DNA from: Blasia pusilla
Lineage: Eukaryota
Length of the DNA: 64,000 nt
Direction of reading: 5' to 3'
Assembly: GCA_050084515.1 (NCBI GenBank)
Contig: CM114271.1
Location: forward strand, 20,336,001-20,400,000
The notes beneath the pieces were generated by a model. That model was given only the letters and a program-made list of their open reading frames with translations, had not been told where the DNA came from and ran no database searches. Both the position numbers and the translations under genes were made by a program. Positions 1 through 64,000 of the stretch are shown here, one piece after another (position 1 is the first letter of the stretch; each line of letters starts with the position of its first letter).

Positions 1-821
1 CAGAGCTTACATTGCGTATTCAACTTAATATTGGGGTTGTCCAGTCGTTTATGTGTAGAGATGTTAGGATTCATAGCCAGATGGATCTTAGACATGTGTG
101 TGCATGACAGCCGATGTATGATGGCAACGATGTGTATTCGCACGACAATGCTTTATCTTGATGAATTTCCATTTTCTTGTATTAAAAATTGTAAAGATGT
201 TTGTATGCTAACCCCAACTCTTCTCTTGTAGTTCTCAACACACTAACATCATAAATCTTTTCCCTCTTATAAGTATACTTCGGATTATCACCAACAACAA
301 TTTCCAATCCACCTATTGATGAGATGGAGTTTGAAGAAACTTATACTCATATCTATATCATGTATTTTTTTTATTGAAGTGGAGAATATCTGCACAATTC
401 TTCATCAGAAATCTATTCAGATGGGTCAAGGATGACTTTGAAATTCTAAGAAGAAGAGTAAGGAGAGTGAGTAGCTTATCCCCTATTTTGGGTTTATTTG
501 TAGCTATTTTTATGAACTTACCATTTTGGGAAAGTTCCCTATTTTGGCTTATTTGAATTTCTATTTAAAAATTTTTTCTTAGTATGCATGCATCTGTCAT
601 TGAAGATAGATTGAAAGTACGTTTAACCCAAAGAGATAGTTTAATTAACAACCCATTCTCTCTATATTCAATCTCTTAGATTCCATAAGGCAACGGATTT
701 ATTGTGCTCCTTATTAATCTTGTGAATAACCCAAGGCTTTCACTATACGAGTAGCCTAAGGTTTGATTTGAAAATATTAGAGAGAGCTATGGAGTGTAAA
801 TGCTTGTTAATTTAAGATTTT

Positions 822-823
<2 letters not shown>

Positions 824-896
<73 letters not shown>
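824..896. repeat. (GA)n microsatellite
   Basis: Uninterrupted GA dinucleotide run. Confidence 0.95.
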
Positions 897-899
<3 letters not shown>

Positions 900-1822
900 T
901 GGGGTGCGGTGATAACATGCAACCCCGAGCTTATAGTGGGACATATTAAGTCTCTTCCGACTTCTCACATCCGACACACTTTTGTGTGACAAGGCGATAT
1001 ATTGCATCGAATGCTAGGCTTGGATGTGTGTCTGAATGTGGTAGCAAGAAGTAACTCTTCATCTTCATGGACATTGTTTACATGGTGGGAGTCTCAGAGA
1101 GAGTGAGAATCCTTGTTGTGTACATCCGACCTTATCCTTATCCGCCACATCCTCCTATGGTTCAGACATAGGTCTCTTCTCCAACCAAGAGAAAGCTCGC
1201 TTCTTGCTTCTTGTGTAGATGCAAGGATGCAACTTATCAATGAAATCTCCTTGTCGCATTAAAGGCTACTTCAACATGTTTGAGGCAGTCTGTTGGCATT
1301 GGAAGGCTAATCGGAGGTGAGAGAAGGTTATACATCTTATTGGTCTAGATCCATGTCCCCTGCTCATCGGCCGGATCCGTGTGTTCCCATCATAGGTAGT
1401 GAGAGAGATGGCTGATTATGGAGTCATATTCAGCAGTCTAGCCCGGGTTGTGATTGGTATTTTTCGAAATAAAGTTGACCGTCTCATGGAGAGTATGTTT
1501 ATGCACTCGCTACTAATGTGTGTATAAATACACTTCTGCGTGTACCCAAAACAATTGTGTACACATGGAAGTAAAATCCTCTAGTAGAATGTGTCATGCG
1601 ATGTAGATGAAATCATTCTCATCATAGAAGTAGATTTATAAGTACTATAGATTCGCTATTGCATTTCAATACAAAAAAAAGTCAGTAGGGAATATTTTCT
1701 GAATCTTGAATATCATGACAATTTGAATTTAATCCAAAGTATCTTGGATTGCAGAGCTAGACTTTGTAGAGGCCCTCATCCATGAGGACCTTATCATTCC
1801 AATGCGAAGCACCTAAAGGACC

Positions 1823-2677
1823 TCATCCAAGAGTACATGTTGATGAACATTCATCAACTTCATTGTCGAGTTGGTTGACCAAGTAGTCATGTGAGCCAGA
1901 ATCATCTAAATTGGCAGAGGAGTTTAATCGAAAGGGATGAACCGTGCAAATATCTGGTCCAAAATTATCTACGTCCGGATTTTGCAATGGGTGGGTGTAA
2001 ACTTTCTCTGGAGTTGCCACAGAGATTTCCTTCTTCATTGTAGATACCTCTTTCTTTGTTGTGTGCAATCTCCTTCCTTGGTTGTAGTCTAAGTACCCAA
2101 AGGAATCGACGTGCAACAACTCCATATCTTTTTCATTCAACAAAATAGGTGTAGGATAATATTTATTATCATCTTCAAAAGATGATGTCTCATCGGCTAG
2201 ATTCAAGAGGAAGTTTGTTGAAAAAGAACGTTCCCCGCTAAGTTGGTGAATATCTTTTATTGCGAACTTCAGCTCATTCTGTAGCTGGAAAAGTTCTTCC
2301 CATGAAAGCCTGTGAAATGGTACCTCCATATAATCTCGACGGGTGCATTTGAATGTTGGTGATGCTTGCACCCTACATATGCTCTTTCCTTTTTCAATAG
2401 TACTCGAGCAGTAATACAGGTCGTCATGATCTGGAGTAGTAGCATGTACAGGAAGCGAATTGTAGATGGAAAGTCTCCTTCTATGTTTATCTACAAAGAA
2501 TGCAAGTTTCAATGTAAGAAATGAAATTTTCAATGAAATGAAATATGAGTTGAATGTGGATGTGTTTGAATGCATACACACTTGCTCAAAGATAGGTCCG
2601 TAGGTACGACTGTTGATGTGACCTCTGTATTGTAGATAGACACTCTTGAAAATAGGACGTGCTATGTATGTATACAT
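1823..2677 (-). CDS. 284-aa ORF of unknown function (possibly TE-derived)
   Basis: Long ATG-started ORF in AT-rich DNA, with a TATA-like CTATAAAAG about 60 bp upstream on the minus strand. No domain recognised. Confidence 0.25.
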   Translation of the reverse strand: MYTYIARPIFKSVYLQYRGHINSRTYGPIFEQVCMHSNTSTFNSYFISLKISFLTLKLAFFVDKHRRRLSIYNSLPVHATTPDHDDLYYCSSTIEKGKSICRVQASPTFKCTRRDYMEVPFHRLSWEELFQLQNELKFAIKDIHQLSGERSFSTNFLLNLADETSSFEDDNKYYPTPILLNEKDMELLHVDSFGYLDYNQGRRLHTTKKEVSTMKKEISVATPEKVYTHPLQNPDVDNFGPDICTVHPFRLNSSANLDDSGSHDYLVNQLDNEVDECSSTCTLG

Positions 2678-4155
2678 GCGAACTCAAAAGTTAGTACTTA
2701 GAAGCCAAAGCAAGGGTGTGTTAGAATGCATAGGCTTTTATAGTTATATTTTGAGATACAAACTTGCTTGTTGGTCTCACCTAAGGTTGAACGCGCCCAG
2801 TTTCTGAAAGTGAAAGTAATGATTTGGGAGTGAAAGATTTGAGCTAGATTTCATAATAATAACGCAAACATATAATTTTGGGTGTAACAACCCTATATAT
2901 AGTTGTTACCATTAACATGTGGCACATCCTTGATCTCAAAGTGTTTATGACAAAGCACACCCCATTTTCTCTAAGTGGCTACAACCACTTAGACAAAATG
3001 TGGCTGAAATATTAATGACAAAGCACACCCTAAAAGTGGTTGTTTCCCGTTAGAGAAAATGGTGGCTCAAAATGAGAGAAGCTAACTCTTTCTTACCAAT
3101 CATAATACCTGAAGTGAATGCAGCCTCTAAAATCCAAATATAAGAATACACACATGAAAGAAGAATTTAAAACACTTCGAATGAAATTTTTATTAATTAT
3201 AAATCCAACACCTTTAACAAACATCTGTGAAGCCTTTTGCCAAATAGCAACATTTTGGACTTGGACAAAGATAGGTGTAATGCGCTTAATAGTATATATG
3301 TCATTATTTCTCAACTTTAGATCCCTATTGTATAGGTTTTGCAAAAGCCCAAAATTTGGTAAGTTTTTGGGAGAACTTCAAGATATTTAATCTTCAATTT
3401 TGTGTTGACATCATGACATAGCACCTACTTTACTAAGATGAACCAAATTTACTACAACTTAAATATTCCATCTTTCTTGTTGAAAATTTTCCAAAATTCT
3501 ATATTTCTTTTTGAAAATTTCCAAAAATTCCATACCAAACATTCAATCTTGAATATCCTACTCAACCTTGCAAACTATGTTGTTGTTGCACCCTATTGCC
3601 TATGACTACACTACACCATCAAGGAGGAGTTTGATGTCTCCACTAAGTTATTGAAGACTTGCAAGTTGTCTAGGAGGAATATCAACACTGTGCTACCCAT
3701 CCTAGTCTTTTGCCTTCACCTGCGAGGGGTCCGCGGAGATATTGGGTATTTTTTGAAGTGTTTCGTTGTATAAGGATGATTTGAGCACTAATGATGGATG
3801 GGAATCATGGCATCAACCCATGTGGGATGTCTAGATTAATAGTTGTCTCCCCACGCTCACTAGAGGATATAGATTAGCGTAGAGTACTATAGCACCGTGC
3901 CTCTTATTGTTGTGTCGTACATATCTTAAAGTGAAGGTTCGGGTGTCTTATATTTAGTTGCTGAATTATTAAGATTTCATTTGCTAAAAATAATTGTGCA
4001 AGAGGTACATGAGTGACCACGACATCCATTCAAGATTTTGAGAGGCTAGGTGATGAGAGTAATATCAAAGTATTTATGTTAAGTAGTGGGAAGTATCAAG
4101 GGTATTCATATGAGGGACTACCTTGAGCTCTCTCTATATCATCCTCAAACATGGG

Positions 4156-4414
4156 CAAGGTTGTATATGGACAAAGTCTATGTCCGTGGACTTATGTCCG
4201 ACCTATAGAAGGACTTGTCCATATGGGCCCCATCTCCCTACTTGCCTTTGTGAGCGCACTTTTTCGTTTCTTCCTCCTCCCACCTCCACTCCCTCCCCCC
4301 TTATTGCCCCTCTTTCTTTGCCTTACCTTCCACCATGAATTATAAGTGTGGGTTCATCTTTTACAATCCATATCCGTGGACATGTCCAAACTTGTCCGTT
4401 TTTGTGCAACCATG
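4156..4414. mobile_element. hAT-type MITE (TIR CAxGGTTGYA family)
   Basis: Starts caaggttgta and ends tgcaaccatg; internal tgtccgtgga/atgtcc motifs are shared with copies at 32.1-32.9, 54.9-55.2 and 62.25 kb. No clean TSD. Confidence 0.5.
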
Positions 4415-4818
4415 GATGGAGGAGATATTCTTGAGGAGTGGTTTGCTACTGCATCCCCTAGGGCGTTTAGTGGTCCTGACCTGTGGGTGTATCATATGGA
4501 TGATGGGGATAGAGGAACGCATAAGTTATCAAGAGCCTTTGGCAACATTGACTCCTACGACTTCATTCTGAAGAGGGTGCAACTCCTAGAGGGCAAGGAA
4601 CTTATAAGAGTTCAAAACCATTCATAGTATGGAAAGGTATATTTCAACATTCAAATATGCAGCCAATCAACTACCAAGAGTTCTCAGGAAGGTTTTTGGC
4701 AGAGATTGAGGCTTGGAAGCTTTACTAAGTCCCACACTATGTGTCATGGAAAAAGCCATTTGAAAATAATATGGATGAGAGGGAAGAGGCTACCTCCTCT
4801 ACTCTGAGTGGGGCTTGT

Positions 4819-5463
4819 TGTCGTACGCATACCCATCGCTACACAACATACATCGCTGTCACCGAACACACACACACATACACGCATGATCCCATGCTAA
4901 CTCATGGCATCCAAACAACGAGACAAGAAGTACCAAAATATCTCCAATAAAGTAAGCTTCAATCTCTCTCTCTACACCATCTCACACCATAGCTCTCAAA
5001 GGTGTGCACTCTCTCTCATGTCAAACCAAACCCACTCTCCTAATGAGAGGCTCGGGTTACACTCACAAGGCAAGGGACCATAGCTCCGCCGCCTCATGCC
5101 AAGAGGTTCAACAAAGAGAGAATGAGCTCTCAAGCTCTCTCTCCTTGAGGTATACCCCTCCCCTCTCCCAAGCTCTCTCCATGGTAACCTATTCTCCCAA
5201 GTCACCTCCTTGGCTCTTGACCTGATGTAGGAGGTCAAAAGCCACTTACCAAAAATAGAAAGTCGATCATATACTCAAAATGGTACTTACCTAAAATAGT
5301 AAGTTCCTCAATATGGTTCATAATGAGCCGAAACGAAGGGGAAACCTGCTCTCTCAGGTTTCCTAGGGCCTCAGCAAGTCATCCGCGACCTACTGAGCAT
5401 GTCCTCCACTACTCATGAAGGCGCTCTATTAGATCTCACTGATCTATCCTAAAAGACGTGACA
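4819..5463 (-). repeat. 3' LTR of DNMT/PHD-Gypsy element (copy 1)
   Basis: Termini tgtcgt...gtgaca; strongly similar to 30210-30717 and 58361-59022. Confidence 0.85.
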
Positions 5464-5465
5464 GC

Positions 5466-5593
5466 TGTCGTGCGCATACACATTGCTACACAACATACAT
5501 CGCTGTCACCGAACACAGACACACAAACACGCATGATCCCATGCTCACTCATGGCATCCAAACAACGAGACAAGAAGTACCAAAATATCTCCA
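5466..5593 (-). repeat. Extra ~128-bp direct copy of LTR segment A (4819-4946), next to the polypurine tract
   Basis: tgtcgtgcgcatac...caaaatatctcca repeats 4819-4946; minus-strand AGGGGGGCG PPT-like tract at 5596-5604 lies immediately internal to it. Confidence 0.85.
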
Positions 5594-5766
5594 ATCGCCC
5601 CCCTAGCTGGTAGTTAGGTCCCTCTAACTCCAGATAGCCATCTATCCCTACCTACCATGACATACATCTCTCGGACGCTAAGAGCAAGAAGGCCGGGTGC
5701 TCATGTGGCCCCATCGTTAGTCGCCTCCTTGTCATCCAAGTCACAGACACAAGTCAGAATGTAGAA

Positions 5767-5919
5767 CTACCTACTCAATGTACATCTGGGACACATCCAT
5801 CGTCCCTGAGGAACCCTAGTGAGAGGTGGCGTCAAACATGCCATATGCCATCCTCTCGAACACCCATCACAGACTAGCATCGTGGCCGCACCACGGCGGG
5901 CGTAACCACACAACATACA
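5767..5919 (-). pseudogene. PHD finger (C4HC3) at the Pol/integrase C-terminus
   Basis: Manual translation of 5919-5782: CMLCGYARRGAATMLVCDGCSRGWHMACLTPPLTRVPQGRWMCPRC, then TLSR and TAG at 5769-5767. Canonical PHD spacing including W-x-C-x2-C. Not shown in the ORF track. Confidence 0.9.
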
Positions 5920-7100
5920 ACGCAAGCTTTGCAGGAACTACTACTAAGCTCGGATCTAATGTACCATCAATGTTAGGAAGGTGACATGGCGCATAATTAC
6001 GCACATGGTCCTTCCATACCATAACATCGCGTCCCTCCAGCAAGAGAACACCCGATGGCAAAATGTCACACTCTCAGGATAGTGCGCCTGTGATCACATC
6101 CAACGCCGGTGCCGTCTGGCTGCAAGTAGACATAATCTCCCTGATGAAACCTCCGGATAGTTGGTCGATAACCACCATCCCGAATAGTCGCATACCTCAA
6201 CGTATCCCGATGTTGTGCAATCGCCAAGTTCTCGAACGCCATGGGCATCACTCTCCGAAATAACTCATCCCTCTGAGAACATGCTCGCACCCATACATCT
6301 GGGTCATCAAGGTTCAAGCACTCACCCAAGATCTCGACGAATGGCCGTAGGTAAATGTGGCTCTCGGCCATAAAGTAGCAAGTACGGTGAAAAAGACGCT
6401 AAGGATGCGTGCCTGCTGAATCTGTATCCCATCGCCAACCATGGCAACTGGAGGTCCCAATCTCCTAGGTGACCTCTCTGCAAGCCATACTTGCGTAAAC
6501 CTCTCTTCACTGTCTGCACAACTCTCTCCGCTAATCCATCCGCCTCGGGATGATCTCGCGAAGTCGTGCGGTGGTCGATCAACGCCTGATCACACAAGGC
6601 CTGGAACTCACCGCGAAACTCGGTACCTTGGTCTGTCAACACCTCAGCCGGTGCACCATAATGACTCAGCACTCTGTCAAGGAAGGCATAAGCTACTCCC
6701 TCACTCGCTTTGTCAGGCAATGCAACCAACTCGATCCACTTCGAGAAGTGCTCGACCATCACCAACACATAACGACTGTGACGCTCCATCAAGGGCAAAG
6801 ATCCTGCAAAATCCAAACTCCATCTATACCCTAAGCCCATGATCGGTAAGGGATGCAACTGTGGAGTCGGAGCATTGAACGATGCTCGGACCCGATCACA
6901 CACCATGCATCTGGCAACAAACTGCTGGACGTCAGTCTGCACGCCTTGCCACCAATATTGAATCTGGAGCAAGCTGTACGTTCACTTCACCCCAAAGTGA
7001 CCCAAATCCTCATGGGCATGCTGCACTAGTCGTGCTCTCTGCGAAGGATGCGGCACTACGCGTACTCTGCTATCCTCCCAAACCCTCAAAACATGTGTCC
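5920..7100 (-). pseudogene. DDE integrase (HHCC + rve core + C-terminal region), frameshifted
   Basis: HEDLGHFG...YWW...CMVC zinc domain; ORF 6322-6972 with SLDFAG, TDQGTEF, ADGLAERVVQT; then SPYLLLYGREP and FHQGDYVYL. Confidence 0.95.
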
Positions 7101-7399
7101 CCTCCCAACGAAACCGCCGGCCCAGAGGATCCGATCCTGCTCTCTAGCATCCATGGTGCTCGCTTAACGCTTTGCCAAAGATCTGAAGGTAATCCAAGAC
7201 TACTCCATCATCATGAATATCTCGGCCACTTGTCGTGTCCTCACTGGCCTAGGGATCCAAGGACTCTCCACTAGACCTCGCCATCAAAGTCTCCTCACTC
7301 TGGCTCTCCATAGCCAACATGCCTAAATAGGCTGACGAATGCCATCCTGACACTGACTCCTCATCACTCTCTCCATGCCATCGAGCTCTAGTCGCATCT

Positions 7400-8720
7400 C
7401 GCAGACTCGAGCATGGGTTATGACTCAACCCATCTGCATCCTGGTTGAGCGTCCCAGGTCTATATACCACCTGAAAATCATACTCGTGCAACAACAGAGC
7501 CCATCTCGCAAGCTTCCCTGTAAGCTTGTCGGACTCCATCAACCACTTCAGTGGTTGATGATCAGTGATGATGGTAAAGGGGTTGCCAAATAAGTAACAC
7601 TGAAATGCGCGATGGCCCACACATGACCAAGCACTCACCCTCATACGAGTGTACTTTGTCTCTGCAGCGTTGTTCAGCGGCTAGCGTAAGCCACCACAAA
7701 CTCTCTACCCTCATCATCATCTTTGGGTGAGCACCGCTCCAAGCCCCAACATGCTCCAATCGTGCAATGGCGAAAGGACCCCGATCGGTCTCCTCAAGAT
7801 GGGTGCGGACGTCAACTTTGTCCTTGAGCAATCGAAATGCTCACTCCTGCTCATCCCCCACGCCACTCGTGATCCACCTTGGTCGAGCAAGGTCGGCCGC
7901 TTAATCGAATCGAATCCCTTGCGTATCTCCGATAGAAGTTCGCCAATCCCATGAATGCGCGAACACGGCTCACATCTCAGGGGCGTGGAATGCGTGAGAT
8001 AGCCTCTACCTTCGTTTCTTTGAACATCAAGGCCCCTGGGTATATCGTATGACCCAAGTACTCAATCTGGTCGTAGAAGAACTTGCACTTTCTGGATGTA
8101 GCTTCGGCCCATGTAATTGCAATCGCCGGAATACCTCCTCTAGATGTTGCTCATGCTCCTCAACCGCGGGCGCTAAAGACTACAATGTCATCAATATAAC
8201 ACCTAGCAAAATCCGGACCAGCCAAGATCCTATCGATGACCCTCTGAAACTCAATCGGGGCGTTCTTTAACCCAAATGGTAAGAACCGCCATCGGTACAA
8301 ACAATCCTTCCGTGAGGATCGATGCCCCAAAATGCCGTCTTCGCTTTTGTCCTCCAATCGATAGGCGTTGATGGTATCCGCTCATAAATCAATGAATTGA
8401 AGATCTTTGCGTGACCAATCGCATCAAAGATCTCTCAGGGGTGGGCATGGCATACCTATCGGACTTTGTCTCGCCGATTGATAGGTCGGTAATCCCCACA
8501 TCCGCCTATCCGCCCGGTTGCCATGCACATCCTTCTTGGCGGGCATGACAGTGGCAGATGCATACTCCCCATGCGACATCTCCACTAGTCTCGCTCGACC
8601 AAGTCATGGCTCCTACTCAATCGAGCCCTCTCCATATCATCACACTGTAGGGTTGTCGGAAGATCGGCATATCACTCGACAACTCAATGCGGATCCCGGT
8701 CCCTTCAAGCGTACCCAAAT
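7400..8720 (-). pseudogene. Reverse transcriptase and RNase H of Gypsy copy 1
   Basis: ORF fragments YRWRFLPFGLKNAPIEFQRVIDRILAG...[10 protein letters not shown] and YLFGNPFTIITDHQPLKWLM...KLARWALLLHEYDFQVVYRPG; many frameshifts. Confidence 0.93.
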
Positions 8721-9164
8721 CCTCCATGCTAAACGCAGCGGCTCCTATAACTCTGAGGAACGATGTATTCGGCGCCGCTCTCCTCCTGTCAACTTAGGGC
8801 CCATATCGGCTCCCAAGTCTCCATCGTGACTACGGTAGGACTCTCCGTGGCGCGGGTATCGGTGGTTGCTATGGTGCAACCCGTCTCGAACAAAAACACT
8901 CGGCCGCTCTCCTGCGACCAAGCGCAAACTCGATCTCCTCCGTGCGGTGCCCAAAACCACGCTCAATGTTGTAGCTATCATCTCCATGCGTGCACTGCAA
9001 AACATCCCAAGAAGTCCAAGGGTGTCTCTCCGATCTCCCCGGTCGAGATCTCCTCGGGTCTCGCCCCGACCCACGCCTCCACCGTCTCGGTAGGCATGGG
9101 GCTCCAACGCAACCGCTCGATCTATCGCGATCTCATACGACGTTGCTCAGCCACTCCCAAGCCG

Positions 9165-10080
9165 AGATCCATGTCAGCGTTCAGTCCATCGCCGACCTAA
9201 GACATGGTGTCGTGAAGCCTCGACACTTGATGGTACTTCCGTCACTCCTGCGGGGAAATCCCATCGCCGCTCTCTCTCTCGGCGTTGGGCTCCACCAACC
9301 GCTGAACTGGTCATCCCAAACCAAGCTAGGACCGGCCTCCTTGTATGCATAGGAAGCGGAAAACTCACAAACGTGGGCAAGGCGCCCAGTTTTTCCTACC
9401 CTGTTGACCACGATCCAGCGGTGGTCGATCATCGTGCCTCACCGCTCTGTGATCGACGACCTGGATCAAGAATGGAATCCACTAACAAATGGGAGGGGCG
9501 CTCCACTCTCGCATACGCCCTCCATAACACCGCATGGGGTACCAAGTTGGTCCACCATAGACGCGGGCGATGGGCTCTAGAACCTACACTCGCCGCATCA
9601 AGAACACCGTTGAGCCGATCCGGGACGCACTGATGAGCACTCGTCACCACCCGTGACTGGAGTCTCCTAAGATCGGCACATTCTCCAGTGTAGGTGGAGA
9701 ACGAGGACTCAGTGCTCTTGCAGCGCCGAAGACCCTCAACATCTCCCAAAACAACTGGACCGAGTGTCGCCCAACCCATTTGCCTCGTCCGACTCGTACG
9801 ACATGGCCAACCGGCAATGACCAAATCAATGGTCCCTACCCGCTCTAAGTCTGCGCCCCAACAACAAAATATCCTCGCTAGGGAAGTCAGGTACCCTCAG
9901 ACTGCGGACGCACAATAAGTCGGGAAAACATAGGCGTAATTGCGCCACATATCGTAGTGAGACGCACCTCACAACATCATCACTCTCCACTTACAGGTGC
10001 TGGCTGTACTTGCACTCGTCCTGCAAAACAACGGCTAACCCGGTGCTAATCCTTCCAAAGAGATCTAACACTCGAATACC
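9165..10080 (-). pseudogene. C5 cytosine DNA methyltransferase domain (DNMT3-like) in Gypsy Pol, copy 1
   Basis: GIRVLDLFGRISTG (motif I), IDLVIAGWPC (IV), LENVPILGD (VI), DAASVGSRAHRPRLWWTNL (VIII), ERAAMGFP (IX), spread over frameshifted frames. Confidence 0.88.
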
Positions 10081-10586
10081 CTCCTCCGGGATACACCACA
10101 CAATGGGTGTGGTATCCAAGGATGTCATCGTAGCACTCCCTGCTACCTCGGGTTCCTCAGACCCGTCACGCTCTGGTGCAAATGCCTCGCTCCCACGTGG
10201 TGACGTGCGTGCTCATCGCTAATCGTTGAAGCTCCTCGGCCGAGCCCAACGGCACCTCTCCTCCACGGAATGATGCGGCTACCATAACACTCCTCTCCAT
10301 AGAAATGTCGAACGGAGTATCCTCTGCATGGACATGTCCTCAATCAAATCACTAGGCCAAGTGATGGCATCGCTAAATCCGCTAAGGTCGCCATCTCTCC
10401 GGCCGCTGCTCGATCATCGCACCTATGAATCGAACGGATAATGAGCTAAGGCGCCCATCACCTGACTTCCATCCTGGTCTCAGGGACGCCGCTCCTCCCG
10501 GTAATCCAGGAAAATCCCCGGGTATAACATCGCTCCACCAACCAAGACGTCGAGGACTCGCATCGTCTCTATTGCCTTGGCGCGCA

Positions 10587-11123
10587 CTACGGACTCATCG
10601 TAGGATGTCGGCGAATCCTCACCACGACCTCTCGCCGGGTGATATACTGTGTGGTACTCGCTCTACCCAAGGATGTCTGTATCCGGAATGGACAACGCTC
10701 CACATCGACTCTCGTCAAGCCCAATCCTCTGAATGACGCTTTCCCCAACATCAAGGATTGCGCTCCTGAATCCAACAAGACGTGCTGCGGACTAAAAGCT
10801 ATACCTCCAAAACTCACCAACTGGAAGACCTCTCCTCGGTTATCCAGCAACACAACACCAGGAAAAGCCATGGCACGCTCTATCGCGGGTCTAGCGGGCA
10901 TCTTTGCCATCCTAGCAGCCGCAGCGTGCCATGAATCTGACCTGGACGGCCCGAGCATCCGCTCCAAGGGCAGGTCCATCACATCCTCTGCAATCACCTC
11001 TAAACGTGATGTAGGAACCCCAACTCCGTGCTCACATAGTGAAGCGGCCAGCCAAAAAGCCTCGGCGGGCAAACCCCCCAACGTCATAATATCGGAAGCA
11101 GAAAATAAAGGAGTGCGGTACAC
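10587..11123 (-). pseudogene. Retroviral-type aspartic protease, copy 1
   Basis: HVLLDSGAQSLMLG (DSG catalytic motif); homologous to 26124-26519. Confidence 0.85.
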
Positions 11124-14100
11124 AACGGTGTCGTGTCAAGAGTCTTTCTTCGAGCAAGGGCGGGCCTTCTAGCTGCGGTAGATGCGGTTGATGCAAGGTG
11201 AATTCTCTAATAAGTTCTCCTTTTTCAATACAAAATTATGATGTACACTCCACTAGAAGAAATCCTTGGTTTTATGACTAGGTTATATGACTCATATGAG
11301 TCATACTTTACATACCACGACTAACAATGACTGACGACTACTTTAGACACAAAAGCCAAGTCATATTTGTTTGGCGACTAGGCTAACTAGGATGGTCAGC
11401 TTAGGTGGAAGTTGGAATATGACTCGAGGGTATAGTCATGAGGCCATGACTGACACGTCACTCAGATGACATGGAATAATGACACATCATCAGTGACATG
11501 GACTATTTAGTGTGATGTGTCACTGATGACAAGGACTATTGTTGTGACATGTCACTGATGATGTGGACTAGAGTACGACTCATCTAGTTATATGTGTATA
11601 TTTTTCTAGTTTCCACCAACGACTCCTTTAGTTATGGTTGGTGTGCAAAAGTTCAGAATATCCTATCAAAATGCACCAAGTGTACTCCATTCAGTTATAG
11701 TTGGCAACTCATGTAGTCATGTAGTATGACTAGAAGAGTAGAGTTACATGACTACTATAACAACGGACACAACTGGTTTAGTCACGAAGATATGACTATG
11801 TGAGTTGCGGAAATTATATAGTCATTGCAACATAACTGCATGAGACATACAATTATGACTAGAGAGAACTTGAAGCTTACTACTTTAGTTTTTGAACGTC
11901 TTGTGCAAGTTATATTGATATGACTAGTGGGAATATAAATTTTGGATATTTTGGAATGTTTATTATGCCTTTTGAACGGTGCAAGAATTAACGGATCTGA
12001 ATTATTGAAATCCTCTTTTCCATTTATATGGTGAACATTTAAGCGTTCACATTAGCACATAGTATAATTTTGAAAAAAATGCACATAACTAAAACAACAT
12101 CATATATCCAGAAACATGTCAACTCAACTATATGGAAGTAGCACATGAGCACTATGTTGTTATATTGAGTAGTGGCATCTTGATGTAATCAAGAAACTAC
12201 ATGAATTTTCTCTGAGTTTAGAAAGAGATGTAATAAGAATGTCTTGCTACAAACGAAACATACACAAGCAATTAACCAAGCAAATAATGAAAACATACTC
12301 TTGAAAACAGATTTTGAGGGGTGGAATGTCACTAAAGAGTAGCTCCCATATACCAAATTACAAAATGAATCATTATTACATGGGGTTATAATCCAAAAAT
12401 AGATAAAAAAAACAAAGATCAAATATAGTAGGGTTTATGATCTCATCTTGAAAGAGCAAGAGAGAATATGTCATCCATGAAAACAAAGTTATTGCACCTT
12501 AGATAGTTGGGTGCCAAAAGAAAAGACTACTCTACTGAATCACCTTTCTCATATGCATCTGTGGCCAGAGCATGCTTGAGCCAAGAGCATCACCAAATGT
12601 TTCTTGTACAGGTTCGTCTATCAAATTCGGCATCCACAAAACATGTTCTGGTTCGAACACCTCGTTTAGATCAACCCTCACCACGCCTAAGGGGATGTCT
12701 TTGGCATGGAACTTGTCTCTTCCATCAAATCTGATATAACTCCTGAACCAAGCACCATCCTACTCAACTTTGGTTTGGTGAATAATACGTGATCACCAAT
12801 TCGTAGCTAAAAAAATACACAAGCATTTAGTTAGTATCAATTCAAATTCTTTCCACATGCATTTGCACCATTCATCTGAAAGTAAAAAACTGCTATGATA
12901 TACCTGTTTGAAAGACCATCCCCATTTCGGAAGATGATGCGAAAAGTTCACACAAGTCCTAGACGACCATTTGACTGTCCACAACTTTACCTGATTGGGA
13001 TCCCCAATAGACATTACTTACCTGTGCAGTAGCTTTGGGCAATGAATCAAGGCTACTGAATGTGTTGAACAATTCTGGTGCTACCAGAATGAGAGAGAGA
13101 AAGACTATACTATTAAGTAGTGCCTGTTGTAGCCTTGCTACCATAAACCCCGCGCCATGGTTGGACGGTGCTTGAGAGTGGGATGCGTGTAGAGAGAGAA
13201 GCAAGTGAAGAAGGTACCTTGAACAATTCTGGTGCTACCAGCTTAGCAATATCAAAGATATGCTCTTGCTCGAGGAATACGACTTTTGCGTAGGGAAACC
13301 AAGTAATGGCTAGATGTTTCATCCCTATCGTTCTGAAGGCGTCAACAATATGGCATCAAGAAGCGGAGCAAAATCACAATGATCTAGGAACTCAGAGAAG
13401 GGGATCTGGAGACTCGTTTGGTAGATCACCAGGGTGAAAAGAGCAAGAGTGAAGTAGCTCTCCATGCAGCAACTAAGGAGCGCCAAAACAAGGTTTCTCA
13501 CTGGAAGCAAAGTGGCGGCCTTTGTTGAAGAAAGGGAAGAGAATGTAATTGCTCAGAGAGCTTCAGAGGCACATAGAGAAGCTAGAGCCGAAGCTCGGCC
13601 TATGTGGATACATCAAGAGGACTGAAAAAACAAATCTCTCATTTGGAGAAGATACAAAAGCTGGATTAGAGGCCAATTTACTAGATGTGTTGAAAATTAT
13701 TCTGCATACAACAAGATTGAGCTCTTGAAATGGCCAATGAACAGTTGATACTGGGTGGCCTTGATGGGTATCGATCATTTGCAGATGGAGGTATGACTTG
13801 TTGAGGGTGCCGTATATTGAAGAGAAGCTAAAATAAACTTCTTCATACATTCTCAAATCTTAAACATCAAGGGACGTCGGAGGGAGCAATTCGCCCACGC
13901 AAGACCGTGAGATTCCATAAATGATGACAACAAGCGATCTTAAAGGCGGGCGGAAGGAACAAGCCAGAACTCACCAAGAGAATCAGTAGAGTATGCCGGC
14001 GTAGATCAGAATCAGCACGAGGAGAAGCGCAACACAAAGAGCATGAACTCCCACCCAGCAGAGCTTTAGGCCCCACCGCAGTGGATCCCCTAGCAAGCGG

Positions 14101-14900
14101 GCAAGCAATCAAGCAATCGGCAAGCACACATCGCACCCAATGGATTCCCCTTCCATCAAACCGACAACTTCACCACCCTCCATAGAAAAATCTCATGCAG
14201 AAAAACCTCCCACCGACTATCGCAAACAAAAGAGGACAGACTTATCAATGAGCGGAAATTCTCAATCGCCGCGCAATTTGCATGAGTAATTGGAAGGGTT
14301 TTGCCCCATGCATTCTATGGAACTACAAGCAATCTTTTTAGTTGCCTAAGAGGAAATCCCGTTACTTCAGAACTGATTTTTTCTAAGGCTCATTATTCAT
14401 TTGAAAATGCTACTGAAAATGGATACCCTCCATGTCGCAAAGAGAAACATAATCAGAGCAGACCTTCCGAAAAAAAAAAAAAGTTCTCTTGTATGGAAGC
14501 CTTATGATGAAAAAAGAGTTCTATTGTATGGAAAGCAAGGAAGCGCTCCGCCAGGGTAAAAAATAAAGTAAAGTGCAGAATAAGGTCTTCCTTCATGTAT
14601 GAAATGGGGTCTGCTGAAACTCACCTGACTGCCGTCAACATCTAGGACGTTCCTATCTTAGAGTCACGTAACGATTTCATCCACGCTCCTGCTAGGAGGG
14701 AGAGGAGAGAGAGAAAGTGAAGTCCTGCGAGGTTCTCGGCATAGAAAGAGAGATTACTGGTGATTTGTTATCCATGGTAATCAATAGGGCCATGTGACTT
14801 TGATTTGCAAAGTGCGCAACAATTTGAACAAGACGCACTACAGCGGAGATCTCTCTCTCTCTCTCTCTGAGAGCGGGTAATGAATGAACACGTGCTTACG

Positions 14901-16862
<1,962 letters not shown>

Positions 16863-17749
16863 GGGCGGTGTAGCTGAATTTCCATATGATCTTCAACAAA
16901 AATTTGACACCTACAGTGGAGGATCAATCCATCCCAGGGAAGTCGAGAATGCCGCTCATATGGACGTTCTTTCATGAGCCAAACGGCATCCCATCACCAA
17001 CGAAAGTGAATCAAAGCAACCTTCGCGCCTGACCACTCTTGACAGACATCAAAACGAAGAGCGATGCAGACCTGCGAACCGGCTACACGATTCGCGGCTT
17101 CCGATTTGCATTTGATCACTTGACGTTCCTCTCCCATTCTCGTCTCCACCATCGCGTCCTAGCCTGGCCCGAGCTGACCACCGACCTATCGACGAACTAC
17201 GCCTCACATCAACACGAAGTCGTTGTAGAGACGACCAATGTCACCAAATCCCCACAATCGCGATAGCATTCTACACATGCTCTGCTCTTGAAATCACGAG
17301 TTTCATGCCTCTACCTCTGCCGCCGTGAATAACGTGTTGTCCTTGCTATCTCTCTATCTCTCTCTCTCGCTTTCTTGTCACCGCCTCCACATCACCCCAC
17401 TTTGTCGTCTTTCCACAAGATAACAAGAATTACTTCGCGTGTCCATAGCAATCCAGAGGCGTGCGAGCATGCTGCCGAATGTGGACTACGGTGGATTCAT
17501 CGCCAAATGCGTGCTAGCTACCGAATCACGAGTCACGTAACAATTTCATCCACGCTCGTGCTAGGAGAGAGAGAGATGCAAGACGATGAAAACTCCAGAG
17601 ATATGCCTGATTACGCATCAAAATGAGAGCAAGCGGAGATGGAAGCGAATGCAGCGAAGTTCTTTACTGTGGATGGCGAATGCAGCAAGCGGAGATGGAA
17701 GCGGCCCTCACCGGCTTAGCAAACCCAACTCGTCGCCTCAGCACACGAT

Positions 17750-20700
17750 CCACCACTAACATCATAAACCCTAAAAACGGTCTTCCATTTTAGGTTTGAG
17801 CATGGAGAGCTAACTTGTAGATCTGAACCATATAATTTGTGGAAGACATTAATGGACAGGCTCTGAAAAAATATTCATCCACATCCAATGGTGGCAAAAA
17901 AAAGTTACTACCATGTTACGATGAAAATGAGACAACGCCTAAGAAAAAGACTACTCAAAGTCCTAGTCCTCCTTCTTAATCCATCATTTTCTCCTCTCCT
18001 CCTCAAACTCCTCCTCCTTAAATCTTGAAACTTTTCCCAGGGAGGCAACCTGTTTTGAGGAACACAAGCCAAAAGAAAAAATTACAAATGACCACTCACA
18101 CATGGTATTAAAAACCGTAAACCCTAAATAAGGTTTGTAATTTTTGGTATTAGCATGGGAACTTGAATAAAAGATCTGAACCGTCGAAGTTCTTGACAAA
18201 TCTAATATCAAGGCTGGGAAAAATATTCATCCCCATCCAATGGTGGAAAGAAAAGAAACCACTATGTTACCATGAAAATAATGCAAAGCGTTCGAACGAG
18301 ACTATTCAAAGTCCTCGTCCTCCTTCTTGATCCATCATTTTCTCCCCTCCTCCTTAACCATAAGTCCTAAAATCTTGAAATTGTTCCCAGGGGAGCAAGC
18401 CAACTCCAGGAACACAGATCAAAAAAAAAAAATTACAAATGACCATTCAAAATGGAATTAAAAATTATAAACCCTAAAATTGATCTTTCATTTTTGGTTT
18501 GAGCACGGAGAGCTAACTAGCAAATCTGAACCGTTCAACATGTGGGCGGATTTGAGGCCTTAGTGTGTGTTAGGTTTCATCACCATCCAATGGTGGGAGA
18601 AAAATTAAACTTCATGATACAATGAAAATGCCATAAGGACTCGAACATAACAACGCCAAAAATCCCACACTTTGCCTTTTTTATCTCCATATTCCTTATA
18701 TTTCAGCTCCATCCAACAGTGGGAAGTCAAGATACTAGAGTGCAAACATCAAAATTGAACTAACACTTGGATCATTATTCGTGTTTTGCCTTTCTTCGTC
18801 TTTCATCTCCATTTGCTTGGCCCTCCTCTTCATCATCGTGTCTATAAATCATGAAACTTTGTCACAATATGTACTTATGTGTTACTATACCAATGTAAAA
18901 GAAAATCTCCAAATGGAGCCTAAACAGGGAATAAAAATCATAAACCCTAAATATGATTTCCCATTTTTAAATTGAGCAGGGAGTAGGATATGGAAAATCC
19001 ACACGGTCCAAAAGTAAAAGGGCCTTCTCATGTCCATATTCCTTATTTTTTAGTTCCATCCAACGGTGGGAAGTCAAGATGCTAGAATGCAAACATCAAA
19101 ATTTAACTAGCTCTTGGAACATTATTGATGTTTTGCCTTTATTTCTCTTTCATGTCCATTTTGTTGGCACCCCTCTTCATCACCAAGTCCATAAATCCTC
19201 AAACTTTGTCACAAGATTTACTTATGTGTTAATATACCAATAAAAAAAGAAAATATCCAATTGGATCCCCGGCCTGGGAATTAAAAATCATAAACCTTAA
19301 ACAAGGTTTCCTATTTTTAAATTGAGCATGAACTAGGATATGGAAAATCCACACCGCCCAAAAGTAAAAGGGCCTTCTCATCTCCATAGTCCGTATGTTT
19401 CAACTCCATCCAACGGTGGGAAGTCAAGATACTAGAGTGCAAACATCAACATTCAACTAACTCTTGAACATACTTTGGTTTATGTGTGGTTTTCTTTCTT
19501 AGTCTTACATCTCCATTTGCTTGGCCCTCCTCTTCATCACCATGTCTATAAATCATGAAAATTTGTCACAAGATGTACTTATGTGTTACTATACCAATGG
19601 AAAATGAAAATCTTGAAATGGACACCCAAAGAGGGAATAAAAGATCATAAACCCTAAACATGATGTCCCAATTTTAAATTGAGCATGGAGAGGATATGGA
19701 AAATCCACACCGTACAAAAGTAAAAGGGCCTTCTCATCTCCATAGTCCTTATATTTCAGCTACATCCAACGGTGGAAAGTCAAGATGCTAGAGTGCAAAC
19801 ATCAAAATTGAACTAACTCTTGGATCATTATTCGTGTTTTGCCTTTCTTTGTCTTACATCTCTATTTGCTTGGCCCTCCTCTTCATCACCATGTCTATAA
19901 ATCATGAAAATTTGTCACAAGATGTACTTATGTGTTACTATACCAATGGACAAATAAAATCTTGAAATTAACGCCCGGCCAGGGAATCAAGATTGAGCAT
20001 AAAAATAAAACCCTTAATGCGGTTTCCTAATTATAAATTCAGCATGTAGTAGGATATGGAATATCCACAGTGTCCAAAAGTAAAAGGGTCTTCTCATCTC
20101 CATAGTCCTTAAGTTTTGAGCTCCATCCAACGGTGGGAAGTCAAGATGCTAGATTGCAAACATCAAAATTCAACTAACTCTTGGAAGATTACTTGTGTTT
20201 TGCCTTTATTCCTCTTGCATATTCATTTTTTTGGCCCTCCTCTTCATCACCAGGTCTCACCAAGTATGCCCTAAATCAAGATACATTTCCTTGAGGAGCA
20301 TCCCAACACCTAGAATAAAGGGGAAAAGAAAAAACTCCAAATGACCACTCGTACATGGATTTAAAAATCATAAATCCCAAAGGAAGTGTTTCATTTTTGG
20401 CACGATAATGGGGAGCTAAATAGCATATCAAAACCGTTCAAGTAGTGCAAATAATTAAGAGAAAAGTCAGTGCCACGTTTTATCACCATATGATGGTTTG
20501 ATGAAAAGATAGCTACATGTTAATATGACAAACTACTCCCAACATTCGTACTCAAAGGCCTCCTCCTCCTTCTTGACATCCCATTCTCTCCCCCCTCCCC
20601 TCACCAAGGGTTCCAAAACTCAAGAAAATTTTTCCACATGGGCACCCCAACACCAGGAACTAAGGGGGAAAGAAAAAACTCCAAATGACCACTCACATAT

Positions 20701-20890
20701 GGATTTAAAAATCGTAAACCCCAAAGGAGGTGTTTCATTTTTGGTAGGAGCATGGGGTGTTAAATAGAAGATCCAAACCATTCAAGTAGTGCAAAAAATT
20801 AATTACAATGCTAGTGCCAAGTTTTATCTCCATCTAATGGTTAGATGAAAAGATATGGTTATGTAAACATGAAAATGACACAACAGCTTC
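17750..20890. repeat. Tandem array of ~350-360-bp units (about 9, in 2-3 subtypes) inside the CACTA element
   Basis: Anchor TAAACCCTAAA-like words at ~17765, 18118, 18468, 18941, 19291, 19648, 20005, 20371, 20716; ccatccaacggtgggaagtcaagat at ~18709, 19056, 19406, 19762, 20123. Confidence 0.88.
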
Positions 20891-22305
20891 GAATAATCCC
20901 TACCAACATTAGAGCATTAAATCATTTAAACATATGAGTTGTTTTTTATGACTCATCTTTACTGGTCGAGTAAATCAAGTATGACTCGTCTCTACTAAAG
21001 GTTATTGATAACTACGTTAGTCATAAGCAGATGACTTGGTGAGTCGTACGACCCTAAATTTGATGACTAAACCATTTAAGTCATAATTTGAGTCATTCTT
21101 TCGATGAGTCACTTAAAGTCTAGTCATAAAAACCACCCATTTCTTCTAGTGCTCTCCATTCTCTCACGACAGGTATCACAAATGGAAGTGCCGAGGCGAT
21201 CACTTCTTCGTAAGATCGGACCCCAAAATTCCTAACTATAAAATCCCTATAAACTATTTTACGCTTGTACACAAGGAAGATAGCATAACTAGTGCTAAAC
21301 CCTACTTGAGCAGGCCTATTGACATCCATGGATCGCTATATAAGGACATACAAAGTACAATCCCATGTCCTTCCATATATGACAATAGGAAGAATCACCG
21401 GAGTTGGAGATTGCATGACCTGGTTCATGAACGCCTCCCCAAAGTGATAAACTAAATAGCGAGTGAACCAGTGCCTATCTACAAAGAGTACCTTGATATG
21501 GTAAGGATTGAGGAAAGGAAAGTTGGGCACAGCTCGTGCTCCACCCCTATCCATGCTTGACAGACATTCTCTACTCTCCTCAAGAATGGGTTTTGGCGAA
21601 GTTATTCTCCCAAGAGGGGTAATCCACTCTCATTGGGGAAGTAACAAGCCAAAACATCCGCTATTTTAGTATGACTAAACTCCTCTACGCTGACAAACCT
21701 CTCATCCCCACACACACACATACCACTCTAGAAATCTCTCGAACAATAGACCATGGTCAAGTTACTCTCCCAAGAGGAGTAATCCACTCTCATTGGAAGA
21801 GCAAGCAATCCCAAAGCCATACACTCAAGAGAGACATGAGAGACTCAAGATGTGGAATAGAAGGTGATGAACCCTTGAAGGTCCCTCCTCTTTATATACT
21901 CACAAGGGATCCACAAGAGTACGAAATAGTGCTTATCTTATCTTGTGCCACATGGCTTCCTCTCAAGGCTTAGCCAATCACATTTTGACACAAGTAGATT
22001 TTCTCTTATTTCTTCCAAAATATCCTCTTTTACCCACTTGATATTTTCCAAATTATCCCAACTAACCTAGCCATCAACCAAGACTACTTTTGCTTTTCAT
22101 TAAAGCAACTACTTTACTTTTATAAAGTCATCTTTTATTTATTACCTCCTTTTCCTAAAGTTGGGCCCGCATAAAAGAGGCACCATAAAGAGGTTTAAAC
22201 ATAATAATCTCCTTTTTCTAAGCCAATTTACTTAATACTAATGAAACTCTTTCTAACACTTAATGACGAAGGAGTTTACACACTAGTTGATTCTACTATA
22301 CGACA

Positions 22306-23702
22306 ACGGTGGCCGCCCCCAACAATATGCTCGACACATGCCCCTCTTGAGCATCAACAATAGGAGTCATCGCACTCGCTTCTCCCATCGCCTTCTATGC
22401 CTGCACACCAACAACATCACCAACTCTCCAGGAACTTTGATGAGGACCCATCCAGGATCCTCCAGATCTCTGGCTACTCCATATGATGTCGATGCCACGG
22501 ATCCGGCATCGGGTAACCTCAATGCCATAGCGGCAATCTGCTCCTGTAGCTGCTGTATCTGAGCAACCATCCCAGCCTCACGTCCGGCGTCTCCCTCGGC
22601 GCGTCTAGGTGGTGGTACTCTACCTCCTCCACGGGTAGCTCCACCACCTTGTCGGGCAACTCCAGCTGCTCGTTCCCCAACGGGACCACCTAGTGCACGA
22701 TCTCTAGGCCTAATCGGACCGACTACTCGCTCTGGTGCCCTCTCTGACCCTCGGTCCGAACGTAACTCAGGATGTAAACTGAAACACCTGGCGCGTGTAT
22801 GACCATACCTCTGACAATAGTCATACTGATAACCTCTTGGTGCAGCACCATCTCCTCCTCCATGCTGAGGCACACGTCCATGACCCTGACGAGTCCAATC
22901 GCGTTGATGATGGGCTCCACCACATGACCAACAAGTAATAGTAGGCGGCTATTGCTGAGCCGCATATGAAGGCGCAAGTCTCTGTGGCACGGCCTCCCGG
23001 TATCCTCCCTGAGCTCGTGGTGCCACAGTCGACCTATCTCGGAGTCCATGTTGTTTGCAGGTGGTGCGATAATCGTGATCGCTCTCGCCTGAGAACCCAT
23101 GGTGGCTACGCTCTCCTCCGCCATGTTGCGCTCAATGTTCTCGGCGGTCCTAAAAACATCTCTCAACGTAGGGGAGGTGTTCATAAAAGCACCCCTCCGC
23201 ACCCGTGTCGCAGTGGTCCGGTCAAAGATCGCGTACCATGACTGGATAGCTTTGAGCCTCTGTCACCCCCGAGTGGCGTTGATCAACCGCGCAGCGAGTG
23301 TAAGCCTCACGCAAACTTTCACCGGGTGCCTCTCGAAGTCGTGGATGCTCCGCAACTTCTCCGTCCGTACCCCCCTGGTCGCCGCCCTCAATCGAGCAAA
23401 GAACTCAACCACGTGGTTGAACTGGGGACGAACCCGACTAGACGTGCAATCTGCTCCCGTCATTTGAGTGACCCCTCCTAAAACGTCACTAGTGGAAGAG
23501 GCAGTAGCCTCTCCTGACTCCTCCTTCTCATCTAGGAACGGCTCCGTCCATCACACATAATGTGGATCATAGTAGAGCCTCCACGCCTCGATCTCACATG
23601 CATATCTCTGAGAGAACTCATGGTAATCGTCCATGGGCGCCCCCTCTAAATGCTGGAACATACCGTTCCATGCTATAAACGGGTTGAACTCTCTAGAGTT
23701 CT
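22306..23702 (-). mobile_element. Gypsy copy 1, 5' part (gag with zinc knuckles), 5'-truncated
   Basis: Co-linear with copy 2 at 26735-28266; knuckle YQYDYCQRYGHTRARC; MNTSPTLRDVFRTAENIERNM matches ORF 27514-27804. Confidence 0.9.
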
Positions 23703-24320
23703 TCAATTGTCGAAACACCTCCTCTAGATATCGCTCATGCTCCTCAATCTGGTGCTAAAGACTACGATGTCATCAATATAACACCTAGCAAAATCCAGAC
23801 CTGCCAAGATCTTATCCATGACCCTCTGAAACTCATCCGGGGCGTTCTTTAACCCAAATGATAAGAACCCCCACTAGTACAAGCAATCCTTTCCGTGAGG
23901 ATCGATGCCCCAAAATGCCGTCTTCTGCATGTCTTCCAATTTGATACGCAGCTGCTAGTATCCGGCTTGAAGATTTAAAGAATTGCATGCCCAATAGCAT
24001 CAAGGATATCCTCAGGAGTGGGCATGGCATACTTATTGGACTTCGTATGCTGATTGATAGGTCGGTAATCTCCACACATCCTCCTATCCATCCAGTTGCC
24101 ATGCACATCCTTCTTGGCGGGCATGACAATGGCAGATGCATACTCTCCATGCAACATCTCGAGTCGTCCTGCGCCAACCAAGTTCTGGCTCCTACTCTGA
24201 ATCAGAGCCCTCTCCATGTCATTGTACCTGTAGGGTCGTCGGAAGATTGGCGTGTCACTCGTCAACTCAATGCAGATCCCATGACCCTTTAGCATACCCA
24301 AATCATGCATACTAAATGCA
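23703..24320 (-). pseudogene. Reverse transcriptase N-terminal half, copy 2
   Basis: PIFRRPYRY...ASAIVMPAKKD...RRMCGDYRPINQHT...YAMPTPEDILD; YIDD. Confidence 0.92.
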
Positions 24321-24727
24321 AAACAACTCCTATAACTTCTAAGGAACTGGTGTATCCGGCGCCGCTCTCCTTATGTCAACTTAGGGCCCATATCAGGCTT
24401 CCAAGTCTCCATCATGACTACAATAGGACTCTCAGGCGCGGGTGTCGGTGGTTGCTATGGTGCAACTCCGTCTCGGACATTAAAACTCTCATCTCCACGT
24501 GCAGTACCCGGAACCACACTCGATGCTGTGACTATCATCTCCTAGCATACCTGCAAAACATCCCAAGAAGTCCAAGGGTGTCTCTCCCGATCATCCCTGG
24601 TGTGTTGATCTCCTCGGATCTCGCCCCCAACCACTGCCTCAATTGTCTTGATAGGCATGGGGCTCACCAACGCAACAATTGTGATGTGTCGCATCCTCAA
24701 AAGACGCTGCTTAGCTACGCCTAAGCT

Positions 24728-25671
24728 GAAAATCCATGTCAAGGAGTTCAAATCCATCGCTTGACCCAAGACATGACCTCGTGATGCCCCTAATAGTGAC
24801 GGTACTGCCGTCACTCTTATGGGGAATCCCATCACTTGCTCTCGCTCATCAGCGTTGGGCTCCACCAACCCCTGTACCAGGTCATCCCAAACCAAGCCAG
24901 GTCCAACCTCCTTGAATGCATAGGAAGCAAGAAAACTCATAAATGTGGGAAAGGCTGCTTGTGGAATGCCAAGCCTTTTGACCATAGTCAACGACGGTAT
25001 ATCATCATGCCTCACCGTCTGTGATCAACAACCTGAATCCAAAATAGGATCCACCAACAAATCAGAGGGGCGCTCCACTCTAGCATACACCCTCCGCAAG
25101 ACCTCATGTGGAACCAAGTTGGTCCACCACAGACGCGGGCGGTGTGCTCTAGAACCTACACTCGTCACATCCAAAAACACTGCCGGACTGATCCATGCGC
25201 ATACCTGATGTGCACTCGTTACCATGCGGGCCTTAGATCGCCCAAAATCGGCACATTCTCCAGAATGTATGCTGGAGAACGAGATTGATTCTCCTGCAAG
25301 TGTCGCAAAATCTGCATCATCTCCCAAAATAACCTGGACCAAGAGTAAGCTAATCCGCTACCCTGTCTAGCACTCGGCTGGCCCTGACATGGCCAACCAG
25401 AAATTACCAAGTCTATGGTCCCTACCCGTTCCAAGTCTTGCGCCCCCAACAATGAAATGTCCCTTGATAGGGAACTCTGGTAATTCTGAATGGCAGACGC
25501 AGACAACAAGTCAAGAAAACGGAGGCGTAATTGCGCCACATGGTGAAGTGAAGCGCGCCTTGCAACATCATAAATCTCCGCATACAGGTACCGCTGCACA
25601 CGCACTCCCGCCTGCAAAACAACAGCTAACTTAGTGCTGATCCCTCCAAAGAGATCCAACACTCGAATACC
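24728..25671 (-). pseudogene. C5 cytosine DNA methyltransferase domain (DNMT3-like) in Gypsy Pol, copy 2
   Basis: ORF 25219-25710: IRVLDLFGGI (I), YLYAEI (II), IDLVISGWPCQG (IV, catalytic PC), SRLFWE, YILENV (VI). ORF 25025-25342: DVTSVGSRAHRPRLWWTNL (VIII). ORF 24542-25015: EREQVMGFP..T (IX), R.HVLGQAM (X). Confidence 0.93.
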
Positions 25672-26123
25672 CTTCTCTGGGATGCACCATACAATCGGAG
25701 TGGTATCCAAAGGGGTTATAGCAGCACTCGTGGCTATCTAGGTTTCCTCTAACCCGTCACACTCTAGTGCAAACGTCTTGCTCCATGCGGTCTGCACATG
25801 CTCAGTGGCTAAGCGTCGAAGCTCCTCAGTTGAGCCCCAAAGCGGCACCTCTCCTCCACGGACTAATGTGGCTACCATGACACTCCTCTCCATAGAAATT
25901 TTAGGAATGGTAGTATCCTCTGCATGGACATGTCCCTCAATCAAATCACTAGGCCAAGTGATGGCACTGCTAAATGCTGCTAAGGTCGCCATCTCTCCCG
26001 ACCATCGCTCGATCACTACACCTGTGAATCAAACGTGTAATGAGCTAAGGCGCCATCACTTGACTACCATCCTGGTCTGTAGGACGCTGACTCCTCCTAG
26101 CAATCCAAGAAAAACCCCATCGG

Positions 26124-26519
26124 TTATAACACTGCTCTACCAACCAAGATGTCGTAGGACTCTACATCAGTCACTATAGCCTTGGCTAGCACCACAGACT
26201 CATCAATAGGATGTCCCGGGCGAATCTTCACCACGATCTCCTGTCGGGTGATACACTTTGTGGTACTTGCTCCACCCAAGGATGTATGTATCCGGAATGG
26301 ACAACGCTCCACATCGGCTCTCGTCAAGCCCAACCCTCTAAACGATGCTTTCCCCAACATCAAGGGTTGCGCTCCTGAATCCAACAAGACGCGCTGTGGA
26401 CTAAAAGCTCTACCTCCGGGACTCACCAACTGGGAGACCTCTCCCCGGTTATCCACCAACTTAACACCAGGAGAAGCCATGGCTCGCTCTATCGGGGGTC
26501 TAGCGGGCATCTCCGCCAT
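26124..26519 (-). pseudogene. Aspartic protease, copy 2
   Basis: RVLLDSGAQPLMLG ... YDILVGRAVL. Confidence 0.88.
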
Positions 26520-27249
26520 CTTCGCAACCGCAGCCTACCATGAAATCTGACGTGGACGGCCTAAGCATCTACTCCAAGGGCAGGTCCATCACCTCATGTG
26601 CAATCATCTCTGAACGTGATGCAAGAACTCCAACTCCACGCTCACATAGTGTAGCGGCCTGCTGGAAAACCTCGGTGGGCCTACCTCCCAACGTCATAAC
26701 ATCGGAAGTAGAAAATAAAGGAGTGCGGTACACAACAGTGGCCGCCCCCAACAACATGCTTGACACATGCTCCTCCTGAGCATCAACAATAGGAGTCGTC
26801 GCACTTGCTTCTCCCATTGCCCTCCGTGCTTATACACCAACAACATCACCAACTATCCGGGAACTCTGATCAAGACCCATTGATGGGGTCCTCATCGCCT
26901 CACACAATGTGAAGGACTAAGGAAGCCTGGTTTGTTTCTTGGCTTCTCCTGGTATGGATCCAACTCTGCCGTTGCTCCACACGTAACAACTACGGCGGCC
27001 TCCATTTGGGCAACTCTGCACATCCAACCACGATCCTCCATATCTCTTGCAGCTCCGTAAGACGTTGATGCCACGGATCCGGCATCGGATAACTCAATGC
27101 AATAGCATAAATTTGCTCTTGTAACTGCTATAGCTGTTGTATCTGAGCAGCCATCCCAACCTCACACCGAGCGTCTCCCTTGACGTGTCTAGGTGGTGTG
27201 ACTCTACCTCCTCCACGGGCAACTCCACCACCCTATCGGGCAACTCCAG

Positions 27250-28350
27250 CTCCTCGTCCCCCAACGGGATCACCTCGTGCACGACCTCTAGGCCCACCGG
27301 GACCGCTTACTCGCTCAAGTGCCCTCTCTGGCCCTCGGTCCTGGACGTAACTCAAGGTGTGTGTGTGACCTTACCTCTCACAATAGTCACACTGATAATC
27401 TCTTGGTGCACCACCATCTCCTCCATGCTGAGGCACACGTCCATGACCGTGACGAGTGCAATCACGTTGATGATGAGCTCCACCGCATGACCAACAGTAA
27501 TCATAGGCGGTTGCTATTGAGCCACATATGAAGGCGCAGGTCTGTGTGGCACGACCTCCCGAGATCCTCCTTGAGCTTGTGGTGCCACAGTCAACCTATC
27601 TCGGAGTCCACGTTGCTGCACTGGTGGTGAAGACAATCGTGACTGCTCCCGCCTAGAACCCCTCGTGGCTACGCTCTCCTCCGCCATGTTGCACTCAATG
27701 TTCTCAGCAATCTTAAAGACATCTCTCAACGTAGGGGAGGTGTTCATAAGAAGCACCCCTCCCGCACCCGTGTCCGTAGGGTCCGGTCCAACATTGCATA
27801 CCATGACTAGATAGCCTGAGCCTTTGTCACTCCCTGAGTGACGTTGATCAACCGGCGTAAGCGAGTGTAAGCCTCACGCAAACTCTCACCCGGGTGCCTC
27901 TTGAAGACGTGGATGCTCCAAAACTTCTCCGTTCGTACCCCTCGGTAGCTCGCCCTCAACTCAGCGAAAAACTCAACCACGGGGTTGAACCTAGGACAAA
28001 CCCGACTAGACGGTGCAACTGCTTCAGTGCGAGTGACCCCTCCTAAAACATCACTAGTGAAAGAGGAAGTATCCTCTCCCGACTCCTTGACCTCATCTGG
28101 GAATGGCTCCGTCCATGACACATAGTGTGGGTCATAGTAGAGTTGCCATGCCTCAATTTCTTGGGCATATCTGTGGGAGAACTCATGGTAATCGTCCATG
28201 GGCGCACCCTCAAAATGCTGGAACATACCATTCCATGATGTAAACGGGTTGAACTCTCTAGAGTTCCTAGCTTGCTGTGAGTCACACCAACTCCTAAACT
28301 CAACAATGAAGTCGTGTAGCTCTATATTGCCTACAACACCCAAAAACCTA
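27250..28350 (-). pseudogene. Gag (capsid-like region plus two CCHC zinc knuckles), copy 2
   Basis: ORF 27807-28343 (…RHPGESLREAYTRLRRL…); knuckles CWSCGGAHHQRDC and CDYCER*GH read at ~27500-27360. Confidence 0.8.
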
Positions 28351-30209
28351 CGCTATCCTCTATCCCGGTCATCCATCTCGTACGCCCAACTGGTATGACC
28401 ACTCAATTAGGTACAATGGATCACAAACACACTCCTCTACACGCTTCCCCTCGTGTGAAGATGACACAGAAGGAGATCGAGGTGGTCTCTCACGTGGAGA
28501 CCCTCAAAACCTCGGACCACTCCCGGTAAACCCTCCAGAGCTACTCTCAGGTTCACTACCTTGCCTCTCAAAATTCTGAAAGGACACCGTGATGGCCCTC
28601 GTGGCCCTCGTGGCCCTCTCACACAATCACTCCCAATCTTGCAAGTAATCCCTCAATCACTCAAACTAAACATGCGGCACTCAATCTACACTCTCTCACT
28701 AAGACATGTGTTGTGCGGCAACAAGGAGCGTGGTGCGGCAAATCAACTGATCTATCATCTCATCGACAAACCATCCTCAACTCTGGACATCCCACATAGA
28801 TCTATGTCCCCTAAACCCTTACATCATCGATGCTCTCAGCATCAACACGAAACCCAATATCCCAAATAACTTCCCAAGACCTAAAAATCCCTCACACGTG
28901 CAGGATAAGAGACCAGAATGGGTAACCTGACAATAATGTCGATGTCGCTCCTCGGAAACTACAAATCTCGATCCCAACTTGGCCGTGAAGATAACTCCTC
29001 CAATCAGCAAGTCGTACTTCTCTCGTACTGATGCTGCTCAAACCTCCTCGATGTACGGTGCAGGTCCAGTAGTCCGGTGCGGCACTGGCGGCACGGAATG
29101 ACTACAAATGGCACGGCACTTGGGAATGGGGTGTGACACTCTGTGGCATACCCTCCTCAATAAAAAATTCATACACTCTCCTCCTTAGTGAAGGAGCGGC
29201 TTTGTGATGGAGATGGTGCAGTGCGGCCACGAGCGGCACGAGGCAGCAATCGGCGGTGTGTTACGACTATCAGCGTAACGGCAGGATACTCGATCGTCGT
29301 CGAGCGGCTACTAATCACAACATAGCAGCATGAAATGAAAACTCAAACACCATAACGTGAGATTGCCTGCCATCACTGGTTGATGACGAAACTACAATGA
29401 TGGTGGCGGCCAAACCAAAGTACGTGGTGGCGGGGAAGTCAGAAAACCAACGGTCGTCGTGGAAGACCCTCCACTATGTAATGGTGGCAATGGCAACCAA
29501 GGGTGGACAATGGCCGAACACGGCTTTGAGTAGCACTAGGCGGCGGCGGCGGCCGACGGTGGACTGTTGACGGTGATGGTTGACCGTGGATGGTGACGGC
29601 GGACCGTTGACGATGAAGATGATGGTTGACCGTCGACAACGGATCATTGACGTTGACTATGACGACGACGGCTTTAGGGTTTGAACAATTTAACCCTAAA
29701 AAATTGCCTAGCAATGACAGTTTTGCAAGATTGACCATAATTTTTTTCTTACAACTCCAAATTGCGCATTGTCTTGCACAGCGTGCACAGCTTCACGATC
29801 TACGACGGCGGAAAAAAATATTTTGAATCGAACATTCGAGTAAAAAGTGGTCGGGACTATTGTAAAGCCCAATGTCTCTTTCTCCTACACAAGATTCGGG
29901 ATCGCTTCCACGCTGATTTCTCCCATAAAAATCTAAAACGTGTGAGAACACAAATCAGCTAGTTACATGGTGCTCTCGAGAGCACCGGCATGGAGCAATC
30001 CGCCCCCATACTCAATTCCTATCGAAAATTGGGCAGCGCTTCTGCGTGGCACTCTCCCGTACAAAAAATCAGCAAAGCAAAATAGCAAACTCGCATGGCT
30101 CTTGCTCCAGTGAGCACTCCCATGAGCCATGAAGTAGGAAACACGATCCCCCAACCTGCACCAAACATCGAGCAACCAGCAAGCTCCCCCATGAAGCTCT
30201 CTCATTCAG

Positions 30210-30717
30210 TCATTCTCTCTTTGTAAAATAAGATCCAATCTCTCTCACAACACCATAGTTCTTACATGTCTCTCTCAATGTCAAACCAAACCCATTCTCC
30301 TAATGAGAGGCTTGGATTACACTCACAAGGCAAGTAAGCTCCATCGCCTCATGCCAAGAGGTTCAACAAAGAGAGAATGAGCTCTCACACTCTCTCTCCT
30401 TGAGGTATACCCCTCTCCTCTCCCAAGCTCTCTCCATGGTAACCTATGCTCCCGAGTCACCTCCTTGGCTCTTGACCTGATGTAAGAGGTCAAAGGCCAT
30501 TTACCAAAAATATAAAGTCGATCATATACTCAAAATGGTACTTACCTAAAATAGTAAGTTTCACAATATGGCTCCAAATGAGCCGAACGAAGGGGAAACC
30601 TGCTCTCTCAGGTTTCTTGAAGCCGCAATAGGTCATCCTCGACCTCTTGAGCCTGTTCTCCACTACTCGCGAAGGCGCTTTACTAGATCTCACCTATCTA
30701 TCCTAGAAGACGTGACA
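30210..30717 (-). repeat. 5' LTR (segment B) of Gypsy copy 2
   Basis: Similar to 4960-5463 and ends at the same cgtgaca terminus. Inner boundary uncertain; segment A is absent or highly diverged. Confidence 0.85.
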
Positions 30718-30789
30718 CATCTCTCTTCTTTGACCGTTTATCCCACGCCCTAAATGATTCGAGGATAATATTCATCCTCCATAATTTCC

Positions 30790-31386
30790 TCAAATAGTAG
30801 GAGATCACGAAGAATCTGAAGTGGAACGTATTTTCAAGAAACGCACTCGAGGAACTTATCACCAACGAGTCAAATATTTGGTCCAATGGAAAGGATATCC
30901 AGTATTTGAAGCCACATGGGAACCCTCAACCAACTTGGCCAATGCACTATTAATAGTGAAAGTTCTCACAACGAGGACATTGTGTCTTAAATGGGGGAAG
31001 ATTTGTAACCATCTTTTGTTAGTCATAGTTAAGTTAGAATCTATGACATGTAGTGCATAAGGGAGAAAGAAGCAACCAAAAAGAGAAAAGGTAAAAAATA
31101 TGAGATAAGGACGAGATTGGGGAAGATGAGATACGGATATTAGAATCCTAAGAAGATCCTCTCATGCCATGAGAATAAGACACATGGCATAAGGATAAGA
31201 AGAGCGAATTTATCTTCAATGTACCTATCTTTAGGTATATAAAGGAATAATAGAGGCCTTGAGGGGCATTCCTTTGAGCAACTCTAGAGTGGTTTTGTGA
31301 GTTGGAAAGTTATAATGACACTCATATCTCAAAGAAGGATAGAAAAGCATGAGATCTACCCTTAAGCTTCAATAGAATTTACTACA
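30790..31386 (+). mobile_element. Chromovirus (Gypsy) 3' remnant: chromodomain, PPT and start of LTR
   Basis: VERIFKKR...KYLVQWKGYPVFEATWEPSTNLANA (chromodomain), then gaggac...atgggggaag PPT and TG at 31004. LTR end uncertain. Confidence 0.75.
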
Positions 31387-32371
31387 AAGACCTAGTAGAT
31401 TGGCTTGCAAGCCAACAAGATGTAGACCTAGAGAGCATGGGAGTATTATGCTTTGACATATTTGGTCTCCCTGATCTTAATGATGATGTTATCATATTAT
31501 CACATTATGCAAGTATTTTTACCCCCAATATGGAAGTAGTCTCGAGAGTGAAATATAAATGGACTTCATCGTTTGACTAGTGGCCATGGAGGTACAAGTC
31601 CTTATGAATATCCTATAGAAGAGGGAACTCTTCATGCAACCCAAAGTCCATCCATCGCTCCCACAGGTCTATCCACAATCTTCAAACCTTGATCAATCCC
31701 TAGACCCCCGGCCTCGATCATAAACCCTAACGTCACCACAAACCTACCCGCTCGTGTAGCCCTATTGTGGCTCCAATCAAGGACTATGGTCGGGGGAAGA
31801 GTTGTTTTAGGAATCCTACCCTAACCCTCCGCCTTAATTAACCCTAAATAGTGGCCATAGTCCGATGTGTGGTGTGGCCATTAGATCACAAAGGGAATGA
31901 TCCAACAAGGGAGATATCGATGCCCTTAGGCATTCCACTGCCTTTCCCAACTTCTCACATTCGCTTCCCTCCCTTCGGGCCTACCCGGCCCTTTGTCCCA
32001 CTCTCCCCTCATTTTGTTCCTTCCTTCCAATCGCTTGTATTCCCCTGACTAATTGCGTTGTACTCGTCCCCATTGCTCTTCTCTCATATCTACTCCAACC
32101 AAGGTTGCATGGGCTCAAGCATGGTTGTTGAGCCCGCCATGTGGAGGCACAGCCACAGATTGTGTGTGCCACAAAACCGATGCGGGCTTGGCGAGCTCGG
32201 GTCTACGCTACGTGCTCATGGACGGGCTCAAAAGCGGGCTAGGGGCATCCGAGTGGCATGTACGTGGACATGTCCATTTTCGTGCAACCTAGCTTGGCTA
32301 CAACTCACTTGACTCCATCTGCTTTCCTCTTGTCTCCACTCTTGCTCGCTCATATATTCATACGCTTGTGT

Positions 32372-32923
32372 CAAGGTTGCATGGAAACGTAAAAGTCTAT
32401 CCATGGGACGGATATGCCTAGCCGACACCTAACCTTGCTAAGTAGACCTAGGCTGACAAAGCCCGCACTTGTTGCAGGGCAGGGTCGTGCAACAAGCGGA
32501 CCCGCCTTGCAAGCAAACTCGTGCAGGGCCTGCATGGCACAGTGAAAGTCCATAGGGGGCCTGCGGAGAGCCTGCCCAAAGCCCGCAGGAGGCCTCTTAT
32601 GGGCTTCCAGTCCACCATGCAAGCCGTGAGCAAGCCGTGAGCCCACCATGCGGGCTTGGCCCCCATCGGCCCATTGGGTCGGAGCCCGCCCAATGGGGGC
32701 CAAGACTGCCTTGCGGGCAAGGTTGCAAGCCCAAGCGGGCCACGTAATGGGTCTAGGCTCCATCATCCCTGGTCTACGCGGCAAGCTTCGGGCGGGTTTG
32801 GGTGCGGGCCGCGGGTACCCAAGCCCGCACAGAATGCCATGGATATGTGCGTTCATAGGAAAGATAGAAGTCTGCGGATATGGATATGTCTGTGGACACA
32901 AAATTTGTCTATGTGCAACCGTG
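32372..32923. mobile_element. hAT-type MITE with 8-bp TSD
   Basis: TIRs caaggttgca / tgcaaccgtg; flanks gcttgtgt (32364-32371) and ggttgtgt (32924-32931) match 7/8; GC-rich gcccg/cgggc interior. A shorter relative lies at 32100-32292. Confidence 0.75.
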
Positions 32924-35137
32924 GGTTGTGTGCTCGTGCGCCTTGATGCTGGTGGGATCCATGAGATCATGGCTTGAGAGCGCACTCATGATTGTATACG
33001 TCTTCCTTGTCCTTCCCTAAGAGCTTGAGTGTTCCTTATATGCCTTTGTGGTGGATTGGTGGGGAGTCTTTTTCATCAAATCTCTCTCTCATCGATGGCC
33101 AAACGTGTAATTGTACCTTCTTGCTCAAAACCCACGCTACACGAGTTTGAGGTGCTTGTGTAGCATAGCTGCAATGACATCACAACTTGCCTTTTTGTAG
33201 GTGCAGTCATACTTACGTTCATAGCCGAGCTCATACTTGTTCTAACCACGTTACAAAGTAGTTCATAGTTGAGGCACTCTTGGCTACTTGTGCATCTGCA
33301 TTCCTAGCTGCTTGTGCATTGCTTTCGCACTCATAGTTGTAGCTCTTCAATTTTAGATGCAAAGTAGGTGTGTTTGACATTACGAATGGGGGTGAGGATT
33401 CATAGCCAAGCGCATTCATGCAACAATGTTACAAAGTACTTGAGTCCCTTTGCGCATCACCATAGTCTGGAGCTTGTGAAGGACTCAACTACATGCTCCA
33501 AGAAGGAGTGATGTCTTCGAGTGGATTTTTATAGTCACTCACTAGGGTAGATTTATTGAGAGGGGTGGAAGACCATTTGTTGCCTTCCAAAAGTGAAATA
33601 TCTCCATGCTTTACCCCGTAATCATGGTTGTACCAAAACAGACAAGTCCTTCCTTAGGGACGGACATGGGTTCCAAGAGATGGGACCCACTTTTTTAGGC
33701 CATGATGGAAGGCAAAGCAAAGGATGAGAGGAGCATTGAGCAATGAAGAAATGGAGGAGTATGGAACATTGAGGCAAGTAAGAGAAATGAGAAAGAAGGG
33801 AAAAGAGAGACCCACAAATCCTTCCATAAGAAGGATATAAATTCACCCTGCCCGTGATACTTATTCGATGAAACTACAACCATTTGGCAACGGTTCATGG
33901 CAAATAAGGCTTCATGATGAACCCAGACTCCGCTTACATCCCATCCCGTGCTGCGAAGTACAAACCTGCCAGAGGTGTTCGACGTATGTTCTGGTGCAGT
34001 TCTAAGTGACGATTAGCCTAGAGGCGCAGGGTGTGGAATCATCGGATGATGGTGCTCTACATTGAGGTGCAACACTTGGAAGTTTTGGAAGGAAAGAAGA
34101 TCGAGATGGATGTATGATGACGGACGGTGGGGCCGTGATTGTGAGGACTGTGATGAATAGTCCAGACAAACACTCAAAAGAAAAGCCAAGGGAGGAAGCG
34201 GAACACCGACGGAAGGCAGTGAAAGGCGCTTCACTTTCGGGAGGAGATCGACAGAATCTTGGACAGTAGATCAGAAGGAGCTCCTGAAGAGCGGTCGCGA
34301 GAAACCGTCCACGTTTGCGTGTATAAACATGGGAGTCTCCAGGAACATATAACACTTGTTCAATCAATTTGACGAGCGGTGGGCCTCCGCAATGGATGTA
34401 AATATATTATTGGCCACTCCTCGAATCCGAGCGTCACCTTAGCTTTGTTCAAACAGAATCTTCGACTTCTACTTGTCACGTGAAGGATCCACATGCCACA
34501 GCTGGAAGCATCACCATTCGCCAAGTCTGAATCTTTCCTACTTTTCCCGGAGGCTGGCAGGAAGCATGCGCGTGCATGCGGTTGTTATCTACAACTGACA
34601 AGTCATAGACATAAATGTCGAAATTTCGACATTATTGGTTTCCCACTCGTATGATGCCATGTTATAATGACTCCTGCTACTTTAATTCCTCACAGCTGGA
34701 AAGGAAGTGAGCTCTCCTTCAATTTTTGCCACTCGTCGAGATGAAGCAACCACACTTCGATCGCTTAGAAGCGTCTCTCCTACATATTACACGAATCATC
34801 TACTTTCGGCTAGCTGCATGCCTTCGCGCGTCAACGTACCTCCGCGCAGCTAGGCGGGTAGGTGCTCACTTATACTATGACCCGTTTACGTGCATGTAGA
34901 TTTTCCCACTGGGGCCGTCGCAGGGGGGATGCACCGGTGCCGCTCCGATGCCGCTGTAGTCTATCTGGAGCTCCTTCCGGGCGTGAACTAGTTCCGAGTG
35001 GGAACGAACAGAGTACTCTCGAGAGTTGTAGGTAGCTTACCAGTACGCGGCGGGTTAATTAATGGCAGCGATGACGAACGAAAGCAAATTAAGTTGTGAT
35101 GGCGCATGATATCTGGTCTGACAGAATGTGATCGTGA

Positions 35138-38100
35138 TCATGGCCGAGCTTTGATATTATGACGGCAGATCGAAGAGTAGCCTTTTCCGCCGAAGTAGAA
35201 ATGAGAACCCCAGTCGGTGTAGTTGGAGCCGAGTATGGCGTTATAGCAGTATGGGGCCTCTGGCTTCCCGAGGTAAAGGCGAGCGTCCCGGAGCTCGTGG
35301 TGTTTGTCTATTACCTGAATGTTGCGTTGGTAGGCAGCAAACTTGTGCCCTGCTGAAGGGTGGAGACCACTTCCCATCTGGGTCTTGGTGTGTCGGTAAC
35401 CATCGGCTTCCTCGTCGTCGATTATTTCTCCACCAAATTCGATGTAACTTGCGGATTTGCGCAGCTGACCGGTGAATATCTCGGATGGCCAGTAGCCTAC
35501 AGGTTCGCCGTTGAGCTGCAGCCACCAGTTTCCACTCACTTTGTCCTGTTCCATTTGTTCATGAATTCCACATGTGTATACGTAATTAGAATACGAGAGC
35601 CTCGGGCCATTAGTTGAGCCAGGGCGTGGTCAGATCGTTCATTATTTGCTTCAAAGTCTCGTAAAGTTGAAACTGATCCCCCTCCAAAAGGTCATTTGGA
35701 GAGAGGGAGCCAGAGTTTCATAATGCTTGAACTGAAACTCTGCAGGGGACATCTATTTACCTATTCTTCGTGTTCCTGGACACTGGGATAGAGAGACAAA
35801 GAATTTCATTTCCACACCTAACTTCCGTGCATATCTAATTTACGGTCAGAGCTGAGTTATGAGCAATGCAGTCGGAGGAATACAGTTTGTCTCTTTCTGG
35901 AAACAAAGCGATGGCCAACCATTCAACGCCGCAAGCCTTCAGATGGCGTCCTTGCGCAGAGGGACGAAGAATTCCCCCCGCCTGGACTCGTGAGCCTTTC
36001 AAGCCCAGTTCCCTTTACAATGGGATTAGGCTACGGTGCAAATGAGAAGTGCCGTAAGGGGTTGTGGGCAAAAAGCTGAAATCCGAATTTCGAAACCAAA
36101 GATATCCGCTTGTTGGAATCTACACTTTGCAGAAAGTTCTCAAAAGTGGAGAGCGCTAGGGGCTCGCAAGTGAGGCACGTGCTTTATGACAGATCCCGGG
36201 CACGTGCTAAGTTCTAGAGCTCGGATTCATCCATACACATAGATGGCTACGGGATTCTTCGTCACATGGTCCAACCCTATGCGAAAATTAACTTGTTTAG
36301 CACTCAAAGGTGGAAACAGGAGGCTTACCTTGAACACAAAAAGATCAATCTCGTACTGTGTGGAGTTAAATTTTGAGCTGGGTGTGAAGGAACCACCCAC
36401 GACCACTTTGTTGCTGACTTGCACAAATCCTGAACAGTATAAGTTGTAGCATCCTGTGACGTTATACGCATCTGCCTGCTCACAATCCGCAATACAATTC
36501 TTGATCTGATCAGATTTCCCTTACCAAAAAGGTCGTTCACCGAGCACCAACAACTTCCCTTTTCAAGACTCTGGACCGGATATATTTCTGCAATGCGGTG
36601 GGTGAGGCCGTCAAGAGTTACACCCTTGTCGTCGAATTACAAGTCGTCATGAATGCAAGCCATAGTCTTCATGAGCTTAACAGAGAGCTAGATTCCTGTC
36701 CGACGGACAGAGTTTAGCTATCTTTGAAGGTTGAGATCTGGTTTCTCAAGAGTCCTCTCTACTTGTGAAGGCTATTGACCGGGAAGGCTTCAATAGTGGA
36801 GCCCGGAATCCGAGCTTAGCCTGGCCAAAGAGCTACAATCTGGAGCTCTGATAGTATAGAGATGGACCACGCATGTAGAATCAATCACTTGTAAGCGGAT
36901 GGAGTGCTCCCACGTTAGCATAGTTACATGTATGTAGCTTCTAACTGGTTTCCGTGCACAAGCTTTGCAAGATATCGAGCGAGCGAGCGAGAGAGCGAGT
37001 CCTTAAGCAAGCAAGCAGGCAAGATCCATAGAACCACGTATCGGAAAGCCTTAAATCTAGCACATGGACGACTGACCCTCGGGATGTCGAGTCAGCGACG
37101 TGTAAGTGAAGAGAATACACCGGCTACATGCGATTTTGCATAAAGTTCTAGATAGTTAGCTGGTGCACGCGGCTGCCTTGTCGACGTCTTTGCAAACTCA
37201 GCAATGGGCCCACTGCAGCTGCCGGCGACTGCCAGTGGAATCATTACTGAGTGAGTTTGGGAACTTGTCGCTAGTGATTACGATCAAGAGAAAATGAGAG
37301 AGAGGGAGGGAAGGAGGGTGAGGGACACAGAGAGATAGAGGGCACACCGTCCAGAAGATGAAAAGGCGTGGTAGATTATCACCGTACAGGCCTTCGAATA
37401 CCTGCAGCACAGGCCACAGGGCCAACGTCGTCATTAATCGATCTTCAAGCTGGAGCTAAGCACCATCATTTTTAGACAAATACTCCCACGATTATTACGA
37501 ACGTAAATGTATGATTGCTCTAACTGGCTAGTAATTACTAGCATCGATCGATATCAGTTTATTTTTCGGAGCTCCTGGAATCATGACATTACAGCGTTCC
37601 ATCAAAACAGCACCAAGTCCGTCATGGTACAGGTAGATCTCCACAAACGGACTCCCTATATCCCACAGCCATGTTTATTGAGGCCGATTCAACATGCATG
37701 TACGCGATTACTTACAGCTGGCTTTCAATTCAACAAATCAGCTGTTGATGATCTGCACATCAGTCGCCGCTAGCAAACGACTGATGCTCGAAATACTCGT
37801 CGTGGTTGAACTCAACATTGAAGTCTCTAAAGATAATGTAAGATTATGAAAGATCGACTTATTCAATCCGAATCCGTGTTGCATTAGTACATGGGATCAT
37901 TAGTACTCATTTACTTGTAATTTTCACTAGTGGACTAGTCCGCAGCTACGTATACGGATCTACATGTGGACCCTCTAGCACTAAATATGTACGGCCAAGG
38001 TCTACATTTGAATATGGCGCCAGTGTTGTTCCCCACGAGCGGCTGGAAGTATGTTCAACGTGGAATCAAAGCAAGTTCAAACTTCTAGCGTGGCCCAATA

Positions 38101-41100
38101 AACTAAGTCGTACACTGCTTTCCGTTTAATTTTAAACTCGTGGGAATGGTTAAATCCCGAGGGAGAACTGGAAATCTACTGACTCTAAGTCTATGAACTA
38201 ACGTAGACCTTTTTTTGATAAATCCTTCCATTGGCATCAAGGTCTGGACGCATTTTGGAGGGAACATGAGTCAGTAATCATGTGGAACGCAAACACTGAA
38301 AGGATGTTCAGCCGTAAACGGTGTTACAGGAAACACAGTGCCGCGTCCTTACAGTCACTGTAGAGTCTAGCCTGAATGTCAGTTACCAAGGTTCTCTAGA
38401 CGTATAGAGGCAGGCAGATTCAGAGGAAACTAGACCAAAATGCAACCTCAGGATCGGACCCGTACAGTTATCGAAAACTGGGCCATCATTTAAAAGCTGA
38501 AAGTGAGACTCACACGAGTCCTCGACTCAAGAATTAGAACTATGCGTGTACAATGTTGCAGAAAAATTCTATGCTAGCTACTTTTCACGAAGCATAATGA
38601 GTGAACCACAACGAAGTTAGAATTTCGTGCAGCTTTTGGCACGTGGTCCACTCAGATGGATTAGAAGATGATTACTCTGATAATGGTTCGGAAATGAAAA
38701 GAGACTGGAAGTACCTGCCACCCGGCTTCAATAGTGTTGAGAATTGTATAAGATGTGTTGCCCCAGTAGGATCCACTGATCATCCAAAGTTGGGCCAAGC
38801 TGAACTCGTGCTTATTTTCGACATATGGACTCCATAAGTTCAAAATCACCTTCGCACCTTTGAAGGTTCTCGAGTCATTCACGACAACAAAGGCATGCTG
38901 CATGAGGAATGTCCATCCGTCAATCAAATGGCCCATGCGTGCACGTACATGTATGAAAATCTATGCAATCCGCACATTTTAAGCTGCAAGTTTCGTGTTA
39001 AGTTAAAGCTTCGCTTCGAGTGTATGCGTCATATCTTGCTGGCACGGGTACTTTGTGTAGACTTACGTTGTTACTTGTGATCATATTTAATGTTCTAAAC
39101 TTCTAACGGCTGTAATGGCTACTTCACCACTACGGAATCTGTTCATTGACACTACCTATTTAGACAAACAATAATGTGAAGGAATGAAACTACTCCGATG
39201 CAAACACACATGTATCTCACGAGAAACTACACGCATACTTCTTACGTACATCTACACTCAAGATTGGAACAGGGAATGAGAATATGCGACGCATTGAGAA
39301 CTCCTCTATTAGTTTACGTGTACATCGTTTCAGGGGATGCGAATACGGATCTATGCGGCAACCTTCTCCTGTCGACTCACTAATAGAGATCAGCGCCATC
39401 TCTCGAGTCTCGCTGCCTACTTACAGCGTTCCAACAACTGTACGCGGATTATGAACTCATGGATATGTGAGAGCTAGCTGACGGTGTACACCTAAACCGT
39501 GGAGAAGAACATTTAGACGTACCAATATATTGTACACCAATCATACATCCACAAGCACATACCTCGTGCGGACTGACCCAAATATCATCCGTATAGTTAT
39601 TGCTTTCCAACGGCTGAGAAGATTGGCGTTGAGTTGTGAAGCTTGGCGGGAAGCTTTTCTTGATCCCTCGGTAATGTCCATGCGACTGCAGTTTGCTGAT
39701 CTCATGGCTTTCAGTACCATGAGATGCATAAGCCGGAGATGTCAAATTATACAAGTCTCGGGATTTACGCACGGGTATTGTACCCTCAGGACACGATCCA
39801 GCTTCCACGCTGAACAATTGTGTGGCAACCGTGGCACCCCGGGGATTAGATGAAACCCCTGATTTTTCGCGCTTGACTTTTGGGAATCGGGAGGGTCGCA
39901 GCTGGAAATATGACACAATGAAGAATGGAGTTTAGAATCGAGCTCGAGTGGATTACTGTCACATCGTCATGGATACAGATTGGGCAAGAGGCGTTATATC
40001 TGTACTCCCAGACTGATACGTACTAATTTCACGCGAATTCCAGATCTAGCTAGGTCCTGCTACTGTGAGTGATAGTCCTGCTACGTCAAGCCAAGAGTCT
40101 GTACAGCCTGACAAGGTGCTAACACTCGAACCGTACGTACTCCAGATTTGAGGCTGAGGTCGACCTTCTTATGATTACGAGTGACATATATATCACAGTT
40201 CTAAGACTTCTAGACTCCACGGAATAAGTGAAAATGAGATGTCATGACATCGACATGATCCATATACATATGCATGTCACCATGGTTTGCGCCAATACCA
40301 CAGTTTCAAGCATCCCACCGGGAAAAAAAAAAAAACTATCATGATACCGATACCGATCAGAGACGATCATTATTAGTATATTCCAGCGGATGTAATACTG
40401 GACAGAATTGAGATTGGGAAGCGTTTTCTCTCTCTAGTACACAAATCCGAACGAACCTGTACGGCGCGCTGACCGGTGAGCGGGATGCCTAGAACTTTGA
40501 AGCGTCAAGATTGGTTGTGAAGCGTACCTGCAAGGGAACGATGGGATCTTTCAGCGATCGCTGATGGCCAATAGGAATGCAAGTCACCGAGTCGCCGTCC
40601 GCAAGCTGTACATTGTAACACCATTGATATCGGAAGTCAGGCTCAAAGTTGACACATGCACCAATTATTGAACAATCATAAGGACATCCTCTCAAGCTCC
40701 GATTAATGATAACGTTGTCTGAACAGACGAGCCGGCCAAGTCACGTTCCATTGTACCGCGAAGCTCTCGATCATACAGGTCTACACATGTACGAAATGAT
40801 TCTCAAATTGTTCGAATTTACAAGTACACCTGTTTAGCTATCTAGGAACATTGTCTAGAAATCGTATGTACAGATCTTCAATCTTCAAGAATCTTCATGA
40901 TCAGTATGTCTATCTGCGTCGTAGCAGTTTACATCCCCAAGTCCATCATTATGACTAATTTTTTACCGGGAACACAAATTCATGAATGCGGATGACAACT
41001 TACTGAGTAAGTGAGTTTAGCCTGGGTAGTCTGAGCCTTATCGAGAGCGCCCTTTCCAAACTTGGCATGAACCGCATCGACAGTCACTCGTAACTTAGAA

Positions 41101-41276
41101 TCCGTTCTACACAAGTCTGCAGCTCCTACAGAAGGCCCTTTCTGATCATGCGCAACTGCGGGATGATCCACAACAAACAGCAATCCAACTACGAACAACA
41201 CGTGCAGCTGCGCTTGTAATTTCTGCAGAGCTACGTATACGTGAACACTCCTGCCGACCTTGCAAGACGTTCCCAT
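35138..41276 (-). CDS. Neprosin-family (DUF239 with activation peptide) secreted glutamic peptidase, ~493 aa, 7 exons
   Basis: Exons 41276-41004, 40605-40528, 39901-39563, 38897-38715, 37401-37348, 36475-36329, 35545-35138, all GT-AG and phase 0. Motifs DGDSVTC, CPEGTIPVR, EFSLAQLW, NTIEAGWQV, PRLFIFWTADAY..TGCYNL.CSGFVQ, SGNWWL, VGYWP, EFGGEI, TQMGSG, HFYFGG. Exon 1 boundaries are the least certain. Confidence 0.9.
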
Positions 41277-44200
41277 TTCCAAATTCAATCTTAATTACAA
41301 CACTCTTGCAATTGAGTGCTCAATCTTGGCACAAGAGACCTGCCACGCGCGCAGCTAAATTGACGCTGCAGTTCTGGATGAATCCGAAGAACTCCCCGAC
41401 TGGATGAAAGAGAAGATCTAGAAGCTAGTGACTCCTGTCCCTTGCGTATAAGTTCTCCAGCTGGATGTCAACTTGCTTTGGCAAGTTTTTGATCAATCAA
41501 TCACGCGCCGAAGTTTGCAATAAGGCCTAGGCCTTGGCCACAACAGACCTGCAGGGTCTTCCCTGAACCTAGGTACCTCGAGCTCGCTCACTTAGAACTG
41601 CAAGATATAAATAAATATATAATATACGTGTAAGTAGTGAGCGTATATATCAATACATTTGCACAAAGATTATCTGAAAATTTGCGGTCCAATCGTATGG
41701 ATCGACGTCGACTCCTATGTTGACCCAAACCAAGCTAGATAGAATCAGAAAAACTAGAGATTCGTCGAGTAAAAATCTTATTCATCAATGGGAGCGAAGA
41801 AAGATTTTGGCCGGGCCCAGAAGAGCTTATCTAAAGCAATGATTATGGTCCGGAAGCTCTAGGGGGTTTAATCACTTTCATCATTCCGAGAATAAATCTT
41901 GAGCTGGATGTCGACTTGCATATCTGTGTAAATCTGCAAAGGAGTTCATCATGGGTCGGACAGCTCTATCTTGTGATGACGGACCTCACTATTTCTCGAT
42001 TTCTGAGCAGAAGCCAGTAGTACTATCAGGTGAGTATGGTGCTCAGAGAACCTGAGAGCAGCCGCGCCGCAAGCAGATCGAGAAGCTACTTCATCTGCAA
42101 AAGTCATGGTAAAAATTCACTCCTCCGCCGGTCGACTCTGCGTCCCAACTGAAGATCTAGACAGAGCGTTGCTTAAGTAGCCAGCAGAAAGGCAAGAATT
42201 TGGTTGGGCAGCTGCAGATGCCGAGAGGCATCCAGTCAGAGGTATTTAACTTATTCGCAAAGTGACCGGCGAGAAGTCCATGCCAAAGGCATTACCCACG
42301 CTCCACGGTAGCTACATTTGGGTCTATATAGCTATGAACGGAGTTTTGTCCGTAGCTACGTGGTGACCCTGTCAGAGCCCTATTAATCTTGGTAGAATTC
42401 TGATTCCTCCGCAAATCGAGGTTGAAGATCCTTTCATCAAGCACGTAGTATACGACACCCGCCAGTGCCGCCACCGAAGTCAGATTCATGATCAGCTGTA
42501 GGTGCATGTGGATGACCAGAATGATTATCAACGTTCAGAAGTACTCATCAGAGCTTTGCACTGTGCGCGCGCGGGTATTTCTGTGGAAGTCCATGCCATA
42601 GCGTCGACTCTAATTCGTTCTCGTTCTAAATTTAGCGTTACAACACAACATTACTATATTTAATCACAACCTTGCTCAAGTGAACATTGCCCCTACAGAG
42701 GGAACTCGAAACATGCGACTCTGAACTCTGAAGCGTTTCGAATTCAAGTCTCCGGCCTACTGCAGACAAGTAGATGAGGGATGCAGCGATCGGTCGTCAG
42801 CGAGGAACCAATGGTACTCATCGGTGAGAGTCCCAGATTAGCTAGATAGGTCTAGCTATACGCGTAGGCCTGCCTGCGCGAAGTGCTCAGTCTATTGATG
42901 AAATTGTTACGAGGAGAGCGTAAACAATACCACCTTTCGATCTTGGCTAAGTGCCAAACATTGAAAAATGACAAGGACTTCAACAAGTTTATTACACTAC
43001 TGTTTTTTGAGTAAAATTTGGTACATCGACGTCTACGTATAGATATATATTCAATTATACGAGTATGTAAAGATCGAGGGCGATTCAATTTGTTCACGAG
43101 TTTGTTTCACTAAACGCGACACGCTGAACAGATCACTGTCTCCGTTAATTAATCTAGTCCCCAAATGTTGTGAACTGAAAGATGGATTCACGTGTGTATA
43201 CTTGAGCTACTCGGGAATTCATGAGGAGTGTTAGCGGTGGCCACACTGGTGAAGTTCGAACAGAACTTCTCAACAGCAGCAACTTAAGTTAATCCATGTC
43301 TCGGAGAGGTACATACCGACCGACAGATCCTTACTAACGTCCACGCACCGCTATCATCGGCGTAACGTCGTAGAGTTCTCTAGAGCCTACACCTCGTAAT
43401 GCGTGACTTCCACCCAGTCGTCGATGAGCATCGAGGATCTAGTACAACTGGTGATTATGAACATTGAATTCAAGGCTGAACGTCGCTATAAAATATTATG
43501 TTTCAGTTTTCAGGATTGAGCTTTGAACATGGATAACGTCAGTTTTCAGGGGATGTAGATTAGTTGACGCATATGCGGGATCTGAAGATCAATGTCTATA
43601 TCGGGAAAGGTTCGCCCTCTCCACATGTCTGCCTTAAGTACCTAGTGCTTGAGATGGAGAGGGCACATCTCGAGGTGCTGCAAGAGCACGAGAGCGTCCT
43701 TTCTCATCTTAAAGTTGTAATAAGTTTTGTGTCGTTGACAGTTTGAGCAATAATTAGTTTATATTGTATCATCATTACTCAACCTCAATCATTATTTTCT
43801 GTCATGATTATACATACGCAGGCGTTTTATCTTCCGCATTGACATGAAAACGTGAAAGTAAAAGGAACTCATAAGGACAGCTAGATCTGCAGTCTCAGCC
43901 AAGATTTTCAAGCACCCCTGTGATGTATAGTATTTGGATTTCGATGATTTTCGCTCACGATCATCTGTAGAGCGGCGGTACGTGATTGAATATACATCCA
44001 CAACTCTTGAATTTGGAACGGGTTTCTGATTTGTCACTGGTTGTGCGCCTGTGTGTTTTACACTAATTTCCAGAAGTGGACAGTTGCTCCTGCGGGTCTA
44101 CTTGCTTTACTAGGAAGTCCCAACTTTAAAGTAGCTGTACTCTCGTGTAACTTCGGTCTGCAATTCCCTCAAGGTCGAGATTGCAAGCCGGGATTTGATA

Positions 44201-47200
44201 TCTATGTAGGATAGCACTTGTAACTAAACTAGCTGGCTTAAACGTCGATGACGAGATAGATATGTTTATGTCGATGCGTAGATACATCTAGATCCAAATC
44301 GATCCGTGTACTACATAGGGCGGATCTTCATCTACCTATGTAGCTGAGCTAATCTTCAAAAAGAACTGTGGGTGCACAACACCGAACTGTCTCTGGAACG
44401 ATAATGCTAACTCTACCTGCACAGCGTTAAGATCATGTTCATTTATATGAGATCCCAGGTGGCGATATGTACATGGCGAGACTGTCAGTTCGAGTGAGCC
44501 CGCGAGTAGAAACTGACGAACGTAGTTAAGTAGGTACTGGCATGGACTTGCATAGAAGCGATTCGGATAGAATGTCAGCAAGGCCTGAGACACACTCACC
44601 AAGTTCTATTGATCCAAATGTTCATATCACATGGGGGCCTTGCACTAGGCCAGCTAGTTATAAATTAAACCTGCAGTGCTCACTGCCTACTTCCGCCTAC
44701 GCCTCCTGGGCGGCCATGATTATTTTCTGCAGTCGTTGCGTAACTAGATCGAGATGCGGCAGCTTTCTGGACAGTTATGGATCCTCACATGTAAGCTGAG
44801 GAGCGAAAGCACCGGCCCGAAGCGGCCACAAACTGTACATTCTAGAGGCTAGATGTACAACGTCCGTCTAAATTACGACTGCTATTTTTAGTTTCTGACG
44901 AAGAGAACAGCAGGCCTCGTGAACGTCCTTATGAGCAGCGTAATTACAAAAAAAATGTCAAACTGCAAGTCTTGACGGTGCCCAAACATCGATTAAAATA
45001 TGTATTTCTATAGCGTGATCCTGGCGGATATATCAGCGTTCAAAGTAGCACGTCACTGATGATGAAAACGACGCTTGGTGACTCGCTCGCTGGTAGATCC
45101 TGGATTCCATTCGGAGCCCCGTCGGTCACAGGACTTCTGTCAGTCTCACATAGACTTTATTTCTTTCGCGGAAATGTATGCACCTATACTCAGCGTCAAC
45201 TTGAATTACGAAACTTCATTTTCTACGATGTATTTCCGATCCTCGCATCTCCGCCGATGTAAAGGCCCGGCCCGGTGGCCGTTTCTCGATCATGTACAGA
45301 GTTCGGGACCCAAGATTCCCGCGATCTCAATCATACCTTCAAAACCTAGAGTCTACGGACTCCAGGATTTAAAATTCTCCTTTCCCTTCTGCAGGTTGGG
45401 TTATTTGCGTTTGAGTATTAGGTCACAATCTGGAATGACCAATTTGGCAGCCGTCTGATCCAATTATTAGAGAATTATTCGTATTTTCTATCTCCGCAGG
45501 CCTTTACTCATCATGTCAGAGCATTGTAATTTCGTACAGATAAGCTTTGGAGACCCGCTCTGCTCAAGTTTTCCCCAGCTGAACCATCGACATATCTGCT
45601 TCCGGTCAAATATATCTTGAATCTGGATTGCGAGTCGGAATCCCATGGATCGATCCTCAATGTGTACGTGGCGCATGCATATGCGTACGTACATTTGCAG
45701 ACGACTGCCGTGTGAAGTCGTAGATCGGTCGCAAGCATCTTTGACGGCAAAGTTCCTGCTGCTTTCCAATTATAACGATGACGATCCTCTTCCGTATGAC
45801 AGTAAATTTTTCATGCCCAGTTGTTCCCGTCGCCATGTTTCCATACTCTTTCTCTGATACTCCGTATGATCATAAATTGTGGATGTAGTCTTGTCTCCAT
45901 GATTACCAGAGCTGATGTGTTCTTTCCGCTAAGTCGGTTTCTACGGGTTTCCTTTTTCGCTTCCATCGGGCCAATTGTGATCTTCGAGCTCTATCGTGAG
46001 TGGTGGTTGCATCCTTTGGTTCCTCTTTCGTTTCACTATGGTTTGTCATGCCTTTGTTCGTACAGGGTAAGACATAGATTCTATTCCGGGGTTCTTGTGA
46101 ATGGGCCGGGCGAGAATGTAGCGCAGATTCAGCGTCTAGATTTACGACTAACGTAAAGCGGTACTGTATGTATCAGTGGACCTGTAGTACTCGTCCGTAC
46201 TGGACGTAAGGGTCGGGAGACGGTTCCAATGCACTCCAAAAGCTTCAGAACTCGTGCTACTATACTAGTCTACAAGAGATGCACCTGTATGATGCCAGTG
46301 CTTCGTATCCCTAGAAATATCGTGAGGCGAACATTGGGCAGTGGAAGACCAGTGTGACGACATCGGCGTGGTTCTAATAGCGTCTCTAATCGGAAACATA
46401 GCCTGCATGCCTTGGAAGCCTCAAGTAGCACCCGTCCCGTCGATCGGACGATCCTGGCTGTTAGACTGGGAGCTGATGACCTTGAGTGCCAGGTTTTTGA
46501 TTGATTGAATCAGCTATGCGTATGTATGCCCAGCGGTGGCTCTCGATAATGCAAAACTTTGCGCCGTACAGCACGCAGGACCGGGACTCAGGCAGGTGTG
46601 CGGCCAGTCCTGTAATCTCTTCGGGTCGTGTTTTGTGTTGAATTATAAATACGCGTAGCTCGGCGTCGCAATACAGGCGCGGTTTTGAGGTTTGCTCCTC
46701 AGCGACGTCGATCATGATTGGAAATCTGCCAAACTCAAGTCTGAGAACAAGTGTCAGTAGTCCCCCTACGGTCAAGAAACAGAACCGATGCGTGAGTAAG
46801 CTGCTGAGGTCCAGGTTCCGGGTAGTTTGTCCCAGAGAACCGGTACTTTCCCGGCACACGGGAATTTTCGAATGGTCGGCTGTGTTTGTACAAAAGTACC
46901 CAATATTCCCAGTCCGTTTTTGGCCGGTGACCTCAACCGGCGAGGTCAACACGTAACGGCGGTTCTCCCCGTCTGCGATGCAATGAACGCATAGAACCGG
47001 GGCCACGAGTATACCTGGCCGGTTGAAAATGAGAATTTCCGACCCCTGAAAGGAATTTCCGGCTAGTTTCCCGACTAACTTGCCGCCCCGCTCGGAAACT
47101 GGACGTGCATGTGTTTTTGTTGCCCGTATTTCCCTGTTCATGGCGGAGACATGGCAGAAATATCAGGTTCTCGGGACAAACTGGTCGGCTTTCTCCTGGC

Positions 47201-47750
47201 AACGATTTTCAACATGTCGGAATGTTCCGGGGGGACTTTTGGGTACCGGAAAACAGACTATCCACCGCAACCGTCAGATGAGAGGCATGGACACATCTCC
47301 TCCCTCCATAGTAGGGCTGCAGCGGCTGCTGTTAGGGGCCTTGGGGCAAGCCGCAAGTGGAGACTCGAGACTCGATTCACTCGACTGAGTCGACTTGTGG
47401 GATTGCACTCGTGGAGTTGGGGTCGGGGCTGCTGGGGCATTCGGGGGTACGTGGCTGCGGGGCCTCATTCGCTAGTCTGCATTGCTGCAACTTTGCACCT
47501 TCGCTCACGGCCTCCTGCGTCCCGCAACTCCCGCCTCACTCGTCCTCTCGGCCTCGGCTCCCGCCTCACTCGTCCTCTCGGGCCTCGGCTTTGCCCTTGG
47601 ATTGCTCCAGCCTACGGGCCGGCTTCTCTTCGTAAGAATCGTTAGACGTCAAACAGGCTCGGACTCTTGGAGTCTCGCACTTCATCTCGTCACCCTCATC
47701 CAGTGTGTAGACTCCGCCGCTGAGAGCTCATGGGCCCTTGACTCCTCCTC

Positions 47751-48048
47751 GACATTTTGCAGGCAAGAAAATGATGCGAAGCGGGCATAAATCTGCAGCA
47801 TGTGTTAAAGAAAAGATGAGAGTCGCGAGAAGAAATGAGGAGTTACGGGTGAGAAAAATATGTGAGGCGGGCAGTGCCAAGCACCACCGCAGGCAAGAGT
47901 CGCAAGACACAAACTGTCACAAAGACGAGCAAAAAGAAGCTGAGTCTCACCCGTAACTCCTCATTTCTTCTCGCGACTCTCATCTTTTCTTTAACACATG
48001 CTGCAGATTTATGCCCGCTTTGCATCGTTTTCTTGCCTGCAAACTGTC
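47751..48048. repeat. Inverted repeat with 104-bp arms (47751-47854 / 47945-48048)
   Basis: Arms are reverse complements with about 3 mismatches; 90-bp spacer. Confidence 0.92.
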
Positions 48049-48637
48049 ACAACTCTTGCCTGCAGCAGTTTTTTCCCGCCTCACATCATATTCTTGCCCG
48101 CGGACTGTCACAGTTTCAATCCGCCCTGGGGTCTACATTGCAGAGCCGCTATTGTTCTTGGGAACGTCTCTTGTTCATGTCTTCTTCTATTCTTCTTTGT
48201 ATTGTTCTTGGCTTCTAAACCCTACAGCTCGGGTGAATCATTTCCCTACAAGGCCTCCATTGTTTGCTGGTTTTCCTTGCCTTAGTTGCTTTCGTACCAA
48301 GTTTGAATGTTCGGCGTATTTATTCAACAGCTTGGTTTACACTACTTGCTTCCACCAGCAACCGAGATTGCATTGTGCTGATTTGTGCACTTGCAGTCTT
48401 GCATGAGCCGAATTTGAATTTTTTTTCGCATGAGTAGAGTTTAGGGCCGTTCATTTGCTGCACTTATTATCATTGTAAAGAAGAAGGGGTTGCCTTTAGG
48501 CCACAACTCTCCTTGTTGCCTTTGGTCTCCTGGCCGCATGTTTCTTTAGTTCAAGGTAGTGAAGTTGTATCTGTTCTATTATGGTTTAGGGTTAGGTTCT
48601 AGATTGTGACTTGACATAGAGAGGGGAAGGGGGGAGG

Positions 48638-50915
48638 GTGAGACATCATCTTCAGATGGCCAAGAGACAGAGAACTATGAGTGAGATGTTGTACAAAGAT
48701 TGTAGTCAATTATTTCCAGAAGAGTCGAGCAGGTCAGGCTCATCAGATGGGAAGGAAGTAGATAAATCCAATGGACCTTTGGGAAGCATAGCCGATAAGA
48801 ATCGACATGCATGGAAGGACATGTGGTACTCTCTATTTGATTGGATAGAATTTCATGTAGAAAGCGGTAGGATTTTCTGCAAAGTTTGTAGACAGGGAAA
48901 GGGTAAGAGCTCGTTTGCAAGGGACGGTGCCATAAACTGTAAGGTCTCGGCCTTCACAGATCATGGCAAATCGAATGAGCATATGAAGCTCTCTTGGGTT
49001 GCTAACATAGGGAACAGGTCCATGGCCAAGGCCATTGCAACTACTAATCGAACTTGTGATGTAGCTTTATTGACTTTATTTAAGTCTGCATATTTCATTG
49101 CAAGGGAAGCCTTGCCTTTTGTGAAATTCCCAAATTTGTGTAAGTTGTTGTGTTCTGTGAATGCCCCATTGACCAGAGAGTTGTACCACGATGAGAAGAG
49201 CTATGCTGATATGTGCTTTTACATCAGCCAAGTTCTTCTCAGAAGGACCCTTAGTAAAGTGCAGAAGTCTCCTTTTTTCGGGATTATGATAGATGAATCC
49301 ACGGATATTTTTGTAACAGGACACTTGGTTGTATTTGTAACGTACTTAGAAGAGGGCCAGGTTCAGAGTTCATTTCTAGGATTGATGCAATGTCCAGAGA
49401 AGTGCTCCAATGCTATTACTAGTACTCTTTTGGAGTTGATAAAGGATTCACGGCTTGAGAGTACAAAAATGGTAGCTTTTGGCTCTGACGGAGCCTCAAC
49501 CATGGTTTAACCATGGTTGGAAGTCAAAATGGGGTAGCCTCTCAGCTAAAGCAGAAGGTAAACCCCTTTTTGCTCTCACTGCATTGTGTAGCACATAGGA
49601 CCAATTTGGCTGCTTTGACAGCAGCCAAAACACCAACTTGCAAGGAGACATCAAGAGATATAGACTCCATCTTGAATGCTGTAGCTGGATACTTTAGGAG
49701 ATCTTCCAAGAGGAAGTGTGCTCTTGCAACATTGCAAGAGTAACTCAATGACTCCCAGAGGGTTATGAAAAGGTATCATAAAATTCGTTGGTTGTCACGT
49801 TGGCAAGAAGTGACTACATTGTGTGATTCGTTGGAATCTGTTCTTAGGTATTTCAAGGATATTTTGCCTTCCGAGGATGATGGTAATGCTACTAATCTAT
49901 ACAACAGGTTGAGATCATTTTAAATGAACTACCAATTGTATTTTCTGGCTGATATTTTGTCAATTCTTGCAAACTTGAGCAAAGTTTTTCAATACAAATT
50001 TGTAGATGTTAGTACTATTGGCGTCATAGTGAATTCTGAAATTGCTTCGATTACAATGAATTTTGTGATGGAAAGCCATGACTTAAATGCTTCTACTTTC
50101 TCAGAAGATACAGGGTACCATATTTTTCCTGATTTGGGCCCCCCTGGAGGATATCTGAAGCGCCCGCAATCTGAGATAAGGGGTAGTTCCATAGTATAGA
50201 GATGGTGAGAGATCGGACGGGAAAGGACTTGGAATCTGCTTTAACCTTTCAAAAGAATTTTTCAGAGAGTGTATGTGCAGGTTTACATGACCGGTTTAAA
50301 GATAACAATTTGATTGGTGCAATGAGGGTATTGAATCCTCTTCACATGCCTTCAAGGCAAGTAGGGCTGAATAGTTGGGGTTGTAAGGAGGTAGATGAGT
50401 TATGTGCACATTTTGGAGTGGTACTACTACCACTGAGGGGTCATTTGGAGCCCGCTCTTATAAACCCTGGAGCAATGAAAAATGAATTTCACTCATTCAA
50501 GCTCATGTCCACAAGTGAGTGGAAAGACCAAAACTTTCGAGACTTGTGGGCTATGGTAAGTTGGAGTCCATCTTTGCAACGTAAGTTTTATAACCTACTT
50601 GTGTTAGCTAATATTGCTAGAGTACAATGTGTGAGTACAGCTATTTGTGAGAGAGCTTTCTCTATTCAGAATACTATTAAGACTAAAACTTGTAATAGAT
50701 TGGTGATAAAACATTTGGATGCTGTACTTAGGATTTCCTTAGAAGGGCTAGTACCTAATACTGAGGATCTCTTGGTTGAATCAATAGTACTTTGGAAAAA
50801 TTCTGCAAACTTTAGATGTGTCTATTCGAACCTTGAGAAGTATATTGTTGATCCTCCAATAGAAGCAACAAATAAGGTTGAGAATGCTGCAAGTCCATCT
50901 ATTCCAGATGTTTAA
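48638..50915 (+). pseudogene. hAT transposase (ZNF862/KIAA1586-like, TTF-type zinc finger), interrupted by stops
   Basis: W...FDWI...IFCKVC; FFGIMIDESTD; FGSDGASTM; HCVAHRTNLA; IRWLSRW; VSTAICERAFS dimerisation motif. Stops at 49508, 49741, 49921 and a frameshift near 50200. Confidence 0.9.
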
Positions 50916-53900
50916 GATAGTGGTGGAAGAGAGAAGGGGGGGGGGACACCCTTTTGTAATACCTTGGAGCTTTTCATGGAGCTTCAAGTATTATGGAGGG
51001 GTAAGATCCTTGGCTCCCAACTGATGGAAGGCTTGGCCAGGTTCAAATCCTGCCAGGGATATGTTAGAAGAGTCAAAGGATCATGGGGCAGCCAATGCAA
51101 AGAAATTCACAATAAGGAATGAGATTTTAATTACATATAATCCTTGGTTCCCAAGGGGTGGGAGGCTTGGCCAGGTTCAAATCCTGCCAAAGATGTGAAA
51201 GGAATTTCCAAATTGAAGCCTTGAAGAGTTGGAGACGAAATGAAATTTCCGGGAAGATTTTCAACCTGCTAGAAATTGGCTGCCTGCAAACCCAAGTCAG
51301 GCATGAAATTTCTGAATTAAAAAAAATTCAGAAATTTACTTTAAAAAAAATTATCTCAGAAATTAGCTACGGTAAATTTTTCTAGCTCCTCCAACGAATT
51401 TTCTGCACGTCGAAGGCCCCGGATATCTGCGGGTTGCCAGAAAAAACTACCCGGACCTTGCTTCGATGGTTGTAGGGAAAGTATATTGTACAATCCATTG
51501 CACCGGCTCGTCCTGTACTTCAGATCCCAGTACGGTACAGTAGTGGTTACTTTTTCATGGTCCATAGTTACCGCTAGCTCGTAGCTTAACGAGCTAGCGC
51601 CGAGGCATGTCAGTGCAGGATGATCTATGGCTAAGCTAGGGTAGGGTAGGGCTGGGAACTGGGAAGGGGAGCTCTACAAGTTGCGTAGGCTGATGTATCA
51701 GTCTGTCGAGATCTGAGCACTCGCCTCGTGAAGCGCACACGCATCGTGGAGGAAGGACCACCATTCGCCAGGGTCTTGTCTCTTGGTCGAGAAAAAGATC
51801 AGTCCAGGGCCTTTGTCTGGATGCGCTCGGCTGGCCAGAAGCCGGCATGGACAGAATATGACCATGCATCCTCGCAAGCTCAATTAAGTTCTCCTCCTGC
51901 TCGATCAGCTCGCCGCTGCAGAAGCTCTGCGTCACTCGCTCGTTCGTCGGGTCGGCTGCGTCGGGTTTAATTGAAAGTTAACTACATGAGCGGTCGCCAC
52001 GATCAATTGACGCTGCATCAAGGATCTCCGACTTCTTGAGGACTCGAAAAACTAACCACCCTCAAAATTGAATCGCAGAAAGGGGACTTGCAAGGCCTGG
52101 TTTTGGATTCTTTAGGTTGTGTGTGTGCTCTCCGGATATCCGCCTCAGATCTTGGTTCTACATCTTTCTTATTCCTTAGCTTCTATCTGAAACCCAGTGG
52201 CATGGCTAGCTGAAAAAGTTAGGCGACCCTTCGCGCGGGTTTCACCGCACTCTAGTCCGCTCACGGTCCCACAGGAATCGTCCTATTCATGCTCAGTAAG
52301 TAAGTACAGTCCTCAATCACCTAGCTGATTCGCTACATATGTATCGATATCTTATGAAAGGTCTTTCCCTTTCCCCAACAAATATTCTGAGAATCCTAGC
52401 TACTCACTATCTATATCAAGCTCGAACTGACAAGCATACATGGACTAGTTAAGTTTCCAAGTCTGATGTACGCGCTTTCATCTGGGTAGGTACTCTGCTT
52501 TTTAGAAAACAATCGTTTCGGAATCAATGACAAGTTAGAAAGACTCATCCAATCAATAACGCTAGGCAGATTTAACGCCGACTCCGCTCATCAATTTATA
52601 ATCAATCTTGAGCAGGACAACAGAGACCTCTGTAGATATAGACATCGATCATCATCGTCTGGACCTGCACATGTATGTCGATCAAGGCTTGCAAATTTTT
52701 TTCAAAGCTTCTTCTGGACGTTTACCAGAACTTCATCAACCAGGGATTGGATTTCAGAGTTGGGCAGATATTCCACGTTGCAGTGTAGCCATAGCTACAC
52801 TGCTTGGGTCCAGTTCCAAGCTGACCGCTCTTGAATACATGTGGGAGTAAGCTTCCAATTGCAATCCGCTATTGTTCTTCGAAAGCCACATTCGCTTACT
52901 GAAATTAGACCAAGCACATTCAAGGGCGGTTCACACCTTGCACATTGGCCATCTTTTGTCGGGGGTCACCGTGTCGTTTCGGACACATGGTAGGTACGAA
53001 GAGGGTGCACCACATTAAACGTCGACAAATTAATGTGGAAGTCGACTGGGATACTTCGAACCAACCTTCTACCGACAGTGCGGCACACCAATTTTCTCTT
53101 CCACATTATCCTCTTCTGTCGGACAAATGCAAGCCGTTGTCGGTCACATCGAAGCCCCGCCGAGACTTTCACGTACGTGTCCAGTGGCATGAGCGACAGA
53201 AATTTGAAACACAGTTCTACATGACCGTAGAACTAATTCGAACAAGACCCATCCAATCGTCTGAGGACCTTGGTAGCTTTGCCAGGTACCCGTTCAGTAG
53301 CCGGGTGAAGAAGCAGAGAACATGTCGGGTGTATTTATAATTTCTTTTCGAAAAACGCACCTCCATATGACAGTTTTTAAGACTTAAAAATACTGTACCT
53401 TGCTATATACCCTGTTCCCACACTCTTCCCGCCCTGGTAAGTAATGACACCCCTTTTCAAACTCCACAAACATCTCGGAAACCCAACAGGTGCACGTGTA
53501 GCGGTTGCTCTTCGGCAGGGTTTATTGAGACGGTATTACGGTAAGTTTTCTACTTTCTTTTAATTCAGGTCGGTTAGCTGCGTTAGCTCACAAAAAATCA
53601 AATAAAAAGAAATCCTCATTTCTTATCCCCAAAGGTTCTCGGAGGGGTTGGAGTCTGGGAGAGGAACGGAATTTCTTCATTTTAACCGGTCGGCTATGTA
53701 CGGAACCTCCAACTTTGGAGGATGCCACGAGTTCCATGTTTTTTTGTCTTCCCATCAATTGTCCCCGCCTCGGTTCGTCCCAATACAACCTTGTTAAGTG
53801 GAAGTATTTCCCGGAACGCTTTTCTCTTTTCCAAAGAGGCATCTCAACTCTTTTTTCTTTTGAGTTACATTAAACAGGCACCGCCAAAATGTAGCGAACA

Positions 53901-54880
53901 TTATGTACGTCAAGAAACTTCTGTCGGATGCAGTAACTGTTTTGGGAATATAAAACTATGCAAATGCACCAGCTTGACCCACTTTGAACTAAAAGCTATT
54001 GTCCGTTCAAAGTAAATTTTTTTCATGACAATCAAATTTAAATCAAGGGTATTAGTAAATTTGGAGGAGAAAGGAGGAAAAAATACCCCGTACGTAGAAA
54101 AAGCTAACCATGCTAATATTTAGGCAGAGGTTCAAGAATGACTGCAAGTGCACCGCTTTGAACTAAGTTATGTGTCCCATTTTCATTCTTAAACTTAAAT
54201 TTTAGGAATAAAATTCCTAGGGTACAAAAATGATGCGGAGATAGATGTGCCATAAGTTTATCCAACATTATCCAAGTTATGGAAGTTCCACTAAAATAAA
54301 GTGGCTTATGCCAAGAAACATTATGAGGATTATCCAACATGATCTTCCGATAATTAAAACTAGTGTTTTCTTTACAATGGGACCAAAAAATTCATGAAAA
54401 GAGTTTGTAAATCAAGAAACCATCACAAAATTTAAAGAGTAGCTTGCTTCACGTGTAATACTTTCCAATCGGAATCCAATTGCACATTGCCCTTCCGGAG
54501 GTCACTCGTATTCACATCATATTTAATATTTGACAAAAATGCTTTATTCCCCAAGCTAATGCATGACGATAGAAAAAATTCCTTAAAATTAGTCATTACT
54601 AGTCAATGCCCGTACCCTCCACGGGTGAAAGAAGCCTTACTTCTCATCGAGTTTTGTTAGATGAAACTAAGCTATTAGGGGGGGACATGTGTCAAGACTA
54701 GAGACAACCCCAAAGAACATGAGTCAAGTAGAGAGATGTATGTTAGTGAGACCCCTATAATCTGTTGCTAATAATATTACAGATCTTCCAAGTATTGATA
54801 AAGGGGCAAAACTTGTATGCAGAAATATGAGGCGACCTATACTTAGGAACTAGCGCCTAAGGTAGGAGATTACTAAGATC

Positions 54881-55156
54881 CAAAATTGCTCACAGACAAA
54901 GTCCATTTCCGCGAACTTATGTCCGTGCGGGCCGGGCCGCCATGCACGGGCCTTAGCCCGCCATGTGTGGGCCTTCAGCATCACTGAGCAGGAGGTGGCG
55001 TGGGCCACAAAATCAATGCGGGCTCGGCCAGCCTAGGTGCCCGTTACAAGATCGGGACCTCGGGTGCATGCCGTGGGTACCGGAGCCCCCACGCACATGT
55101 CCGTCCTAGGAACACACATAAGTCTGCGGACATGGACATGTATGTGTGCAACCCTG
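54881..55156. mobile_element. hAT-type MITE relative (degenerate)
   Basis: Ends tgtgcaaccctg; GC-rich interior with atgtccg/ggacat motifs as at 32372-32923. Confidence 0.45.
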
Positions 55157-58100
55157 GGCCGTGGGTACCCGATCGACATGTCCATGGACATATCCATCCA
55201 GACTTTTTCGTTTACGTAATAGTTTCTAAGATTTGTATGGGAGTTGAAAGACATACAATTACCATGTTGAGCATATTATGTGGGTAAGAAAAAGCCCATA
55301 GCCTCATATGCCGCTTGAATTATCTTTGCAGTTTTATGCTCCTACTTTTTTGGGGTATACTTCAAATTTTACCACTTAATGGCACGTGTGTGACTATTTT
55401 ATGGGTAAGTTTCCACACATCAAATGGAAATACATGAATTAAGCCGGAGATAAATATGAATTATGATTGATAGCATCATTTAAAGTCATTGAAGAATTAA
55501 ATAAGAATTAAATTAGTGAATTCCAAATTAATCTACAATCAAAAGTCGATATTCATGTTTAATTCGGATGTATTGAAGCACCAAATATTCGTGGATTAAA
55601 TGTGATATATGAAAGAATATACCATAAGGATCAAATTTTAGAGGAAAAAGTACACAAAATGATAACACTATTTCAAGAATATGTAAAAAGATATATGTCG
55701 AACTCAATATCTTTAAAAAAAACATTTATGATCCTTTTTATTTTTAAAATATTTTAAATTTTCATGAGAATAAAATTCCTATCACTTCCTAAGAATAATT
55801 CTTTAAATATCTTCTAAAAATATGAAAAAAACAATAGCGATCACTTTCTATGTAATTTTTTGGAGAGTAGTACGTAATGCAACCACAAATATCGATATTA
55901 TTGGTCTAAAAATATTAATGCTCTAATCAATTTGAGTATCATATGACGTATCACTCTATTTATGGCTCTTAATAAGAGCCCCAAATATATTTAGAGTTCT
56001 CTCCTTGCTCTATTTCCAACACCCAAACATAAAATAGTTTCATAGAAAGTAGTGCCATATGTTATACCAAACTCCCTCACTATTTGATTTTCTTGTCTTG
56101 CCACCCCACTTGTGGAACCATACTAGTTAGATGATGAGTAATAAGTTCAATCATTCTTGGAATCTATGGTACCTTTGCCATATGTCTCTATTCCTATTTA
56201 TTTCCTACATTTTTTGCCAATTATATCATGGTACTTTGCACTTAATTTAGACTTTAATTTTTTTCTGAAAATTGATAAGTTCCCTCATTCTTCTCACATT
56301 CCAATGAATAATTTTTATGAATCTTATGGTTCATTTAAAATTATTAAAATTTTGAATTAATTTTTAAATATAAAAAGTGTAATATATTTGATTATTGGAT
56401 ATAAATTTTCACCCGAAAAATTTCTATGATCAATCACACTTACATTGACTGAATCATTATACAAAAATTTCCCTTGGAATTTGGATGAGATCTAAAACAT
56501 TACCATTAAAGTGGGCAAGTTTCAAATCGTTAATTGATTATTGTTTTTAGTCACCTTGATTTAAAGTACATTTTTTTCTAGTTTCATACTTATTTTTTCT
56601 AGACTAGCAAGAGTTGATACTCCCTCCAAACAACCGAATGCAACAAGTTTGTCACAAGTGACAAGAGCAACACACATGGGCGTAAGAGCCATCCATGGTA
56701 CATATCTTGGGATCAAGGGTTCCTCCATTTCACCATTTGTGAGTGGCGATATGGACAAGAAAGATAGGCAAGCTCAAAATCCAGTTCCAAGCAATGGGGG
56801 TGTGGCCGGGAAAACCTGCAATTCAAAAAGGGATAAGACCAACCATGAGACATTGAGACTTGGCATACATGAAACATATGGAGAATTGGGAGAGTAAATG
56901 TAGATAAGATTAGTCATGATCGGAGAGTGATGAACCACAATAAATATGCATGATGGAAAACCCATTAGAAAAAATTAGTCATGATTAAAACTCATCTAGA
57001 GGTCACAATGAGTCTTAAGGAGTCTCATGCCATAACTTGAAGGAATTACCATCAGAGACTTATGTATGACTTGAGGGCGACAACTTTTGTATTTGAGGTT
57101 GTGAGCTTGGGTGCCCTTGGGGAGCATTTTTATGGATTAGCCTCCACACTCTAGAATGGGTGAGAACATAGATGAGATTCATTGTGGGCGGGGGAAGGGC
57201 GGTTTCATGGTAGGAACATGGCTCCCTAAGCAAGTGGGTTATGCAACAAGGGAGATTTGGATCACTAGATCCCTCCACCCAAATATTAATTCATATACTT
57301 GATCTTATGAAACATGCAACTCATTTTCTTTCAGAGATCCAACCCATATCTTCCACTTTGCAAGTATCCAAGTGGGAGCCTCTTCCTAGAACAAAAAAGA
57401 GAATAGATCTCAATCTTGACAATGTGGTATTAGAGTCAGTTAGTGCAAATCATCAAATAGGCCTGTCCCATAATGCCACCGCATATGGTGGGAATTTTTT
57501 TTAAAGCGATTAGTATGGTAAAGGATGGAAATAAGCCTTTAGGGGACCTCAACATCCTCATTGATGACATGTTAACAACCTTATGTATAATTTAATTTTT
57601 GGGAAAGCTAACATTACATGACTGTATAAGATAGGGTGATATAGACATAATTTCATTTCTTGGAAGCAATATGGTGTTAGGGATTATTTTGTATGATTAT
57701 CTTTAGTAGTAACTCGTTTGTACCCTAAAATTTTGATCACGATTAAGTTGAAGATTTGATAGGGGATTTTCAAGAAAAACTTATGGAATATTCGAGTTTT
57801 CACTTTCCACATAGGTTGAAAATTAGATTTCATTATAACGATGGCCCAAGGATGTACAATAGAAAATTCAAGATGGAATCTTTGTGAATTTTTTTAAAAA
57901 AATTTACCAAATATTAGGTTTATGCAAAACATTTCTTTTGATATCATAATCGTACCTTTAGGGGCCTGAATTGTTGGTATTACCCTCACATATATATATT
58001 GCGATGTTGTATGTTTTTGCAAGGTATGTGATTTTTGATGAGACCTTCTTAGTTCACTTTTCAATTGATTTTGGAGAGTAGATAGTTTTCTTAAAAATTG

Positions 58101-58360
58101 GAGAGATTTGTGGTTTTTTTTGGGGGGGGGGGGGGAATAGATGTTTGTGGGATTTATCAAAGGGATTTTCACTCACCTCTACTTAGAAAATTTCTACATA
58201 AACCAACATAGAGTGGAATCTTATCATGCAAGGTTTTTGTCGTGCTATGCACATACCAGATCATATAAAGTTGTAGATTAGAAATCTAGGTTATATACCT
58301 TAGATTTAATTGTTGGCTGTGTTGGGATTTGGTTCAATGAGATAGAAACGAGATTCAATG

Positions 58361-59022
58361 TGTCATGCACATACACAACATACATTGTTGACATGTTATC
58401 ACTGACTAAAAAAAAAATAGACAAGATACCATACTAACTCATGGCTTCTAAACATTGAGACCATTGTGCACCAAAATATCTCCATTCAAAAAAGTCAGGA
58501 AGTTAGGAGCTCATGCTCTCTTTGTAAATCAAGATCACTCAAAACTCTGTCACAAAATCCATCTCTTTTTCTCATGTCAAACCAAACCCATTGTCCTAAT
58601 GAGAGGCTTGGATCAATCACAAGGAAAACAAGACCGTTGCTCCGCCACCTCATGCCAAGAGGTTTAACAAAGAGAGAATGAGTTCCAAAACTCCCTCTTT
58701 TTGGGTATACTCCTTTCCCTCTCCAAAGCTCTCTCCATAATAAACTATGCTCATAGGTCAACTCTTTGGCTCTTTACGCGTTGTTGAGGGTCAAGTGGAC
58801 TTCATATTTTGGGTACATTTATATTTGGCTCTCCTAATATAAATTTACCCAAAATATGAAGTTTCTATATATAGCTCCAAATGAGCCAAAACGAAGAGGA
58901 AACCTACTCTCTTGGATTACCCAAGGTCTCAACAAAGTCATCCTCTATCTCTTAAGCATGTCCTTCAATCTCCTCAAAGGTGCTTTATGGAAACTTGTTG
59001 ATCCATCCTAAAAGATGTGACA
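58361..59022 (-). mobile_element. Solo LTR of the DNMT/PHD-Gypsy family (diverged)
   Basis: TGTCA...TGACA termini; contains segments A and B homologous to 4819-5463. No clear TSD. Confidence 0.85.
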
Positions 59023-60049
59023 GTGCGACATCCATTCAAGGATTCGAGAGAAGTGTTGTAATGGTGAGAGTAGTACTTCTTCATTATGTATTAAGATTTT
59101 TTTTGAACTTAAAAGTGGAGTATTTAGATAGAGTGGAGCAAAAGATTGGGAGTTCTTCCAAGAGGAATTGTCTCAATTCATATTTATGTCAACCACACAT
59201 GGGGAAGAGACTTCACAAAGTTAGTTGACTCTCATGCCATTTTCTAGAATCAAGATTAAGGGGTTTTCTTGCACCTCAAAGGCTCACCAATAGATGATCT
59301 TTGCAATGTCTCCAACATGTATGATGCACAGATCGATGCATGGAGTCCAGTATGATCTTTTCCCTCATATTTGTTATTCACTAACTAGGTGGTATAAGAT
59401 ATGGAGAATTCACTAGAGGCCACTTTAATAGAAAAAAATAGGATGCATAAAGGCGTTGTCTAGCTAGTGGCATTTGCAATAACCACATGTTGTTGCTCAA
59501 GGTTCAAACCCATTATGGGTTTCTTTGATAAGTTACTAAGGGTCCATTAAAGGATTCATATAAACCAATAAGTTGCACAATATCAACAACTTTCACCAAT
59601 TTGAAACCACTAAAAATATTCTTTCTGAGGCATATACATGCTTACAAAGATTAAACTGTATCAATCACTCCAGGAGTGATTGAGGCCACGACGGTTCAAG
59701 CATAGTACAAATTGTTGGATTTTTATTCGCGGAGGAGGATGAAAGGTGCAACTCTCAACCTTATCTATATTGAGAAGTGCATCTGTCCATAATTGATTAC
59801 ATGGTGGCACTCTACAAGTGAGTTATATCCTTATTTCTACTTCGATAGTAGGTAGCAAAGTTGCATTGTTACCAATTCCATTAGGAACTGATAGAGCGTA
59901 ACTTGGTAGAGGAGAGTACCATCCTTTTCCCTAAGCCTTAAGCCACCCAAGAGTCGTGTCTACCGATTGTAGGTTGAGCATGTCACGTGCACCGTTCTAG
60001 GGCTTCTAGGTGCACTTCTTCTTAAGGTCCCCTAAACAAAGATACATTA

Positions 60050-61208
60050 TTTGACTAAACCTTAGCCCTTTTTTCTTTCACTTTCATAATGCATAACTCA
60101 AAAGGATGAGCTTCACATCCTCACTCTCTTTCCCCAAAACATCAAGAAACTTTTCCTTGAGGGGAACCTCAACCTCAAGAACACAGGGAAAAAAAAAACT
60201 TCAATTATCCACTTACACATGGAAATACAAATTTTAAACCCTAAATAAGGTCTTTCATTTTTGGTATGAGCCTAGAAGCCCAAATGTCGATCTGAACCGT
60301 TGGATTTTTTAAAGATTTAATTCCAAGGCTTGTGCCAAATTTCAACACCATCCAATAGTTGGAAGAAACGATACTTCCTTGTCAACATGAAAATGACATA
60401 ACAACTTAGCACAATCCAACTCAAAGCCCTCCTTATTGACCCCTCATTTTCTCCCCTCCACCCTCAACCAAGTTTCCAAAAATCATTAAACTTTCCCCAA
60501 AGGTGCACCCCAACCCAAAAAACACAAGGAAAAAAAAATTCAAACGACCATTTACACATGGAAATAAAAATCATAAACCCTAAATAAGCTCCTCCATTTT
60601 TGGTATGAGTCTAGGAGCCTATGGGGTAGATTGATCGGAACTATTGAAGTTTTGGAGGGGTCTAATTTAAATACTGGAGCCAATTTTGATCACCATCCAA
60701 TGGTTGGAAGAAAAGATACGTCCATATTAACATGAAAATGACACAACAACTTAGAACAATCCTACTCAAATCCCTCCTCTTCCTTCTTGACCCCTCTTTT
60801 TCTACCCTCCCCCCCCCAACCAAGGTCCAAAAATGGCAAATCTGAACAGTTGGAGTTTGCAAGGGGTTTCATTCTAAGGCTTCATCCAAGTTTCAACATC
60901 ATCCAATAGTGTTGAAACTTAGGGTAAGAAATTATATCCCAAAAGGAATGAAAAACACGGTAAGATTGGAGCATGAAATCATTTAAACACATTAGTCATT
61001 TTTTATGACTCAATATTACTAGGTAAGTGCAACAAGTATGACTCGGTCTGAGTAAGGGGTATTGATAACTATTTTAGTCATAAGTAGATGACTAGATAAA
61101 TAGTAGGACCATAAATTTAATGACTAAAGCATTTAAGTTATTATTTGAGTAATTCTTTTGGTGGGTCATTTAAATTTTAGTCATAAAAACCACACATTTC
61201 TTCTAGTG
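60050..61208. mobile_element. Right end of a second CACTA copy of the same family
   Basis: Two to three ~355-bp units, then subterminal repeats and the TIR atttcttctagtg ending at 61208, matching 20900-21151. Left end not found. Confidence 0.85.
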
Positions 61209-61239
61209 AATATATTGATTTTGATCAAGATATAAAGGC

Positions 61240-62200
61240 ACCACAAGGGGTAGCTACAACTTAGGCATATCAATGTGTATCTTGAGGGTAGGTTTATGAT
61301 ACCTAGGGCACAAAGAGGCCATGAAGAGCCAGTGTAGCTGAAATCCATCTCGTCATATGCAAGTTAGCACCTATTGGGATTCACTTGTTGGTCATGTGAA
61401 GGATCACATTGCAAGGGAGAGTGCCACCTAGACATGATGGTCCTCAGCTAGAAGTTTGACTTCTATTGTGACCACTTCCAACATTATGGTCATGTATACT
61501 CCGGAAAGGTGATCCATCTTGTACCCCGAGCTACATTAGGAGAGTGTACTTAAGTGAGTTAAAGAACTAGATGGAGCTAGAGGGTAAGGTGCATGTGGTC
61601 TTGTTACTTATGGTGACAATTTTTCTTGAACAAGAGGTAGAGGTCCATCACCTAGAAAAATTGAAAGAGATCCTAGTCATGACATCAAGATCCTAGAGAG
61701 ATCCTAAAGAGAGTCAGTTCATCAATAGATTGTAGTAATAGCTCTCTTTAATTTCATGATGTCGGATGAGTGGCACCTAGATTATACGGTATTGGAAAAG
61801 ATCAAGAAGATGTTGGATGGATGTGTGGGGCTTTGAAGATGAAGGCAACCGTTGTTGTTACTACAAAAGTCCTCATAGAGTTGGACTTGCAAAAAGGGGA
61901 AGCTGGCAGATACAATAGACTATACTCCCCCAATCATGAACCTTGGCTAAGGCAATGAGGATCCCAATTGGACCTCAATTGGATAGGGCAATAAGAGTTA
62001 GCATGTAGACACAATGTAAAAGGGAGAGGCAAATAGATCAATATCCCATGGTAGAGGATAAGAGGAGATTATGTCAAGTACAATCTTGGGGGAAATTTGG
62101 GGCATCTACAACCAACTATATGACACCCTTTTTTTCAAGTACAAACTTTATAACATTGGGAGTTAGGATTGCAAGGTATTTTAACTAGTCGCTATGCTAT
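61240..62200 (+). pseudogene. Old degenerate gag remnant related to the DNMT-Gypsy family
   Basis: CWSCEGSHCKGEC-like knuckle at ~61386; ORF 61770-61958 (YGIGKDQEDVGWMC...ATVVVT) resembles 26892-27074 (YGAARDMEDRGWMC...AAVVVT). Confidence 0.6.
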
Positions 62201-62249
62201 GTGAATATAAGGGTGGTTTTACAACCTCAAACAAGTAAGGTTAAGTAAA

Positions 62250-62830
62250 CAAGGTTGCATCCAAACGAACATGTCCACGGACATGCCAAACTAGTCTCCA
62301 CCCATTTTTTTGGCACCCAGGTCACCCACGCAAGTTCTAGCAGCGGGAATAAGTGCGGGTTGGGATGAAGGGTGCGAGTTGCAGCCGGGCTGTGGGCAAA
62401 ATGCCCAATGTAGGCCTAACACGATCGCCCTCGTCAACTTGACGCAAGCTTGAAGGCTTGGGTCATACGGGTTGTTAGGCGGGCCTTGTGCAGGCGTGGT
62501 GAGCGGGCAACGGCCCCTGAGCTCGTGCACGGGCTCGATGCAGGCTTGGCGTGGTCTTGCAAGTGGGCATAGCATTAATGTAGGTTGGGTGTGGGCCTAG
62601 GATTGGAACACGCGGGCGGCTTGGGGCCAAGGATTGAACTCATTGGAGGATTCAGCCTTAGGATGAGAACATTTGATCTTGGTACAGGTTATGCGGATTG
62701 AGGCTCGGAAATATTGATAAGTAACGGGCTGACGCGGGCCCCGTAAGCTTGAATGCAGGCTTAAGCGCGGACCTTATGCGGGAAAAAGCATGATTCGTGT
62801 ATGGGATGGCATGCGGATAGGGGAGGATTC
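62250..62830. mobile_element. hAT-type MITE/terminal fragment
   Basis: Begins caaggttgcat followed by atgtccacggacatgcc and a GC-rich interior; right TIR not found. Confidence 0.45.
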
Positions 62831-63582
62831 TGGTTACTATTGAAGGCACCTGAGTGGTGGAGAAGAACGAAGACGATTAAAATATAGTTGAATAGGTTGG
62901 TTATATTAGAGAATAGGTTAGTTGTAAATGAAAGTGGTTAAAGAAGTGGAAATACTAGGTGGAGAGGGGAGAGAATATTAAAATACAACAAAATAGGATG
63001 GTTGTATTAGAAAATAGGTTAGTTGCAAATTAAAGTGGTTAAAGAGGTTAAGATGGTTGAAAAAGGATTGGGATTAGAAGAACATAATAGGATTTGCTAA
63101 ATGGAGATAAGTGGAAATGGTTTAGGAATAAATAGTGAGTAGGGGTAGATGAGGAAAAAGAATGAAGGGTTCATTCCCTTCCTTCCATCCTCCCTTATAT
63201 AAACTTGTTCATTTTTTTTGTACCCTTACAATGTCACCCCTCCCTTCTTGTCTCCCTCCCTCTACTCTTTTGTGGAAGGTTGTTTTCTCCATAGATAGGT
63301 GAACTTGATAAGTAAGAATGTATTTTGCCACTAGATAACCTTGATAATTGAAGGAATCTGGGTTATCTCGGTGAGTATATTGATCTTTCTTGTTCATAGC
63401 GAATATTCCAAGATTGTTATTGGAGCATTTTCAGACAATATTTGGTATAATTCCAATGTATTTCACCAATCGATATATCATTTTATTGATAGTGTAATTT
63501 TTTTAAAATTATCCAAATATTTTTTGGATGAGGTTAGTATCTGTATGTAGTCATGACCAAAGCCAGAGAACTCCAATAGATC

Positions 63583-64000
63583 TTGAAAGAACATTGGGAA
63601 GAAGTAAAGTTTAACATGGAAGGTGGAACATCAAACAAATGGCAATGTAAGTATTTTTCCTATTCTATGAAAATCTATCATAGGGATTCTTTCAACATCC
63701 AAGTAATAGAAGTTACAAATGACACGTGGACGAAGTGTTTCTATAAATATGGAATATCATTCAACATAGTACGGCAAGATGTTTTCAAGCAAGAAGTGTT
63801 CAAAACAACAAAGGTGAAGGGTTACTCAAGTCTTTGTTGCGCACCACTCTACTTGAGAAACATATGGGGAAGATGAAGGAAAAGGTAGATGGCAGATTGG
63901 ATAATCGAGTCAGTAGACACAAAGGGGGAATCCCAAACAAATGAATGGTTGGAAAGTCACATAGAGAGGACTATCATGCCCATAGGTCCAAAGAATATGT
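63583..64000 (+). pseudogene. Degenerate hAT-like transposase fragment (BED finger / DUF659-like region), runs off the window
   Basis: HW...KWQCKY and WTKCFYKYGISFNIV...F resemble plant hAT N-terminal motifs. Confidence 0.4.

Follow-up and report, generated by a model that had tools for sequence, protein, structure and literature searches.

Positions 24728-25671 of the window—by which we mean the whole stretch of 64,000 nucleotides of Blasia pusilla contig CM114271.1 that was analysed—very probably hold the methyltransferase domain of an LTR retrotransposon of the Gypsy-DNMT3 kind, in a copy that is dead; this kind was first reported from Klebsormidium nitens, under the name KnitGypsy-Dnmt3. 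It is a known curiosity that some transposons bring along an enzyme of the very class by which they are usually silenced. In 2018 de Mendoza et al. (PMC5890265) reported Dnmt3-related domains, unpermuted and intron-less, from K. nitens, where they lie within the Pol of a Gypsy element with LTRs; the designation "streptophytes (Gypsy-DNMT3)" is a later name (bioRxiv 10.64898/2026.05.21.726589), and DNMT3 members embedded in retrotransposon structures are also mentioned elsewhere (PMC12344493). Since the Gypsy-DNMT3 kind was already published in 2018, the element of the window is a further member and not something new.

Motifs, reading frame and affinity of the domain

The first-pass annotation had quoted six methyltransferase motifs in unpermuted order, and had read them as one intronless domain of about 315 codons. 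All six were located on the minus strand, between 24755 and 25668, in the order I-IV-VI-VIII-IX-X and without introns: motif I, IRVLDLFGGI (25639-25668); motif IV, DLVISGWPCQG, with the PCQ cysteine (25381-25413); motif VI, ENV (25252-25260); motif VIII, RAHRPRLWWTNL (25115-25150); motif IX, EREQVMGFP (24821-24847) and motif X, RGHVLGQAM (24755-24781). The plus-strand translation of 24728-25671 contains stops throughout. The match lies far beyond chance.

The motifs and their order hold, but the open reading does not: they are spread over three stop-to-stop ORF pieces (25219-25737, 25025-25357 and 24542-25024) and no single frame is open. On the minus strand, the first piece (25231-25737, from the ORF list) carries the end of the linker between protease and methyltransferase, then motifs I, IV and VI; it is matched by Pfam PF00145 with 31.8 bits (gathering cut-off 22; E 1.3e-7), and by DNMT3A/B/C at E about 5e-8. 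A frame change at 25229-25230 separates motif VI from motif VIII, which stands on the second piece (25028-25228) with the start of the target-recognition region. This region is interrupted by an in-frame TGA stop at 25025-25027—a column where the relatives have a sense codon—and continues on the third piece (24545-25024), together with motifs IX and X and a tail before the reverse transcriptase. Searched alone against Pfam, the second and third pieces matched no family. When both breaks are read through as X, the sequence aligns to a Calypogeia fissa protein over 367 residues with 59% identity (E 5e-146). A programmed frameshift at about 25229 was considered and ruled out, because the relatives cross this site in one continuous frame. 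With the frame change, the TGA stop, and a reverse transcriptase cut off and fused to a gag fragment (see below), the copy at 24755-25668 is unable to make the enzyme.

The annotation had also called the domain DNMT3-like rather than DRM-, MET1- or CMT-like, and this is upheld by the sequence and profile searches of the PDB, by the structural comparison and by the unpermuted order of the motifs. At E<=1 the first piece retrieved 34 PDB sequences: 29 are DNMT3A, B or C (4.5e-8 to 1.1e-6) and the five others are DRM (0.077-0.22). The second and third pieces gave non-significant matches only (DNMT3B at 0.44, the unrelated GliG at 0.65, DNMT3A at 0.97), and their local DNMT3 alignments land on motifs VIII and IX-X. 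The profile of the family, for its part, matches DNMT3A at 1e-11, DNMT3B at 1.3e-9 and DNMT3C at 2.2e-9, then tobacco DRM (8.4e-5), HaeIII (5e-3), HhaI (0.03), DNMT2 (0.05) and Arabidopsis DRM2 (0.07); it aligns to DNMT3A in three collinear stretches. No DNMT1 or CMT chain appeared at E<=1 in the two PDB searches, the profile search having returned 51 sequences at this threshold.

A structure prediction, proposed as a check by the first-pass annotation, was obtained for P0003, a relative that is naturally intact and has 60% identity to the window; the fold evidence is thus that of a model of this relative and not of the broken sequence of the window itself. The AlphaFold model (pLDDT 90.9, pTM 0.89) was submitted to Foldseek, and all 32 chains listed (ranks 1 to 48, the skipped ranks being collapsed entries) are DNMT3A, B or C, with E-values of 2.9e-18 to 2.4e-15. 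The TM score normalised on the target is 0.80-0.85 for catalytic-domain crystal chains (271-291 residues), and 0.41-0.56 for longer chains. Sequence and predicted fold together support DNMT3 as the nearest characterised family.

The animal DNMT3A, DNMT3B and DNMT3C are the best solved-structure matches: their motifs I, IV-VIII and IX-X align collinearly with those of the window, with which they share the cysteine, the glutamate of ENV and, in motif VIII, the H-R-x-R. The identity is however about 20-23% only (Foldseek), and motif IV reads PCQ in the window where DNMT3 has PCN. The target-recognition stretch, from motif VIII to motif IX, counts about 89 codons, where DNMT3A has about 64 residues; this region, some 25 residues longer, is unalignable to that of DNMT3A and was left unaligned by HMMER. 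The first-pass annotation had conjectured that it may define a new sequence specificity. The host DNMT3s bear N-terminal readers, which are PWWP/ADD for the animal enzymes and a DUF for those of land plants (PMC12344493). Around the domain of the window, Pfam detected neither PWWP or ADD nor the land-plant DUF reader, and the neighbours are a protease and a reverse transcriptase. These flanks, and the lack of reader domains, indicate a DNMT3-type domain and not a DNMT3 gene.

Plant DRM2 shares a C5 methyltransferase fold related to that of DNMT3, and gives weak sequence matches, 5-9 orders of magnitude behind DNMT3 in E-value. The motif blocks of DRMs are circularly permuted. Motifs I-VI of the window, whose order is unpermuted, align to residues 228-350 of a DRM chain of 357 residues; this location at the C-terminal end is what is expected from the permutation. 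On the strand of the element, Pfam found no UBA domain, nor any of the BAH, RFD or chromo domains of DNMT1/MET1 and CMT.

The host element and its second copy

The layout of the domains was established by three-frame Pfam scans, in which stops were read as X, and by tblastn with the Marchantia and Sphagnum polyproteins. Around the finding, the order on the minus strand is gag, protease, linker plus methyltransferase (tblastn, 26001 to 24551) and reverse transcriptase. In this copy, hereafter copy 2, gag lies at 26949-28346 (tblastn with the same polyproteins) and the aspartic protease region, with LLDSGAQ, at 26043-26549 (tblastn; Pfam RVP_2 is weak, E 0.0097, and below its cut-off). The linker that joins the protease to the methyltransferase, about 96 codons long (25741-26028), is kept in the bryophyte relatives; neither it nor the gag pieces correspond to a known Pfam domain. 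The reverse transcriptase is a fragment at 23754-24403 (Pfam RVT_1, E 1.8e-7, and tblastn) which ends abruptly at 23704, where it is fused to a gag fragment (22303-23701) 83-87% like 26732-28266. About 1.8 kb upstream of gag, a candidate terminal repeat, A, begins with TGTCAC on the minus strand (30224-30717).

A second and more decayed copy, copy 1, is found 15 kb away on the same strand. Its protease-linker-methyltransferase-reverse transcriptase part (8120-11130, with the methyltransferase at about 8992-10146) has 80% nucleotide identity, over 3096 bases, to 23704-26740. In the methyltransferase region the two copies are 78% identical, with 39 gap runs of which 31 are gaps in copy 1. Copy 1 keeps the remaining part of pol (5782-8790), made of reverse transcriptase and RNase H (7084-8790; RT_RNaseH, E 3.9e-14), an integrase (6475-6876; Integrase_H2C2, E 3.9e-15, and rve, E 2.3e-12) and a PHD finger (5782-5919; E 4.3e-9). 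Its 3' end (4819-5595, minus strand) is formed by a repeat B (5466-5595), a repeat A (4948-5463) and again a repeat B (4819-4948).

The upstream repeat A at 30224-30717 is 86% like that of 4948-5463, and 71% like a further one at 58511-59022; the DNA read depth of the mapped stretch peaks in this area, at 2333 in bin 30184-30517. Repeat searches within the window found neither copy bounded by a pair of repeats. What is seen—B-A-B at the 3' end in copy 1, and a unit of A upstream of the gag in copy 2—recalls in part the DIRS-like layout A-coding-B-A-B of the published legends (Figs 1e and 4c), complete in neither copy. The B-A-B at the end of copy 1 would fit the DIRS-like repeats of KnitGypsy-Dnmt3, as these are given in the legend of the published Fig. 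4c (PMC5890265). More generally, this region of the window is a patchwork of rearranged repeats.

In such surroundings, the domain could be imagined as a pseudogene of the host DNMT3 lying amid retroelement debris, or as an assembly chimera, and the fusion of the reverse transcriptase to a gag fragment at 23704 goes, with the patchwork, in this direction. However, the same order of protease, linker, methyltransferase and reverse transcriptase is present in the second copy 15 kb away and, for several species, within individual ORFs as annotated; moreover the stretch is covered by DNA reads of many sister copies. On these three grounds we rejected this explanation, whose probability we consider close to nil. 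As for the junction at 23704, 1199 DNA reads of sister copies depart there from the sequence of the window; since these copies continue differently, the junction is private to copy 2. In both copies the protease, the methyltransferase and the reverse transcriptase point the same way, and no repeat separates them (Pfam, tblastn). The domain is thus retroelement-borne, as the first-pass annotation had it.

Constraint, expression and putative activity

The residues expected to be catalytic, which the annotation had seen as retained, are indeed present in the motifs of the window and are nearly invariant in the family. Among 184 aligned sequences the catalytic cysteine is kept in 182, the glutamate of ENV in all 184, the two arginines of motif VIII in 181 and 182, and the E-R-E of motif IX in 180, 176 and 180 respectively. 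The residue preceding the cysteine is more variable: proline in 89 and glutamate in 87 of the 184. Over 284 codons of the methyltransferase, dN/dS between copy 1 and copy 2 is 0.32 in frame, compared with 0.76 and 1.19 when the frame is shifted; for the reverse transcriptase it is 0.25. This shows that the domain has been under purifying selection between the two copies of the window, a behavior shared by KnitGypsy-Dnmt3. The retroelement domains of K. nitens, whose key residues are described as conserved, have a published Ka/Ks below 0.2 (PMC5890265), so that the constraint measured here is weaker.

Reads of the same organism, from one DNA run and three RNA runs, were mapped at a likeness of at least 88%. 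The DNA depth of 244-598 over the methyltransferase bins, compared with 14 in the least covered bin, indicates that the family is multi-copy. In the RNA runs, the depth over these bins is 3.7-24.6 for pairs with the first mate on the plus strand, and 0-3.4 for the opposite one. A first mate on plus denotes, with most stranded libraries, RNA of the minus strand; under this usual convention the RNA is sense to the element. Only 15-20 of the 3088-3377 reads mapped per run are at least 99% alike, which indicates that this RNA comes from sister copies and not from the copy of the window. A neighbouring element, on the opposite strand, displays the reversed RNA bias.

In intact copies, the domain would be translated as part of Pol. 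It would bind SAM through motifs I-III and, by analogy with DNMT3A, the cysteine of motif IV would attack C6 of a flipped-out cytosine, the attack being assisted by the ENV glutamate and the arginines of motif VIII. On this analogy, intact relatives probably methylate DNA. Their likeliest substrate might be the cDNA of the element itself, or its fresh insertion, after the proposal of de Mendoza et al. that retroelement enzymes methylate cDNA (PMC5890265); we put this forward as a tentative suggestion.

On the other hand, the domain could have been retained for something else than DNA methylation: its substrate might be RNA, or it might work within Pol as a structural module or as one that binds DNA or chromatin. 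DNMT3L, for instance, acts without catalysis. The canonical Pro-Cys of motif IV, moreover, reads Glu-Cys in the 87 relatives mentioned above. KnitGypsy-Dnmt3 produced no detectable methylation in yeast, and RNA methylation was raised by the same authors for LINE-borne enzymes (PMC5890265). These authors however judge the yeast result inconclusive. Human DNMT3B was likewise inactive in that assay, and the SymbioDIRS-Dnmt3 enzymes did perform de novo CG methylation in yeast (PMC5890265). An inert scaffold would not need residues that serve catalysis only, and it is precisely these which are near-invariant in the family; a domain that does not methylate DNA appears therefore rather unlikely to us, and we keep DNA methylation as the probable activity of the intact relatives.

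Spread of the family and its significance

A search with the single sequence retrieved 21 proteins, 38 to 65% identical to the piece of the window—about 60% for the best-scoring—with named relatives in Marchantia polymorpha, Calypogeia fissa, Sphagnum troendelagicum and S. fallax. The closest relatives, at 55-60% identity, are from liverworts and Sphagnum. A profile search, with a profile (A1) that stops before motif IX, was extended to 1.84 billion representatives and returned 3560 proteins at E<=1e-3, 921 at E<=1e-10 and 245 at E<=1e-30. None of the best 150 of these matches exceeds E 1.3e-38, and many of them span 1000-3456 residues. By their domain order, 72 of the 150 are RT-RH-DNMT-INT or parts of it, 15 are (gag)-PR-DNMT-RT or parts of it, and 63 show the domain alone. 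No vascular-plant name occurs among the matches listed in three homologue searches, which is weak evidence of absence.

The PR-DNMT-RT order is that of K. nitens, Closterium, Marchantia, Calypogeia and Sphagnum, and RT-RH-DNMT-INT that of Scenedesmus, Haematococcus and Chromochloris. A midpoint-rooted tree was built with the window and 132 of the 185 domain-matching proteins, those covering the core (53 were dropped). In this tree the two orders separate without mixing, with supports of 0.88 and 0.99: one side groups 18 tips labelled PR-DNMT-RT and 12 unlabelled ones, the window included, and the other groups 82 labelled RT-RH-DNMT-INT and 21 unlabelled. A protein of Mesostigma viride falls on the PR-DNMT-RT side. 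A second tree, of 48 sequences and rooted with eight chlorophyte members, joins the window to the liverwort copies of Calypogeia and Marchantia with a support of 1.0, and places K. nitens in another subclade.

This distribution bears on the origin of the domain, which the first-pass annotation had taken for a captured de novo methyltransferase. A recent and independent capture of the host DNMT3 by a retroelement, in the lineage of the organism, would agree with a domain that is DNMT3-like and devoid of introns, and DNMT capture happened more than once in eukaryotes (PMC5890265; bioRxiv 10.64898/2026.05.21.726589). It is contradicted by the homologous and collinear polyproteins, with PR-DNMT-RT, of K. 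nitens, Closterium, liverworts and Sphagnum, and by the number of relatives: at least 245 clusters (50% identity) match at E<=1e-30, while human DNMT3A scores only about 1e-11. We consider a recent capture very improbable. Homology, domain order and trees point instead to an old and widespread lineage of the KnitGypsy-Dnmt3 kind.

Within this lineage, the protein KFL_009030040 of K. nitens, which we infer from its name and domains to be one of the published KnitGypsy-Dnmt3 copies, is 36% identical to the read-through of the window over 275 residues (E 1e-47). Like KnitGypsy-Dnmt3, the element of the window has an unpermuted, intron-less DNMT3-type domain within a Ty3/Gypsy Pol; the PR-DNMT-RT-RH-INT order, the GWPCQG of motif IV and the LGQ.MDLN of motif X are common to KFL_009030040 and the window family. 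The differences are that the copy of the window is broken, that its element stands in a separate subclade, with the liverwort copies, and that the PHD finger after the integrase in copy 1 is absent from the Pfam matches of KFL_009030040. In the published tree, the copies borne by retroelements of K. nitens fall in a "more divergent clade" among the sequences related to Dnmt3, and the event was assigned to "the K. nitens lineage"; in the text of that paper Marchantia, mosses and liverworts receive 0 mentions (PMC5890265).

The sister architecture RT-RH-DNMT-INT-PHD is abundant in chlorophyte data. It carries the same methyltransferase family, as illustrated by the "pol" of Scenedesmus sp. PABB004 (KAF8056149.1; 34% identity to the window, E 5e-45) and by QJQ45_005506 of Haematococcus lacustris (29% identity, E 3e-33), and its spacing of about 210 residues between integrase and PHD equals that of copy 1. 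It differs from the window by the place of the domain—between RNase H and integrase instead of between protease and reverse transcriptase—and by its position on the opposite side of the midpoint-rooted tree. More remote is SymbioDIRS-Dnmt3 of Symbiodinium, which also has a DNMT3-type domain within a retroelement Pol, but in a tyrosine-recombinase (DIRS) element of dinoflagellates; a Symbiodinium kawagutii protein gave only a weak match (E 1e-7), which does not imply that it is SymbioDIRS. Our literature search found no paper that deals with members from bryophytes or chlorophytes, with the second architecture, with the link to PHD or with Glu-Cys in motif IV; some of these may be listed in the supplements of 2018 and 2025.

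A wider picture is possible, although we regard it as more doubtful than not. The methyltransferase-carrying Gypsy lineage might be one ancient clade extending over the whole Viridiplantae, with two domain orders, PR-DNMT-RT among the streptophytes as far as the bryophytes and RT-RH-DNMT-INT among the chlorophytes. Each order would pair a writer with a PHD reader placed after the integrase. The lineage would still be transcribed in a land-plant-like genome, where it may carry out de novo methylation in a context peculiar to it.

Through its relatives, the kind to which the Blasia element belongs is shown to be much wider than the single alga of the published Gypsy form: liverworts, Sphagnum and Closterium have it, Mesostigma probably has it too, and chlorophytes have it rearranged. 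This wider spread, the second architecture and the PHD partner are the parts most worth following. The spread also provides hosts that are easy to work with, Marchantia among them, where one may ask how a retroelement benefits from having a DNMT3-type enzyme, and in which sequence context this enzyme methylates.

Domain order and kinship of the relatives

Domain mapping, which covered the best 150 of 3560 representative proteins (P0022–P0171), separates two architectures: RT-RH-DNMT-INT, or parts of it, in 72 of the 150, which is the order of the named chlorophyte members (order B), and (gag)-PR-DNMT-RT, or parts of it, in 15, the order found in streptophytes up to bryophytes and in our window (order A). 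The remaining 63 carry the methyltransferase domain by itself. A midpoint-rooted tree of the domain sets A and B apart, one on each side of the root and without mixing (18 order A and 12 unlabelled tips versus 82 order B and 21 unlabelled). Two relatives, P0189 and P0289, are eukaryotic retroelement proteins found in records labelled as bacterial MAGs (Minisyncoccia and Candidatus Obscuribacterales); these records are probably mis-binned contigs.

The residue preceding the catalytic Cys of motif IV (window 25393–25398) is Pro in 89 of 184 sequences and Glu in 87. Pro-Cys is the canonical motif IV of C5 methyltransferases; Glu-Cys is unusual among them.

Within the set of Marchantia, Calypogeia and Sphagnum-like records (P0003, P0005, P0007, P0009, P0010), the domains are all 71–76% identical to that of P0003, a natural intact relative; the domain of the window copy, 55–60% identical, falls outside this set. 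The hosts of these five proteins diverged very long ago. Across such anciently split hosts, the star-like pattern of identities suggests that the domain is under strong constraint or has spread horizontally.

Divergence between the two copies

When the PR-linker-DNMT-RT region of the studied copy (23704–26740) is compared with that of the more decayed copy 1 (8120–11130), the synonymous divergence varies by segment: 0.23 in PR, 0.27 in the linker, 0.61 in DNMT and 0.45 in RT. Being so unequal, it looks like the trace of a mosaic produced by recombination between sublineages. Over the methyltransferase (24506–25841), DNA reads of at least 88% likeness reach a depth of 244–598, which is lower than the roughly 1350 of PR and the roughly 810–1040 of RT. 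Either copies differ more from one another in this domain, or PR and RT are common to relatives devoid of DNMT.

Neighbouring elements

A chromodomain ORF of a different element lies at 30785–31060 (plus strand, Pfam E 2.4e-11), opposite to the methyltransferase element. In the bin 30852–31185 the first mates of RNA reads map to the minus strand (depth 144–153), an orientation also opposite to that of the methyltransferase element; the RNA libraries are therefore stranded. The window further holds a transposase-like ORF remnant (48620–49510, plus strand; zf-C17orf113 finger, E 1.8e-11, plus DUF4371) and a dispersed and tandem repeat family (17758–20900 and 60100–60830, units 66–86% similar), with a series of about 350-nt units at 18683–20257.

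The 3' end of copy 1

On the minus strand, sequence repeats delimit a B-A-B block at 4819–5595: the terminal repeat A of about 515 nt (4948–5463) is flanked on both sides by the 130-nt repeat B (5466–5595 and 4819–4948), whose two copies are 95% identical. This layout resembles the split repeats of DIRS-type elements.

About 210 residues past the integrase core, copy 1 encodes a PHD finger (5782–5919, minus strand, Pfam E 4.3e-9), at the same distance from the integrase as in the chlorophyte RT-RH-DNMT-INT-PHD relatives. Thus the element couples a writer of DNA methylation to a reader of histone tails, the PHD finger standing where a chromodomain would otherwise be.
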